The position numbers and the translations under genes are program-made. A stretch of DNA of 64,000 bases from a virus, in the IMG/VR virus record IMGVR_UViG_3300008448_008004, positions 29,829-93,828 of that record; one strand, written 5' to 3'. How positions within the stretch are numbered: position 1 is the first letter of the stretch; each line of letters starts with the position of its first letter. Below, in pieces: positions 1 through 64,000 of the stretch. Under the pieces are notes generated by a model, which did no database searches, was not told the DNA's origin, and was given only the letters and a program-made list of their open reading frames with translations.

Positions 1-237
1 ATGGAGTGGGTTCGTTTACACGCAGAATCAGTTACAGGACGTATGGGTTATGCTGCTGGTTACAAAAAAGATATTGACCTTGAAATGTTGGACCCAACAG
101 GTGTGGCTGTCGAAAAATGGATTCTTCAAGGAACATTCTTAACAAGTGTTGATTTTGATTCATTAGGATATAGTGAAGATGGTTTAATAACTGTAAAGGC
201 AACTCTTAGACCTGACAGATGTATATTAGTATACTAA
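1..237 (+). CDS. Tail tube protein, T4 gp19-like (5'-truncated by the window edge)
   Basis: YKKDIDLEMLDPTG..VEKWILQGTF...F..L.Y....I.....L..D resembles the C-terminal half of myophage gp19-type tube proteins; it lies upstream of the chaperone and tape measure genes. Confidence 0.8.
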   Translation: MEWVRLHAESVTGRMGYAAGYKKDIDLEMLDPTGVAVEKWILQGTFLTSVDFDSLGYSEDGLITVKATLRPDRCILVY

Positions 238-258
238 AAACAAAATAAAATATTATTT

Positions 259-287
259 AATCCCATCTATTTTAGGTGGGATTTTTT
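259..287 (+). terminator. Rho-independent terminator after the tail tube gene
   Basis: AATCCCATCTA-TT-TAGGTGGGATT stem (one G.U pair) followed by a T run. Confidence 0.8.
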
Positions 288-330
288 ATTTACATAAACT
301 AAAGTCAAGTTATTTTTAAAGAAAAAAATT

Positions 331-1089
331 ATGGATAAAAGTGCTCAATATGGTCAAATGGATTTTAATCTTCCACATGACGTTGTAAAATTACCATCCG
401 GAGGGATGTTTTATAAACCAAAAAAAGAAAGTTTAAAAGTTGGTTATTTGACCGCATCTGATGAAAATTTATTAATGTCCCCAAATACACCATCAGATGG
501 TATAATAAATAATTTGTTGAGGACAAAAATTTATGAACCTGGTTTTGATGTTGGACAACTTTTAGACGTAGACGTTCAAGCCATATTAATTTTTTTAAGG
601 AACACTTCTTTTGGTAATGAATACGAATTTTCAATTAATGACCCCAAGACTAATAAAAGATTTGATGCTAAAATCCTTTTGGATGAATTGAACTATATCC
701 CCATGAGTAATAAACCGGACTCTGAAGGATTATTTGATTTTGTTTTACCAAAATCGAGGGCACAAGTAAAGTTGAAACTTTTAACATTATCTGAAACAAA
801 TGAGTTAGAAAAGTTACAGGAAAATTATCCGCCAAACATGGTTGCTCCGGTTATAACAAAAAGATTAGAAAAACAAATTGTAGAATTAAACGGTGACAGA
901 GATAAACTAAAAATTGTACAGTTCGTTACTCAAATGCCTATTATTGATTCTAAGGAGTTAAGAAAATTTATTAGAGATTGTGAGCCCAAAATAGACTTAA
1001 AAAGAACAATTACCGCCCCGTCCGGAGAAAGAGTCACAGTTAATGTGTCTTTTGGGGCGGAGTTTTTTCGTCCTTTCTTCTCAATTTAA
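331..1089 (+). CDS. Tail/baseplate-hub assembly chaperone (T4 gp26-like)
   Basis: V.LPS.G.FY, LTA.DE.LL, D..AILIFLR..SFG.EY and F.LPKS motifs; position between tube and tape measure genes. Confidence 0.7.
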   Translation: MDKSAQYGQMDFNLPHDVVKLPSGGMFYKPKKESLKVGYLTASDENLLMSPNTPSDGIINNLLRTKIYEPGFDVGQLLDVDVQAILIFLRNTSFGNEYEFSINDPKTNKRFDAKILLDELNYIPMSNKPDSEGLFDFVLPKSRAQVKLKLLTLSETNELEKLQENYPPNMVAPVITKRLEKQIVELNGDRDKLKIVQFVTQMPIIDSKELRKFIRDCEPKIDLKRTITAPSGERVTVNVSFGAEFFRPFFSI

Positions 1090-1213
1090 ACAAATTTTAT
1101 TAGATGAAATATTTTATTTAACAAAATATGCAAACTTTTCATATTCAGATATTATGAAAATGCCAACATATGAAAGGAAATATTTCATAAATAAACTTTT
1201 CGAAAAACAATAG
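1043..1213 (+). CDS. Small overlapping +1-frame ORF (56 aa), gp51-like chaperone; may be expressed as a frameshift extension of 331..1089
   Basis: Not in the ORF track. Reads MCLLGRSFFVLSSQFKQILLDEIFYLTKYANFSYSDIMKMPTYERKYFINKLFEKQ*; the SYSDI..MP.YER..F motif resembles T4-type gp51 baseplate chaperones. Confidence 0.65.
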   Translation: MCLLGRSFFVLSSQFKQILLDEIFYLTKYANFSYSDIMKMPTYERKYFINKLFEKQ

Positions 1214-1220
1214 AAAATAA

Positions 1221-1228
1221 TATTTATA
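1221..1228 (+). promoter_or_regulatory. TATTTATA putative late-promoter motif
   Basis: 7 nt upstream of the tape measure ATG; the motif recurs before most structural genes. Confidence 0.6.
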
Positions 1229-1235
1229 AAATAAA

Positions 1236-3032
1236 ATGATGTTTTTTGAGACAGAAGCAGGCGAATTAGGAAGTGCTGCTGGTAAAAATTTAAAGGAATT
1301 TGCAGATGCACTAAAAGGTGCATTAGAACAGTCTTTAAGTCCCGAAGGATTTGTCAAGGCCTTGACGGATGTTGAAAACCAATCAAACAAATTACAAAAA
1401 AGTATTGGGGGTGTTGTTATTGGTGCAGACCAATTTAGAGAAAAACTAATGGCCGCATACAAAAACACTCAAAACATGAATGCGACCTTTGCAGACACTG
1501 TAAATGCGGTTAAGGGTTTAGCTCAAGGTATGGGTAAATTTGTAAACCCATCACAAGAGGCATTAGAGGCGGTAGTTGGATTAGCCAAAGGTATTGGTGA
1601 AACACCTGAAAAGATTGGTGAAATGACTTCAAATCTAATGAGTTTTGGAGGAACCCAAGTAGAGGTTGTTGGTAAAATGAATGAAATTGCAAAAAGTGCA
1701 AGAAAAGCCGGACTTGATGCAAAAGGATTATTGGCGGACATAACAACTAACTTGAAAAAAGCATCAGGATTTGGTTTCTCAAACAGTGTGAAAGGACTCA
1801 CCGAAATGGCAAAACAGGCAAAACTTTTACGTACAGATGTATCATCATTAGGTGCAATGAGTTTACAAGGAAGTATATTAGACCCAGAAGGAGCAATAGA
1901 AGCTGCTTCCAAATTTCAAATGTTAGGTGGGCAAGTTGGAAAACTTGGGGACCCCTTCCAACTATTATATATGGCACAAAAAGATTTAGCCGGTCTACAA
2001 GATGAGTTAGTCAAATCTTCAAAAGCTGCATTTACGTTCAATAAAGAAACTGGAAACTTTGACATAGGAACTCAAGATTTATATAGATTAAGAGAACAAG
2101 CAAAAATAACAGGTCAAGATTTTGATGCCTTAGTTAATTCGGGTAAAGAAGCAGCAAAACTTGATTACCTTACCGAAAAATTTAACTTAAAAGGATTAGA
2201 TAAGGAAACTCAACAAATGGTTGCGGGGTTAGCTCAGATAGGTGAAGGAGGAAAAGTTGAAATAGATATACCTGGATATAAGAAAATTGAAGCAAACAGT
2301 GCGGAACAATTAAAGACGGCATTACAATCTGAGGATGTACAAAAAAAATTAAAAGAATATCAGGCTAAGGCCGACATGGACTCAAAAGACTTGGCTGTAT
2401 CTCAATTATCTGTCACAGAAGAGTTATCTGCATCCGCAAGAACGATAAGAGATGCGGTTTTATTACAATCGGGAGCAGTCGCAGAAACGGACAGAAAGGC
2501 ATTGTTAGATGGTTTAAGAACCGACGCTAAAGATGCTATTGACGCATATGGTAAAGTTGCAAAAGTTGCTCAAGACAAAACTTATGAGATTGCAAAAACA
2601 GGTGTTAGTGCTGTTGGTAAACAAATGGAAGATACTAAAGAAAGATATTCTAAAAACACAGAAAAAGAATTGTTAAAACAAAAAGTAGAGGGTAAGGAAT
2701 ATAAAGGTGAAGACACAGAAGTTACTGTAAAAGATGGATTATTTCCATCGGCAAATAGTGCCCCAACAATTTTAAGTAAAGGAGCAATTTATAAAGGTAT
2801 TGTTGGGGATGATGTTGCTGTTGGAACAAATTTAGGGGAGGCACTTAACAAAGCTGGTTCCGGTAATATTGGAGGAGCTATTGATATTAATATTAATTTG
2901 ACAGGGTCAATAGGTGGTGACCCAGGACAACTTACAAAAATGTTTAATTCACCACAAGTTCAAAAACAAATAATGGATACGGTCTTATATAAGTTGAATG
3001 ATTATAAAAAACAACAAGGGGTTCTTGCCTAA
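1236..3032 (+). CDS. Tape measure protein (598 aa)
   Basis: Ala/Gly/Lys/Glu-rich helical composition; follows the tube and chaperone genes. Confidence 0.75.
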   Translation: MMFFETEAGELGSAAGKNLKEFADALKGALEQSLSPEGFVKALTDVENQSNKLQKSIGGVVIGADQFREKLMAAYKNTQNMNATFADTVNAVKGLAQGMGKFVNPSQEALEAVVGLAKGIGETPEKIGEMTSNLMSFGGTQVEVVGKMNEIAKSARKAGLDAKGLLADITTNLKKASGFGFSNSVKGLTEMAKQAKLLRTDVSSLGAMSLQGSILDPEGAIEAASKFQMLGGQVGKLGDPFQLLYMAQKDLAGLQDELVKSSKAAFTFNKETGNFDIGTQDLYRLREQAKITGQDFDALVNSGKEAAKLDYLTEKFNLKGLDKETQQMVAGLAQIGEGGKVEIDIPGYKKIEANSAEQLKTALQSEDVQKKLKEYQAKADMDSKDLAVSQLSVTEELSASARTIRDAVLLQSGAVAETDRKALLDGLRTDAKDAIDAYGKVAKVAQDKTYEIAKTGVSAVGKQMEDTKERYSKNTEKELLKQKVEGKEYKGEDTEVTVKDGLFPSANSAPTILSKGAIYKGIVGDDVAVGTNLGEALNKAGSGNIGGAIDININLTGSIGGDPGQLTKMFNSPQVQKQIMDTVLYKLNDYKKQQGVLA

Positions 3033-3048
3033 AAAATCTAAAACAATC

Positions 3049-3056
3049 TATTTATC
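3049..3056 (+). promoter_or_regulatory. TATTTATC putative late-promoter motif
   Basis: Short intergenic gap, 13 nt before ATG 3070. Confidence 0.5.
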
Positions 3057-3069
3057 ATAAAAAGACTAA

Positions 3070-6000
3070 ATGGAGAGTCCACTATCATTTAATTCAAGTG
3101 AAAATTTTAGAAAAAAACTTTTGGTGCGTAATTTACCACCATATAAAGTTGATAATGCATTTTCCAATAATAGTAAACCTGGGTCATCTGAGTTTACAAT
3201 TAATGACCTTACACCAATTGATTCACCAAGCGTAGAACAAATCGGAAACCAACAAGAAAAAGTTTTATTACCAATAAATCAATACGGACCACAAAATAAC
3301 CAAGGTGACTTTGGTAATATGGTTCCAATAAATAATAACCTAAATTATAAATCAAACGAAGGTGTTTATGGATATCCCGACAGTATTGGAAGTGATTTAG
3401 AAGTTATTGGTAACAATACTGAAAAACAACTTATTATAAAAAATGTATATCGACCACAAAATGGTTTGGCGGATTTTGGCTCAACTGCTTGGTATATAAA
3501 TAATGATAAAGTAATCAACACAATAGGTGAAGGTGAATATACAATTCAAGACACTGTTGGAGGTAATTTAGAAACTACCGCAAATTTAGACAGACCTGTA
3601 TTGATAACTAATAATCAGTACGGTCCACAGCTTTTAACAAATACTGAAGTTCCAATTAATAACAACTATCAGACTAATCCAAATGAGGGTGAATATGGGT
3701 TTCCTGATACCTTTGGAAGTCAGTTAGAAACTGTTGGTGATACTGATAGACCTGTATTATTTGCTATTAATCAGTATGGACCTGATAATATACCAACAAA
3801 TGAAGTTCAAATTAATCAAAACCTTCAAACAAATTCAAATGAGGGTGAATATGGTTTTCCTGATACAGTTAATAGTGAACTACAATTAATTGGTGAAGAC
3901 GAAAGAACACCAAGTTTTTTACAAAACCCATATGGTCCTGAACAAGGGCAAAGTGTTTTTGAAGTTGACCCTTATAGAAAATTAAAAAATTTAATAATAC
4001 CGCAAGGAAATTATTTAGATGCTACAGATACTTTTGGTAGTGAATTAGAATTAGAGGCGGGTATAAAAGAAACTGAGGCATATATTGGAAATACTTACGC
4101 AACAGGAACAGGAGAATATGACCCAACACTTTTCAGATATTTACAGACAAAAGGTTTACAGTTACCTTACGCAAATTCAGATAACACATTTATATTTTTA
4201 CCCTCAACATATACACCTTATAGTATATTAATAAGTGATAATCCTAGTGGTTCTGATGGTACGTTATCAGAGGACTCAAGCTTAGCTGGTATTGGTGCAA
4301 AACAACTTAACAAAGAATTTAAACATAGAGTTGCATTAGAGTTATATCAACAAACATTAGGTCAAATAAATTTATTTAGTGGTAATGTAAATCCTGAAAC
4401 TGGTGAAATATCCGCAAACCCAAATACAGACCCATTCAATGCTATTGGACTATTAACGGGTAACGTTCCAATTATTGCAAGAAAATATAATATCACAACA
4501 CCTGACTTTTTATTTGGGCAAGGAATTAATTTTGCTGCCAAATTAGCAGGATTGTATTCACCATATTCTTATATCCCTGGTGAATATTTTGACTATCCTA
4601 ACTCGGTAGGTAATGGGCCATATCAGAATCCACTATCTTTAATAGGTGGGGCATTAGGTTCATTATTCAGTGCATTACAACCAGCTAATCAATCATCATC
4701 TGAATTATTAGTTGAATACACATCAGTGGCAACAAGAAAATTATTATATGACCAATTAAGATATAATATTTATAGACCTAACTATAAAATAGGTAATAAT
4801 TTATTGGCACCTCCGGGTTCATTTTACGTTGGTGATAGAAAGAATCATTTAACTGAATTAGTTTCACCGGCACCTTTTTTACCATATGGTAGAGATGGTA
4901 AGACATCGGCTATGGGACCTGTTCTTTCTTACTCAGATATGGGTAAGTTATATGAAACTTCTCAACTTGACGACACTCAGTTTGGTATTAATAGTAGAAA
5001 CTTATATAGTGCAGGCGCAACTAGAGATGGGGTAAAATGGATAGGTAGTAATATTTCGGGTGGGTTAACTTGGATTGGTAGTAAAAGCCCCGACCAACTT
5101 AACTGTCCTTTACCTGGAAAATTAGTAGGTAGAGGTAATCAAGAATTTGAAGATAATAGTGAATTTAATTTTAATAATCTATCGGGGTTCGATAGCACTA
5201 AATCCACAAATAATAATTTTACACCAGGGTCAATACTTGATGTGACACAAAAGTTAATTGACGCGGGTGAAAGAAGTAGTAGTAGAGAACATGTCGGAAA
5301 GGCTATTAATCAAGTATCTAAAGTTTTTAACGACGGATACCAAGAAATAACAAAAGGTTCAAGAGTAGTAAGATACACGACAAAAAATTCAACAGGTGGT
5401 GGTGATATTAAAGGTTTAGAATATTGTAGAATTTTTACAAAAGACAGGCCTTATTACACATATGATGAATTACAAAAAACAGATGGTAATATTAGAAAAT
5501 ACACAGATTCGGTTTTAGATAATACTTGGAATTTGAACATAGCACCTGTTGATGGATATAGTGTCAAAGACGGTAAAGTTAAAAAATATATGTTTTCATT
5601 AGAAAACTTAGCTTGGAGAACTTCAAATAAAAAAGGTTTCACCTATGAAGATTTACCTGCTTGTGAAAAAGGACCTAACGGGGGACGTATTATGTGGTTT
5701 CCACCTTACGGATTAAGTTTTGATGAACAAATTTCGACAGGATGGAATGAAAATACGTTTTTAGGAAGAACAGAACCAATTTATACATACACTAATACAT
5801 CAAGAAAAGGTAATTTATCATTTAAAGTGATTGTTGACCACCCATCTATATTAAACTTAATAGTTGATAAGGAGTTAGAAAACGTAGGAAATAATGGAGA
5901 AATTACTCAAATTGTCGATTCGTTCTTTGCGGGTTGTACAAAATACGACTTATGGGATTTAACAACAAAATTCCCTATGTTTACACCAAATGATGTTTTT

Positions 6001-9000
6001 GAAACTCAAATTTTAACAACGGAAGATATTGTTACAGTAGTCGAAGAACATAACTATACTACAATAGAAGAAGAGGTAGATATAGATGATGATTATATTC
6101 CACCAACAGAAACACCACCATGTACTGTTTATCATTATGAAATTGGAGTTAATACTGATTTAAAATATACTGCATGTACGGGAAATGAAATTACTTTATC
6201 ATTGTCAGGAGGTAATAAAGGAGACATTTGTGTTCAAAGAGGAACTACACCTCAAATTATTACACCGGACCCGACAAATACGGTTACACCAACAGGTGAT
6301 GAATGTACTAGTACGACACCTAATCCAACTCCGACACCATCTCCAACACCAACACCAACACCAACGGAACCACCATTAAAAACAACGTTTCCCGATATTG
6401 GATTTTATTTTGATAATAATTTCCCCGATGGAACTAATAATAGAGAGGGGGTAACTGTAGATAAGGACTTTAAACATTGGTATGATTTATATATTGCTTC
6501 AGAAAACCAATACGTAAATTTAGGTAAAAGTGGAAGTTATTCGGCAGCATTAAACAAAATTGTTATTTATGGAGACCCCACATATAAAGATTATACTAAT
6601 TATGTAACAAACCAATTACCAAATGATGCTAAAATTAAATACCTAGATAGTTTTGTTGACACTAGAAAAGACAAAATATCAGAATTTTTTGGGTATATTA
6701 AAAAAGAATTTGAAGAAGCAAAAAAATTCATTGAAAAAATTGGACCTCTATTAGACGCTGGTGACACAATTTCATTTGATTTAGTTGCAAGTGCTTCGGC
6801 GGTTAATGATAACGCTTATAATATTAATTTATCTAAGAGAAGATATGACTCCGTTAAAAAATGGATTTATGCTCAAACTTCACCAAATGGAACTACAATG
6901 GAAAAATATGTCCAACAAGGTAAATTAAAAATCAAAGAATCTACAGTTGGTGAGGACACAAGTCTTGTCGATGAACCTTATAAATTCATTAAATGTAGTA
7001 AAGATTTTCAAGACAGACAAAAAGACGGAACTGTTTCTGTTAACGCTATGGCTTGTAGAAGAACAAAAATTTCTAACATAGAAAGAACCAAAAACGTTTC
7101 TCAAAATGAAAACCCAACAAATACTGAGTCAAGTAACGTAGTAACAAATAATGGTGACCCATCACAAACAAACCAACAATTGGCTGGTCAAGATTTTATT
7201 ATTACAGGTCCTGCAGGTCAAGAAAGTACAGGACAAAGTATAACACAACCTAACTCATCTTCACAATCATTTGTTTCACAATCACCAGAATCGCAACCAT
7301 ATACCAATAGTATTAATACAAGACCACAAGATGTCCAAACACAAACTTTTGAAAAAAGAAAAGATTTAACAAAAAGATTAGCAAGAAAACTTTTAACTGA
7401 GTGTAACTATTTTGAATATATTCAACAAAATGCCCCGATGATATACGATGGAATAAAATCTAAAATAAAATATTTCCAACCGGCATTTCACTCAATAACT
7501 CCTGAAGGGCTTAATTCTAGATTAGTTTTCTTACAACAATGTATGAGGCCTGGTGATACCATCCCTACAATTTCTGAATCAAATGGGGGTCAAGTTAAAC
7601 TACTTTACAATGACGTATCAAATAGTGCGTTTGGGGCTCCACCAATCTGCGTATTAAGAATTGGTGATTTCTTTCACACTAAAATAGTAATAGATGGTTT
7701 AACCTTAAAATATGATGAAGTACCATTTGATTTAAATCCTGAAGGAATTGGCGTCCAACCAATGATTGCGGATGTTACGGTTTCTTTTTCTTTTATTGGT
7801 GGACATGGATTGGCGGAACCTGTCGCTAAATTACAAAATGCATTAAGTTTTAACTATTATGGTAATACTGAAATGTATGACGAAAGAGCCGAATCCACGT
7901 CTCAATTAGATTTAAGTCAATATGATGCACAAATAATATCACAAATAAAAGATGAGTTAAATGTCGTTGACACATCAGCCACAAGACCTACGGTAAATGA
8001 TGGTGGAGTAACCATTGGTGTTACTAAAACTAACACTGTTGATTTAGTAACTTCAGCAACAACCGGAACTATCACATATAAAGACATTATGTCAAAGTTA
8101 GTGGACTCTACTAAATCATATGTAGAAAAAACAACATCTACTTTAGAAAAAATTAATCAAGAATATTTAATTGGGGGTCTTCAAATATTCACTAAGGATA
8201 GAAAATATACAGACGGGTTTTTCAATAGTTTAGGTGGTGATTTATCAAACACGGCTAACATATTTGGTTATGCTAGTACAATACAAGATAAATTAAACGA
8301 TTTAGCAACTAAGACTAAAGAAGATATAGATAACGACTTGTGTCCTTTATTACCTACAGTATATAATCAAAATTTGACCGACATACAAATTAAAAAAATT
8401 AAAAAACAATTAAAAGATAATATTGATACGAGAAAGAACGAAATGACAAATGCGTTAGAGAATTACTCTAATGAAATTTCAACGAATGAATTAGATTTAA
8501 TTAGTTTAATTGATAAAATTAGTTTTGTTTCTAATGGACATGACGGGTTTATAAAGAAAACCTTCTCAACTGTTGTTTATAATCTTTCAGGAACAACAAA
8601 GGTTACCCAACCAACATTACCTAATGTTGTGGACACACTACAAGAATTGGTTTTAGATTCATATTTAGTAAAAGATGATATGAATACATATTATCAAAAA
8701 CTTTCTGAGTTCTCTTTAATTCCTACAGGTGATGATGTTTATAGTAGTAATTATACTCAGAACACTTATTTACCTGAAAACAAACCTGGAGACACTAGAT
8801 TTTTTATGTTATTTGGTAAACCTATTATTGATAACCCTGATAAATTTGTAGATGACTTAATTAACAAAGCAATACCAAACGCTAACCAACAGGACAAAGA
8901 TGATTGGTTTTTATATTTAATGAATAATGTGAAAAATCCAAATAAAGGATTGCAAAATGCTTATTTAGCTTCTATGGTTGAAGTTAATAATAAAATTGAA

Positions 9001-9189
9001 AAATTCAGAACAGAATACTTTAATTCTACATTTACCAATTATTTACCTTATAATAAAGATAAAGAAAGGTTAATGTGGTATCAATCACAAGTACCGGCTA
9101 ACTCAAATGATAGTAGAGATTTGTCAAATTTATACAAATCAATTAATAGTGGAGGAGATAAATTTAATTTGAAAAAAAAGTTTAAATAA
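3070..9189 (+). CDS. Giant tail/baseplate protein (2039 aa): N-terminal repeats, split tube-initiator-like domain, Cys module, PT linker, OmpA-like domain
   Basis: FPPYGLSF.E....W....FLGR.EPIYTY....R...LSF and PP...LRIGDF....I.I..L...Y...........PM.A.V..SF resemble gp48/gp54/Pvc7-type initiators; YNINLSKRR..SV and RR.KI resemble the OmpA C-terminal domain. Confidence 0.55.
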   Translation: MESPLSFNSSENFRKKLLVRNLPPYKVDNAFSNNSKPGSSEFTINDLTPIDSPSVEQIGNQQEKVLLPINQYGPQNNQGDFGNMVPINNNLNYKSNEGVYGYPDSIGSDLEVIGNNTEKQLIIKNVYRPQNGLADFGSTAWYINNDKVINTIGEGEYTIQDTVGGNLETTANLDRPVLITNNQYGPQLLTNTEVPINNNYQTNPNEGEYGFPDTFGSQLETVGDTDRPVLFAINQYGPDNIPTNEVQINQNLQTNSNEGEYGFPDTVNSELQLIGEDERTPSFLQNPYGPEQGQSVFEVDPYRKLKNLIIPQGNYLDATDTFGSELELEAGIKETEAYIGNTYATGTGEYDPTLFRYLQTKGLQLPYANSDNTFIFLPSTYTPYSILISDNPSGSDGTLSEDSSLAGIGAKQLNKEFKHRVALELYQQTLGQINLFSGNVNPETGEISANPNTDPFNAIGLLTGNVPIIARKYNITTPDFLFGQGINFAAKLAGLYSPYSYIPGEYFDYPNSVGNGPYQNPLSLIGGALGSLFSALQPANQSSSELLVEYTSVATRKLLYDQLRYNIYRPNYKIGNNLLAPPGSFYVGDRKNHLTELVSPAPFLPYGRDGKTSAMGPVLSYSDMGKLYETSQLDDTQFGINSRNLYSAGATRDGVKWIGSNISGGLTWIGSKSPDQLNCPLPGKLVGRGNQEFEDNSEFNFNNLSGFDSTKSTNNNFTPGSILDVTQKLIDAGERSSSREHVGKAINQVSKVFNDGYQEITKGSRVVRYTTKNSTGGGDIKGLEYCRIFTKDRPYYTYDELQKTDGNIRKYTDSVLDNTWNLNIAPVDGYSVKDGKVKKYMFSLENLAWRTSNKKGFTYEDLPACEKGPNGGRIMWFPPYGLSFDEQISTGWNENTFLGRTEPIYTYTNTSRKGNLSFKVIVDHPSILNLIVDKELENVGNNGEITQIVDSFFAGCTKYDLWDLTTKFPMFTPNDVFETQILTTEDIVTVVEEHNYTTIEEEVDIDDDYIPPTETPPCTVYHYEIGVNTDLKYTACTGNEITLSLSGGNKGDICVQRGTTPQIITPDPTNTVTPTGDECTSTTPNPTPTPSPTPTPTPTEPPLKTTFPDIGFYFDNNFPDGTNNREGVTVDKDFKHWYDLYIASENQYVNLGKSGSYSAALNKIVIYGDPTYKDYTNYVTNQLPNDAKIKYLDSFVDTRKDKISEFFGYIKKEFEEAKKFIEKIGPLLDAGDTISFDLVASASAVNDNAYNINLSKRRYDSVKKWIYAQTSPNGTTMEKYVQQGKLKIKESTVGEDTSLVDEPYKFIKCSKDFQDRQKDGTVSVNAMACRRTKISNIERTKNVSQNENPTNTESSNVVTNNGDPSQTNQQLAGQDFIITGPAGQESTGQSITQPNSSSQSFVSQSPESQPYTNSINTRPQDVQTQTFEKRKDLTKRLARKLLTECNYFEYIQQNAPMIYDGIKSKIKYFQPAFHSITPEGLNSRLVFLQQCMRPGDTIPTISESNGGQVKLLYNDVSNSAFGAPPICVLRIGDFFHTKIVIDGLTLKYDEVPFDLNPEGIGVQPMIADVTVSFSFIGGHGLAEPVAKLQNALSFNYYGNTEMYDERAESTSQLDLSQYDAQIISQIKDELNVVDTSATRPTVNDGGVTIGVTKTNTVDLVTSATTGTITYKDIMSKLVDSTKSYVEKTTSTLEKINQEYLIGGLQIFTKDRKYTDGFFNSLGGDLSNTANIFGYASTIQDKLNDLATKTKEDIDNDLCPLLPTVYNQNLTDIQIKKIKKQLKDNIDTRKNEMTNALENYSNEISTNELDLISLIDKISFVSNGHDGFIKKTFSTVVYNLSGTTKVTQPTLPNVVDTLQELVLDSYLVKDDMNTYYQKLSEFSLIPTGDDVYSSNYTQNTYLPENKPGDTRFFMLFGKPIIDNPDKFVDDLINKAIPNANQQDKDDWFLYLMNNVKNPNKGLQNAYLASMVEVNNKIEKFRTEYFNSTFTNYLPYNKDKERLMWYQSQVPANSNDSRDLSNLYKSINSGGDKFNLKKKFK
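3274..4059 (+). repeat. About five degenerate 52-59 aa coding repeats (NQYGP...IN.N.....NEGEYGFPDT.GS.LE)
   Basis: Visible in the translation; near-identical DNA CAAATGAGGGTGAATATGG(G/T)TTTCCTGATAC at about 3680 and 3836. Confidence 0.8.
6313..6375 (+). repeat. Pro-Thr tract TTPNPTPTPSPTPTPTPTEPP
   Basis: Direct translation. Confidence 0.9.
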
Positions 9190-9506
9190 TGGACTACTAT
9201 AACAGATATAAGGATTTTTTAATTAATGGGAAGCAAACTGTTGTTCCATTTTTAACTATTCCATCTAGAGTTACCGACCAACAGTATCTTTATAGGTCAG
9301 GTCAAAGTCGATTAGATAAAATTAGTTTTGAAAAATATGGAACACCTTATTTCGGATGGTTAATACTTGCTGCTAACCCAATGTATGGCGGATTAGAACA
9401 AAACATACCAGATGGAACTATTTTAATAATCCCATACCCATTAACCGCAGCACTTCAAGACTACAAATCTTCATTAGATACACATATATTCTATTATGGC
9501 CGTTAG
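9189..9506 (+). CDS. LysM-like / gp53-like baseplate wedge protein
   Basis: G..RLD.IS...YG....GW.IL.ANP.......IP.G..L.IP; coupled to the upstream gene by TAATG. Confidence 0.7.
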   Translation: MDYYNRYKDFLINGKQTVVPFLTIPSRVTDQQYLYRSGQSRLDKISFEKYGTPYFGWLILAANPMYGGLEQNIPDGTILIIPYPLTAALQDYKSSLDTHIFYYGR

Positions 9507-12500
9507 ACAAAAACAAAATAAAAAAATTTACATTGAGACAGAATACGATAATATCGTTATTGTAAACCCAAACGAAGTTTTTACTCCTGATGGTAACAAA
9601 GAAGAACGCTTAGTTGACCACGAAGATTTGGTTTATTATGCAAATTTAGAAACATTTATTATACCTAGAACAAAATTGGCGATAGGACAAAGTTTTACTG
9701 ACCCTGTTTTTAATACAACAATTGCCACAATTTTTAAGGGCGATGATGCCCTTAAAGTTAATTTTTTAAAACCAAAGGGTAAAACTGAATTTGATACTAG
9801 TTGGTCTAATCAATTAACAGGTGAAGGCTCAAGACAACAAATGGGAGCCAATCAAACATCTGAAAGGGTTGTTAGTAATGAAGGAAGACAATCATTTCAA
9901 AGGAGCGTAAAAAATAATGAAGATACACAATTATTAGGTATTAAATCTATTAGAGTTAATATTAAAGGAACTGGAGTTCCTGAGGTTGCGATTGAAATGG
10001 TTGACATACAAGGTAGGTCTTTATTTGAACAGGGTGAGAATTCATTGTATTCTGCATTTTTTAACTTTCCATATCCATTATTTTATTTAACCCTTAAAGG
10101 TTATTATGGTAAGGCGGTCAGATATAGACTATCTTTAATGTCTTTTAATGCTTCTTTTGATGCTGATACTGGTAATTATAATATTTCACTAAAATTAATT
10201 GGTAAGTTCACCGCACTTTTATTTGACACACCATTGTCTTACGCGATAACTGCACCAAAAATGTATAATACACAGATAACCGTAACAGAGCCAAACGGTA
10301 ACAAAAGTTATTTCAATACATATAAGGGAAGACAAAAACTAAAAGAAGTCTACGATATATACAAAAGAAAAGGATTAATTTCTTCAGACTTTCCGGTTTT
10401 ATCTATAGAAGATTTTGTACATAGGGTAGAAAATTACAAAACAGGTTTAAAGGCCGACTTAACTAAACAAGAAGATTTTACAAAATTAAATGATTTACAA
10501 GATTTTGCAGACAATTTAAATAAATTAAAAACTGAAGTATTTGAATATGCAATTAATAATTACTTAGATAGAAGTAGTTACTACATTGTCGGACAAGAAA
10601 TTTATTACCCATTTAAAAAAGAAATCACATTTGAATCAAGAGAACTTTTTAAAACAAAAATTAAAGATAGAATACAAAAATATGTTTCATACTTAAAAGA
10701 AAATGCGACATTTGGGGAAGGAAAAAGTGCCGAATACCAAATCAACATTACTGTAAAAAATGAAAAAGACGTATTAAGAAAGTTAGATTTTAAAACTTGG
10801 TCGGACAATCAAGAAAATGTTAGAAACACTTATCAATCAAGGTATAACAAACCGTTAACATCAACAGACACTGAAGGTTATGAAAAGTTTGTCAGAGATG
10901 AAACTTTAACTGCCGTTTTAGATACTAAAGTGCAAAATGAAAATGGTGATTGGATTGAAGATAAACCCGATTACTTTGTTTTTGGTGATAAAATTATTTC
11001 AGACGGAACTTTTATAAAAAATTCATATTTAGACAAACTGGATGGCATGACAACTAGTTTAGAGGCTAAACAAAAAATCATTGAAGATAGATTAACTAAA
11101 TTTTATGCTGAACAACAATTAAAACAACCCACAAAGGGAGGTGGTGGATTAGGGTTTAAACCAACAATAAGAAATATTTTTGCGGTAATAATGGCAGGTG
11201 CTGATGCCTTTTACAGATTAATGGAAGATAATCATCAGGAGGCTTGGAATGTTAGAACTGAAAAAGATAGGTTATTGGCAGTTATACCTGCAGAAAAAAA
11301 CTTTTCAGTAGACGCTTTAAAGAGTATACAAAAATCTAGTGGTGAATTAAATGATGACAATGTTGTTTACCCATGGCCTTTATATTTTACTTTAGAAAAA
11401 CAAGAAAGTGGTTCTGACCTGTATACTATACAGTATCCTGGAGATGCAAAATACATTAGACAAACTAAAGCGTACGATTATAGAATTTGGCCTGAGGTTG
11501 GGTTTACAGAAGCCTTTATTAAGGCGTCTTTAGAAAAAGAAAGACCCGAATCAAATTATTCATATGATAACCCAACAGATGTTACAAAATACGTATCTTG
11601 TGGAGCGTTAGAGTTCCCTTTCAAAACCGCACCTTATCAAGATTTAAATGCGATTAAAATATTTTATGAAATTTTTGAAAGAACTTATTTAAGCTCACAT
11701 TACGGAAATTTACCTAATAATGTTGCAACAAAAAATCAGATAGATAAATTTTATGGTGATATAGAAAGTTTAAATTTAAGTTTAATTGCACCTGAAGATA
11801 TTACTTTAAATCAAACCCTTAGGAATTCAAAATTCAACATGCAAAAACTTGTTGAATATATGAAAGTAATATCTAACAATGGGCAGGGACAAAGTTGGCA
11901 AACATATATTAGGGATATTTTTACAACCGAGTATATACAAAATTTATTAAAAACTATTAATGAAATCTATTCAATTGACACAATAGAAAGTAGTTCCACA
12001 CAAGTTTCCGCGGATTTACCTTTGATAAAAAATATGGGTGAGTTTTTAAATGATAGTGCGACTTCTCAAAAAAATAGATTGGACACATACCCATTTACTG
12101 ATGTTAAGTGGTTAAAAAATAATATGTCTAATGGTAATAAAATTGAAAAATATGAAGACTTTAATAATACAACTAATAGTTTTGTTTTTTTAGAAAATAA
12201 AAAAACAATTGCAAGAACTACAAGTAAAAATAATTACAACAATTTAAAACTTTTTACAAGTCAAACTGTTTTTGAAAATCAAAACCAACAAAAGTTTACA
12301 AACTCCAGTAATCCCGAACAAGTCATAAATTCACAATTGGCTCTCAAAAATTATTTTGAAAATAGAAAACAAAAAGATTTATATCTTACAGAATCTTACA
12401 TTGATTATGGTTCTAGTTATAGCGGTAATTTAGGAACATTTATACAAACAACATCATTATTAAACACACCATATTTTGTAAATGCATTGACTGAAGGGGT

Positions 12501-15500
12501 AAAAAAACAAAAAAGTAAAAAATCAAACCCATATGCTGCTCTTGGATATTTGTTTCTTAATTCATTACCACTTATAACAACAAAGGAAAAAATAAAAAAT
12601 TTCAACGGAGTTGTTGCTACTGATTTAGATTACTTAGCCGCAACCTTCAACAAATTTTCTTCAATACACCAAGTTCCATATGCTTGGGTATTAAAATACG
12701 GCTCAATTTGGCATAGATATAAAAACTATGTTAATAACAAAATTGATATTTTAGATGATGTATGGAAAGATTTTGATTATGCAAAATCATATGACCCTGT
12801 TAGTGGTAATTCTTATACAAATTATACTATTCTTGATTATAGTGGAAATCCAAAACAAATATCATTACAAAGAGTAGAACTTTTGGGGGCATTCCCAAAT
12901 TTCACACAAAGAACCGATATTTTTAATACGGGATTTTATCCACAAGTGGTTAATTCTGTTGAGTACTATCTAAACGGGAAAGATTTATTTACAGGATATA
13001 CTGCAAATGATTTTTCAAACGCATATAAAAAGAAAGGGTTTAGAATTGGTTTTACAAGTAAATCATCAAGTAGTTTTCCAAAAGGGTTTGACCAACAAAA
13101 CAATATAAGGACACTAATAAAAACAAATGCATATGTATATAGAGTCGATAGTGGTGATACAAAAACACCTGGTAAAAAAATAATAATGTACCCATCCATG
13201 GGTGCCGTTCCGTTTGACCAAGCAATTTTTGAATGTTTTAACGATACTAATGAAATAACAAAAGATATCTATGATAACAAATCAATGTTTAATGGGACTG
13301 TAAGAACACTTTGGGGGGCATCACATTTTGGTTATTTTGATAATTCTTTAATAAAAAAACCAAAACCTACTGAATATCTAAAAGTAATCAAAACAAATAC
13401 CGATTCACAAAATGATTTTGATATTACAAATAACCAATCAACATATTCTTTGATTGAGGAAATTTTTAATTTATTTGATGTTGATTTATTAGATAAGATG
13501 GAGGCTAAGTTTTTAACGTTTTGTAACCCAACACCATCGGCAAATGATTTGATATTAAATAGTGAAAACATCAAAACATCTTACACAAGTAGTGGAGGAT
13601 TAACAAATGCAAATTTAAAATTATTAAAAAGTCAAATAAGTGGTTTATTCACCTATAGAACCATGTTTTTTGATGGTACAAATGAAGAAAACGATGGTAA
13701 CATGTTAATTGATGACCAATTACAAACAATGTATACAACACTTAAAGAGTTTTTAAACTTTGATTGTGTTATAAAAATTGGTAACCCAACACAATTTGAT
13801 AGAAAATTATTTGACTCATTCAGTAACCTGACTCAAATGCAAACTGTGGACAAATTAACTTTTGATAGTTATATCGCCAATAATTTACCAGGGGACGGAA
13901 CTCCAATTACTTTGACACAAAGTTTAGCTAAAAATTCTGAAGCTTGGAAAGCGCTTAGAAAATATGTTGGATTTTCATCTATCAATGGGATTGATTATCA
14001 AAATCAAGTTGATAGTGCGTTTCCTTCAGTTAGTGGTATTACAACCGCAGCAACACAATCAGTACAAGTACAATTTATTGGAGATTACTCAACTCAATTT
14101 CCGGCAAATTCAGGAACTACAGATATTATTAACGTCCAAAAAACAGATGGTACTTATCAAGTTTTTAGAATTATAGGTGAAGCAAATCCACAAGATATCA
14201 AAACCAAACTTCAAAATATTAAATTCTATCAACCATACTCAAATATTGAAGACAGTTCAAATACGGTTCCCTCAACCACAGAAAATGATTTTACAACAAA
14301 TTATCAGTACGTTTCAACAATACAGGACATTGCGCCTGGAGATTACCAAATGGTTATTACGTATATACCAAACTTACTTCAATTAACTCCGATAAAATTA
14401 ATAGCCGCGGTCTCAACATTTCCTGGAATTCAAACGACAAATCCTTTTATTACAACACCATTCTCATTTCCACAACCATTTCCTAATACCGAAAAGTCAT
14501 TTGTTTCTGATTTCTTTTTTGATAACAATATAAAATTTACAAAAGAAAATATTGAAACACTTTACCCATTAATAAGATTATATTCAGAATTAAAACGAGA
14601 AGATAAAACTTTTGATAAAAACAAATTTACAACTTATATTAATGACTTTCTTTTAGACAGGTATGATTTACAAAATAAGATGGTAAATGAAACTTTTAGT
14701 AATTTAAATAAAATATTAAAAAATATTGAGGTTGATTTAGGTTTACCTAAAACTGCAATGAATGGAGATACAACAAAATTATCAACATATAATACATTAA
14801 AAGGTTTTAATGATAAATGGATTGCGGGTTCTGATTTAAAAACAAATACATTATTTGAGGATTTCTTATTTATGGATAGAGCAAATAGTGATTTAGGAGA
14901 TAGTTTTGTTTTAGATGTTGAAAAAGTGGTAAGTAGATTATCCATAGACACTAATCAAAATCAAAGTTTAATGTCATTGGTTAGTTCAATTTTGGAAGAT
15001 AATTTTTTTATTTTTATGGCAATGCCCGCTTACATTAATTTTTATGGAATCCAACAAGCCGCAAAAAAACCAGAGGCGTTAAGGGATAGTGAAATTGGTA
15101 ATAGTTTATTTGGGACTTATTTAGAAGTGGATTATACCAAATCAAGTCCAAAATTTTTATGTCTATATATTGGTAACCCTTCAGAATATCCTAAACCAAA
15201 AGAAAACACTTTTAATAGATTTGGTGACGATAGTTTTGATTTAAGAGTTCCTGATAATCCAGTAAGAAGGTCAGACCCAAATACAAATTACTCACTAAGT
15301 AATCGTGTTGTTGGATTTGCGGTAGATTTTGGAATTAGAAACCAAAACATATTTAAAAGTTTGAGTTTAGACATGTCAGAAATGAAAAATACTTCAGAGT
15401 CATTTAAAGTTTACGCTGATATGGGTAGCTCAGTTGCAGGGGATAAAGTTGGTCAACAATCACAATCATTATATAGTATATATAAATCTAGGTCATATGC

Positions 15501-16461
15501 TTGTGGGGTAACATCTATGGGTAATGCCATGATACAACCAACTATGTATTTTATTTTAAGACACGTTCCTATGTTTTATGGACCTTATTGGATTACAGAA
15601 GTAAACCATAATGTGACAGAAAGAGGTTTTGATACTGATTTTAAAGGAACAAGAATTCCTAAATATGCATTACCACAAGTTGATAATTTATTGGCGTCAG
15701 TTAATAAAGATGTTATAAGTAAAATTAAAGAAATTGCGGCAAAAGATAAAAAACCAAAAACACAACAAAGATTAGATGAGGAAAAATTGTTAAGTGAAAA
15801 TCCAACAATAAATACTTTAGCGGGAAATGATTCAGATTGTAAAGATAATATCCCAACACCATATATAAATATACCTTTTGAAGACCTCACACAAACAACT
15901 TTTACTACAGAAGACATTTATCCTTTAATAAAACAAGCAACAACTGACACTAATATGAGGGCACTTATTTGGGGTATTGCTCAAATTATGACTGGTACTA
16001 CATTAAATAATGACGTTTATAATTGTATTAATAATAATCCATTCGAGATTAACACTGAGAGCTCATGGCCTGGAAATTTAAATTCATATATTAAAAAACA
16101 ATCATGCGTTAAAATTGCCAACAATTCATTAAGATTAGTAAAATTTGATAATCTTTCAGAATCAATTGCATTTATGGCTTCTTTTATGAATGAAGTTGTA
16201 AAAAATAATGTCGAACCACTTAAAACGTTAAATGTTGATACAGATATAAATAAAAGTTACGGTAAAGCTTTATTCCAAATAGCTTATACTACGTGGTTAA
16301 CACCATTGGCGTTTACCAATTCATTAAATTCTGAAGGAATTAAAGATACCACTGTAAATGATTTTTCAGAACCAAATGGAGACTATAGTGTGAACACTTA
16401 TAACCTTTTTGTTAGCGTATTTACTAATGCTTATGAATATTTTAAACAAAACCCAAATTAA
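9496..16461 (+). CDS. Giant baseplate hub protein (gp27/late control D-like; 2321 aa)
   Basis: N-terminal LGI.SI.V.......V.I...D..GR.LF..G and YP.FYLTLKGYYG; C-terminal Y...V..MGN.MIQP..YF......F.G.Y.I.EV.H.......T.F.G.R is typical of hub OB folds. Confidence 0.6.
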   Translation: MAVRQKQNKKIYIETEYDNIVIVNPNEVFTPDGNKEERLVDHEDLVYYANLETFIIPRTKLAIGQSFTDPVFNTTIATIFKGDDALKVNFLKPKGKTEFDTSWSNQLTGEGSRQQMGANQTSERVVSNEGRQSFQRSVKNNEDTQLLGIKSIRVNIKGTGVPEVAIEMVDIQGRSLFEQGENSLYSAFFNFPYPLFYLTLKGYYGKAVRYRLSLMSFNASFDADTGNYNISLKLIGKFTALLFDTPLSYAITAPKMYNTQITVTEPNGNKSYFNTYKGRQKLKEVYDIYKRKGLISSDFPVLSIEDFVHRVENYKTGLKADLTKQEDFTKLNDLQDFADNLNKLKTEVFEYAINNYLDRSSYYIVGQEIYYPFKKEITFESRELFKTKIKDRIQKYVSYLKENATFGEGKSAEYQINITVKNEKDVLRKLDFKTWSDNQENVRNTYQSRYNKPLTSTDTEGYEKFVRDETLTAVLDTKVQNENGDWIEDKPDYFVFGDKIISDGTFIKNSYLDKLDGMTTSLEAKQKIIEDRLTKFYAEQQLKQPTKGGGGLGFKPTIRNIFAVIMAGADAFYRLMEDNHQEAWNVRTEKDRLLAVIPAEKNFSVDALKSIQKSSGELNDDNVVYPWPLYFTLEKQESGSDLYTIQYPGDAKYIRQTKAYDYRIWPEVGFTEAFIKASLEKERPESNYSYDNPTDVTKYVSCGALEFPFKTAPYQDLNAIKIFYEIFERTYLSSHYGNLPNNVATKNQIDKFYGDIESLNLSLIAPEDITLNQTLRNSKFNMQKLVEYMKVISNNGQGQSWQTYIRDIFTTEYIQNLLKTINEIYSIDTIESSSTQVSADLPLIKNMGEFLNDSATSQKNRLDTYPFTDVKWLKNNMSNGNKIEKYEDFNNTTNSFVFLENKKTIARTTSKNNYNNLKLFTSQTVFENQNQQKFTNSSNPEQVINSQLALKNYFENRKQKDLYLTESYIDYGSSYSGNLGTFIQTTSLLNTPYFVNALTEGVKKQKSKKSNPYAALGYLFLNSLPLITTKEKIKNFNGVVATDLDYLAATFNKFSSIHQVPYAWVLKYGSIWHRYKNYVNNKIDILDDVWKDFDYAKSYDPVSGNSYTNYTILDYSGNPKQISLQRVELLGAFPNFTQRTDIFNTGFYPQVVNSVEYYLNGKDLFTGYTANDFSNAYKKKGFRIGFTSKSSSSFPKGFDQQNNIRTLIKTNAYVYRVDSGDTKTPGKKIIMYPSMGAVPFDQAIFECFNDTNEITKDIYDNKSMFNGTVRTLWGASHFGYFDNSLIKKPKPTEYLKVIKTNTDSQNDFDITNNQSTYSLIEEIFNLFDVDLLDKMEAKFLTFCNPTPSANDLILNSENIKTSYTSSGGLTNANLKLLKSQISGLFTYRTMFFDGTNEENDGNMLIDDQLQTMYTTLKEFLNFDCVIKIGNPTQFDRKLFDSFSNLTQMQTVDKLTFDSYIANNLPGDGTPITLTQSLAKNSEAWKALRKYVGFSSINGIDYQNQVDSAFPSVSGITTAATQSVQVQFIGDYSTQFPANSGTTDIINVQKTDGTYQVFRIIGEANPQDIKTKLQNIKFYQPYSNIEDSSNTVPSTTENDFTTNYQYVSTIQDIAPGDYQMVITYIPNLLQLTPIKLIAAVSTFPGIQTTNPFITTPFSFPQPFPNTEKSFVSDFFFDNNIKFTKENIETLYPLIRLYSELKREDKTFDKNKFTTYINDFLLDRYDLQNKMVNETFSNLNKILKNIEVDLGLPKTAMNGDTTKLSTYNTLKGFNDKWIAGSDLKTNTLFEDFLFMDRANSDLGDSFVLDVEKVVSRLSIDTNQNQSLMSLVSSILEDNFFIFMAMPAYINFYGIQQAAKKPEALRDSEIGNSLFGTYLEVDYTKSSPKFLCLYIGNPSEYPKPKENTFNRFGDDSFDLRVPDNPVRRSDPNTNYSLSNRVVGFAVDFGIRNQNIFKSLSLDMSEMKNTSESFKVYADMGSSVAGDKVGQQSQSLYSIYKSRSYACGVTSMGNAMIQPTMYFILRHVPMFYGPYWITEVNHNVTERGFDTDFKGTRIPKYALPQVDNLLASVNKDVISKIKEIAAKDKKPKTQQRLDEEKLLSENPTINTLAGNDSDCKDNIPTPYINIPFEDLTQTTFTTEDIYPLIKQATTDTNMRALIWGIAQIMTGTTLNNDVYNCINNNPFEINTESSWPGNLNSYIKKQSCVKIANNSLRLVKFDNLSESIAFMASFMNEVVKNNVEPLKTLNVDTDINKSYGKALFQIAYTTWLTPLAFTNSLNSEGIKDTTVNDFSEPNGDYSVNTYNLFVSVFTNAYEYFKQNPN

Positions 16462-16465
16462 GATA

Positions 16466-16473
16466 TATTTATA
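16466..16473 (+). promoter_or_regulatory. TATTTATA putative late-promoter motif
   Basis: In a 24-nt intergenic gap before 16486. Confidence 0.55.
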
Positions 16474-16485
16474 TAATAAAATGCT

Positions 16486-16713
16486 ATGAATAATATGAAA
16501 GCACTATTAGACGATTATTTAAAAAAAGATACAAGAGTTACTCAAAAAGATGCGGGTAATGGGTATCAGGAAGTTTGTGACTTAGACACAGGCGATTGTT
16601 ATACTATCAGAATGAAAGATGGTTTAATTGAAAGAGTGGATAATACCATGAAAACAAATAGAACATTAAGAGTCGAAACTCCACAAGGAGTTAAAACATT
16701 ACTAAACGGTTAA
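16486..16713 (+). CDS. Hypothetical protein (75 aa, C-x6-C)
   Basis: ORF with normal codon usage; EVCDLDTGDCY. Confidence 0.7.
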   Translation: MNNMKALLDDYLKKDTRVTQKDAGNGYQEVCDLDTGDCYTIRMKDGLIERVDNTMKTNRTLRVETPQGVKTLLNG

Positions 16714-16723
16714 GAATATAAAA

Positions 16724-17413
16724 ATGAGTATAGAAAGAAAAATTTTAGAAGAATTAAAACGTTTTAACCAAATTAATTCATACATTCTTAATGAACAACC
16801 CGAACCACCGGCACCTGAAGGTGATTTACCACCAGCGCCCGAAGCGGGAGCACCGGCACCTGATGCAGGAGCAGCACCGGCACCTGATGCAGGGGCGGCA
16901 CCGGCACCTGATGCGGGAGCAGCACCAGCAGGGGGAGAGGCTATTCCTGAACCTGTTGATATTGAAAATGACCCTGATGTTGAAGAAGTGGGTGGAGAAG
17001 CAAAAGGTGGTGAAGATGAAGAATCAGAAGAAATTGATATTACGGACCTTGTAACATCACAACAAGAAATACAAGCTAAACAAGATGAGTTCATGGATAG
17101 TATGTTTTCTAAACTTGATGATTTAGCATCTAAGTTAGAGAACATGGACCAAATAATGAATAAGATAAATGATTTGGAATCTAAATTTGATAAATACAGA
17201 GAAAAAACACCTGAAGAAAAATTGATGTTACGTTCTTTGGACTCTTATCCATATAATCAAAAACTAACTGATTTTTTTGATGACAAAAAAGATGAAATGG
17301 AAGAAACAGGAAAAAATGAATATGTATTAACTTCAGATGAGGTTGAGAATTTTTCACCTAACGAAGTTAAAAAAACATTTAACATTTACGATAATGAAGA
17401 AGACAATATGTAA
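16724..17413 (+). CDS. Acidic Pro/Ala-rich coiled-coil protein, possibly head-internal or scaffold-like
   Basis: N-terminal ILEELKRF...YILNEQ leader, APAPDAGA repeats, acidic tract, heptad region. Confidence 0.6.
   Translation: MSIERKILEELKRFNQINSYILNEQPEPPAPEGDLPPAPEAGAPAPDAGAAPAPDAGAAPAPDAGAAPAGGEAIPEPVDIENDPDVEEVGGEAKGGEDEESEEIDITDLVTSQQEIQAKQDEFMDSMFSKLDDLASKLENMDQIMNKINDLESKFDKYREKTPEEKLMLRSLDSYPYNQKLTDFFDDKKDEMEETGKNEYVLTSDEVENFSPNEVKKTFNIYDNEEDNM
16850..16930 (+). repeat. 24-bp tandem repeat, 3 copies plus a partial (GCACCGGCACCTGATGCRGGRGCR) encoding APAPDAGA
   Basis: Copies at 16850, 16874, 16898 and a partial at 16922. Confidence 0.9.
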
Positions 17414-17438
17414 TTTTACACATAATTTTTAATATAAA

Positions 17439-17464
17439 TAAAGGGGGCGTTTGTCCCCTTTTTT
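17439..17464 (+). terminator. Rho-independent terminator closing the late block
   Basis: AAAGGGGGC-GTTT-GTCCCCTTT followed by Ts. Confidence 0.75.
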
Positions 17465-17465
17465 A

Positions 17466-17496
17466 TTTGACAAACTTGAATATTCACCTATATTTG
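17466..17496 (+). promoter_or_regulatory. Bacteroidota housekeeping-sigma promoter (-33 TTTG / -7 TAnnTTTG)
   Basis: TTTG(17466-69)-N19-TATATTTG(17489-96), an exact match to the Bacteroides/Flavobacterium consensus, directly after a terminator. Confidence 0.8.
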
Positions 17497-17531
17497 TTGT
17501 AGATAAAAGAGTAATAATTAAAAATTTATTT

Positions 17532-18386
17532 ATGGCAAATTCAGTATTAGATTCAGTACTAGCACAGTACGAAAAGAACGCGACCACATCAAGTTCGCAA
17601 AAATCAAACATCTCACAAGAAGACAGATTGAAAAAGTATTTTTCAGCTATTCTTCAAAAGAATGAAAAATCCGCATCTCGTAGAATCCGTATCTTACCTA
17701 CAAAAGATGGTTCTTCACCATTTGTTGAAGTGTGGTATCACGAAATTCAAGTAAACGGACAATGGGTTAAGTTGTATGACCCCGATAAAAATGACAACCA
17801 ACGTTCACCATTGACTGAAGTTTATAATGAACTAATTTCGACAGGTAAGAAAGAGGATAAAGAATTGGCATCTCAGTACCGTTCACGTTTATTTTACATT
17901 GTAAAAGTAATTGACCGTGACAACGAACAAGACGGTGTTAAATTTTGGAGATTCAAACACAACTACAAACAAGAAGGAGTGTTAGATAAAATCTTACCAA
18001 TTTGGAAAGCTAAAGGTGACGTTACAGATGCTGAAAAAGGACGTGATTTAATCATCGAACTTACAAAGGCAAAAACACCACAAGGAAAAGAATACACGGT
18101 TATTCAAACAATCATGTATGATGACCCTCAACCACTTCACGAAGATAAAGGAATTATGGAAGGATGGCTCCAAGATGAACTTACGTGGAATGATGCGTAT
18201 TCAAAAAAACCTGTAGAATACTTAGAGGCAGTTGCAGTTGGCGAAACTCCAATTTGGTCTTCTGAACTTAAAAAGTATGTATACGGAGAAGAAGCAGAAA
18301 TCTCACTTGGGGGGACAAAACAAGAAACACCTGCTCCTGCAGACCCACAAGCAAATGACGAACCTGCAGAAGATTTGCCATTCTAA
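17532..18386 (+). CDS. Single-stranded DNA-binding protein, T4 gp32-like
   Basis: IRILP, PF.E..YH, V.DR, G...W.F and D...G.DL motifs; acidic tail ending EDLPF. Start set at ATG 17532 because the track's 17451 start lies inside the terminator. Confidence 0.8.
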   Translation: MANSVLDSVLAQYEKNATTSSSQKSNISQEDRLKKYFSAILQKNEKSASRRIRILPTKDGSSPFVEVWYHEIQVNGQWVKLYDPDKNDNQRSPLTEVYNELISTGKKEDKELASQYRSRLFYIVKVIDRDNEQDGVKFWRFKHNYKQEGVLDKILPIWKAKGDVTDAEKGRDLIIELTKAKTPQGKEYTVIQTIMYDDPQPLHEDKGIMEGWLQDELTWNDAYSKKPVEYLEAVAVGETPIWSSELKKYVYGEEAEISLGGTKQETPAPADPQANDEPAEDLPF

Positions 18387-18394
18387 ATTTTATC

Positions 18395-18431
18395 AAAGCA
18401 TGGATACCTTGCAAGTGTCCATGCTTTTTTT
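18395..18431 (+). terminator. Rho-independent terminator/attenuator after ssb
   Basis: AAAGCATGGATAC-loop-GTGTCCATGCTTT plus a T run. Confidence 0.8.
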
Positions 18432-18453
18432 ATTAACTAATTAAAACAAAAAC

Positions 18454-18675
18454 ATGAAACCAATTATTGCAGAAAAACTAAAAGACGCTTTAATCAAAAA
18501 GTATGAAGCAGAGATTGCTGACGCTGAAGCACGTTTATATGTTTATTTTACAAACCCTGTTGGAATTGGAGAACATCCACAACACACAGAAGAAATGGAC
18601 AATTTGGTTGGACAACTTACCGACGCAAAAGATAAGTTAGAAACCATAACAGAATTTAAATTATACGAATTATAA
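18454..18675 (+). CDS. Small conserved phage helical-hairpin protein (VGIGEH type)
   Basis: NPVGIGEHP motif between two helices, recalled from T4-like phages. Confidence 0.6.
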   Translation: MKPIIAEKLKDALIKKYEAEIADAEARLYVYFTNPVGIGEHPQHTEEMDNLVGQLTDAKDKLETITEFKLYEL

Positions 18676-18676
18676 T

Positions 18677-19684
18677 ATGGCCATTAAGAAAAACGATTTC
18701 GGTTCATTAAAGAAAAAATTCTCCACATCGGCGAAGTATAAACCACAAAGATTTTTTGATTTGGGTTCTGACTTCTTGGATGCGGTTGGTTTACCAGGTC
18801 CCGCTATTGGACACCTTAATATGTTGTTAGGTCACTCTGACACAGGAAAAACTACAGCATTAGTTAAAACTGCGGTTGATGCACAAAAGAAAGGTATTCT
18901 ACCTGTATTCATTATTACAGAACAGAAGTGGTCTTTTGAACACGCAAAACTAATGGGGTTTGAATGTGAAGAAGTGGTTGACGAAGAAACGGGTGAACTT
19001 GATTGGGACGGATTTTTTATATTCAACAACAATTTTGAATACATCGAACAAATTACAGATTATATTAATAGTTTGTTAGATGCTCAAGAAAAGGGTGAAT
19101 TAGAATATTCATTATGTTTCTTATGGGATTCAGTAGGGTCTGTTCCTTGTAAGATGACTTATGAAGGTAAAGGTGGTAAACAACACAACGCATCAACATT
19201 GGCCGACAAAATTGGTATGGGTATCAACCAACGTATTTCGGGGTCTCGTAAATCAGATTCTAAATACGAAAATACCTTAATCATTGTTAATCAACCATGG
19301 GTGGAATTACCTGACAATCCGTTCGGTCAACCCAAAATTAAAGCAAAAGGTGGTGAAGCAATTTGGTTAAACTCATCGTTAGTGTTCTTGTTCGGAAATC
19401 AAAAAGGTGCGGGCACAACTAAGATTACAGCAACTAAAGACAAACGAACAGTTAAGTTTGCTACAAGAACAAAAGTATCTGTTATGAAAAACCACATCAA
19501 CGGACTTGGGTTTGAAGATGGTAGAATTATCGTAACGCCACACGGGTTCTTACCGGGTAAAGATACTACAGAGGAGAAAGCTTCCGTAGAAAAGTATAAG
19601 AAAGAATATGCTGAGTATTGGAAGGAAATAATCGGAGTTGATGGTGACTTTGATTTGAAAACAGAAAAAGAAGAAGTAGAGTAG
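18677..19684 (+). CDS. recA: RecA/UvsX-like recombinase
   Basis: Walker A GHSDTGKT, ITEQK, Walker B FLWDSVG, IIVNQ, KGGEA and KNH. Confidence 0.85.
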   Translation: MAIKKNDFGSLKKKFSTSAKYKPQRFFDLGSDFLDAVGLPGPAIGHLNMLLGHSDTGKTTALVKTAVDAQKKGILPVFIITEQKWSFEHAKLMGFECEEVVDEETGELDWDGFFIFNNNFEYIEQITDYINSLLDAQEKGELEYSLCFLWDSVGSVPCKMTYEGKGGKQHNASTLADKIGMGINQRISGSRKSDSKYENTLIIVNQPWVELPDNPFGQPKIKAKGGEAIWLNSSLVFLFGNQKGAGTTKITATKDKRTVKFATRTKVSVMKNHINGLGFEDGRIIVTPHGFLPGKDTTEEKASVEKYKKEYAEYWKEIIGVDGDFDLKTEKEEVE

Positions 19685-19705
19685 TAACAATTAAAAAACA
19701 AAAAA

Positions 19706-20713
19706 GTGACAAAAACCTTATTGGTTGATGGAAACAATTTAATTAAAATTGGTTTTCATGGTGTGAAAGATTACTTTCACAACGGGCAACATATTGGTGC
19801 TATTTGGCACTTTTTAAATACTTTAAGAAAGTTCATAGATGAAAATAACTATAACAAAGTAGTTGTATTTTGGGATAGTGAAACTAATTCGTCACAAAGA
19901 AGACTTATATACCCTAAATATAAGTTAAATCGACGTGAACCATCTAATGAGTATAAAGAAGAATCTTGTGAAGGTCAAAAACAACGAGTTAAACAATATC
20001 TTGAAGAGATGTTTGTAAGACAAGTTCAAGTTGAACATTCTGAGGCCGATGATTTAATTGCTTATTATTGTCAGATTTCTGAAGACGAGGATAAAACTAT
20101 ATTCTCAAGTGATAGAGACCTTACACAATTAATTTCTGAAAAGGTATCTATCTATTCACCATCCACAAAAAGATATTATAAGATGGGGGACACTATTAAA
20201 ATGAGTGATTTTGAAGTTCCCCATTATAATGTCAAAACAATCAAAATTCTTACTGGAGATAGTTCAGACAACATTGACGGTATTTTCTATTTGGGTGAAA
20301 AAACATTATTCAAGTTTTTTCCTGAGTTACTTGAAAATCACGTTGAATTGTCCGATATTTTGTCTAAAGGAGAAGAGTTACTTAAAGAAAATAAAGATAA
20401 CAAATCATTACAAAATCTTTTATCGGGAAAGACAAAAGAAGGTGTTTTTGGTGAAGAGTTTTATGTCATTAACAAAAAACTTGTAGACCTAAGTGAACCT
20501 TTGATAAATGAAGAGGGTAAAGAACTTGTTCAATCGTATTATTCAGAATCATTAGACCCTGATGGGAGAGGTTATAAGAATCTTATTCGAATGATGATGG
20601 AAGATGGATTATTCAAATACTTACCAAAGAGTGATGATAGTTGGGTTTATTTTTTAAAACCATTTTTAAAGTTAACAAGAAAAGAAAAGTCAAAATTCAA
20701 AAACAAAAAGTAA
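19706..20713 (+). CDS. 5'-3' exonuclease / flap endonuclease (PolA N-terminal or T4 RNase H-like), GTG start
   Basis: LLVDGNN, VVFWD, YKLNR, EADDLIA, SSDRDLTQL, GDSSDNI.GI...GEKT. Confidence 0.9.
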   Translation: MTKTLLVDGNNLIKIGFHGVKDYFHNGQHIGAIWHFLNTLRKFIDENNYNKVVVFWDSETNSSQRRLIYPKYKLNRREPSNEYKEESCEGQKQRVKQYLEEMFVRQVQVEHSEADDLIAYYCQISEDEDKTIFSSDRDLTQLISEKVSIYSPSTKRYYKMGDTIKMSDFEVPHYNVKTIKILTGDSSDNIDGIFYLGEKTLFKFFPELLENHVELSDILSKGEELLKENKDNKSLQNLLSGKTKEGVFGEEFYVINKKLVDLSEPLINEEGKELVQSYYSESLDPDGRGYKNLIRMMMEDGLFKYLPKSDDSWVYFLKPFLKLTRKEKSKFKNKK

Positions 20714-20717
20714 AATT

Positions 20718-21170
20718 ATGAAAGAACAAAACGACGTAACAAAAGTTGAATTTCTTATAACACTAAATGATAATTTCGTGGTTCAAAGATTTTTTAACGT
20801 TAAAGGTTATAATCCTAAAACAAAAGGAAGTGTAGAATTGATAAACTACATGTATGGGCTAAGAGAAGATTTAAAAAACCAACTTCGCAACAAATGTGCG
20901 GTTTATATGTTGGAAAATAGATTTCAAATTGAAGAAGACTCAAGTGTTTTAGAAACATCAAATACAGACGGTCCTGAAAGATTTAACATTATTTTAAGAA
21001 TCGGAAATGAGACAATTTGTCATTATATTATTGACGCTAAATTATACCCCCCAAAGGTAAGATATACGCTGGATGTAAGACCATCAATAAAAAACATATT
21101 GAAGAACCTTACTGACATTTTTTCAGCTAAAAATTTATCTTACAACTATATGAATTATTCGTTAATCTAA
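20718..21170 (+). CDS. Hypothetical protein in the replication operon
   Basis: 150-aa ORF packed between the exonuclease and helicase genes. Confidence 0.7.
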   Translation: MKEQNDVTKVEFLITLNDNFVVQRFFNVKGYNPKTKGSVELINYMYGLREDLKNQLRNKCAVYMLENRFQIEEDSSVLETSNTDGPERFNIILRIGNETICHYIIDAKLYPPKVRYTLDVRPSIKNILKNLTDIFSAKNLSYNYMNYSLI

Positions 21171-21210
21171 TCATATTTATCATATACAACAATTAAAAAA
21201 ATCAAAAAAT

Positions 21211-22599
21211 ATGTCAGATAAAAAAAGCTTTGGATACCTGGGAAACACTTTTCAAATTCAATTATTGAATAACATTATACTATATAAAGATTTCTCAAAT
21301 TCCATCCTTGAAGTTATCGACCCACACTATTTTGACAACCAATATTTTAGAATTATTTGTCAAATGATTAAGGAATATTATTCCAAATATGAACATACCC
21401 CAACCTTTGATACATTAGAGCAGTTAACAAAATCGGAGGTTTCATCACCAATGGCTCAAAAAAGTATTTTAGATACCTTAGACCAAGTAAAAAACGTATC
21501 AGACGAAGGTTCAATGTTTGTTCAAGAAAAGTCACTTAAATTCTGTAAACAACAAGAACTACAGAAAGTTATGACTAAAGCCCAATCAATTATTGATAAA
21601 GGTGAATTTGAAAGTTATGACCACTTAGAAGAAATGGTTAGAGGAGCGTTACAAGTTGGTGAAGTAGATAAAGGGACAACCGATGTTTTCTTCAACCTTG
21701 ATGAGGTTTTAGATGACGATTATAGACACCCCATTCCAATTGGAGTTCCAGGTATTGACAATCTTCTTCGTGGCGGTTTGGCAAAAGGAGAAATTGGTGT
21801 TATCTTAGCACCCACAGGTGTAGGTAAATCAACTTTCACTACAAAAATTGCTAACCATGCATTTAATTTAGGTTATAATGTTTTACAAGTGTTTTTTGAG
21901 GATAACCCAAAAATCATACAAAGAAAACATATTACACTTTGGACTGGAATGCATCCTGATGATTTAACTGAAAACAGAGATGATGTAGTAGAAAAAGTTA
22001 GACACATTCAATCAACTATGAAAAATAAGTTGATATTGAAAAAGTTACCTTCGGATACGGTAACAATGAACCAAATAAAAAATCAAGTTAGAAAAATGAT
22101 AGCCGAAGGAACAAAGATTGATGTTATCATTTTAGACTATATTGATTGTGTGGTTCCTGATAAAATGTTAAGTGATGAGTGGAAAAGTGAAGGTTCAGTA
22201 ATGAGAGCATTTGAGGCTATGTGTCATGAATTAGATATTGCCGGTTGGACTGCAACTCAGGGTAATAGAAATTCAATATCATCTGAAGTTGTTACTACAG
22301 ACCAAATGGGTGGGTCAATTAAAAAGGCACAAGTGGGTCACGTAATTATAACTGTCGCTAAAAGTTTACAACAAAAAGAAATGAACTTAGCGACGATAGC
22401 AATTACAAAATCAAGAATTGGAAAAGACGGTATTGTCTTTGAAAACTGTAAGTTTGATAATGCAATGCTTGATATAGACACAGAACAAAGTGTAACGTTC
22501 TTAGGTTTAGAAGAACAAAAAGAAGAAAAAAATAGAAATAGAGTTCGAGAGCTTTTAGAAAAGAAAAAGCAGAAAGAACAAGAATCAAAAAGTAATTAA
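21211..22599 (+). CDS. dnaB: Replicative DNA helicase, DnaB/T4 gp41-like
   Basis: GGL..GE.G...[26 protein letters not shown] and KSR.G. Confidence 0.9.
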
Positions 22600-22612
22600 T
22601 TTAAATTTTATT

Positions 22613-23560
22613 ATGGAAAAAATATTAACAGAAAATCCTGGTCGGTTCGTTATCTTCCCAATTGAACACAATGATATATGGGAATTTTACAAACAACACC
22701 AAGCAGCGTTTTGGACCGCTGAAGAAATCGATTTAACAAATGACATCAGAGATTGGGAATCTCTTACTGAGAATGAACAATATTTTGTTAAAAATGTTTT
22801 ATCATTTTTTGCGGCATCTGATGGTATCGTAAATGAAAATTTAGCCGAAAACTTTTATAGAGAGGTTCAATACCCTGAGGCTAAATTCTTTTATGGGATG
22901 CAATTAGCAATGGAAAACATTCACTCACTTATGTATTCATTATTGATTGACACTTACATCAATAATCCAAAAGAAAAGGATGAATGTTTTAACGCGATTG
23001 ATAGATTACCTGCAGTTCAAAAGAAAGCTAAGTGGGCTTTAGAGTGGATTGAAAATGCTTCGTTTGCTGAAAGATTAGTTGCGTTCGCCGCGGTTGAAGG
23101 TATCTTTTTTTCAGGTTCATTCTGTTCAATCTTTTGGTTGAAATCAAGAGGTATTATGCAAGGACTATGTAACGCTAACTCACTTATTTTTAAAGATGAA
23201 AATTTACATTGTGATTTTGCAATTCACTTATTGAATAATCACGTAGAAAAAAGACCATCAGAAAAAAGAATAAAAGAAATTATTTTGTCAGCTTTAGAAA
23301 TTGAAAAAGAATTTATCACAGAATCTCTACCTGTTTCTTTAATTGGTATGAATTCTAATTTAATGAAACAATATTTGGAATTTGTTGTTGATGGATTATT
23401 AGTTAAGTTAGGTTGTTCTAAAGAATTTAACGTTGAACAACCCTTTAAATTCATGGAACAAATCGCTGTGGAAACAAAAGGTAATTTCTTTGAGTCTAGA
23501 ACAGTTGAATACCAAAAAGCGAAGTTAAACGAAACCATAACATTTACAGACGATTTTTAA
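22613..23560 (+). CDS. nrdB: Ribonucleotide reductase class Ia beta subunit
   Basis: [44 protein letters not shown] and NFFE. Confidence 0.95.
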
Positions 23561-23570
23561 ATTATAAACT

Positions 23571-26000
23571 ATGTCATTAAAAATTAATAAAAGAGGAGGG
23601 GAAAGTGCTTCATTTAACCCACAAAAAATTTACAATAGAGTAAAACGTGCGGCAAAAAGCCTTAGCGTAAACTCCGATGAAATATTCATCAAAGTGATAA
23701 CGTCAGTACCAACTGAGGGTGAGATTACAACAAAAGAGTTGGATAAATTGATATATGAAATCGCTGCATCATATACTGGTAGTCACCACGACTATTCCAG
23801 ATTGGCATCATCAGTTGCTATTTCATCATATCATAAAGAAACAAATGATAGTTTTTCACAAACTATGATGTTACTATATGAGGATGGTGTTGTTAATGAA
23901 AAATTAATTGAAACAATTAAAGAATATGGTGAAGACACTATTGACGCAGTTATCAACCATGAAAATGACTATAATTTTGATTACTTTGCTTGGCGTTCAT
24001 TACAAGAAATGTATTTGTTAAAAAGACCAAACGGACAAGTAATTGAAAGACCTCAACATATGTATATGAGAGTTGCTTTATGGGTTACGGATTCTTTTGA
24101 GGCTGCCGCTGAATATTATAAATCGTTGTCCAACCAATTGATTTCAAAGGCAACCCCAATCATGATTAATGCTGGAACTAAGGTTCCCCAACTTGCTTCT
24201 TGTGTATTACATTATAATAATTCAGATTCAAGAGACGGTTTACTTGGAACACTTAATGATATATCAACATTCTCATCAGACGCTGCAGGTATTGGTTTAT
24301 CCATGTCTAACATCAGAAGTAAAGAAAGTAGAATTTCATCATCAGGTGGTTATGCAGGAGGATTGTTAAAATATTTAAAAATTGTTAATGAGTCATTAAG
24401 ATACTTTAACCAACAAGGAAGAAGACCGGGAAGTGCTGCGATATACATCGAACCATGGCACAAAGACATTATTGATTTATTAGATATTAAAAAGAACACA
24501 GGTGCTGAAGAATTAAGAGCTCGTGATTTATTTACAGCAATTTGGATTCCCGATAACTTTATGAGAGCGGTAAAAAATAATTCAGATTGGTATTTGTTTT
24601 GCCCTAATGACATCATTAAGGCCGGTTTAAAACCTTTACAAGAATGTTACGGAGAGGAATATGAAGAAATGTATAATAGAGCAGTTCAAATGGGGTTAGG
24701 TAAAAAAGTATCTGCTCAAACTATTTGGAGTAAAATTATTGAATCACAAATTGAAACTGGTGTTCCTTATTTATGTTCTAAAGATAATGCTAATAAAAAA
24801 ACCAATCATCAAAATATTGGTGTAATTAAACAATCCAATCTTTGTAATGAGATTTACCAATATACCGACGAAAAGACGACAGCGATTTGTACTCTTTCAT
24901 CTATGGTCCTTAAAAACTTTGTTGAGGGCGGTAAATTTAACTTTGAGTTGTTATTTAACGAAGTTAGAAAAGTTGTTAGAGCTTTGAATAAAGTTGTTGA
25001 TATTAATAACTATTCAACTGAAAAAGGTAGAAAGGGTGGTTTAGAACAAAGAGCAATCGCGATTGGAACTCAAGGTTTAGCCGATGTATTCTATTTAATG
25101 GATTATATATTCACATCAGAGGAAGCTAAAAAATTAAATAAAGATATTTTTGAAACTATCTATTATGCCGCTATTTTTGAAAGTAACCAACTTTGTAAAG
25201 AAGGTAAGTATCAACAATACACATACTTCAATAATTCACCAATGTCAAAAGGTATTTTCCAATATGATATGTGGGGATTAAATGAAGACAATCTTTCAGG
25301 AATGTGGGATTGGGATAAGTTAAAAGAAAATGTTAAAGAACATGGAATTTGTAATTCATTATTCACCGCTCAAATGCCGGTAGCGTCTTCTGCTAAGATT
25401 ACAGGTTCATTTGAAATGACCGAACCTGCACACTCGGCGTTATTTAATAGAAGAGTTGTGGGTGGTGAAATTATGATTGTTAACAAATACCTTATTAATG
25501 ACTTTGAAAAAATTGGTATTTGGTGTGAGGATTTGAAAAATGAAATAATCATCAACGAAGGGTCAATTCAGAATATCAACTTCAATAATTACTTAGATAG
25601 TGAAGATAAAAATTACAATAAAAAAGTTAAACGAATTGAACATTTAATACCTAAATACAAAACTATTTGGGAGATTTCACAAAAACAACTTATTGATATG
25701 GCAGCCGACAGAGCACCATTTATCGACCAATCCCAATCGATGAATATTTACATGGCTAACCCAACATTATCAAAGATTACCTCATCTCACTTTCATGCAT
25801 GGGAAAGAGGATTAAAAACACTTTGTTATTATGTTAGAACGAAGGCTATTTCAACGGGAGCAAAACATTTAGCTTTGGATATGTCAAAAAAAGAAAAACC
25901 AAAAGTTAAATTCGAAACACCAACGGTAGATTATTCAAATATAAATTTACCACCAAAACCTGAAAATTCAGATTTCGATTGTTTTGGTTGTTCTTCTTAA
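23571..26000 (+). CDS. nrdA: Ribonucleotide reductase class Ia alpha subunit with ATP cone
   Basis: N-terminal KR.G...F...KI ATP cone, ERPQH, QLASC, SNLCNEI, ICTL, DQSQSMN, GLKT..YY.R and C-terminal CFGC. Confidence 0.95.
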   Translation: MSLKINKRGGESASFNPQKIYNRVKRAAKSLSVNSDEIFIKVITSVPTEGEITTKELDKLIYEIAASYTGSHHDYSRLASSVAISSYHKETNDSFSQTMMLLYEDGVVNEKLIETIKEYGEDTIDAVINHENDYNFDYFAWRSLQEMYLLKRPNGQVIERPQHMYMRVALWVTDSFEAAAEYYKSLSNQLISKATPIMINAGTKVPQLASCVLHYNNSDSRDGLLGTLNDISTFSSDAAGIGLSMSNIRSKESRISSSGGYAGGLLKYLKIVNESLRYFNQQGRRPGSAAIYIEPWHKDIIDLLDIKKNTGAEELRARDLFTAIWIPDNFMRAVKNNSDWYLFCPNDIIKAGLKPLQECYGEEYEEMYNRAVQMGLGKKVSAQTIWSKIIESQIETGVPYLCSKDNANKKTNHQNIGVIKQSNLCNEIYQYTDEKTTAICTLSSMVLKNFVEGGKFNFELLFNEVRKVVRALNKVVDINNYSTEKGRKGGLEQRAIAIGTQGLADVFYLMDYIFTSEEAKKLNKDIFETIYYAAIFESNQLCKEGKYQQYTYFNNSPMSKGIFQYDMWGLNEDNLSGMWDWDKLKENVKEHGICNSLFTAQMPVASSAKITGSFEMTEPAHSALFNRRVVGGEIMIVNKYLINDFEKIGIWCEDLKNEIIINEGSIQNINFNNYLDSEDKNYNKKVKRIEHLIPKYKTIWEISQKQLIDMAADRAPFIDQSQSMNIYMANPTLSKITSSHFHAWERGLKTLCYYVRTKAISTGAKHLALDMSKKEKPKVKFETPTVDYSNINLPPKPENSDFDCFGCSS

Positions 26001-26073
26001 TCACGACACTAATCCCGACACTATGTCGGGATTTTTTATTTAATAACTATTTATTGAAAATATCACGACACTA
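26000..26073 (+). repeat. Three copies of the 12-bp direct repeat ATC(A/C)CGACACTA
   Basis: At 26000, 26012 (one mismatch) and 26062, in the nrdA-gp25 spacer. Confidence 0.8.
26011..26037 (+). terminator. Rho-independent terminator after nrdA
   Basis: AATCCCGACA-CTA-TGTCGGGATT plus Ts. Confidence 0.85.
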
Positions 26074-26081
26074 TATTTATC
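26048..26081 (+). promoter_or_regulatory. Two TATTTAT putative late-promoter motifs
   Basis: TATTTATT at 26048 and TATTTATC at 26074, between the terminator and ATG 26086. Confidence 0.55.
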
Positions 26082-26085
26082 TAAT

Positions 26086-26550
26086 ATGGCAAACGGAATA
26101 ACATATGGTATACATTTTCCATTTTTACAAAGCGAAAAGGGAAATTACTTAAAGTTGACGGAAACGACTGATGAAGAAATCAGGACCGACCTAATACATT
26201 TGCTTATGACCCGAAGAGGAACAAGATATTTTTTACCTGATTTTGGAACAAGATTGTATGAATATATTTTTGAACCTTTAGATGGCGCAACCTTTGAAGA
26301 AATTAGGGCTGAAATCCAAGAACAGGTTGATAAATACATTCCTAACCTTACAATTAATAGTATTACTGTTGAATCATATAACGATAGTGGTGATGTTGCA
26401 GGACAATTGGATTATGAATTATTGGGGCAAGCGAGTATTTATCGCATACCGGGAGCGAATACTGCAGAGTACAGTGCAAAAATAAAAATTGACTATACAA
26501 ATGACGCAAGGGCTTTTGGTAGTAGACAGTTTGTGATAATCAACATATAA
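26086..26550 (+). CDS. Baseplate wedge subunit / sheath initiator, gp25-like
   Basis: I...L..LL.T.RG.R...PDFG..L..YIFEP. Confidence 0.9.
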   Translation: MANGITYGIHFPFLQSEKGNYLKLTETTDEEIRTDLIHLLMTRRGTRYFLPDFGTRLYEYIFEPLDGATFEEIRAEIQEQVDKYIPNLTINSITVESYNDSGDVAGQLDYELLGQASIYRIPGANTAEYSAKIKIDYTNDARAFGSRQFVIINI

Positions 26551-26551
26551 T

Positions 26552-28390
26552 ATGGCAAATAACAAAATTAATTACACGGATAGGGATTTTGAATCCATAA
26601 GAGACGGGTTAATAAATTACACTAAACAGTATTACCCCGAACTTATTCAAAACTTTAACGACGCATCTGTGTTTTCGGTTTTGATGGATTTGAATGCTGC
26701 GGTCGCAGATAACTTACATTACCATATTGATAGAAGTATACAAGAAACGGTATTACAATATGCTCAACAAAAATCTTCAATTTATAATATTGCAAGAACT
26801 TATGGTTTAAAAATACCGGGGTATAGACCATCTGTTGCTGTGGTAGATATTTCAATTACAGTTCCACCTTTAGGGGATGCTGAAGATTATAGATATTTAG
26901 GGATTTTAAGGGCAGGGTCGCAATTTAATGGTGGAGGAACTACATTTGAAACGGTATATGATATTGATTTTTCAACACAATACAATCAAGAAGGTGAAGT
27001 TAATAGAACGAAAGTTCCAACTTTTGACGCTAATAATAAAATTATAAATTACATTATTACCAAAAGAGAGGTTGTTGTTAATGGAACTACAAAAGTTTTT
27101 AAAAGAGTTATAAACGCAACCGATGTTGTCCCATTCTTTAATTTCTTTTTACCCGAAAGAAACGTATTGGGGGTAAATGCGATAATACAAAGAGACGGAA
27201 CAAGTTACCCTAATGTACCAAATTATGGAGAGTTTTTAACCGCTAATAATAAATGGTATGAAGTTGACGCATTGGCAGAAGACACTGTTTTTATTGAAGA
27301 CCCGACTAAACCTGTAGATAATGCGGGTATAAAAGTTGGTAAATATATTAAAACTGAAAACAGATTTATTACCGAATACACACCTGAAGGTTTTTTAAAA
27401 ATACAATTTGGTGGAGGAACAACAACACCTAATATACAACTTGCTAATTTTGCAAAACAAGGTATTAATTTAGATTTGGCTAATTACCAAAACAATATTG
27501 GACTTGGACTTACCGTCCAACCAAATACCACAATATTTGTTCAGTATAGAACTGGAGGTGGTTTAGCGTCTAATGTTGGTGTAGGGGTAATCAATCAAGT
27601 AGGAACTATTGATTTTGCGGTTAATGGACCTTCAGATTCTATTAACTCTAATGTGTTAAACTCTTTAGTGGTGAATAATGTAACTGCAGCAATTGGAGGA
27701 GCCAACCCACCCTCAACTGAAGAAGTTAGAAACATGGTCGCATTTAATTTTGCGGCACAAAGAAGGGCAGTTACCGTTAATGATTATAAATCGTTAATTG
27801 ATACGATGCCAGGAAAATTTGGAGCACCTGCAAAGGTTGCAATTACAGAAAACAATAATAAAATAACAGTTCAAATATTGTCTTATGACCAAACAGGTAA
27901 ATTAACACAAATAGTATCAAACAATTTAAAAACAAATTTGGCAACATATCTTTCTAAATTTAGAATGATAAACGACTATATACAAATTGATGTGGCAAAG
28001 GTTATTGATTTAGCTTTTGATATCTATGTGGTTGTGGAGTCAAGCGTTAATAGAGGTCAGGTTATTACTGAACTAATTAACCAAGTTTCAAATTACATGT
28101 CACCCGAAAATAGAGATATGGGTGAAAATGTTAATATTTCGGATATAAGAAGATTAATTCAAAACACCGCTGGTGTTATAAGTTTAAGTAAATTACAAGT
28201 GTTTAATAAAGTTGGGGGACAATACTCGACTTCTGAGACATCTCAAAGATATCTTAATAAAGCGACAAAAGAAATAGAATTAATTGATGATAATATATTT
28301 GCAGAACCAACACAAATATATCAAGTTAGATTTGATAATAAAGACATTAGGGTTTTTGTTAAAAATCTAACCTCAGTAGATTTTACATAA
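26552..28390 (+). CDS. Baseplate wedge subunit, T4 gp6 / baseplate J-like
   Basis: YTDRDF..I...L, SIYNIA...G, I.FG.G, V.YR.GGG...N, A.GG and Q.RAVT..DY. Confidence 0.85.
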   Translation: MANNKINYTDRDFESIRDGLINYTKQYYPELIQNFNDASVFSVLMDLNAAVADNLHYHIDRSIQETVLQYAQQKSSIYNIARTYGLKIPGYRPSVAVVDISITVPPLGDAEDYRYLGILRAGSQFNGGGTTFETVYDIDFSTQYNQEGEVNRTKVPTFDANNKIINYIITKREVVVNGTTKVFKRVINATDVVPFFNFFLPERNVLGVNAIIQRDGTSYPNVPNYGEFLTANNKWYEVDALAEDTVFIEDPTKPVDNAGIKVGKYIKTENRFITEYTPEGFLKIQFGGGTTTPNIQLANFAKQGINLDLANYQNNIGLGLTVQPNTTIFVQYRTGGGLASNVGVGVINQVGTIDFAVNGPSDSINSNVLNSLVVNNVTAAIGGANPPSTEEVRNMVAFNFAAQRRAVTVNDYKSLIDTMPGKFGAPAKVAITENNNKITVQILSYDQTGKLTQIVSNNLKTNLATYLSKFRMINDYIQIDVAKVIDLAFDIYVVVESSVNRGQVITELINQVSNYMSPENRDMGENVNISDIRRLIQNTAGVISLSKLQVFNKVGGQYSTSETSQRYLNKATKEIELIDDNIFAEPTQIYQVRFDNKDIRVFVKNLTSVDFT

Positions 28391-28444
28391 GATTATTTAT
28401 TTCCGTAATGTCTTACCTATTTTTTTTAAAATGGGCAAAATAAC

Positions 28445-28452
28445 TATTTATT
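28445..28452 (+). promoter_or_regulatory. TATTTATT putative late-promoter motif (a second copy is at 28394)
   Basis: 12 nt before ATG 28465. Confidence 0.5.
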
Positions 28453-28464
28453 TTTAAAAGACTA

Positions 28465-31400
28465 ATGACCAAAAGCTATAGGATAAGAACAGCACCTGGA
28501 ACTGACAAAAACATAAGAGTTAATATCAACCAAGATTTTGACTTCTTGGAAATTTTATCATTAAAATTAAGACAAGAAGATGTTTATACTAGATTCTGTG
28601 CTGACTATGGTGTTGTAACAGGTAGGGTCATTGTAAATGGTGGATACGGTGTCCCAAACGCCAATGTATCAATTTTTGTTCCTTTAGATAGTGTTGATGA
28701 AAATGACCCAGTAATTTCCACACTTTACCCTTATAGGAATGTAGACCAAAAAAATGAAGATGGTTATAGATATAATCTTTTACCATATAGAAAAGAATAT
28801 GACGGGCATACACCAACAGGAACATTTCCCGATAGAGAAGATATTTTGACAAGAACTGAAGTTTTAGAAGTTTATGAAAAATATTACAAGTATACCGTAA
28901 AAACAAATGAAAGTGGTGACTTCATGATTATTGGAGCACCTCTTGGTTTGCAAACATTAACTTTAGATTTAGACCTATCAAATATAGGTTGTTTTTCTTT
29001 AAGGCCCGCCGATTTAATTAGAGCGGGTTTGGGAACTCCCGAACAATTTAATGGAGACCAATTTAAATCGTCAACAGATTTAAGTTCGTTACCACAATTA
29101 GTCAACATAAGACAAGATATTGAAGTTAGCTCTTTTTGGGGTGAGAATGAAATATGTAATATTGGTATTACAAGAGCGGACTTTGACCTTCGTGATTTTG
29201 GAATTGAAATTAAACCACATGCTATTTTTATGGGGTCATTATTTTCTTCATCCGATGAAGACTTCTTAAAAACAAATTGTAAACCAGGAAAAGACACGGG
29301 TAAACTATGTGATTTGGTAACGGCACCTGGTAGTATATTAGCCGTTAGACAAACTATTGATTACGATGCGGATGGAAGACCTATTCTTGAAAGATACACG
29401 TTACCTGACGGAGGAAAAGTTATTGATGATGAAGGAACATGGTTGGTTGAAGTTCCTATGAACTTGGACTATGTTACCACAAATGAATTTGGTGAACAAG
29501 TAATATCTAATGACCCAAATGTAGGTATACCAACAAAAGGTAAATATCGTTTTAGAATTCAATACCAAAATGAATCTGGTATGGCAAATTCCATAATGAG
29601 AGGTGACTACTTGGTCCCTAACGTAAAAGAATGGGGATGGTCGTTAAATAACGATGACGAACCAACAGATTTAAATGCCCAACTATATTCATATGCTTTT
29701 AGTTTAGATTGGAATGATTATGGTGATGATACCACAACTATTGGTCAACAAATGATACAAGAGGCTATTGATTGTGAAGATAGATTCTATGAGTTTAATT
29801 ATAATAAGGTTTATACAATTTCAAACTTTATTGATAGATGGAAATGGGGAGCAAATAGATTAAAACATTTAGGTATTAAAGATATTACTGATAGAACTTG
29901 TACTAATACTGTTAATAAGTTTCCTGTTAATGATGGTGTAAGAAATTTTGATTTTTTGGTTTTTATTATGAACCTATTAATCACAATTTTAACACCACAA
30001 TTTGTTAGTCTTATCGTAATATTACACGTCTTAGCCGTATTATATCCTGTTCTTAGAGTTGTTATTAATTTGATTTTATGGATAGTTAATACTTTAGTTT
30101 ATGCGATATGTATTGTTGTAGCGGCACTTAGTAAAAAACTTAAAAAGGAAGATTGTAAAAAACAAAATATCCAACCATTAAGTAAGGATAATCCATTCAA
30201 AAGAATTTCATTGCCGATGATGTCATATCCTGACTGTGAAGCTTGTCCTTGTGAGGATGTGGAGTTAGCTGAAGGAGATACGGGATTCCAAGAGAGTGCA
30301 ACTATAACAATATCGGCAAATAACTTTAGTCCATTATCTGATTTAAGTTCTATTGCATCATTTACATCATACAATAGTGCTCAATCGGTAAATTCGTCAA
30401 ATCCTGAATCTTTTAATAATGGAATAAGACAAGTATTTGCGGGGTATCAATACCAATCATTAAATAATAATTTTGATAAATTAATAAAAACCCCAATTAC
30501 TCAATTTCCAGTTCAAGGTGCCGTTACATGGGCTGGATTTGATGTTCAATTGGCTCAGTCAATGAACTTAGCTAATGTTAGACAAAGGTATTTTGATGGT
30601 GAAAACCACATTAAAACAACGGTTAGAAATATTAACCCATCAACAAATCTTGTCGACCCATCAACTACTTTTGATGATAGTGTGTTGATTATTTTATGTG
30701 ATTCAGGAACCATTGCAAATTTACCAAATTCACAGTTAGTAACATTCACAGATTTAACAACCATTAATGACCCTAACGTTTCTGGTTTATCAACAACAAA
30801 CCAATTTAATACAAACAATGTAACGGGTTCAACACCGTATAACGCAACGGGATTAGTTAATAAACAAATTAATTGGATTGGAACAGGAGGGACTGTTCAA
30901 AATGGTATATTAAAATTAAGTATCACTGAAAATGGTAAAGAGTATAAATTTAAAGGAGGTGTGGAATACTTCCAAGTTTTAACAGGAGGAACAATACAAC
31001 AATTCTCAGGAATTACAAACACCACAGGTGGACTACTTAATAAGTATTTATTTCAAAAAACACAAGCATATACATACGGTGGATATTTATCATTTCCCGC
31101 AGTGAATGAATATGTTTTCCCGATTAAATTTTTAGATGGATTTGAAGATTTAGAAATAATAATCCTATCAAGAGGAGTTGACCCATACACCCAAAAACAA
31201 AACATTAGATACGACTTATCAAGATTGTTTGGTTATTCTTTTGGTTCAGGACCGGTAATTGAGGGTTCATATTATCTTAATATCCCAATTAAGCCAAACA
31301 CAGGGCCTGCAACAAGTTTTTCTTTTTACCCTTGGCATAGTTCATATATTACACCAGAAACGCATAAAATTACAGATAACACCAACACATCCCTTTATCA

Positions 31401-33342
31401 CCAACCCTACGGTTTTACCGTAGATAATACTAAATTTAGTTCATTCACAAATAATTCACTTTACTATTATAACTCAACAGATAAAAGTCAGGCAATATCT
31501 TTTAAACCATTTCCTTTTGACACAAAGAGTTTAGGGTTCTATACAAATAACACAGGAACTATTGATAACGGTTCCGTTAACCAAATACGTTTTCAGTACA
31601 ATCCGGTCAGTTCATCCTACACCGGTCAAGGAAATGTTGAGGGTGGAACTATAATAACATCTAATGCCCCATTAGGTGGTCTATTAGACCCAACTCTAAA
31701 TACTTCATTAGAAGTTAGGGCAATGTCACCGGCATATCATTTACAACAGTTTACTAATGTTACAATTACAAACAATAATAGACTTGTATTTAGGTCCGAC
31801 AGATTACCAACCTCAACCACAGTTCAAATTAGTGGTAATTCTTCTTATTCCTTACATTTAAATGACAATTTTGCAATTTATAACGTTACTGAACAAGGTA
31901 ATGGTATGACAACTCCTTTTGTTCCATTGGCGGCAACTGACACTACTAATAATTTAGATGACCTTACAGGTGACACTTCTAATGGTATTACTGATGCGGT
32001 TATTAGTTCATTACAATGTAATAATTTAACATTACTTGAGTGTTATAGTGGTAATGGAACTAGTTTTGGTGTTAGTGAACCATGTGATGCAAATTTAGAT
32101 GATAAAAGAGTAAAAGGTGGATGTTATTATTTTGTTGATAAAACATTGATAGTTTCAATTCCTAAAGACATTAAATATTTTATTGAATGGAAGTCAAGAT
32201 TTAGAATGATGTTTGCCGCTTGTAGAGGGGTGTTCTCACAAGTTTTCCAAAACAATTGGGTTAATGGAACTCTTTATATGTTTTCATTTAAAAAGAAAAC
32301 AATTTTTAACGTAACAGGGCAACCTAAAAAATATTTATTCTGTGGTAGTTATGATAGTTCATTTAGACCTGGACAAGGTCCCGTTTTTTATACTGAAGGA
32401 ACCACAAATTCTTTATTCTATAGGTCAACACCATTTAATGGAACGAACTTTATAGGACAAGTTCCACAAAGTAAAACACCAATAACAAATTTAGTTCCTG
32501 TTGGATATAAAGGAATTAATACTAGAAACATATTCTTTCCAACAACCATTATGGATTTGGGACCAAGAGACCAATTTACAAAAGAAATATGTGTGAATCC
32601 ACAATTTGAGGGTTATATGTTAGAGACGATGAAATCAACATCATATAATGATACATCAGATTTACTTCAATTATTTATCATTTCAAGATTAATTAATAGT
32701 AATTTTTGGACTCAAATATTAGGTATTGGAGACGCATCAATTAATAGAATGTTTTCGAGAAGTGAAGATAGAATTGATGGTGATGTAGCACAACTATTTA
32801 GTATTAATTCAGAATATGGTGTTGAAGGATTTAGTGATGATGCATATGATGATGATACTTTATATGTCTCAGGTTCAGGAGATGCTTTGGTAGGTGTTTT
32901 CTTTACGGGTAGCACTGAAAATAGAATTAAGTTAACGCCGGGGATTACAACATTCACACCGACATTGACAAATTATTTCGGATACCCTAAAACTCAAGAA
33001 GTTCCATTTTATCTATGGAAATTAAATACGACAAACACAATTTTTGGTGACGATAAAAACGACTGGTCAACAGGTTTACAAGGTTCAGGATTTTATAAAC
33101 AAAAATACCAAACCATGAGTTTTTACCAAGCTCCATTCTCAAATTACTTTAATTCAACAAACTATGGTAAAAAAGGATATATCTATAATACCGATAGCAA
33201 TGGGTATACGGAATCATTCCCACCTGGTCAAAATAGTAGTTTTGTTGTTGGCGCTCCATATCATTTCTATTTTGGGTTAGGTAAAGGAAAAACTGCAATG
33301 AACAGATACATAACAAAATATATTTTGAATCAAGATGCCTAA
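28465..33342 (+). CDS. Large virion/baseplate-associated protein (1625 aa) with a prealbumin/carboxypeptidase-regulatory-like domain and a 59-aa hydrophobic segment
   Basis: GVVTGRV....G.GVPNANVSIF...KTNESGDF.I.G.P.G; hydrophobic run 29953-30129; C-terminal YHFYFGL..GKTA. Confidence 0.55.
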   Translation: MTKSYRIRTAPGTDKNIRVNINQDFDFLEILSLKLRQEDVYTRFCADYGVVTGRVIVNGGYGVPNANVSIFVPLDSVDENDPVISTLYPYRNVDQKNEDGYRYNLLPYRKEYDGHTPTGTFPDREDILTRTEVLEVYEKYYKYTVKTNESGDFMIIGAPLGLQTLTLDLDLSNIGCFSLRPADLIRAGLGTPEQFNGDQFKSSTDLSSLPQLVNIRQDIEVSSFWGENEICNIGITRADFDLRDFGIEIKPHAIFMGSLFSSSDEDFLKTNCKPGKDTGKLCDLVTAPGSILAVRQTIDYDADGRPILERYTLPDGGKVIDDEGTWLVEVPMNLDYVTTNEFGEQVISNDPNVGIPTKGKYRFRIQYQNESGMANSIMRGDYLVPNVKEWGWSLNNDDEPTDLNAQLYSYAFSLDWNDYGDDTTTIGQQMIQEAIDCEDRFYEFNYNKVYTISNFIDRWKWGANRLKHLGIKDITDRTCTNTVNKFPVNDGVRNFDFLVFIMNLLITILTPQFVSLIVILHVLAVLYPVLRVVINLILWIVNTLVYAICIVVAALSKKLKKEDCKKQNIQPLSKDNPFKRISLPMMSYPDCEACPCEDVELAEGDTGFQESATITISANNFSPLSDLSSIASFTSYNSAQSVNSSNPESFNNGIRQVFAGYQYQSLNNNFDKLIKTPITQFPVQGAVTWAGFDVQLAQSMNLANVRQRYFDGENHIKTTVRNINPSTNLVDPSTTFDDSVLIILCDSGTIANLPNSQLVTFTDLTTINDPNVSGLSTTNQFNTNNVTGSTPYNATGLVNKQINWIGTGGTVQNGILKLSITENGKEYKFKGGVEYFQVLTGGTIQQFSGITNTTGGLLNKYLFQKTQAYTYGGYLSFPAVNEYVFPIKFLDGFEDLEIIILSRGVDPYTQKQNIRYDLSRLFGYSFGSGPVIEGSYYLNIPIKPNTGPATSFSFYPWHSSYITPETHKITDNTNTSLYHQPYGFTVDNTKFSSFTNNSLYYYNSTDKSQAISFKPFPFDTKSLGFYTNNTGTIDNGSVNQIRFQYNPVSSSYTGQGNVEGGTIITSNAPLGGLLDPTLNTSLEVRAMSPAYHLQQFTNVTITNNNRLVFRSDRLPTSTTVQISGNSSYSLHLNDNFAIYNVTEQGNGMTTPFVPLAATDTTNNLDDLTGDTSNGITDAVISSLQCNNLTLLECYSGNGTSFGVSEPCDANLDDKRVKGGCYYFVDKTLIVSIPKDIKYFIEWKSRFRMMFAACRGVFSQVFQNNWVNGTLYMFSFKKKTIFNVTGQPKKYLFCGSYDSSFRPGQGPVFYTEGTTNSLFYRSTPFNGTNFIGQVPQSKTPITNLVPVGYKGINTRNIFFPTTIMDLGPRDQFTKEICVNPQFEGYMLETMKSTSYNDTSDLLQLFIISRLINSNFWTQILGIGDASINRMFSRSEDRIDGDVAQLFSINSEYGVEGFSDDAYDDDTLYVSGSGDALVGVFFTGSTENRIKLTPGITTFTPTLTNYFGYPKTQEVPFYLWKLNTTNTIFGDDKNDWSTGLQGSGFYKQKYQTMSFYQAPFSNYFNSTNYGKKGYIYNTDSNGYTESFPPGQNSSFVVGAPYHFYFGLGKGKTAMNRYITKYILNQDA

Positions 33343-35086
33343 CGAAAACAATATAAGAATAGTTTTAGGTTCTCAGCAATTTGCTGGTAACACGGACAAG
33401 GACATTTGGATACAACCACCATTGTTTGGTGATAGACGAACTATGGTTGAAGGTGATAGGTCTTTAACATTAAACCTTGCGGACCAATTTGATACGGAAA
33501 GACAGGAAAGTAATAAATTTAGAATATCAGGTAAAATAACAAATATATTTAACAATACGGTATCCGGTAAAACAACTTATACACCGTTTAGAAATATTCT
33601 TTATTACACCAATGCTGTTGCAAATGCAACTTTAAATACTCCACCAAACCCTAATGTTCCGTGGGAAGGTTACCCACAGTTTGATGAATTTACTTTTGCA
33701 AGATATTCTGCAGTTGCGGGACATAGAAATTATGTAGCAAAAAGTGCTACATCTTATAATTGGATGTTATATTTAACATATCCATTTAGTAGTGATACGA
33801 CACACCCGATGTCGTATAAAAGTGAGCAGTTTAATGTTAGTGTAAATTTTACGGCTGGAGACGGAATACCTTTTGTTATTTCTACAGGAAACATTAATGG
33901 TAAAAGAGTTGTGTACTTCAACTGTGGAACCAAACATAATTTAAGAATAGGTGAATGGGTTGAGATAAACATCCCAACAAACCCGAGTGGATTAGGAGGT
34001 AAAAAAATATTTCAAGTTTTTTCTTTGGGTAGTGAAAATTATAGGTCAGAAGAAACCGTATTTTCAACTTTTGATTTAAAATTTCCACCAAACCAAACTA
34101 CAAATGGAACGGTTGGTACGTTCAAAAGAATTAAAAATATTGTAAATAGTGGTGAAACAAAATCAATATATTATGTAAGATTACATAATGTGATTGCAAC
34201 TCATTCAGAGTTTAATATTACTCAAGCTGGTTTTGAAAACGGCCCTTTCAGTACTAAGAGTAAATTAGAATATTCCGCATTAACACCAAATAATGAACAA
34301 AGAGTATCGGTTAAAGAAGGTTCAAAAACTTTTAATTTTGTTTTAAATAAAGATATTTCAATAGAAGGTTTAAAAGATAATAATGGAAAACCGGTAACTG
34401 AGCTTTTTTTAACGACAATACAAAAGGGTTATATGGGTTGGTTTAATCCACCTATAACAAACTCATCAGGTATTAAAACTGCAATAGATGTTGGATGGGG
34501 GTTTAATTTTCTAAAAAATTCTATTGACCCTTGGTGGGACCACACATCACTTAATAATAAAGATAATATTCCTTTAGCGTTTTATGAACAACCCGCAGGT
34601 AGCGGGCAGTATTTTTATTATAATGATTTTATACCAACAGGAACAATACTTAAAGGTGACTTTTGTGAATATAACTATATAGAACAAAAAGAATATGTGA
34701 TATCACCGGCTTATCACAAATATTCATTTAATAGTTTATATTTTTCAGATAACTCGGCTTTGAATTTACCTAGTGGTTATGTTTATGAACCACATTATTC
34801 TATACCAATCAGAATTTTTAGTAACTATTTAGAATATGGTTTAAAAACTAATACGAGTAACGTCCCAACATATGCATGGTTCTCAGAATATGAACAAACT
34901 TTTGTGTGGAGAGACATCTACACATATGGATTTATAGATGCCGAAGGACTTGGGGTTGATTATCCTTTTACGAATGGTGCTCACTACCCATTTAAACAAG
35001 TTTTATTTTTACAAAAACCAATACAAAGAACGACAGATATATCAACAACTATCATAAACCAACCAATAAATGACGATTGTGAATAA
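33335..35086 (+). CDS. Putative baseplate/structural protein (583 aa)
   Basis: Overlap-coupled in the baseplate operon; beta-rich and aromatic-rich. Confidence 0.5.
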   Translation: MPNENNIRIVLGSQQFAGNTDKDIWIQPPLFGDRRTMVEGDRSLTLNLADQFDTERQESNKFRISGKITNIFNNTVSGKTTYTPFRNILYYTNAVANATLNTPPNPNVPWEGYPQFDEFTFARYSAVAGHRNYVAKSATSYNWMLYLTYPFSSDTTHPMSYKSEQFNVSVNFTAGDGIPFVISTGNINGKRVVYFNCGTKHNLRIGEWVEINIPTNPSGLGGKKIFQVFSLGSENYRSEETVFSTFDLKFPPNQTTNGTVGTFKRIKNIVNSGETKSIYYVRLHNVIATHSEFNITQAGFENGPFSTKSKLEYSALTPNNEQRVSVKEGSKTFNFVLNKDISIEGLKDNNGKPVTELFLTTIQKGYMGWFNPPITNSSGIKTAIDVGWGFNFLKNSIDPWWDHTSLNNKDNIPLAFYEQPAGSGQYFYYNDFIPTGTILKGDFCEYNYIEQKEYVISPAYHKYSFNSLYFSDNSALNLPSGYVYEPHYSIPIRIFSNYLEYGLKTNTSNVPTYAWFSEYEQTFVWRDIYTYGFIDAEGLGVDYPFTNGAHYPFKQVLFLQKPIQRTTDISTTIINQPINDDCE

Positions 35087-35921
35087 CCATTATAGACTTA
35101 CGATAAATCCTAACGATACTGAAATTAATATTCCAATCGAAATAACTTTTGATATGGAAGGTAGAGAACAGGCGGTTGAACAGTTTGAAACTAATGCTTT
35201 ACAAACTTTAATTAATGGTATTGAAGATTTTGAAATAGGTAGATTTGCACATGCCCCTTGGGATAATGACCCCGATAAGACTGAAATTAATTATATATTT
35301 AATTTCTTTAATCCAAACCTACCAACAACATTTGTAAATAACCCACCTTCAATTGGAGACTGGTTAGATGACTACCAATACGCGACTTTTACGGATTCCG
35401 AAATATATTATTTTTCAAATTCATTTAAAGGTTCATTCTTTAAATTAGATTTTTACGATAGTAAAATACAAGAAAGTCAAAAATTACTTTTTAGTGTTAT
35501 TTTACCAACTCAACAAGGGGTAAAAGAACCAGGAACAATAGGTCCTGCTTTGAATCCAACAAATGTTATGGTTAAAAAACCAAAATATATTTTAGATTAT
35601 ACGGGGGCAGATAAAGAAGGGTTTTTCTTTTATTGGTTGAAAGGTGATTCATACATCGCTCAAAGTTTTTTTTATATGTCTTGTAAATTCTTCAACGCTA
35701 AAAAAGGACAATTTATAAGAATGGTAAATGAACCACAATCCGGATTTGCGGGACCCGTTAAATTTAATTTTGATAAAGAAAAATATTTCTATTACAAAGT
35801 TGTGATGGATAACAATAGTTATGAATATAAGGTATATAAAGAATCTCCATCACAGGTTAGAGTTGGTGAAGGTCAAACAGCAAATAGTGCTATAACTTGG
35901 TATGAATATGTTAACCCATAA
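35070..35921 (+). CDS. Putative baseplate/structural protein (283 aa)
   Basis: Coupled to both neighbours; SFFKLDFYDS motif. Confidence 0.5.
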   Translation: MTIVNNHYRLTINPNDTEINIPIEITFDMEGREQAVEQFETNALQTLINGIEDFEIGRFAHAPWDNDPDKTEINYIFNFFNPNLPTTFVNNPPSIGDWLDDYQYATFTDSEIYYFSNSFKGSFFKLDFYDSKIQESQKLLFSVILPTQQGVKEPGTIGPALNPTNVMVKKPKYILDYTGADKEGFFFYWLKGDSYIAQSFFYMSCKFFNAKKGQFIRMVNEPQSGFAGPVKFNFDKEKYFYYKVVMDNNSYEYKVYKESPSQVRVGEGQTANSAITWYEYVNP

Positions 35922-37063
35922 TGGAATCAGAAAAATTTAGTCTACTTATTTCACCTGAAGTTTTAAATTCAGATGTTTTTGCATTAGTATATACCGCTAA
36001 AACATACTACGACCTACCAGCAAACGGAGTCCCAACAAATGCAACCGCATTTACTGCAACGACTCAAAACTTCTTCGTTTATTCAGGAATGTCTCAGATA
36101 TTAAGTGGAGGAACAAACGGAACATCATTACTAACAGGATTAACAATACCAATTATGTTAACTCAAACATATAATGATATTGGATATTACTCCGAATTTG
36201 ATGGATTAATTGCACAACAAGATATTATTACAAATTTTTTGGTATCGGGAGATAATACAAGTAATCTCTTCTCAATTAGTTTGTATAACACATCGGGAGA
36301 CTATACAACAAGTTATTTAGATTTTACAACGTTTAGTGTTGATTGGAATGATGGGAGTACTATACAGCAATTAACATCAACTCAACAAAACCACGTTTAT
36401 CAGTTTCCTGGAAAATATATAATAACACTTTCAGGTGCTAATCCTTGGGGCGTAACTACCGTATCAAAACCAATAACAATACCATTTATGAATGCTGGTG
36501 TTCCAAATCCAAATGGGAACATAACATTTACACCTAGTGGGGGAAGTTGGAACGGGGTTCAATTAAATTTAAATTACATATACCCTTTAGATTCTATTAA
36601 TAACTTAACATACCAATCTTCATCCAACTGGACTCAAACACCTTTTATTGTTTCAGGATATACAAAATCAAAAATATTAGATTTAAAAAGATATGGGTCT
36701 AACCCGTATACTGTTGGATATGTTTTTACAAAAAACAATCAATTTTATGGAAAAATAAATTCAATTAATAGTGGGATAACAGGGTATACAATAGATAATA
36801 TTGACTACTACGATTTACCTGACGGAAAAACATTCTATGTTGTAAGTAGTAATGGACTAACTCCAAATGATTTAGACCCAACAATAATTACTAAAAACGA
36901 ACAACTTTTAGATTTTGTAATGGCTCCACAAGTGCAAACTGACATTTATGTTGAAAGAGGTAAATATAGTGCCTTTGAAGCCATTGAAAGATTAGGTGAA
37001 GTTGATAACATGGGTGATTTAGAAAGGTATGGATATGGATTCTTCAAAATTAATGAAGCATAA
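35921..37063 (+). CDS. Structural protein with a PKD-like Ig domain
   Basis: VDWNDGS........NHVYQFPGKYIITL matches the PKD pattern W.FGDG...H.Y..PG.Y.V.L. Confidence 0.6.
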   Translation: MESEKFSLLISPEVLNSDVFALVYTAKTYYDLPANGVPTNATAFTATTQNFFVYSGMSQILSGGTNGTSLLTGLTIPIMLTQTYNDIGYYSEFDGLIAQQDIITNFLVSGDNTSNLFSISLYNTSGDYTTSYLDFTTFSVDWNDGSTIQQLTSTQQNHVYQFPGKYIITLSGANPWGVTTVSKPITIPFMNAGVPNPNGNITFTPSGGSWNGVQLNLNYIYPLDSINNLTYQSSSNWTQTPFIVSGYTKSKILDLKRYGSNPYTVGYVFTKNNQFYGKINSINSGITGYTIDNIDYYDLPDGKTFYVVSSNGLTPNDLDPTIITKNEQLLDFVMAPQVQTDIYVERGKYSAFEAIERLGEVDNMGDLERYGYGFFKINEA

Positions 37064-37078
37064 AAAATACAGATAAAC

Positions 37079-37086
37079 TATTTATA
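37079..37086 (+). promoter_or_regulatory. TATTTATA putative late-promoter motif
   Basis: 9 nt before ATG 37096. Confidence 0.6.
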
Positions 37087-37095
37087 AAATAAAAA

Positions 37096-38004
37096 ATGGC
37101 ATTAGGAACATATGGTATTGTAAGACCTTCAGATGTATCACCAGCGGATGTTGATATCATATTACACTACACACCGAGTAGAGACGTAACGGATAATTTT
37201 CTTCTTAAAAAGTTAAATTCGCAAAGTATTTTAACACCATATTACCATAACGCTGATACTGGAGGTAATTCGGGTGTAGAAATTTTAGGAGGTTTATATA
37301 ATTTAAAATTACCTGCTAGTGAGTTTAACAAAAAAGGAATCTACACATTGTATATTAAACCTGCTGAAATAAGAACAACTATCACTGATTGTGGGGTATT
37401 ATCGGCACTTCCAAATGTAAAAGGTATTATTATTAATATTAATGATGTTCCATCACAATACAGAAATAAATTTACAAACCAAGGGTTAGTTGGGTTTAGA
37501 GTTGAATACCTAAATTTAGATGGGAGTAAAATACCAAATTTTTATAGAATAGTAACTTCATCATTTTTTTGTGAACCTATTACAAATGAACAAGTTAATT
37601 CATCACAAAAAACCATCAGATATCGTTACGTTGATGGCGGGAGTGACTTAGTATTTTGTACTTTATCACCATCCTCTTCACCAACAAACAAACCAACAGC
37701 AACACCTTTTATAGGTCAACCAAATCAAAAAATTATTGTATCTAATACTTTCTTTAATCCAATCACCATTGATATACAAATGGCTGATTACGATTTGGAT
37801 ACGATTGCAATAGCTCTTTACGGTAATCAAACTAAGAGTATGGAAGACGGTATTTACACATTATATGATAGTAATAACAACATCTATAAACAATACAACT
37901 TGTTTGAGGTTAGAGATAACTTTAATGAGTTGTTATACGAAGTTAGACAAGATAGGGGTGCTAATATAGACTTCAGTAAAAACTTCACAAATATTATTAC
38001 TTAA
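37096..38004 (+). CDS. Putative structural protein (302 aa)
   Basis: Late motif upstream; TAATG-coupled to the next gene. Confidence 0.5.
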   Translation: MALGTYGIVRPSDVSPADVDIILHYTPSRDVTDNFLLKKLNSQSILTPYYHNADTGGNSGVEILGGLYNLKLPASEFNKKGIYTLYIKPAEIRTTITDCGVLSALPNVKGIIININDVPSQYRNKFTNQGLVGFRVEYLNLDGSKIPNFYRIVTSSFFCEPITNEQVNSSQKTIRYRYVDGGSDLVFCTLSPSSSPTNKPTATPFIGQPNQKIIVSNTFFNPITIDIQMADYDLDTIAIALYGNQTKSMEDGIYTLYDSNNNIYKQYNLFEVRDNFNELLYEVRQDRGANIDFSKNFTNIIT

Positions 38005-41000
38005 TGGCTAATAAGATTTTCTTCCCACCTATTGGAACAAATACTTTTGCAGATAATCTTGTCGGAGTTCAGATTACTGATGCAGGTGGATTAACGCAAG
38101 GAAATTTCCAATTTACCTCAGCGATATACGAAAAGTCTAACAGAACTTTCGATACTGGGGTTTTTTCTGAACCATATACTTTAGATAATATAAATGTCAC
38201 TAATATTGATGAGGCAAGAAGAATAATTGAAAAAAACTTTAAAGTTTATCCAAACTATGATTTATCAGAAATAACAAGTTTTTCTCTTTATGGTTCATTA
38301 GCCAAAAGACTTTCAGCGTCGGCGATTAAAATAATTAATAATTTCCCTGCGGCTATTGAAATAATCGCTTTACACCAATCAGGATTATACTCCGGATTTA
38401 CTGCTTATAATATTGTTTATAATTCAGTTAATAACGAAACAACTTTTGATATGGATTCTGGATTATTTAGAAATCCATTTAGTATTGATTTTTCTGTTAA
38501 TGCTGAAAGAAACATCGCGGTCCAACCGTTTCCTGTTCACCCAATAAGGGCTTTGACTACTGAATATGAAAAGTATTCAATCTATTTTGAAGATTTAAAT
38601 AAAGAATATAATTTAACATTTTTTGAACCAACTCAAAGTATGAGTGGTGGTACGGTTACCGTTAGTGTTAGTGGTGATTTATTTAGTGGCGCAACTGCAA
38701 CAACAAAATCTTTAATTTTAAAACCAAACAATAGTAAAACTCAAGAAATATTTGGAGATGCCTTTGATGAGGTTGAAAAATTCTTACTTAATCAAAATAC
38801 CTTACCAAAGTATAAAGCCGTTTTTTCATATCCCGAATATGATGGCACAACAGGTAAATACACACTATATAATAAGAGTGTAACTTGGCCTATTAATAAA
38901 TTTTGGAACTTAGATATTACAAGTTCATTATTTAACAAATATTTGGATAATTTACAATTAGTTGCCGAAAGACTTGATGAATATAAAACAAATCTAATTA
39001 GTAGGTTTTTAATAACAGGTTCATTCAAAGAATTTGATACACAAGACCAAAAAATTGAAAAGGTTTTACAACTTTATGGTAGAAGTTTTGATGAAGTTAA
39101 AAAATTTATAGATAGTTTAGCATATATGAATTCGGTTAATTACCAAGTCGGTAATGATATACCATCGCAACTATTATTTAATTTGGCTCAAACTTTAGGG
39201 ATTAATCCTAATATTTCACCAATAACGAATGAGAATTTTTTAGATTCTGTTTTTAGTTCAAAATCTCAACAAATTTATGCAGGTCAAACTAATAGCCCGA
39301 CACCAACAGAATTAAATTATCAATATTATAGGAATTTAATTTTGAATTCTGCTTACATGTACAAAACTAAAGGGACAAGAAGGTCTATGGAGTATGTTAT
39401 GAGATTTATTGGTGCTCCTGAGGCTTTAATGGAATTTAACGAAATAGTTTATGTTGCGGATGCTAGAATTAATGTTAATAATTTCACCGAACAATATGCA
39501 ACAATATCAGGTGGAACAAAATTTGTAACGGCACCAGCTTTAGACCCTACGAACACCTTTAAAGTTCAGGGTGTAACATATACAGGTTATACGAGTAGTG
39601 GGTTTATAAGACGTATTACCACAACATTAGATGACTATGGAGTGGATAGTGATGGTTACCCTAAAAGCCCTGCACAAACAAGTGACAATTTTTTTCAAAA
39701 AGGTGCGGGATGGTTCGAACAAACACCAAAACATAGGTCAATAGAGATTGCTGATAACGAAAATTCATCACTTAGCGGTTCAAACCCTTATTTAATTACA
39801 AAAATTCAACCATTTAATTTTGGTCAGGAGTATATGGATAGTCTTAGAAAATTCCCTGACATGAATGTGGGTTATACTTTAAGACGTGTTTCGGACAACC
39901 AAAAATCATGGGTAGTAAGTGATGTAGGTGTAAGAAAAAATAATGATAACTTTAATGGTGTTGATTATTCAGTTGGTAATGACAAATTGGTAATCAATTC
40001 TAAGAATTTGGAACTTTATATGAACATGGGACAAGGTATTACATATGATATATGGGACATGTCTGTTAAGTATGATTACCCAATACCAAATTCAGGTTTA
40101 ACATCACCATACCCATACCCTGGAAATATTGATTGGACACACATTGACCCAAAACCAAAACAAAAAACTTTCTTTGAGTTCGCACAAAGTTTCTATAACA
40201 ATTTTATTAATGTAAGAAACAGACAAACAATTACTGATGGTAAAACAGGAGGTTATCCAACACTACAATCTGTTTTTTGGAATTATTTAAATTCAGAACA
40301 AACGGTAGGAATACCATCAAATAATTTCTCATACCAAAAAATGATTGATTATACTTTAGGTTTGGGTGATTATTGGCAAAGACTATTGGAACAAGTTGTT
40401 CCTGGTACATCTTTATGGTTGACAGGTCAAAAAATGGAAAACTCTATTTTCCATAGACAAAAATACGTTTGGAGAAGACAAAGAGGGTGTCAGATTATTC
40501 CTGTGGCTTGTATTCCATGTAAGTATATGGGACAACCATTTGCTTATGACTGTATTGACCAAACATTACAATGTAGTATTGATGGGACACCTTCTCAAAT
40601 ATTACAAACATTAGTTGCAAGTTTGTTGTCTCAAAGTGGGTTTACACAAAACATGTGCGATTTAAATAGTATTGTTTCTAACTGGTATGTTGATTGTAGA
40701 TTAGACTCTCAAATATTAGTTCAAGAACAATTTTATACAGGTTATGGTATAAACGATTACCCAACTCAAACTCAACTAATTAATGCTATTGATACTGAGT
40801 TAGTCGGTTTATATAATTATGGGTTAAATTACTACTTTGCGGGGAACACTTTAATAGTGAGTAATACATCTTGTTATGATAATTTCTCAACTAGTACATT
40901 ATATTTAAACATCGGTGTTGATATTGATATTAATTGTACACCACCGGCATCAACACCTACACCAACCCCAACACCAACCCCAACACCTACACCAACCCCA

Positions 41001-41366
41001 ACACCTGCGTACGCAACTGTTAACATGTACTTAGGGTCTCCGGTTTTACTCCCATTACCATTAACATTAATTTATAGGATAAATGGAGGTGCATGGATTA
41101 CAATACCAAATCAAGGAGTTGGTAATAAACCTTTGACTTTACAAAATTACCAAACTTATTCAACATCTAATTTAATTGGTGATGTGATAGATATTGGTGT
41201 TTTAAATTCAGGTGGGTTTAATATAAGATTTGGAACTGGAAATAATAGTGGTACATACACAGGTTACTGTGGAATTAGTTCATACTATACTTATACTGTA
41301 GTAAGCGGTGTAAATAGTATTTACATAAACATCCAAGACACTGGTAGTGGATACGTAATATGTTAA
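38004..41366 (+). CDS. Baseplate wedge protein (T4 gp7 / P2 gpI-like core) with a Cys domain, (TP)9 linker and C-terminal beta domain
   Basis: FDEVKKFID.L, LL..LAQ.LG and YKTKGTRRSMEY..RFIG (KGT motif of gpI/gp7-type wedges). Confidence 0.6.
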   Translation: MANKIFFPPIGTNTFADNLVGVQITDAGGLTQGNFQFTSAIYEKSNRTFDTGVFSEPYTLDNINVTNIDEARRIIEKNFKVYPNYDLSEITSFSLYGSLAKRLSASAIKIINNFPAAIEIIALHQSGLYSGFTAYNIVYNSVNNETTFDMDSGLFRNPFSIDFSVNAERNIAVQPFPVHPIRALTTEYEKYSIYFEDLNKEYNLTFFEPTQSMSGGTVTVSVSGDLFSGATATTKSLILKPNNSKTQEIFGDAFDEVEKFLLNQNTLPKYKAVFSYPEYDGTTGKYTLYNKSVTWPINKFWNLDITSSLFNKYLDNLQLVAERLDEYKTNLISRFLITGSFKEFDTQDQKIEKVLQLYGRSFDEVKKFIDSLAYMNSVNYQVGNDIPSQLLFNLAQTLGINPNISPITNENFLDSVFSSKSQQIYAGQTNSPTPTELNYQYYRNLILNSAYMYKTKGTRRSMEYVMRFIGAPEALMEFNEIVYVADARINVNNFTEQYATISGGTKFVTAPALDPTNTFKVQGVTYTGYTSSGFIRRITTTLDDYGVDSDGYPKSPAQTSDNFFQKGAGWFEQTPKHRSIEIADNENSSLSGSNPYLITKIQPFNFGQEYMDSLRKFPDMNVGYTLRRVSDNQKSWVVSDVGVRKNNDNFNGVDYSVGNDKLVINSKNLELYMNMGQGITYDIWDMSVKYDYPIPNSGLTSPYPYPGNIDWTHIDPKPKQKTFFEFAQSFYNNFINVRNRQTITDGKTGGYPTLQSVFWNYLNSEQTVGIPSNNFSYQKMIDYTLGLGDYWQRLLEQVVPGTSLWLTGQKMENSIFHRQKYVWRRQRGCQIIPVACIPCKYMGQPFAYDCIDQTLQCSIDGTPSQILQTLVASLLSQSGFTQNMCDLNSIVSNWYVDCRLDSQILVQEQFYTGYGINDYPTQTQLINAIDTELVGLYNYGLNYYFAGNTLIVSNTSCYDNFSTSTLYLNIGVDIDINCTPPASTPTPTPTPTPTPTPTPTPAYATVNMYLGSPVLLPLPLTLIYRINGGAWITIPNQGVGNKPLTLQNYQTYSTSNLIGDVIDIGVLNSGGFNIRFGTGNNSGTYTGYCGISSYYTYTVVSGVNSIYINIQDTGSGYVIC
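40953..41006 (+). repeat. (Thr-Pro)9 mucin-like tract
   Basis: Direct translation; mixed synonymous codons. Confidence 0.95.
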
Positions 41367-41374
41367 GATAAAAA

Positions 41375-50413: not shown

Positions 50414-52012
50414 ATGGGTCAATTAAGTGGTAATAGTTGTAATATAATAACTCTCTTCCCTTTGGGTGTTGAGTGTAATGTTATTAATAGTTCCACACCT
50501 CAAACAACTAATGGTTTAATTTCTCTTTATATAACAGGAGGGACTGCACCTTATAATGTGATATGGAATGGAGGTCAACAAGGTAGTTTATTAACAAATC
50601 TTGGACCTGGTGAGTATACCGCAACGGTAGTTGATTACTATGGTGACTTTACAGGAACAACAACTTGTACTGTCGATTATGATAGTTTCTATTTGGAGAA
50701 ATTTGAAGATTGTTCTAATTCAGGTAGTTTTGTTTATTATTTGGCAGACTTATATAATCCGTTTAGTGCATCTTCAGTATACAGATTGACAACTCAAACA
50801 GGATGTTGGACAAGTAGTGGAACTACATTACATACAGGTCAAACTTATTATGACTTTTTTGCCGTTTCATCTGCTGGACCATATACGGGTTGCAGCCAAT
50901 GTTTACCTCCGGTTACACCGCCACCTGTAATACCGAGTGGATTATGTTTAACACAAACTGTAAACTCAGTACCGACTTTAATTAATTTCTATTCTGCGGG
51001 AACAATGAATGGTATGATGTCGTGGACAAGTGTAACACCAAGTTACAAAATATACTATAGTTCAGGAACAACAAAATGGTTATTAAGTGGATGGACGAAC
51101 GGTTCCGTTTTCAAACAATCACCAACATCACCACCAACAGGAAATTGGACAGTAACAGGTCCTAGTGCATTTACAACATCAATAACGGTGTTGTCGGGTA
51201 ATTGTTCTTCCGCACTATTGAAAGTTAAAGTAAATTCAACAAATCCAATATGTGCAAATCAAACAAATGGGTCTATGGTTTTAACTGGTAGTGGAGGTGT
51301 CCCTTCATATACTTACTCGTTAAATGGGGTAAATTACCAAGCATCAAACATATTTTCAAGTCTAGGTGTAGGGACATACACTGTTTATATCAAAGATTCT
51401 GTAGGTAATGTTTACTCAACAACTACCACACTGACACCTCAACAAAGTGTACAAAATTATGTGGTAAGTTTGAATTTAAATGAACAAACACCACAGTCTT
51501 ATGGTAATGCAACAAGTAAGACAACAAATTGGTCTATAGGGGTTTCACCGGCACTTCCAACAGGAGTTACAGTCAATATGACACTAACATTCAATATAAA
51601 CTATACTGCAAGTACTAATACCGCTTCTGTGGTTCCTACAATAACAAATTCAATAACGGCTATAACATCACCAAATACAGTTATAACACCAATTAGTTCA
51701 AGTTCAGTGACAGGAACAAGTAGTGCAAGACCAAGTTGTTCAGGTGGATTTATTAACACAAGTGCATCATCTCAAACTTATACTGTTCAATTAACAAATA
51801 ACGGAGTTGCGTCAGGAACAATAGTTCAATATGTGAATACACCATGTGTTGCCACTGGTTGTCCATTAAATGGATTTATAGTTGATAGTGTTTCAATACA
51901 GAATATTTCTATTACACCATCTTTATGTAGAAGTATTAATAAAAACATTACACCACAAAAAACACAACTTAATAAAACAGGAACAATTTGTCCAGCATCA
52001 CCATCATTATGA
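50414..52012 (+). CDS. SprB-repeat, Cys-rich virion protein
   Basis: NG.I....TGGTAPY...W....LTNL.PGEY...V.D and PIC....NG......SGG.PSYTYSLNG..YQ.SN.F..L..GTYTV..KD. Confidence 0.7.
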   Translation: MGQLSGNSCNIITLFPLGVECNVINSSTPQTTNGLISLYITGGTAPYNVIWNGGQQGSLLTNLGPGEYTATVVDYYGDFTGTTTCTVDYDSFYLEKFEDCSNSGSFVYYLADLYNPFSASSVYRLTTQTGCWTSSGTTLHTGQTYYDFFAVSSAGPYTGCSQCLPPVTPPPVIPSGLCLTQTVNSVPTLINFYSAGTMNGMMSWTSVTPSYKIYYSSGTTKWLLSGWTNGSVFKQSPTSPPTGNWTVTGPSAFTTSITVLSGNCSSALLKVKVNSTNPICANQTNGSMVLTGSGGVPSYTYSLNGVNYQASNIFSSLGVGTYTVYIKDSVGNVYSTTTTLTPQQSVQNYVVSLNLNEQTPQSYGNATSKTTNWSIGVSPALPTGVTVNMTLTFNINYTASTNTASVVPTITNSITAITSPNTVITPISSSSVTGTSSARPSCSGGFINTSASSQTYTVQLTNNGVASGTIVQYVNTPCVATGCPLNGFIVDSVSIQNISITPSLCRSINKNITPQKTQLNKTGTICPASPSL

Positions 52013-52030
52013 TAAAAAAATAAAAAACGA

Positions 52031-52038
52031 TATTTATA
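52031..52038 (+). promoter_or_regulatory. TATTTATA putative late-promoter motif
   Basis: 4 nt before ATG 52043. Confidence 0.6.
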
Positions 52039-52042
52039 AAAT

Positions 52043-54250
52043 ATGTCATACATAATTAAAGATACCGCAGCGTTAATTAACACACTTGTTACCGATGCAG
52101 GAAGAAAAAAGATATCACAAGGTAAATTTGATATATCATACTTCCAAGTTGGTGATAGTGAAGCTTGTTATAATTGTATAAACAATTTAGACCCGGTTAA
52201 TTTAAATGTGTTAATGCCACAATATAACACACAAAATTTAGCGCCAGTCCCACAAAAAAATAGAATGGAAATTAAATATCCAATCTATTTGGACTCAACA
52301 TCGGGTAGTACATATGGAGTCCCATTTGATGCTTCATATATTGATAGTGTTTATAATAGTGCGGCACCAAGAGGATTTTTTAATCCAAGTACAGGAACAC
52401 CTTACACTTATAGTGCTTACACAACTTCAGCATATACAATCAATCCTAACTTTATTGCACAAAATAGTGGTATTACTTCAGGAACGACTTTAACAATATC
52501 GGGGACATCATTAGCTCCTTCAGTATCAGGAACAGTAACACCTGGTATGTTTATGACATTATTTACAAATGGTCAGATTTCCCCCGTTCAAAATGCGGGA
52601 CCTCTATTCACTTATTTAGTAGTTGGTGTCACTGGTGATACTTCTACGGGAGGAACAGTTACAATACAAGTAGATAGACAATTACCTAACTTAGGAACAA
52701 TGGGACTTACAGGAACATCCCAAACTTTATTTTATCCAAGTGGTATGACTGTAATATATGATACAACAACACCTGAACCATATTGGGAAAATGATGTAAT
52801 TAATTTTGAAACAAACTGTGATGTTTCTGCAAGAAACGTAAATATTTGGAATATGAATATTCCGTGGACTGAATCGCCGGCAGGGGTATTCAGTAATACA
52901 AACCAAGATTATAATTTTTATAAATCAACAGGATATACCGGTTCAAAAGAATATTTTGGATATAACTCAAACACCGGTCAAGTAGACACCGACTCAACAT
53001 ATTATTATAATTCATTTGCTGATAAAATAATTCTTTCACCATCAGACCAAAAATCAATCGCGATTGTTCACTATACAAACCAAGCTATCGATAATTTTTA
53101 TGGAGAAAAATTTGCACAAGAAGAATACGACCCAAATAACCCTGGCGGGACAGGTCAAGCAAGAAATTTAAGAATTAGTATTCCTTGGTTAATGTGGCAT
53201 AAAAATTCAGGAGCAACTGTAGGTCAAGAATTTTATACAGACCCATCAGGATTTACAAGTCTTAATTTATTTGAACCACATTATATTGAATCTAAAAAAG
53301 ACCCTAATTTTAATGACCCCGGTTTAAGATATTATCACTTATGGGATACTAACCCTAATACTAATGGTTATCCTAATAGAGTAGGTAAAGTATTCCCTGA
53401 CTACAAAATGATTATATTTGATGATGATGAAATTGTTGCGGCACTTAATTACAAATCAAATAGGTCTTGGACATTACCAGCACCTAAATTAGGATTGGTA
53501 ACTCCAAATACATTTAGTGGGGTTTTAGGTGGAACAAGTGGTTTATTAACGGGAAGTTCTGAAACTTTATTTTTAACGTATATCTTTGAAAATACAGGAT
53601 TTACAAATTCTTTACATTGTAATTATTACACAACAATTACAGGAAATGACCAAAGTCTATTACCAGGTGCTTCAGACATTATTATAAGATTCGGTAATGA
53701 GTTTCCATTCTTAAGAAACACATATACATCACCAAGTGGATTTACTGCAAATCGTATAAAGTTAATTGCACAAAAAGTTTCAAGTGGGACCACAAGACCT
53801 ACAGCATCCGCTTGGAAAGAAATCGATGTAACATCACAAATTTCAGCAACAACGATTGGTGGTTACATGACACAATCAGGAATGACGGGAACAACATTAC
53901 AATTAACTAAAAATATGTATGATACAGCATCAACATATAGGTTAGATAATTATATCAATTTACCTGCACTTAATGATTCAGGATTAACTTTGAATTTTGG
54001 TGGAGAATACTTCTTTTTTGGTAATATTCAAACAGATATTCAAGCAACAATATACGTAATGAACTTTTTATGTAATTTAGGTCAAACACAATTCTTTGAT
54101 TCATCTAACCCGACTTGGACTGGGTCCAACCCATATGTAACCGAAGTTGGACTTTACAATGCAGATAAAGAACTTATGGTTATATCGAAGATACAATCAC
54201 CTGAAAAACGACAAGGTATTCAACAGTATCCGATTAAGTTAGATTTTTAA
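52043..54250 (+). CDS. Baseplate fibre-attachment (tail-collar-like) protein with a large insertion
   Basis: N-terminal TDAGRKKI......ISYF.VGD and C-terminal YVTEVGLYN..KEL..ISK...P resemble the two halves of the P2 gpH N-terminal/DUF3751-type domain. Confidence 0.55.
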   Translation: MSYIIKDTAALINTLVTDAGRKKISQGKFDISYFQVGDSEACYNCINNLDPVNLNVLMPQYNTQNLAPVPQKNRMEIKYPIYLDSTSGSTYGVPFDASYIDSVYNSAAPRGFFNPSTGTPYTYSAYTTSAYTINPNFIAQNSGITSGTTLTISGTSLAPSVSGTVTPGMFMTLFTNGQISPVQNAGPLFTYLVVGVTGDTSTGGTVTIQVDRQLPNLGTMGLTGTSQTLFYPSGMTVIYDTTTPEPYWENDVINFETNCDVSARNVNIWNMNIPWTESPAGVFSNTNQDYNFYKSTGYTGSKEYFGYNSNTGQVDTDSTYYYNSFADKIILSPSDQKSIAIVHYTNQAIDNFYGEKFAQEEYDPNNPGGTGQARNLRISIPWLMWHKNSGATVGQEFYTDPSGFTSLNLFEPHYIESKKDPNFNDPGLRYYHLWDTNPNTNGYPNRVGKVFPDYKMIIFDDDEIVAALNYKSNRSWTLPAPKLGLVTPNTFSGVLGGTSGLLTGSSETLFLTYIFENTGFTNSLHCNYYTTITGNDQSLLPGASDIIIRFGNEFPFLRNTYTSPSGFTANRIKLIAQKVSSGTTRPTASAWKEIDVTSQISATTIGGYMTQSGMTGTTLQLTKNMYDTASTYRLDNYINLPALNDSGLTLNFGGEYFFFGNIQTDIQATIYVMNFLCNLGQTQFFDSSNPTWTGSNPYVTEVGLYNADKELMVISKIQSPEKRQGIQQYPIKLDF

Positions 54251-54256
54251 TCTTTT

Positions 54257-54862
54257 ATGAGCGAAAAACATGATTTGAAGAACTCACCGAAAGTTCTTGG
54301 TTTAGACATTTCCACAAAAACCATTGGGTGGAGTTTATTTGACATTCAAACACAAGAGTTGTTAGAATTAACACATTTCTCACCGGTAATAAAACCAAAA
54401 CCTGAAGATAAAATTGAAGAGTTACTTATGAAGGTAATTGGTTTTGAAGAAAAATTACGAGGGTATCAAAATTTAGGGATTGCTAAAGTTGTAATTGAAG
54501 AACCATTATTAAATTCTAATAATGTTTGGACGGTTGGAACACTATTAAGATACAATTCAATGATTACAAAATCTATTTATGATATTTTAGGAATAGTTCC
54601 AAACTTTATATCGACATATAACTCAAGAAAATATGCTTGGCCAGATTTAATTCAAAAAAATGATAAGGATAAGTATGTTTTATTTGGTGGATTACCAAAA
54701 GACATTGATAAAAAAGAAATCATTTGGAAACACGTATCTAAAAAAGAGCCACAAATTACTTGGCACTATACTAAAAACAATACTTTGAAAAAAGAATGTT
54801 TTGATATGGCTGACTCATATACTTGTGTTCTTGGTTATATGAAAGAACAAAAAATTTGGTAA
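54257..54862 (+). CDS. ruvC: RuvC-like Holliday junction resolvase
   Basis: VLGLDIST..IG, VVIEE and DMADS acidic catalytic residues. Confidence 0.75.
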   Translation: MSEKHDLKNSPKVLGLDISTKTIGWSLFDIQTQELLELTHFSPVIKPKPEDKIEELLMKVIGFEEKLRGYQNLGIAKVVIEEPLLNSNNVWTVGTLLRYNSMITKSIYDILGIVPNFISTYNSRKYAWPDLIQKNDKDKYVLFGGLPKDIDKKEIIWKHVSKKEPQITWHYTKNNTLKKECFDMADSYTCVLGYMKEQKIW

Positions 54863-54887
54863 TCCCCCCTTTTTTAATTTTACAGTA

Positions 54888-54895
54888 TATTTATA
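54888..54895 (+). promoter_or_regulatory. TATTTATA putative late-promoter motif
   Basis: 15 nt before ATG 54911. Confidence 0.55.
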
Positions 54896-54910
54896 TATAA
54901 AATTATCAAT

Positions 54911-55603
54911 ATGAAAAATATCTTATTTGAAATGTCAAGTCAAGAAAAAAATAGAATTCTTGAAATGCATAAAAAGTCAACAAAAAATCATTATTTAGTA
55001 AATGAACAAATAGAACCTGAGACTTTAGATTTTGCTAAATCGGCAGGAGAGTTCATGAAAAAATTTCAAGGAAAAGAAATGAATTTTTATTTACCTGGAG
55101 ATAACTCATTACCAATAATTTCAAAATTTATGTGTAATAAGGTAACCTTCAATAGTGATGGTACTGAAATTTATTTGGATGGTAAATCAAAAGACATTGG
55201 AATTATAAAGTTAACATATGTTTGTGACGGAACTAATATTTTTAGTGTTGATATCCAAAGATTTGAAAATAACTTCTTAAACGCGACTTTAGGTGCATTT
55301 TGGAAAACTTATGATGTGGGTATTGACGACAAATGGAGAAAATTATTGAAAGGGTATGTTAACAAAAAAAATAGAACAACAAACTTAGTAGGGTCGGATT
55401 TAAATAAAAAAATGGGAGAAGATTTTAGAAATTTGGCAAAAAATTCACCAAGACCTTTAGTTGAGGGAGGAATGGACCAAAACGGAGTTGAAATGATTAA
55501 ATACATCCAAGATTTTCTTTGTAGTAATAATAAGTCAGGTAGAGCAGTCCCTAAAGCAAATTTTGCGTCAACAAATAATAGAGGTGACCAAAATATGGCA
55601 TAA
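54911..55603 (+). CDS. Hypothetical protein with an EKNRILEMH...VNEQ leader; stand-alone transcription unit
   Basis: Has its own late motif and terminator, between ruvC and primase. Confidence 0.65.
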   Translation: MKNILFEMSSQEKNRILEMHKKSTKNHYLVNEQIEPETLDFAKSAGEFMKKFQGKEMNFYLPGDNSLPIISKFMCNKVTFNSDGTEIYLDGKSKDIGIIKLTYVCDGTNIFSVDIQRFENNFLNATLGAFWKTYDVGIDDKWRKLLKGYVNKKNRTTNLVGSDLNKKMGEDFRNLAKNSPRPLVEGGMDQNGVEMIKYIQDFLCSNNKSGRAVPKANFASTNNRGDQNMA

Positions 55604-55623
55604 AATAATAAAACATTATTTTT

Positions 55624-55651
55624 AAACCCACCCCATAAAGGTGGGTTTTTT
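55624..55651 (+). terminator. Rho-independent terminator
   Basis: AAACCCACC-loop-GGTGGGTTT plus Ts. Confidence 0.85.
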
Positions 55652-55655
55652 GTTA

Positions 55656-55686
55656 ATTGACAATCCCCTTATATTTCTTATCTTTA
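55656..55686 (+). promoter_or_regulatory. Bacteroidota-like early/middle promoter before primase
   Basis: ATTG-N19-TATCTTTA; same spacing as the 17466 promoter with one mismatch per box. Confidence 0.55.
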
Positions 55687-55690
55687 AAGG

Positions 55691-56608
55691 GTGGAAGCGG
55701 AAGAATTAATCATAGACCTTATCGGAAACATTTTTGGAGAACCAAAGATGATAAATGAAATCAGAGGACAAATATCTGTCGATTGCCCCGTATGTTCATA
55801 CGAAATAAAAGGTAGAGATAAACCTGACGGAAAGGGTAATCTTGAAATCAATTACCAACAACATGTTTACAAGTGTTGGGCATGTGCTGAGACACACGGA
55901 ACTCACGGACATTTAGGAAAACTTATTGATAAGTTTGGAAATAAAAAAGACAAGAAGATTTATAAGTTAATCAGACCTGATGAGTTTGAAAAAAAAGAAA
56001 AGGTTTATAAAAAACTTGAACTACCAAAAGAATATAAAAAGTTTGATGAGGTTCACCCACTACATATACCAAGAAAGGAAGCGTTAAACTACCTTAAAAA
56101 AAGAGGTATTACTGATGATATTATTGAGAAATATCAAATCGGAATATGTTTGGAAGGTGAATATGCGGGTAGAATAATAGTCCCATCATTTGATAAAAAA
56201 GGTGAGTTAAACTTTTTTGTATCAAGGTCTTGGAACCCACGAAGTAAATTGAAATACAAAAACCCCGAAGCGTCAAAGGACTTTCTAATCTTCAACGAGA
56301 GTTTAATTGATTGGAAAAAAGACGTATACTTAGTTGAAGGTGTCTTTGATAGTTTCTTTTTGGATAACTCAATATGTCTATTGGGTAAGTTCTTAACTGA
56401 CAACTTATGGGAAAAATTGTATTCCAAAGCAAAAAAGAATATAATAGTTTGTTTGGATGGTGATGCTTACACCGATGCCAAAAACTTATATGATAAATTA
56501 AATGGTGGTGCCCTTTACAATAGAGTAAAGTTGGTGAAACTACCAAAAGATAAAGATGTATGTGACCTTAAAGGTGACATTGAAAAATATTACGTAGAAT
56601 TCAAATGA
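55691..56608 (+). CDS. dnaG: DNA primase (Zn finger plus TOPRIM), GTG start
   Basis: CPVC..CWAC, YL.KRGI, RII.P, KYKNP, LVEGVFD, LDGDA and KDV.D. Confidence 0.85.
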   Translation: MEAEELIIDLIGNIFGEPKMINEIRGQISVDCPVCSYEIKGRDKPDGKGNLEINYQQHVYKCWACAETHGTHGHLGKLIDKFGNKKDKKIYKLIRPDEFEKKEKVYKKLELPKEYKKFDEVHPLHIPRKEALNYLKKRGITDDIIEKYQIGICLEGEYAGRIIVPSFDKKGELNFFVSRSWNPRSKLKYKNPEASKDFLIFNESLIDWKKDVYLVEGVFDSFFLDNSICLLGKFLTDNLWEKLYSKAKKNIIVCLDGDAYTDAKNLYDKLNGGALYNRVKLVKLPKDKDVCDLKGDIEKYYVEFK

Positions 56609-57465
56609 TAGATTTAAGAGAAGTAGCAAAAGAAATAAGAGATATTATATCACAAAAACAAAATGAATTTCAATTAACTTTTGAAGAAGATAAACATAGA
56701 TATACTATGTTGGATGTTAATGGTGAAGTAAGAGACGACTTTCCATCTGTATCGAAAGTTATGAAGTTGTTTTATGATGAATTTCCATCAGAAGAAGTTG
56801 CAAGAAGAATGGCGAAGGGTGACCCTTATTTAACTCATACCTATTTAGAAGAGTGGAAACAGAGTGGTTTAATATCAACTAATATGGGAAGTAGAGTTCA
56901 CTATGAGTTGGAATTGGAAACAATAAACAAATTCAAAATCGATAAAGAAGTTCGACAACCACTTTTTGAATGTGACTTGGAACTTGTCATGAAAGGGGAT
57001 AGAATGATAAAAGGTGGTAAAAAGTTTTTATCACTTATGGAAGAAAGAGGTGCGGTATTACTCGACACCGAGATTGTTTTAGGTCATCCCGAACTTGGTT
57101 ATACAGGACAGCCCGATAAGGTTTGGATTATGTTTAATAAAAATAAGACAGGATTTGGGTTTGTGATTACAGACTGGAAAACAAACAAGGAAAAAAATAT
57201 GGAAGTTAATAATTTTACAAAACCCATGAAAAAACCTTTTGAAAACCTTCCTAACAACGCTCTTGGTCACTACAATACACAATTACCTTTTTATGGTAAA
57301 CTACTCTTAAAAATGTTGGAAGGGACAAAGTATGGGAACATACCATTACTTGGTGGTGTAATAGTCCACTTAACTGAAGATACTGAATTTAAAGAATATA
57401 GAATACCAAGAGATGTGGTGGATACTATTTTGAATATGGATATGTCAGAATATTTGACTAAATAA
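56605..57465 (+). CDS. PD-(D/E)XK exonuclease (Cas4/RecB-like)
   Basis: H.Y, SVS, G.RVH..LE, TE, GQPD, ITDWKT and Y..QL..Y. Confidence 0.75.
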   Translation: MIDLREVAKEIRDIISQKQNEFQLTFEEDKHRYTMLDVNGEVRDDFPSVSKVMKLFYDEFPSEEVARRMAKGDPYLTHTYLEEWKQSGLISTNMGSRVHYELELETINKFKIDKEVRQPLFECDLELVMKGDRMIKGGKKFLSLMEERGAVLLDTEIVLGHPELGYTGQPDKVWIMFNKNKTGFGFVITDWKTNKEKNMEVNNFTKPMKKPFENLPNNALGHYNTQLPFYGKLLLKMLEGTKYGNIPLLGGVIVHLTEDTEFKEYRIPRDVVDTILNMDMSEYLTK

Positions 57466-57484
57466 AACTAATAAATTATATTGT
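57453..57484 (+). promoter_or_regulatory. Possible Bacteroidota-like promoter
   Basis: TTTG-N20-TATATTGT; imperfect -7 box. Confidence 0.35.
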
Positions 57485-57487
57485 ATT

Positions 57488-57580
57488 ATGCAACTAACAA
57501 TTACACCCACATGGGTAACAACAACAAGTTGGGACCGATTATTACCTTTTAAAATAAACGTAAATTATATTATAAAATGA
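57488..57580 (+). CDS. 30-aa micro-ORF (MQLTITPTWVTTTSWDRLLPFKINVNYIIK)
   Basis: Not in the ORF track; fills the gap and ends in an ATGA overlap with 57577. Confidence 0.5.
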   Translation: MQLTITPTWVTTTSWDRLLPFKINVNYIIK

Positions 57581-57795
57581 GTGAAGATATTATTAAACCA
57601 AGAATCAATTTAAAAGACCAACCGACTATTGTTTGTGGTGATTGTGGAAGTATATACTTTAAAGAAGTTACTATGTTAAAAAAAGTATCAAAACTTTTAA
57701 CAGGGGCTTCTGAAGATACTATTGTCCCTTTTCCAACTTACATGTGTAATAAATGTGGATTCGTGAATGAGGAATTTCAACTTTTTGATGAATAA
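57577..57795 (+). CDS. Small zinc-ribbon protein
   Basis: CGDCG...CNKCG. Confidence 0.75.
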   Translation: MSEDIIKPRINLKDQPTIVCGDCGSIYFKEVTMLKKVSKLLTGASEDTIVPFPTYMCNKCGFVNEEFQLFDE

Positions 57796-57941
57796 TGGAA
57801 ATAGGAAAAATGACATTATCTGAAGCATACCCATATCTTAAAACTGTGGCACTAGCTTATGGATTAAAATTAAACAGAGCTAAAGATTTTAAATTCGCAA
57901 GAATTATATTAGCAAACCTTTATAGTAGAGAATTAGTATGA
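57795..57941 (+). CDS. 48-aa hypothetical protein (MEIGKMTLSEAYPYLKTVALAYGLKLNRAKDFKFARIILANLYSRELV)
   Basis: Not in the ORF track; TAATG overlap upstream and ATGA overlap downstream. Confidence 0.7.
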   Translation: MEIGKMTLSEAYPYLKTVALAYGLKLNRAKDFKFARIILANLYSRELV

Positions 57942-58186
57942 CACACAAAGAATTTTATATTTGGTTAGAAGGATTTATGACTAACAGACTTTGGGTTGAT
58001 ATCAAACAAATTGATATTGAAACCATCCAAGAAAAAATGAAAGAGGTTAAAGATGAACCAAAGATTGGTATTGCTGAACCATACCGAGTTCCAATGCCAA
58101 TTAACCCTTTCCCAATTCCTATGGATGACCCTTTTTATAAACCTTATGAAGTATATTGCGAAGACAAAACACAATTAAATGATTAA
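57938..58186 (+). CDS. Hypothetical protein (MT..EF..WL.GF type)
   Basis: Coupled ORF with a Pro-rich C-terminus. Confidence 0.65.
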   Translation: MTHKEFYIWLEGFMTNRLWVDIKQIDIETIQEKMKEVKDEPKIGIAEPYRVPMPINPFPIPMDDPFYKPYEVYCEDKTQLND

Positions 58187-58958
58187 GAAACTTATACACT
58201 TTTCAGATTTACATATTCGTCTTTTTAAAGACCATGATTTGTATAAATCAATATTAGACACGGCAATTGAACAATGGAGAGAATTAGAGCCTGACCGTAT
58301 TATATTTACGGGTGATTTAGTTCATTCTAAAAATCAAATGACACCTGAACTTATTGAGATGGTTAGTTGGATTTTGACCGAATGTTCATATATTGCAAAA
58401 ACAATCATTATCCCCGGTAATCACGACTTTTTGGTTAATAATACAGAAAGATTAGATGCCCTTACACCAATCATCAATTCACTTAATAGTAAAAATATTG
58501 TTTATTATAAAGACAGAGGTGTTTACGAAGATGAAAATATCAGTTGGTGCGTTTACTCACAATATCAAGGAAACATCCCACCAGATATTACCGAATCAAA
58601 AGGTAAACGTATTGGATTGTTTCACGGACCAATACAAGGTATGAAAACAGACCTTGGTTTTGACTTTGGTGAGGAGGCATATGATGTTGAAAAGTTTGAT
58701 GGTCTTGAAGCGGTATTATGTGGTGATATTCATAAACGTCAGGAGTTCAAATTCAAAACAGGTAAAGGGTTTATGATTGGAAGTCCAATACAACAAAACA
58801 TCGGTGAAAGTATTCAAAGACATGGATATGGAATCTATGATGTTGAAACGAAAGAATACTCTTACGTTGATTTATTCAATCCAAAACCTTTTTTGAAGTT
58901 CTCAATTAAATCTTTTGAAGATATTGAAAATGGAACAGAAAAACTCCAAAATGCTTAA
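58179..58958 (+). CDS. sbcD: Mre11/SbcD (T4 gp47-like) nuclease, short form
   Basis: SDLH, GDLVH, GNHD, FHG, GDIH and GS..Q....E metallophosphoesterase motifs. Confidence 0.85.
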   Translation: MIKKLIHFSDLHIRLFKDHDLYKSILDTAIEQWRELEPDRIIFTGDLVHSKNQMTPELIEMVSWILTECSYIAKTIIIPGNHDFLVNNTERLDALTPIINSLNSKNIVYYKDRGVYEDENISWCVYSQYQGNIPPDITESKGKRIGLFHGPIQGMKTDLGFDFGEEAYDVEKFDGLEAVLCGDIHKRQEFKFKTGKGFMIGSPIQQNIGESIQRHGYGIYDVETKEYSYVDLFNPKPFLKFSIKSFEDIENGTEKLQNA

Positions 58959-59613
58959 CGACAAGATTATGCAGACGGTGTCTGCATATTGTTTAGCGAA
59001 CAATATTGAAAATGTTGATGACTTTATCTATAAATGTTTTAGACAAGGTTTCGATATTGAAAAATATGGTTTTTTGGGAAAAACACTTAATGAAGGTGAA
59101 AAAGACTTAATTAAGGAGGTAATTGTTGAAAAACGGGTGGAAGTACCGGTTGAAGTAATTAAAGAAGTTGAAAAACTGGTTGAGGTTCCTGTTGAAGTAA
59201 TTAAAGAAATACCGGTAGAAAAAGTTGTAATTCAAGAGGTAATCAAAGAAGTTCCGATAGATAGAGTTATTGAAAAAGAAATCTATATAACTGACGATAC
59301 CCAACTAAATGAACTGTTGTTAAAAATACAACAGTTGGAACAAGAAATTTCCACTAAAACTACCGAAATCAATACAATTAGACAAGAATTTTCCACTAAA
59401 ACACAAGAAATGGAAAATAATTTCCAAAATACGGACAACAACAAACTTCAAATGTTACAACAGACTATCACAAACTTAAATGTTGAGATTAGAGATTTGA
59501 AGACAAAAAACAAAGAATTAGAAAATAAACTGTTAGAACAACCAAAAGATAGTGATTTCACAAGAGCACGTTTTCATGGGAGTTCTAACCTAAACGATGG
59601 ATTATATAAATAA
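58915..59613 (+). CDS. Protein with EVPVE/VIKE repeats and a coiled coil (true start may be 58930 or 58951)
   Basis: IKEVIVEKRVEVPVEVIKEVEKLVEVPVEVIKEIPVEKVV...; 20-bp near repeat at 59341/59383. Confidence 0.7.
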   Translation: MKILKMEQKNSKMLNDKIMQTVSAYCLANNIENVDDFIYKCFRQGFDIEKYGFLGKTLNEGEKDLIKEVIVEKRVEVPVEVIKEVEKLVEVPVEVIKEIPVEKVVIQEVIKEVPIDRVIEKEIYITDDTQLNELLLKIQQLEQEISTKTTEINTIRQEFSTKTQEMENNFQNTDNNKLQMLQQTITNLNVEIRDLKTKNKELENKLLEQPKDSDFTRARFHGSSNLNDGLYK

Positions 59614-59615
59614 CT

Positions 59616-59963
59616 ATGAATCTTTTAATGTGGGCTTTCGTCGCCTATGGAATGACGACAATTTTAGTATACGGTTCAATTTTTAATGGACTAAGAAATG
59701 GAATTCATAAATGGGGTAATAACAAATACGCACCATTTAACTTTTTAGGTAAGTTCTTATCTGGATTAATTTCATGTATGTTATGTACAGGAACATGGGT
59801 AGGGTTCTTCTTATCTTTAGCTTACTTTTCACCAAACGCAGAATATGTTGGACAAAATGAAATTTTATCCGTATTCTTTGATGGTATGTTAAGTGCTGGA
59901 TTTGTATGGGCAATTAACGGAGTAATCGAGTGGTTTGAAGAAAATAGACCAAATAATAAATAA
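59616..59963 (+). CDS. Small membrane protein, DUF1360-like (C-x2-C)
   Basis: Three hydrophobic segments; LISCMLCTGTWVG. Confidence 0.6.
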   Translation: MNLLMWAFVAYGMTTILVYGSIFNGLRNGIHKWGNNKYAPFNFLGKFLSGLISCMLCTGTWVGFFLSLAYFSPNAEYVGQNEILSVFFDGMLSAGFVWAINGVIEWFEENRPNNK

Positions 59964-59980
59964 TAACTAAATAAAATAAA

Positions 59981-60220
59981 ATGGGAAAAGCAGCAAAAGC
60001 ACACAGACTAAAAGTTCAAAAAAGGAATAATAGACTAAAGCACACTCAAAACAAAATCTCAAAAGAATGGAATGATGCCATGAAAGAACAAATGGATAAA
60101 TTAAGAGAAGAGTTTGCAAAAATGTCAGCAGAAACTGAAAATAACATAACCACTGAAACAACTGATGAAGCGACCATTACGGAAGAACCACAATCAGCTG
60201 AACCTGTTTCAGCCAACTAA
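59981..60220 (+). CDS. Hypothetical protein with basic N-terminus and acidic C-terminus
   Basis: MGKAAKAHRLKVQKRN...; A-rich upstream region. Confidence 0.65.
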   Translation: MGKAAKAHRLKVQKRNNRLKHTQNKISKEWNDAMKEQMDKLREEFAKMSAETENNITTETTDEATITEEPQSAEPVSAN

Positions 60221-60239
60221 ACAATACAATTACGATATA

Positions 60240-62570
60240 ATGATAAAAGACCTTGATTTTTCAAAGTTTACTAATCCTACCATTCAGGTAGTTTGGGAAG
60301 ACTTGCCGGAAAACTTTACACAAGATAAAATAAAGTCGGTTAAACACTACTTTTCAAAAAAGTATAACACGACCAATGTAAACGTTTTAACAAAGGCAAA
60401 AGTTACCAACACTGAAGAAACACAGAGTATTGATGTATCGATGAATATAACCGATACAAACTACCAATTGGGGTTAATTAAACAATACTTGGAAACAAAA
60501 GGTTATAACGACTACTTGGAGTCAGTATTATCTATTAACCGAATGGTTGAAAATAAGATAGCTGAAAAACAAGAGGAAACCGCTCAATTTAAAAAGTGGT
60601 ATATCAAAAACATTGAGTTCTCGAATTTCCTTTCTTATGGTGAAAATCAAAGATTGGATTTCGAGAAACTGAATGGAATTGTAGTAGTTGAGTCAGACCC
60701 ACCAAACTTCGGTGGGAAGACCGTTTTATCTGTGGACCTTTTAATGTTCTTATTCTTTAATGAAACGACTAAGACAACAAAGGCTGAAGAAATATTCAAT
60801 CGTTTTACAGATAAAGACAAAGTTTATGTTAAAGGTGAAGTTTCAATAGATGGTGAAGATTACATCATAATTAGAACTATTGAACGTAAGTTATCTAAAA
60901 AGGGAGAATGGAACGTTAAAACTGAGTTGGACTTTTTTAAGAAGTTGTCTGACGGTAGTTTACAAAACTTTACAGGGGAACAAAGAAGAGAAACTGAAGC
61001 GTTTATTAAAACTTCTATTGGAACAAAAGAGGACTTCTTAATGACCATTCTTACAACGGCATCAAACCTTGAAGAACTATTGGAAGCAAAACCAACGGCG
61101 AGAGGTCAGGTCCTTTCAAGATTCATGGGATTAGAGTTTTTAAAAACAAAAGAGGAAATAGCAAAAGAAGTTTATTCTGACTTTTCAAAATCTAAGATGT
61201 CAAATGTATATTCATCACAACAATTAAAAGATGATATTCAAACACATGAAGAATCAATTAAAACTTTATTAGAGCAAATAGAGGAGAAGAAAAAAGAATT
61301 GATTGATGTTGAAGATGCGATAACAAAAGGTAAAAGTTATCGTGATGATATGTTAAAGAAAAAACATACAAACATCGACAAAGATTTAAGTCTTTTGAAT
61401 CCAACAAAGACACAAGAAGAAATCAACACGATTGATTTTGAAAAGAAAGGCTTTGTTTCTAAAATTAATGAGTTAAAAGTTGTTGAACCAAAAGAATTTT
61501 ACAACGAAGAATTACATGATAAAGTTAAAGAAGAAATAAAAGAACTTTATAAAGAGATAGTTAGAATTGATACTGAAATATCTTCAATAAATAAATTGAA
61601 GTCATCTGTTGAGGGTGGAATCAAATGTGAACATTGTGGGATTGAACTAATGAATGCAGCAATCACAAATGCAAAGATTGCTGAACTTGATGGATATATC
61701 CTGCAAAAACAGTCAAATGAAGCGGCAATGACGGTTTTATCCCACACAGAAGAAACTTTTGTTGATTTAAAAAAGGACTTTGATGAGTATGAGAAAAATA
61801 AACTAATCAAAGAAAAGTATGAGGTAAGTATTGAGAGTTGCGATTTGAAAATAATTTCTTTGAAAGATAAAATCAAAAGGTGGGAAGAAATTCAAGATAA
61901 AATCCAAGAAAACCAAAAGATTGATTCGATGTTGATTAAAGCTGATTTGAGATTAGACGAACTTGACGGACAAAAAAGAACAATCAACAATACAATTTCA
62001 ACTAATGAATTTTCAATCACATCTTTAAAAGAAAAGATTGAGAACAATCAAAAAATGATTGTTAAAATCCAAGAAGAGGAAGAAAGAGAAAAAATTTATA
62101 AAGTATACTTAGAACTTTTTGGTAAAAACGGTATTTCTAAAATGATAATGAAAACTATGATGCCACTAATCAACTCAGAACTTCAAAGGTTAATGGAAGA
62201 TAGTTCATACTTTAAACTTGAAATTAGAATCTCAGATAAAAATGAAGTTGAGTTTGTGATGATTGATAATGGAACAGGAATTGAAAAACTAATGGTTTCT
62301 GGTTCAGGATTTGAGAGAACAATAGCAGCACTCGCTCTTCGTTCAGTATTAAGTAAGATATGTAGTTTGCCAAAACCCAACGTGATTGTGTTTGATGAGG
62401 TGTTTGGAAAAATTAGTAATGATAACCTTGAGATGGTTGCTGAGTTTTTCATTAAAATTAAAGAATATTTTGATAAAATATTTGTTATAACCCATAATCC
62501 CCTTGTAAATCAATGGAGTGATAGCGTTGTAAAAATAAAAAAAGAAAATAACGTGTCAAAAGTTTTGTAG
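60240..62570 (+). CDS. sbcC: Rad50/SbcC (T4 gp46-like) ATPase with an extra N-terminal domain
   Basis: I.F.NFLSYG, variant Walker A SDPPNFGGKT, zinc hook CEHC, signature SGFE, Walker B VFDE and H-loop ITHN; start is uncertain (track gives 60165). Confidence 0.85.
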   Translation: MIKDLDFSKFTNPTIQVVWEDLPENFTQDKIKSVKHYFSKKYNTTNVNVLTKAKVTNTEETQSIDVSMNITDTNYQLGLIKQYLETKGYNDYLESVLSINRMVENKIAEKQEETAQFKKWYIKNIEFSNFLSYGENQRLDFEKLNGIVVVESDPPNFGGKTVLSVDLLMFLFFNETTKTTKAEEIFNRFTDKDKVYVKGEVSIDGEDYIIIRTIERKLSKKGEWNVKTELDFFKKLSDGSLQNFTGEQRRETEAFIKTSIGTKEDFLMTILTTASNLEELLEAKPTARGQVLSRFMGLEFLKTKEEIAKEVYSDFSKSKMSNVYSSQQLKDDIQTHEESIKTLLEQIEEKKKELIDVEDAITKGKSYRDDMLKKKHTNIDKDLSLLNPTKTQEEINTIDFEKKGFVSKINELKVVEPKEFYNEELHDKVKEEIKELYKEIVRIDTEISSINKLKSSVEGGIKCEHCGIELMNAAITNAKIAELDGYILQKQSNEAAMTVLSHTEETFVDLKKDFDEYEKNKLIKEKYEVSIESCDLKIISLKDKIKRWEEIQDKIQENQKIDSMLIKADLRLDELDGQKRTINNTISTNEFSITSLKEKIENNQKMIVKIQEEEEREKIYKVYLELFGKNGISKMIMKTMMPLINSELQRLMEDSSYFKLEIRISDKNEVEFVMIDNGTGIEKLMVSGSGFERTIAALALRSVLSKICSLPKPNVIVFDEVFGKISNDNLEMVAEFFIKIKEYFDKIFVITHNPLVNQWSDSVVKIKKENNVSKVL

Positions 62571-62592
62571 AATCAAAATTTCACTATCTTTG
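62564..62592 (+). promoter_or_regulatory. Bacteroidota-type promoter for the sigma operon
   Basis: TTTG-N17-TATCTTTG; perfect -7 box, short spacer. Confidence 0.6.
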
Positions 62593-62614
62593 TAAAATAA
62601 ACAAAAAGATATTT

Positions 62615-63208
62615 ATGAGAAAGAAAAAAGAAAAAATGGAATCACTAGACAAAAGATATATGCTTTTTATTTTTGGTGATTTCACTGAAATGGAAACATT
62701 TATTGATGAAATTTCGTATCAGCTAATTACGGTAGTTTCTAGTGAATACTTGAAGTTTAATTACGGAGAGTTTGGAATGGTTTTACACTTTAGAACCAAA
62801 GAAACTTTTGAAGAACTGAAGGAATATATCGATATGTGCTTAGAGGGGCAAGTAGAACAGTATTTTTTGATGGAAGCAACAGAAAACGTGGACATCAAAA
62901 TGGAGAGAAAATTGAAGAAAGATTTTTTAAACATTGATGGAGTAAAAAAAGAAAACAAGAACAAAGAAGTAGACGTAGAAAAATTAAGTGAAGAAAAAAA
63001 GAAAAGATTAGGTAATATGATGGATTTTATTATACCTTTGTCGGAAGATATCCTTGAGTTCCCGATGAAGTTTAAAAGACCTGAGTCACCTAAACCAACA
63101 GCGGACCAAATTTTAGATAAAATATCAGAGAAAGGAATCGAGTCATTAACAGAAGAAGAGAAACAAATTTTAGACAATTATGGAAAGAGAGAAAATGGAG
63201 GACGTTAA
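62615..63208 (+). CDS. Hypothetical protein with a C-terminal DUF6576-like helical motif
   Basis: DQILDKISEKGIESLTEEEKQILD. Confidence 0.6.
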   Translation: MRKKKEKMESLDKRYMLFIFGDFTEMETFIDEISYQLITVVSSEYLKFNYGEFGMVLHFRTKETFEELKEYIDMCLEGQVEQYFLMEATENVDIKMERKLKKDFLNIDGVKKENKNKEVDVEKLSEEKKKRLGNMMDFIIPLSEDILEFPMKFKRPESPKPTADQILDKISEKGIESLTEEEKQILDNYGKRENGGR

Positions 63209-63995
63209 ATCGTCAAACCCCCTAAATCAGGATGAAATTCAAATTTACCTTAAAGACATTCGAAAACTAAAAGTCATGACCCCTGAAAGGGAAAGATTTT
63301 TAGCCGAACGAATTTCATCAACGGATTGTAGTGACCGTGAGAAAGATGCAATTCAAAAAGAAATGCTCGAAGGTAATTTACGTTTTGTAATCACAGTGGC
63401 AAAACAGTACCAAAATCAAGGAATTGATTTATCAGACTTAATTGCTGAAGGAAACTACGGTTTGATGAAAGCTATTAAAAACTTTGATTGGACCAAAAAC
63501 AACCGATTTATATCATATGCGGTTTGGTGGATTAAACAATCAATCTTACAATCTCTAAACGATAATTCTCGAACTATTCGTCTACCTGTTAATGTTGTTC
63601 AGGAAATGCAAAAAGAAAAGAAAGAAAACGAGAAGACTAACAAGGAACTTTCAAGTAAGTTTGCAACACTACCTCGTATGATTGACCTTGACATGCACAT
63701 CAACGAAGACGGTGACACTTTAATTGACATCATCAAAAATGATAACGTGGAATCACCTGATGAGGTATTCAACACTAAAGATGTTTTGAAACGAAAGATG
63801 ATGGATATTATGTCCGTATTAGATGAACGTGAAAGAGTTATTGTTGAAGACTATTATGGAATTACAGGAACTCCTCGCACTTTGGAAGACATAGGTTCAG
63901 ATTTTTCTTTAACAAAAGAACGTGTTCGTCAGATTAAAGAGAAGGCACTTAGAAAACTTCGTAACGAATGTTCAGATTTATTTGAATATTTATGA
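63180..63995 (+). CDS. Phage-encoded RpoD/SigA-family sigma factor (start may be 63195)
   Basis: YLKDI (1.2), NLRFVITVAKQYQNQG..L.DLI.EGN.GL.KA (2.1-2.2), FISYAVWWIKQSILQ (2.3-2.4) and TLEDIG..F.LTKERVRQIKEKALRKLR (4.2). Confidence 0.9.
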   Translation: MEREKMEDVKSSNPLNQDEIQIYLKDIRKLKVMTPERERFLAERISSTDCSDREKDAIQKEMLEGNLRFVITVAKQYQNQGIDLSDLIAEGNYGLMKAIKNFDWTKNNRFISYAVWWIKQSILQSLNDNSRTIRLPVNVVQEMQKEKKENEKTNKELSSKFATLPRMIDLDMHINEDGDTLIDIIKNDNVESPDEVFNTKDVLKRKMMDIMSVLDERERVIVEDYYGITGTPRTLEDIGSDFSLTKERVRQIKEKALRKLRNECSDLFEYL

Positions 63996-64000
63996 TAAAA

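What the first reader, a model, noticed from the sequence alone, without database searches (positions are those of the whole stretch)
35921..54250. Pervasive [ST]-[GA]-x-T tetrapeptide in outer structural proteins: a possible modification sequon
Seen (hand counts, approximate): about 19 matches in 52043..54250 (SGST, SAYT x2, SGIT, SGTT x2, TGDT, TGGT, SGMT x2, TGYT, SGAT, SGFT x2, TGFT, SATT, TGTT, TAST, SGLT), about 27 in 41375..43669, over 20 in 44269..46566, about 13 in 47870..49474 and 8 in 35921..37063. NrdA (809 aa) has about 1. A rough composition-based expectation for the 735-aa protein is only a few. The motif crosses unrelated folds (SprB, PKD, fibre, tail collar), so it is not a domain repeat. 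In the 2321-aa hub the few matches cluster in an apparent inserted module near 14030-14120. Inference: it is a surface signal selected across the virion proteome, most simply the acceptor site for a phage glycosyltransferase or other modifier.
Basis: partly seen in the sequence, partly recalled or inferred. Interest (0 to 1): 0.8.

Follow-up and report, generated by a model that had tools for sequence, protein, structure and literature searches.

The report
Sequon-like Ser/Thr-Gly/Ala-x-Thr motif on phage tail
About ten unrelated outer tail, fibre and sheath proteins of this uncultured aquatic T4-like phage carry the ordered word Ser/Thr-Gly/Ala-x-Thr four to eight times more often than chance, and the way it evolves suggests an attachment signal for a phage-made sugar coat, though no chemistry shows this and the enzyme is unidentified.

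Summary
The hand counts (8, 27, 23, 13, 19) are correct. Eight ORFs in the window hold 116 matches against 24-28 in shuffles; with two more proteins upstream in the same record the total is 145 against 34 (z about 20).

The proteins share no paralogy beyond one 45-aa SprB repeat. In the sheath, 11 of 12 sites lie in the lineage-specific part.

In relatives:
- Sites swap within the classes.
- Sites move, but their density is kept down to 30% identity.
- The motif is absent altogether in at least four clades of one family.

This fits selection by a factor acting in trans rather than a fold requirement.

A GT60 polypeptide GlcNAc-transferase gene sits among the fibre genes, and a large glycosylation operon lies upstream. 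However, GT60 does not track the motif across phages; it tracks (Pro-Thr)n linkers better.

Verdict: a real, sharp, sequon-like signature. O-glycosylation is the best but unproven reading, and the writer enzyme is open. Earlier notes of this scan report similar S/T-Gly motifs in other uncultured T4-like phages.

The parts
35921..37063 (+). 380-aa structural protein with a weak PKD-like hit; 8 motif sites against 1.0 expected
   Evidence: Its G002 homologue (31% identity) has 5 against 0.9, and only 2 positions are shared.
38004..41366 (+). 1120-aa structural protein; 8 sites against 1.9 expected; carries a (PT)n linker at aa 977-1001
41375..43669 (+). 764-aa protein with SprB repeats; 27 sites against 4.7 expected
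   Evidence: Only about 11 of all 145 sites carry a SprB-type signature.
44269..46566 (+). 765-aa collagen-like tail fibre; 23 sites against 7.0 expected
46613..47812 (+). GT60-family polypeptide GlcNAc-transferase homologue (PF11397); it has no motif site itself; a candidate writer, not shown to be one
   Evidence: Pfam E 1e-67; PHROG 24687, E 2e-104; the DSH metal motif is invariant across 9 homologues.
47870..49474 (+). 534-aa protein with three (Pro-Thr)n mucin-like linkers; 13 motif sites against 3.6 expected
49474..50412 (+). 312-aa structural protein; 7 sites against 1.1 expected
50414..52012 (+). 532-aa protein with a SprB repeat; 11 sites against 3.1 expected
   Evidence: Its homologue in the motif-poor locus L147 has 1 against 0.6.
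52043..54250 (+). 735-aa structural protein of unknown fold; 19 sites against 2.2 expected; the family used for the evolutionary tests
14032..14120 (+). Cluster of 3 of the 6 sites of the 2321-aa ORF (9496-16461), which as a whole is not significantly enriched (6 against 2.9)
33335..35086 (+). 583-aa protein, borderline here (3 against 0.9); its G002 homologue has 8 against 0.9

Best explanation
phi-[ST]-[GA]-x-T (phi = I/L/V/F/M; x is not P/R/K) is a short linear signal on exposed loops of the outward-facing virion proteins: fibres, outer baseplate proteins, and the outer domains of the tail sheath. Selection keeps its density high, and that selection acts through a factor in trans.

The most likely factor is a phage-encoded cytoplasmic O-glycosyltransferase. 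It would put a sugar on the invariant Thr or on the leading Ser/Thr, and the phage's other glycosyltransferases would then extend it into a glycan coat on the tail apparatus.

Shown:
- the enrichment, its order and its protein-level nature;
- its restriction to about 10 unrelated structural proteins;
- class-preserving conservation, positional turnover and repeated complete loss;
- the presence of GT60 and of a multi-GT, CMP-sugar operon.

Inferred:
- that the sites are modified at all;
- that the modification is a sugar;
- which residue is the acceptor, and which enzyme writes it.

GT60 itself more probably serves the (Pro-Thr)n linkers.
For: Statistics:
- 145 against 34 in ten proteins, z 20.6; with a hydrophobic residue at -1, 67 against 8.4.
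- The reversed and permuted words show little or no excess.
- [^ST][GA].T and [ST][^GA].T are depleted.
- Thr is enriched 5x at the last position and Ser only 1.2-1.9x.
- Codons at the sites are heterogeneous.
- No K/R/E occurs at -1, no P/R/E/H at x, and no P at +4.

Unrelated carriers: BLAST detects no paralogy apart from one SprB repeat.

Surface location:
- 11 of 12 sheath sites lie in aa 124-362 and none in the conserved gp18-like C-terminal part.
- Tape-measure-size proteins and enzymes are not enriched.
- In a confident AlphaFold model (pLDDT 89), 16 of 19 sites have their G/A-x in coil, 3 are in helices, and the local shapes are diverse.
- Motif-free homologues have fewer hydrophobic and more polar residues at the aligned positions.

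Evolution:
- In 24 homologues of 63-94% identity, the sites vary only within the classes. The motif Thr is kept 0.87 against 0.67 for other Thr (p 0.006), while x is freer than average.
- At about 30% identity only about a third of positions are shared, yet the enrichment persists.
- 98 representatives hold 769 forward, 194 reversed and 146 expected matches, spread over 188 distinct columns.
- Eight homologues in at least 4 clades have zero sites, one of these clades being sister to the window protein.
- In the one motif-poor locus with flanks (L147), the neighbouring homologue is motif-poor too.

Controls: a GT60-negative Flavobacterium myophage has 70 forward, 68 reversed and 48 expected.

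Machinery:
- GT60 lies among the fibre genes and is syntenic in about 38 related contigs.
- Upstream lie an aminotransferase, a CMP-sugar cytidylyltransferase, a methyltransferase, a Maf-like PF01973 protein, a GT11-GT10 fusion, a GT2 and a GT2_5-GT4 fusion.
- In contigs found through the 735-aa protein, GT60 is present in the two most complete ones.
Against: - There is no chemical evidence.
- No glycosyltransferase family co-varies with the motif.
- Phages G003 and G004 have a GT60 72-73% identical but show no enrichment in the 58% and 43% of their genomes that were sampled.
- Xanthomonas phage Xoo-sp13 (GT60 40% identical, complete genome) has 115 against 131 expected.
- The motif-poor locus L147 still has a GT60, a sugar kinase and an HtrL-like gene.
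- The Maf-like gene occurs only in this record.
- The glycosyltransferase operon could serve DNA or host-surface modification instead.
- A hydrophobic residue followed by S/T-G is also what the end of a beta-strand running into a turn looks like.
- The loop preference in the model is weak statistically (16 of 19 where 65% of the protein is coil).
- No solvent accessibility could be computed.
Confidence: 0.5

Rival explanations
1. The motif is an unmodified structural or physico-chemical loop element. A hydrophobic strand end followed by small and hydroxyl residues would make uncharged, hydrophilic connections, favoured in the beta-rich outer proteins of this lineage for folding, solubility or stability.
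For: - Position -1 is I/V/L in about 40% of sites, and Gly follows.
- Most sites sit at strand-loop junctions in the model.
- A few sites coincide with SprB-repeat signatures.
- No glycosyltransferase tracks the motif.
Against: - Homologues of the same family fold without a single site, in at least 4 clades.
- No site is kept in more than 25 of 84 sequences, yet the density is maintained.
- The word is strictly ordered, and Thr is strongly preferred over Ser at the last position.
- Sites occur in coil, at strand ends and in helices.
- A related-host myophage shows no such bias.
Confidence: 0.22
2. The motif is read in trans, but not by a glycosyltransferase. It could be a site for another modification (for example phosphorylation, acylation or methylation), a docking word for an assembly chaperone, or a weak glycan- or surface-binding patch used for adsorption.
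For: The same evolutionary signature of selection in trans applies. A methyltransferase and many unannotated genes are present. The glycosyltransferase link is unproven.
Against: No kinase or acyltransferase was seen in the 94 kb held. Glycosylation genes are by far the most prominent modification machinery, and one lies inside the fibre gene block.
Confidence: 0.15
3. The specific version: the adjacent GT60 enzyme is the writer, and [ST][GA]xT is its sequon.
For: - The GT60 gene lies between motif-rich fibre genes, syntenic in about 38 contigs.
- GT60 enzymes start Ser/Thr O-GlcNAc glycans on polypeptides (PMC8724618).
- GT60 was found in the two most complete contigs sampled without regard to it.
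Against: - G003, G004 and Xoo-sp13 have GT60 without the motif, and L147 has GT60 but is motif-poor.
- Both GT60 subtypes occur with and without the motif.
- (Pro-Thr)n linkers, the classical type of GT60 substrate, co-occur with GT60 in this record, G001, G002, G004 (in the adjacent gene) and Xoo-sp13.
Confidence: 0.15
4. The enrichment is an artefact of composition, low-complexity sequence or internal repeats.
For: The proteins are rich in Ser, Thr and Gly, and some contain repeats (collagen-like, SprB, (PT)n).
Against: Local 15-aa and 30-aa shuffles still give z 17-20. Permuted words made of the same residues are not enriched. The proteins are not paralogous. The 735-aa protein has no repeats and is enriched 8.6-fold.
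Confidence: 0.02

Closest known systems
Mycobacteriophage virion O-glycosylation by phage-encoded glycosyltransferases (Freeman et al. 2023, as summarised in PMC12619734)
   Same: Phage-encoded glycosyltransferases next to structural genes, and virion proteins as the presumed substrates, made in the host cytoplasm.
   Different: In those phages the glycans sit on the C-termini of the capsid and tail-tube subunits, and no internal sequon is known. Here the signal is an internal four-residue word on loops of fibre, baseplate and sheath proteins, and no chemistry has been done.
Autotransporter heptosyltransferases TibC/AAH acting on TibA and AIDA-I (PMC4358343)
   Same: A dedicated enzyme O-glycosylates many Ser residues on loops of a beta-rich surface protein.
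   Different: The enzyme family differs (heptosyltransferase, GT-B). There the acceptor sites lie in a repeated beta-helix unit of one substrate. Here the word is spread over about 10 unrelated proteins.
GT60 polypeptide alpha-GlcNAc-transferases of Dictyostelium and Trypanosoma cruzi (PMC8724618)
   Same: ORF 46613-47812 is a clear PF11397/GT60 homologue with the metal-binding D-x-H motif. (Pro-Thr)n mucin-like linkers, the classical type of substrate, are present and adjacent.
   Different: The characterised enzymes are eukaryotic and act on dense Ser/Thr/Pro mucin domains. [ST][GA]xT disfavours Pro and does not track GT60 across phages.
Eukaryotic and viral short sequons (N-x-S/T; the Ser-Gly-x-Gly xylosylation site of proteoglycans), recalled from general knowledge
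   Same: A short degenerate ordered word with a free x position, a Thr-over-Ser preference, and sites that shift while their density is kept.
   Different: The residues and the chemistry differ. N-x-[ST] is not enriched here (74 against about 85).
Bacteroidota general O-glycosylation sequon D-(S/T)-(A/I/L/V/M/T)
   Same: The likely host phylum, and O-linked glycosylation of many proteins at a three-residue word.
   Different: That system acts in the periplasm on exported host proteins. Its word is not enriched in these phage proteins (17 against 18-20; DSA 0).

Membership tests
GT60 / Pfam PF11397 (ORF 46613-47812) | Profile match above the curated cut-off over the catalytic domain | tested here: met
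   229.5 bits against a cut-off of 21, E 1e-67; PHROG 24687 glycosyltransferase, E 2e-104.
GT60 / Pfam PF11397 (ORF 46613-47812) | Conserved D-x-H/D metal-binding motif of GT-A polypeptide transferases | tested here: met
   Q-L/I-D-S-H is invariant in 9 phage homologues spanning 39-84% identity.
GT60 / Pfam PF11397 (ORF 46613-47812) | Transfers GlcNAc to Ser, Thr or Hyp of a polypeptide | not testable with these tools
   Needs an enzyme assay. No solved structure has a similar sequence.
Protein glycosylation sequon | An ordered, degenerate word in significant excess in the substrate set and not in other proteins | tested here: met
Protein glycosylation sequon | Sites are exposed on the folded or assembled protein | tested here: inconclusive
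   Sheath sites lie in the non-core region. 16 of 19 sites are in coil in the AlphaFold model. Aligned positions in motif-free homologues are hydrophilic. No solvent accessibility or assembly model is available.
Protein glycosylation sequon | Presence of the word co-varies with a cognate transferase | tested here: not met
   GT60, the Maf-like PF01973 and the GT2_5 PF13712 do not separate motif-rich from motif-poor genomes in the small and incomplete sample. The motif-free lineages could not be fetched.
Protein glycosylation sequon | A glycan is chemically shown on the site | not testable with these tools
   No isolate and no mass-spectrometry data.
Domain-intrinsic repeat motif (SprB / PKD / collagen) | The sites sit at one homologous position of a repeated domain shared by the carriers | tested here: not met
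   Only two of the ten proteins share a 45-aa SprB repeat. About 11 of 145 sites carry a SprB-type signature. The 735-aa protein has no Pfam domain.
Bacteroidota general O-glycosylation | Excess of D-(S/T)-(A/I/L/V/M/T) in the substrates | tested here: not met
   17 observed against 18-20 expected.
Mycobacteriophage-type virion glycosylation | Ser/Thr-rich C-terminal extensions of the capsid and tail-tube subunits as acceptors | not tested
   The capsid gene is not in the 94-kb record. The sites here are internal.

The most novel reading that the evidence does not exclude
A widespread lineage of uncultured aquatic jumbo T4-like phages, probably of Bacteroidota, decorates the exposed loops of its whole tail apparatus through sequon-directed cytoplasmic O-glycosylation at phi-[ST]-[GA]-x-T. 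The sites turn over like the glycan shields of animal viruses. The system has been dropped wholesale several times, presumably when the enzyme or the selective pressure was lost.
Probability: 0.45. Interest if true: 0.85.

Novelty: new variant of a known kind. Interest (0 to 1): 0.72.

Why it matters
Virion glycosylation is known in phages only from a few mycobacteriophages, and no phage sequon has been described.

This motif is sharply defined. Its sites can be predicted from sequence alone, in thousands of metagenomic proteins: 2731 close homologues of one family and 599 representatives. That would make phage glycan coats directly testable by mass spectrometry or by co-expression.

If confirmed, it would give a sequence-only way to map which phage surfaces are glycosylated. 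It would also open questions on adsorption, on defence against grazers, enzymes or host receptors, and on particle stability in water.

Even if no sugar is attached, a four-residue word kept at constant density through complete positional turnover is an unusual mode of selection and needs an explanation.

Tried and rejected
- **Composition or low complexity:** rejected by local shuffles and permuted words.
- **A DNA-level oligomer:** rejected by mixed codon use, both Ser codon families included.
- **A domain repeat:** rejected.
- **N-x-S/T and the Bacteroidota D-S/T-hydrophobic sequon:** not enriched.
- **Motif variants reported by this scan in other phages:** weak here ([ST][GA]S 1.8x, G.TG 2.2x, SG 1.9x).
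- **GT60 as the determinant:** not supported.
- **The Maf-like PF01973 protein as a general determinant:** rejected, since it occurs only in this record.
- **A different motif in the motif-free homologues:** none found.
- **Fetching the genomes of the motif-free lineages:** IMG/VR holds no close relative. The first metagenome scan found nothing. The second returned 79 motif-rich loci and one motif-poor locus, L147.
- **Bacterial SprB relatives as a control:** none found.
- **Fold identification of the 735-aa protein:** no Foldseek match in the PDB.
- **Cultured relatives:** none. The 735-aa protein has no hit in 50,697 phage records.


Full report
**Setting**

The window is bases 29829-93828 of a 93.8-kb virus record. 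CheckV rates the record about 23% complete, and relatives reach 200-330 kb. It is therefore a fragment of an uncultured jumbo T4-like phage with 31% G+C.

The window carries a T4-type baseplate protein, NrdA and a gp18-like sheath relative. No cultured relative exists: the 735-aa protein has no hit in 50,697 phage records. The lineage is nevertheless abundant in aquatic metagenomes, with 2731 homologues at E<1e-5.

**Observation**

Eight adjacent ORFs (35921-54250, all except the 302-aa ORF 37096-38004 and the glycosyltransferase) hold 116 matches to [ST][GA].T.
- Whole-protein shuffles give 24, and 30-aa and 15-aa block shuffles give 28 (z 17-20).
- The reversed word has 40.
- [GA][ST].T has 27 and [ST][GA]..T has 24, at expectation.

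Two further proteins upstream in the same record are also enriched:
- a 626-aa protein, with 17 against 1.3;
- the 1070-aa tail sheath, with 12 against 3.5.

All ten together hold 145 against 34 (z 20.6). With I/L/V/F/M at position -1 the count is 67 against 8.4. Enzymes and the very large internal proteins (2039 and 2321 aa) are not enriched.

The motif was not cherry-picked:
- An unbiased scan of all gapped triplets ranks SG.T, SA.T and TG.T at the top, after the (PT)n repeats.
- A residue-by-residue scan finds only S and T enriched at position 0, only G and A at position 1, and only T at position 3 (5x, against 1.2-1.9x for Ser). P, R and K are disfavoured at x.
- This holds both in the ten proteins and, independently, in 98 representatives of one family.

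Codon use at the sites mirrors the background and uses both Ser codon families, so the signal is at protein level.

**Not a domain repeat**

The ten proteins show no BLAST similarity to each other or to themselves, except for one 45-aa SprB repeat shared by two of them. Only about 11 of 145 sites carry a SprB-type signature.

**Location**

In the sheath, 11 of 12 sites lie in aa 124-362 and one at 665. None lies in aa 700-1070, the part that aligns with gp18-type sheaths of 2674 phages. By analogy with T4 gp18, the middle insertions face outward; this step is an inference.

An AlphaFold model of the 735-aa protein, built on 85 diverse homologues, is confident (pLDDT 89.3, pTM 0.88).
- 16 of 19 sites have their G/A-x residues in coil, often just after a strand.
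- Three sites lie in helices.
- There is thus no single local geometry. The statistical excess over the 65% coil background is weak.
- No PDB fold match was found.

**Evolution of the 735-aa family**

*Close relatives.* Among 24 homologues of 63-94% identity, sites change only within the classes. One column, for example, reads SGFT, SGIT, TGLT and TGVT; another reads SANT, TAST and TGGT. Seven sites are kept in all 24. The motif Thr is kept 0.87 of the time against 0.67 for other Thr (p 0.006). The leading S/T is kept 0.92 against 0.79. The x residue is less conserved than average.

*Distant relatives.* At 28-35% identity (contigs G001, G002), homologues of five different proteins are still enriched 4- to 15-fold. 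Only about a third of the positions coincide.

*Representatives at 31-52% identity.* The 98 representatives hold 769 forward, 194 reversed and 146 expected matches. These are spread over 188 distinct alignment columns, none occupied in more than 25 of 84 sequences.

*Wholesale loss.* Eight homologues have no site at all. They fall in at least four separate clades, one of them sister to the window protein, which has 19 sites.
- Their summed expectation from composition alone is 3.7.
- Their lower Thr content is roughly what removal of the motif Thr residues would give.
- At the aligned positions they carry more polar and fewer hydrophobic residues.

*Flanking DNA.* L147 is the one motif-poor locus obtained with flanks. 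There the neighbouring homologue of the SprB protein is motif-poor too, with 1 against 0.6.

The pattern is conservation of the word, free movement of its positions, constant density and all-or-none loss. This is what a signal read by a trans-acting factor predicts, and it is hard to reconcile with a fold requirement.

**Controls**

- A Flavobacterium T4-like phage without GT60: 70 forward, 68 reversed and 48 expected in 20 structural proteins.
- Xanthomonas jumbo phage Xoo-sp13: 115 against 131 expected.

The bias is therefore not a general property of phage tail proteins.

**Machinery**

ORF 46613-47812, inside the fibre block, is a clear GT60/PF11397 polypeptide GlcNAc-transferase homologue with an invariant D-S-H motif. 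It is syntenic in about 38 related viral contigs.

Upstream, outside the window, lie:
- a class-III aminotransferase;
- a CMP-sugar cytidylyltransferase;
- a methyltransferase;
- a Maf-like PF01973 protein;
- a GT11-GT10 fusion;
- a GT2;
- a GT2_5-GT4 fusion.

This confirms earlier notes of the scan.

**The enzyme is not identified**

- GT60 at 72-73% identity occurs in two unrelated phage contigs (G003, G004) that show no enrichment in the parts sampled.
- Xoo-sp13 has a 40%-identical GT60 and no motif.
- L147 is motif-poor yet has a GT60.
- Two GT60 subtypes exist, and both occur with and without the motif.
- The Maf-like gene is found only in this record. GT2_5 is found in the five better-sampled motif-rich contigs, but the comparison is confounded by phylogeny.

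By contrast, (Pro-Thr)n mucin-like linkers accompany GT60 in this record (one in the gene directly downstream), in G001, in G002, in G004 (in the adjacent gene) and in Xoo-sp13 (12 proteins). They are absent from the GT60-negative control region. GT60 enzymes start mucin-type O-glycans on Ser/Thr-rich domains in protists (PMC8724618). The linkers are therefore the more likely GT60 substrate.

**Verdict**

The best reading is a sequon for phage-directed O-glycosylation of exposed virion loops (confidence about 0.5). A purely structural loop motif (about 0.2) and another trans-acting reader (about 0.15) are the rivals.

Earlier notes of this scan report related S/T-Gly motifs in other uncultured T4-like phages. 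Here those variants are weak and [ST][GA]xT is the dominant word. This suggests lineage-specific versions of one phenomenon, but those notes are unchecked leads.

This blocked the most decisive computation, the gene content of the motif-free lineages.

Noticed in passing
window 47870-49474, 38004-41366 (aa 977-1001) and 3070-9189 (aa 1078-1099); also G004 45266-47992 and Xoo-sp13: (Pro-Thr)n mucin-like linkers co-occur with the GT60 gene. This holds in this record, G001, G002, G004 (in the gene next to GT60) and Xanthomonas phage Xoo-sp13 (12 proteins). None is present in the 91 kb of the GT60-negative Flavobacterium phage that was examined. The linkers are the more likely GT60 substrate.
   Followed up: partly
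window 46613-47812 compared with G003 and G004: The GT60 protein is 72-73% identical in contigs whose shared core proteins are only 21-42% identical or not detectably related. This points to horizontal transfer of the gene among aquatic phages. Two GT60 subtypes (A and B) exist.
   Followed up: partly
G000:C1:1146-8570 (upstream of the window; L059): A co-oriented glycosylation operon, confirmed by Pfam: class-III aminotransferase, CMP-sugar cytidylyltransferase, methyltransferase, Maf-like PF01973 protein, GT11-GT10 fusion, GT2 and GT2_5-GT4 fusion. A dUTPase/dCTP-deaminase-like gene follows, so DNA glycosylation is an alternative role.
   Followed up: partly
G000:C1:25186-28398 (L060:5186-8398): The tail sheath is 1070 aa long. 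Only aa 700-1070 resemble gp18-type sheaths, and a large lineage-specific region carries 11 of the 12 motif sites.
   Followed up: partly
G000:C1:13774-15654 (L059): A 626-aa Cys-rich protein of unknown family lies between replication genes and has the highest enrichment of all (17 sites against 1.3 expected). It is presumably a virion protein encoded away from the tail block.
   Followed up: no
whole record: CheckV rates the 93.8-kb record about 23% complete, and relatives' contigs reach 200-330 kb. The phage is probably a jumbo phage. It may belong to, or lie near, the 'moraphage' lineage described in PMC12619734 (Bacteroidota hosts, four core glycosyltransferase families); this was not tested.
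   Followed up: no
L020, L021 and L039, 5086-9960: A 1624-aa fibre protein in related contigs carries 86 motif sites against 12.9 expected, the densest carrier seen.
   Followed up: no
L147:230-9990: The motif-poor relative carries a different sugar gene set beside its GT60 (a PfkB sugar kinase and an HtrL/YibB-like protein), and its structural proteins are poor in Thr.
   Followed up: partly
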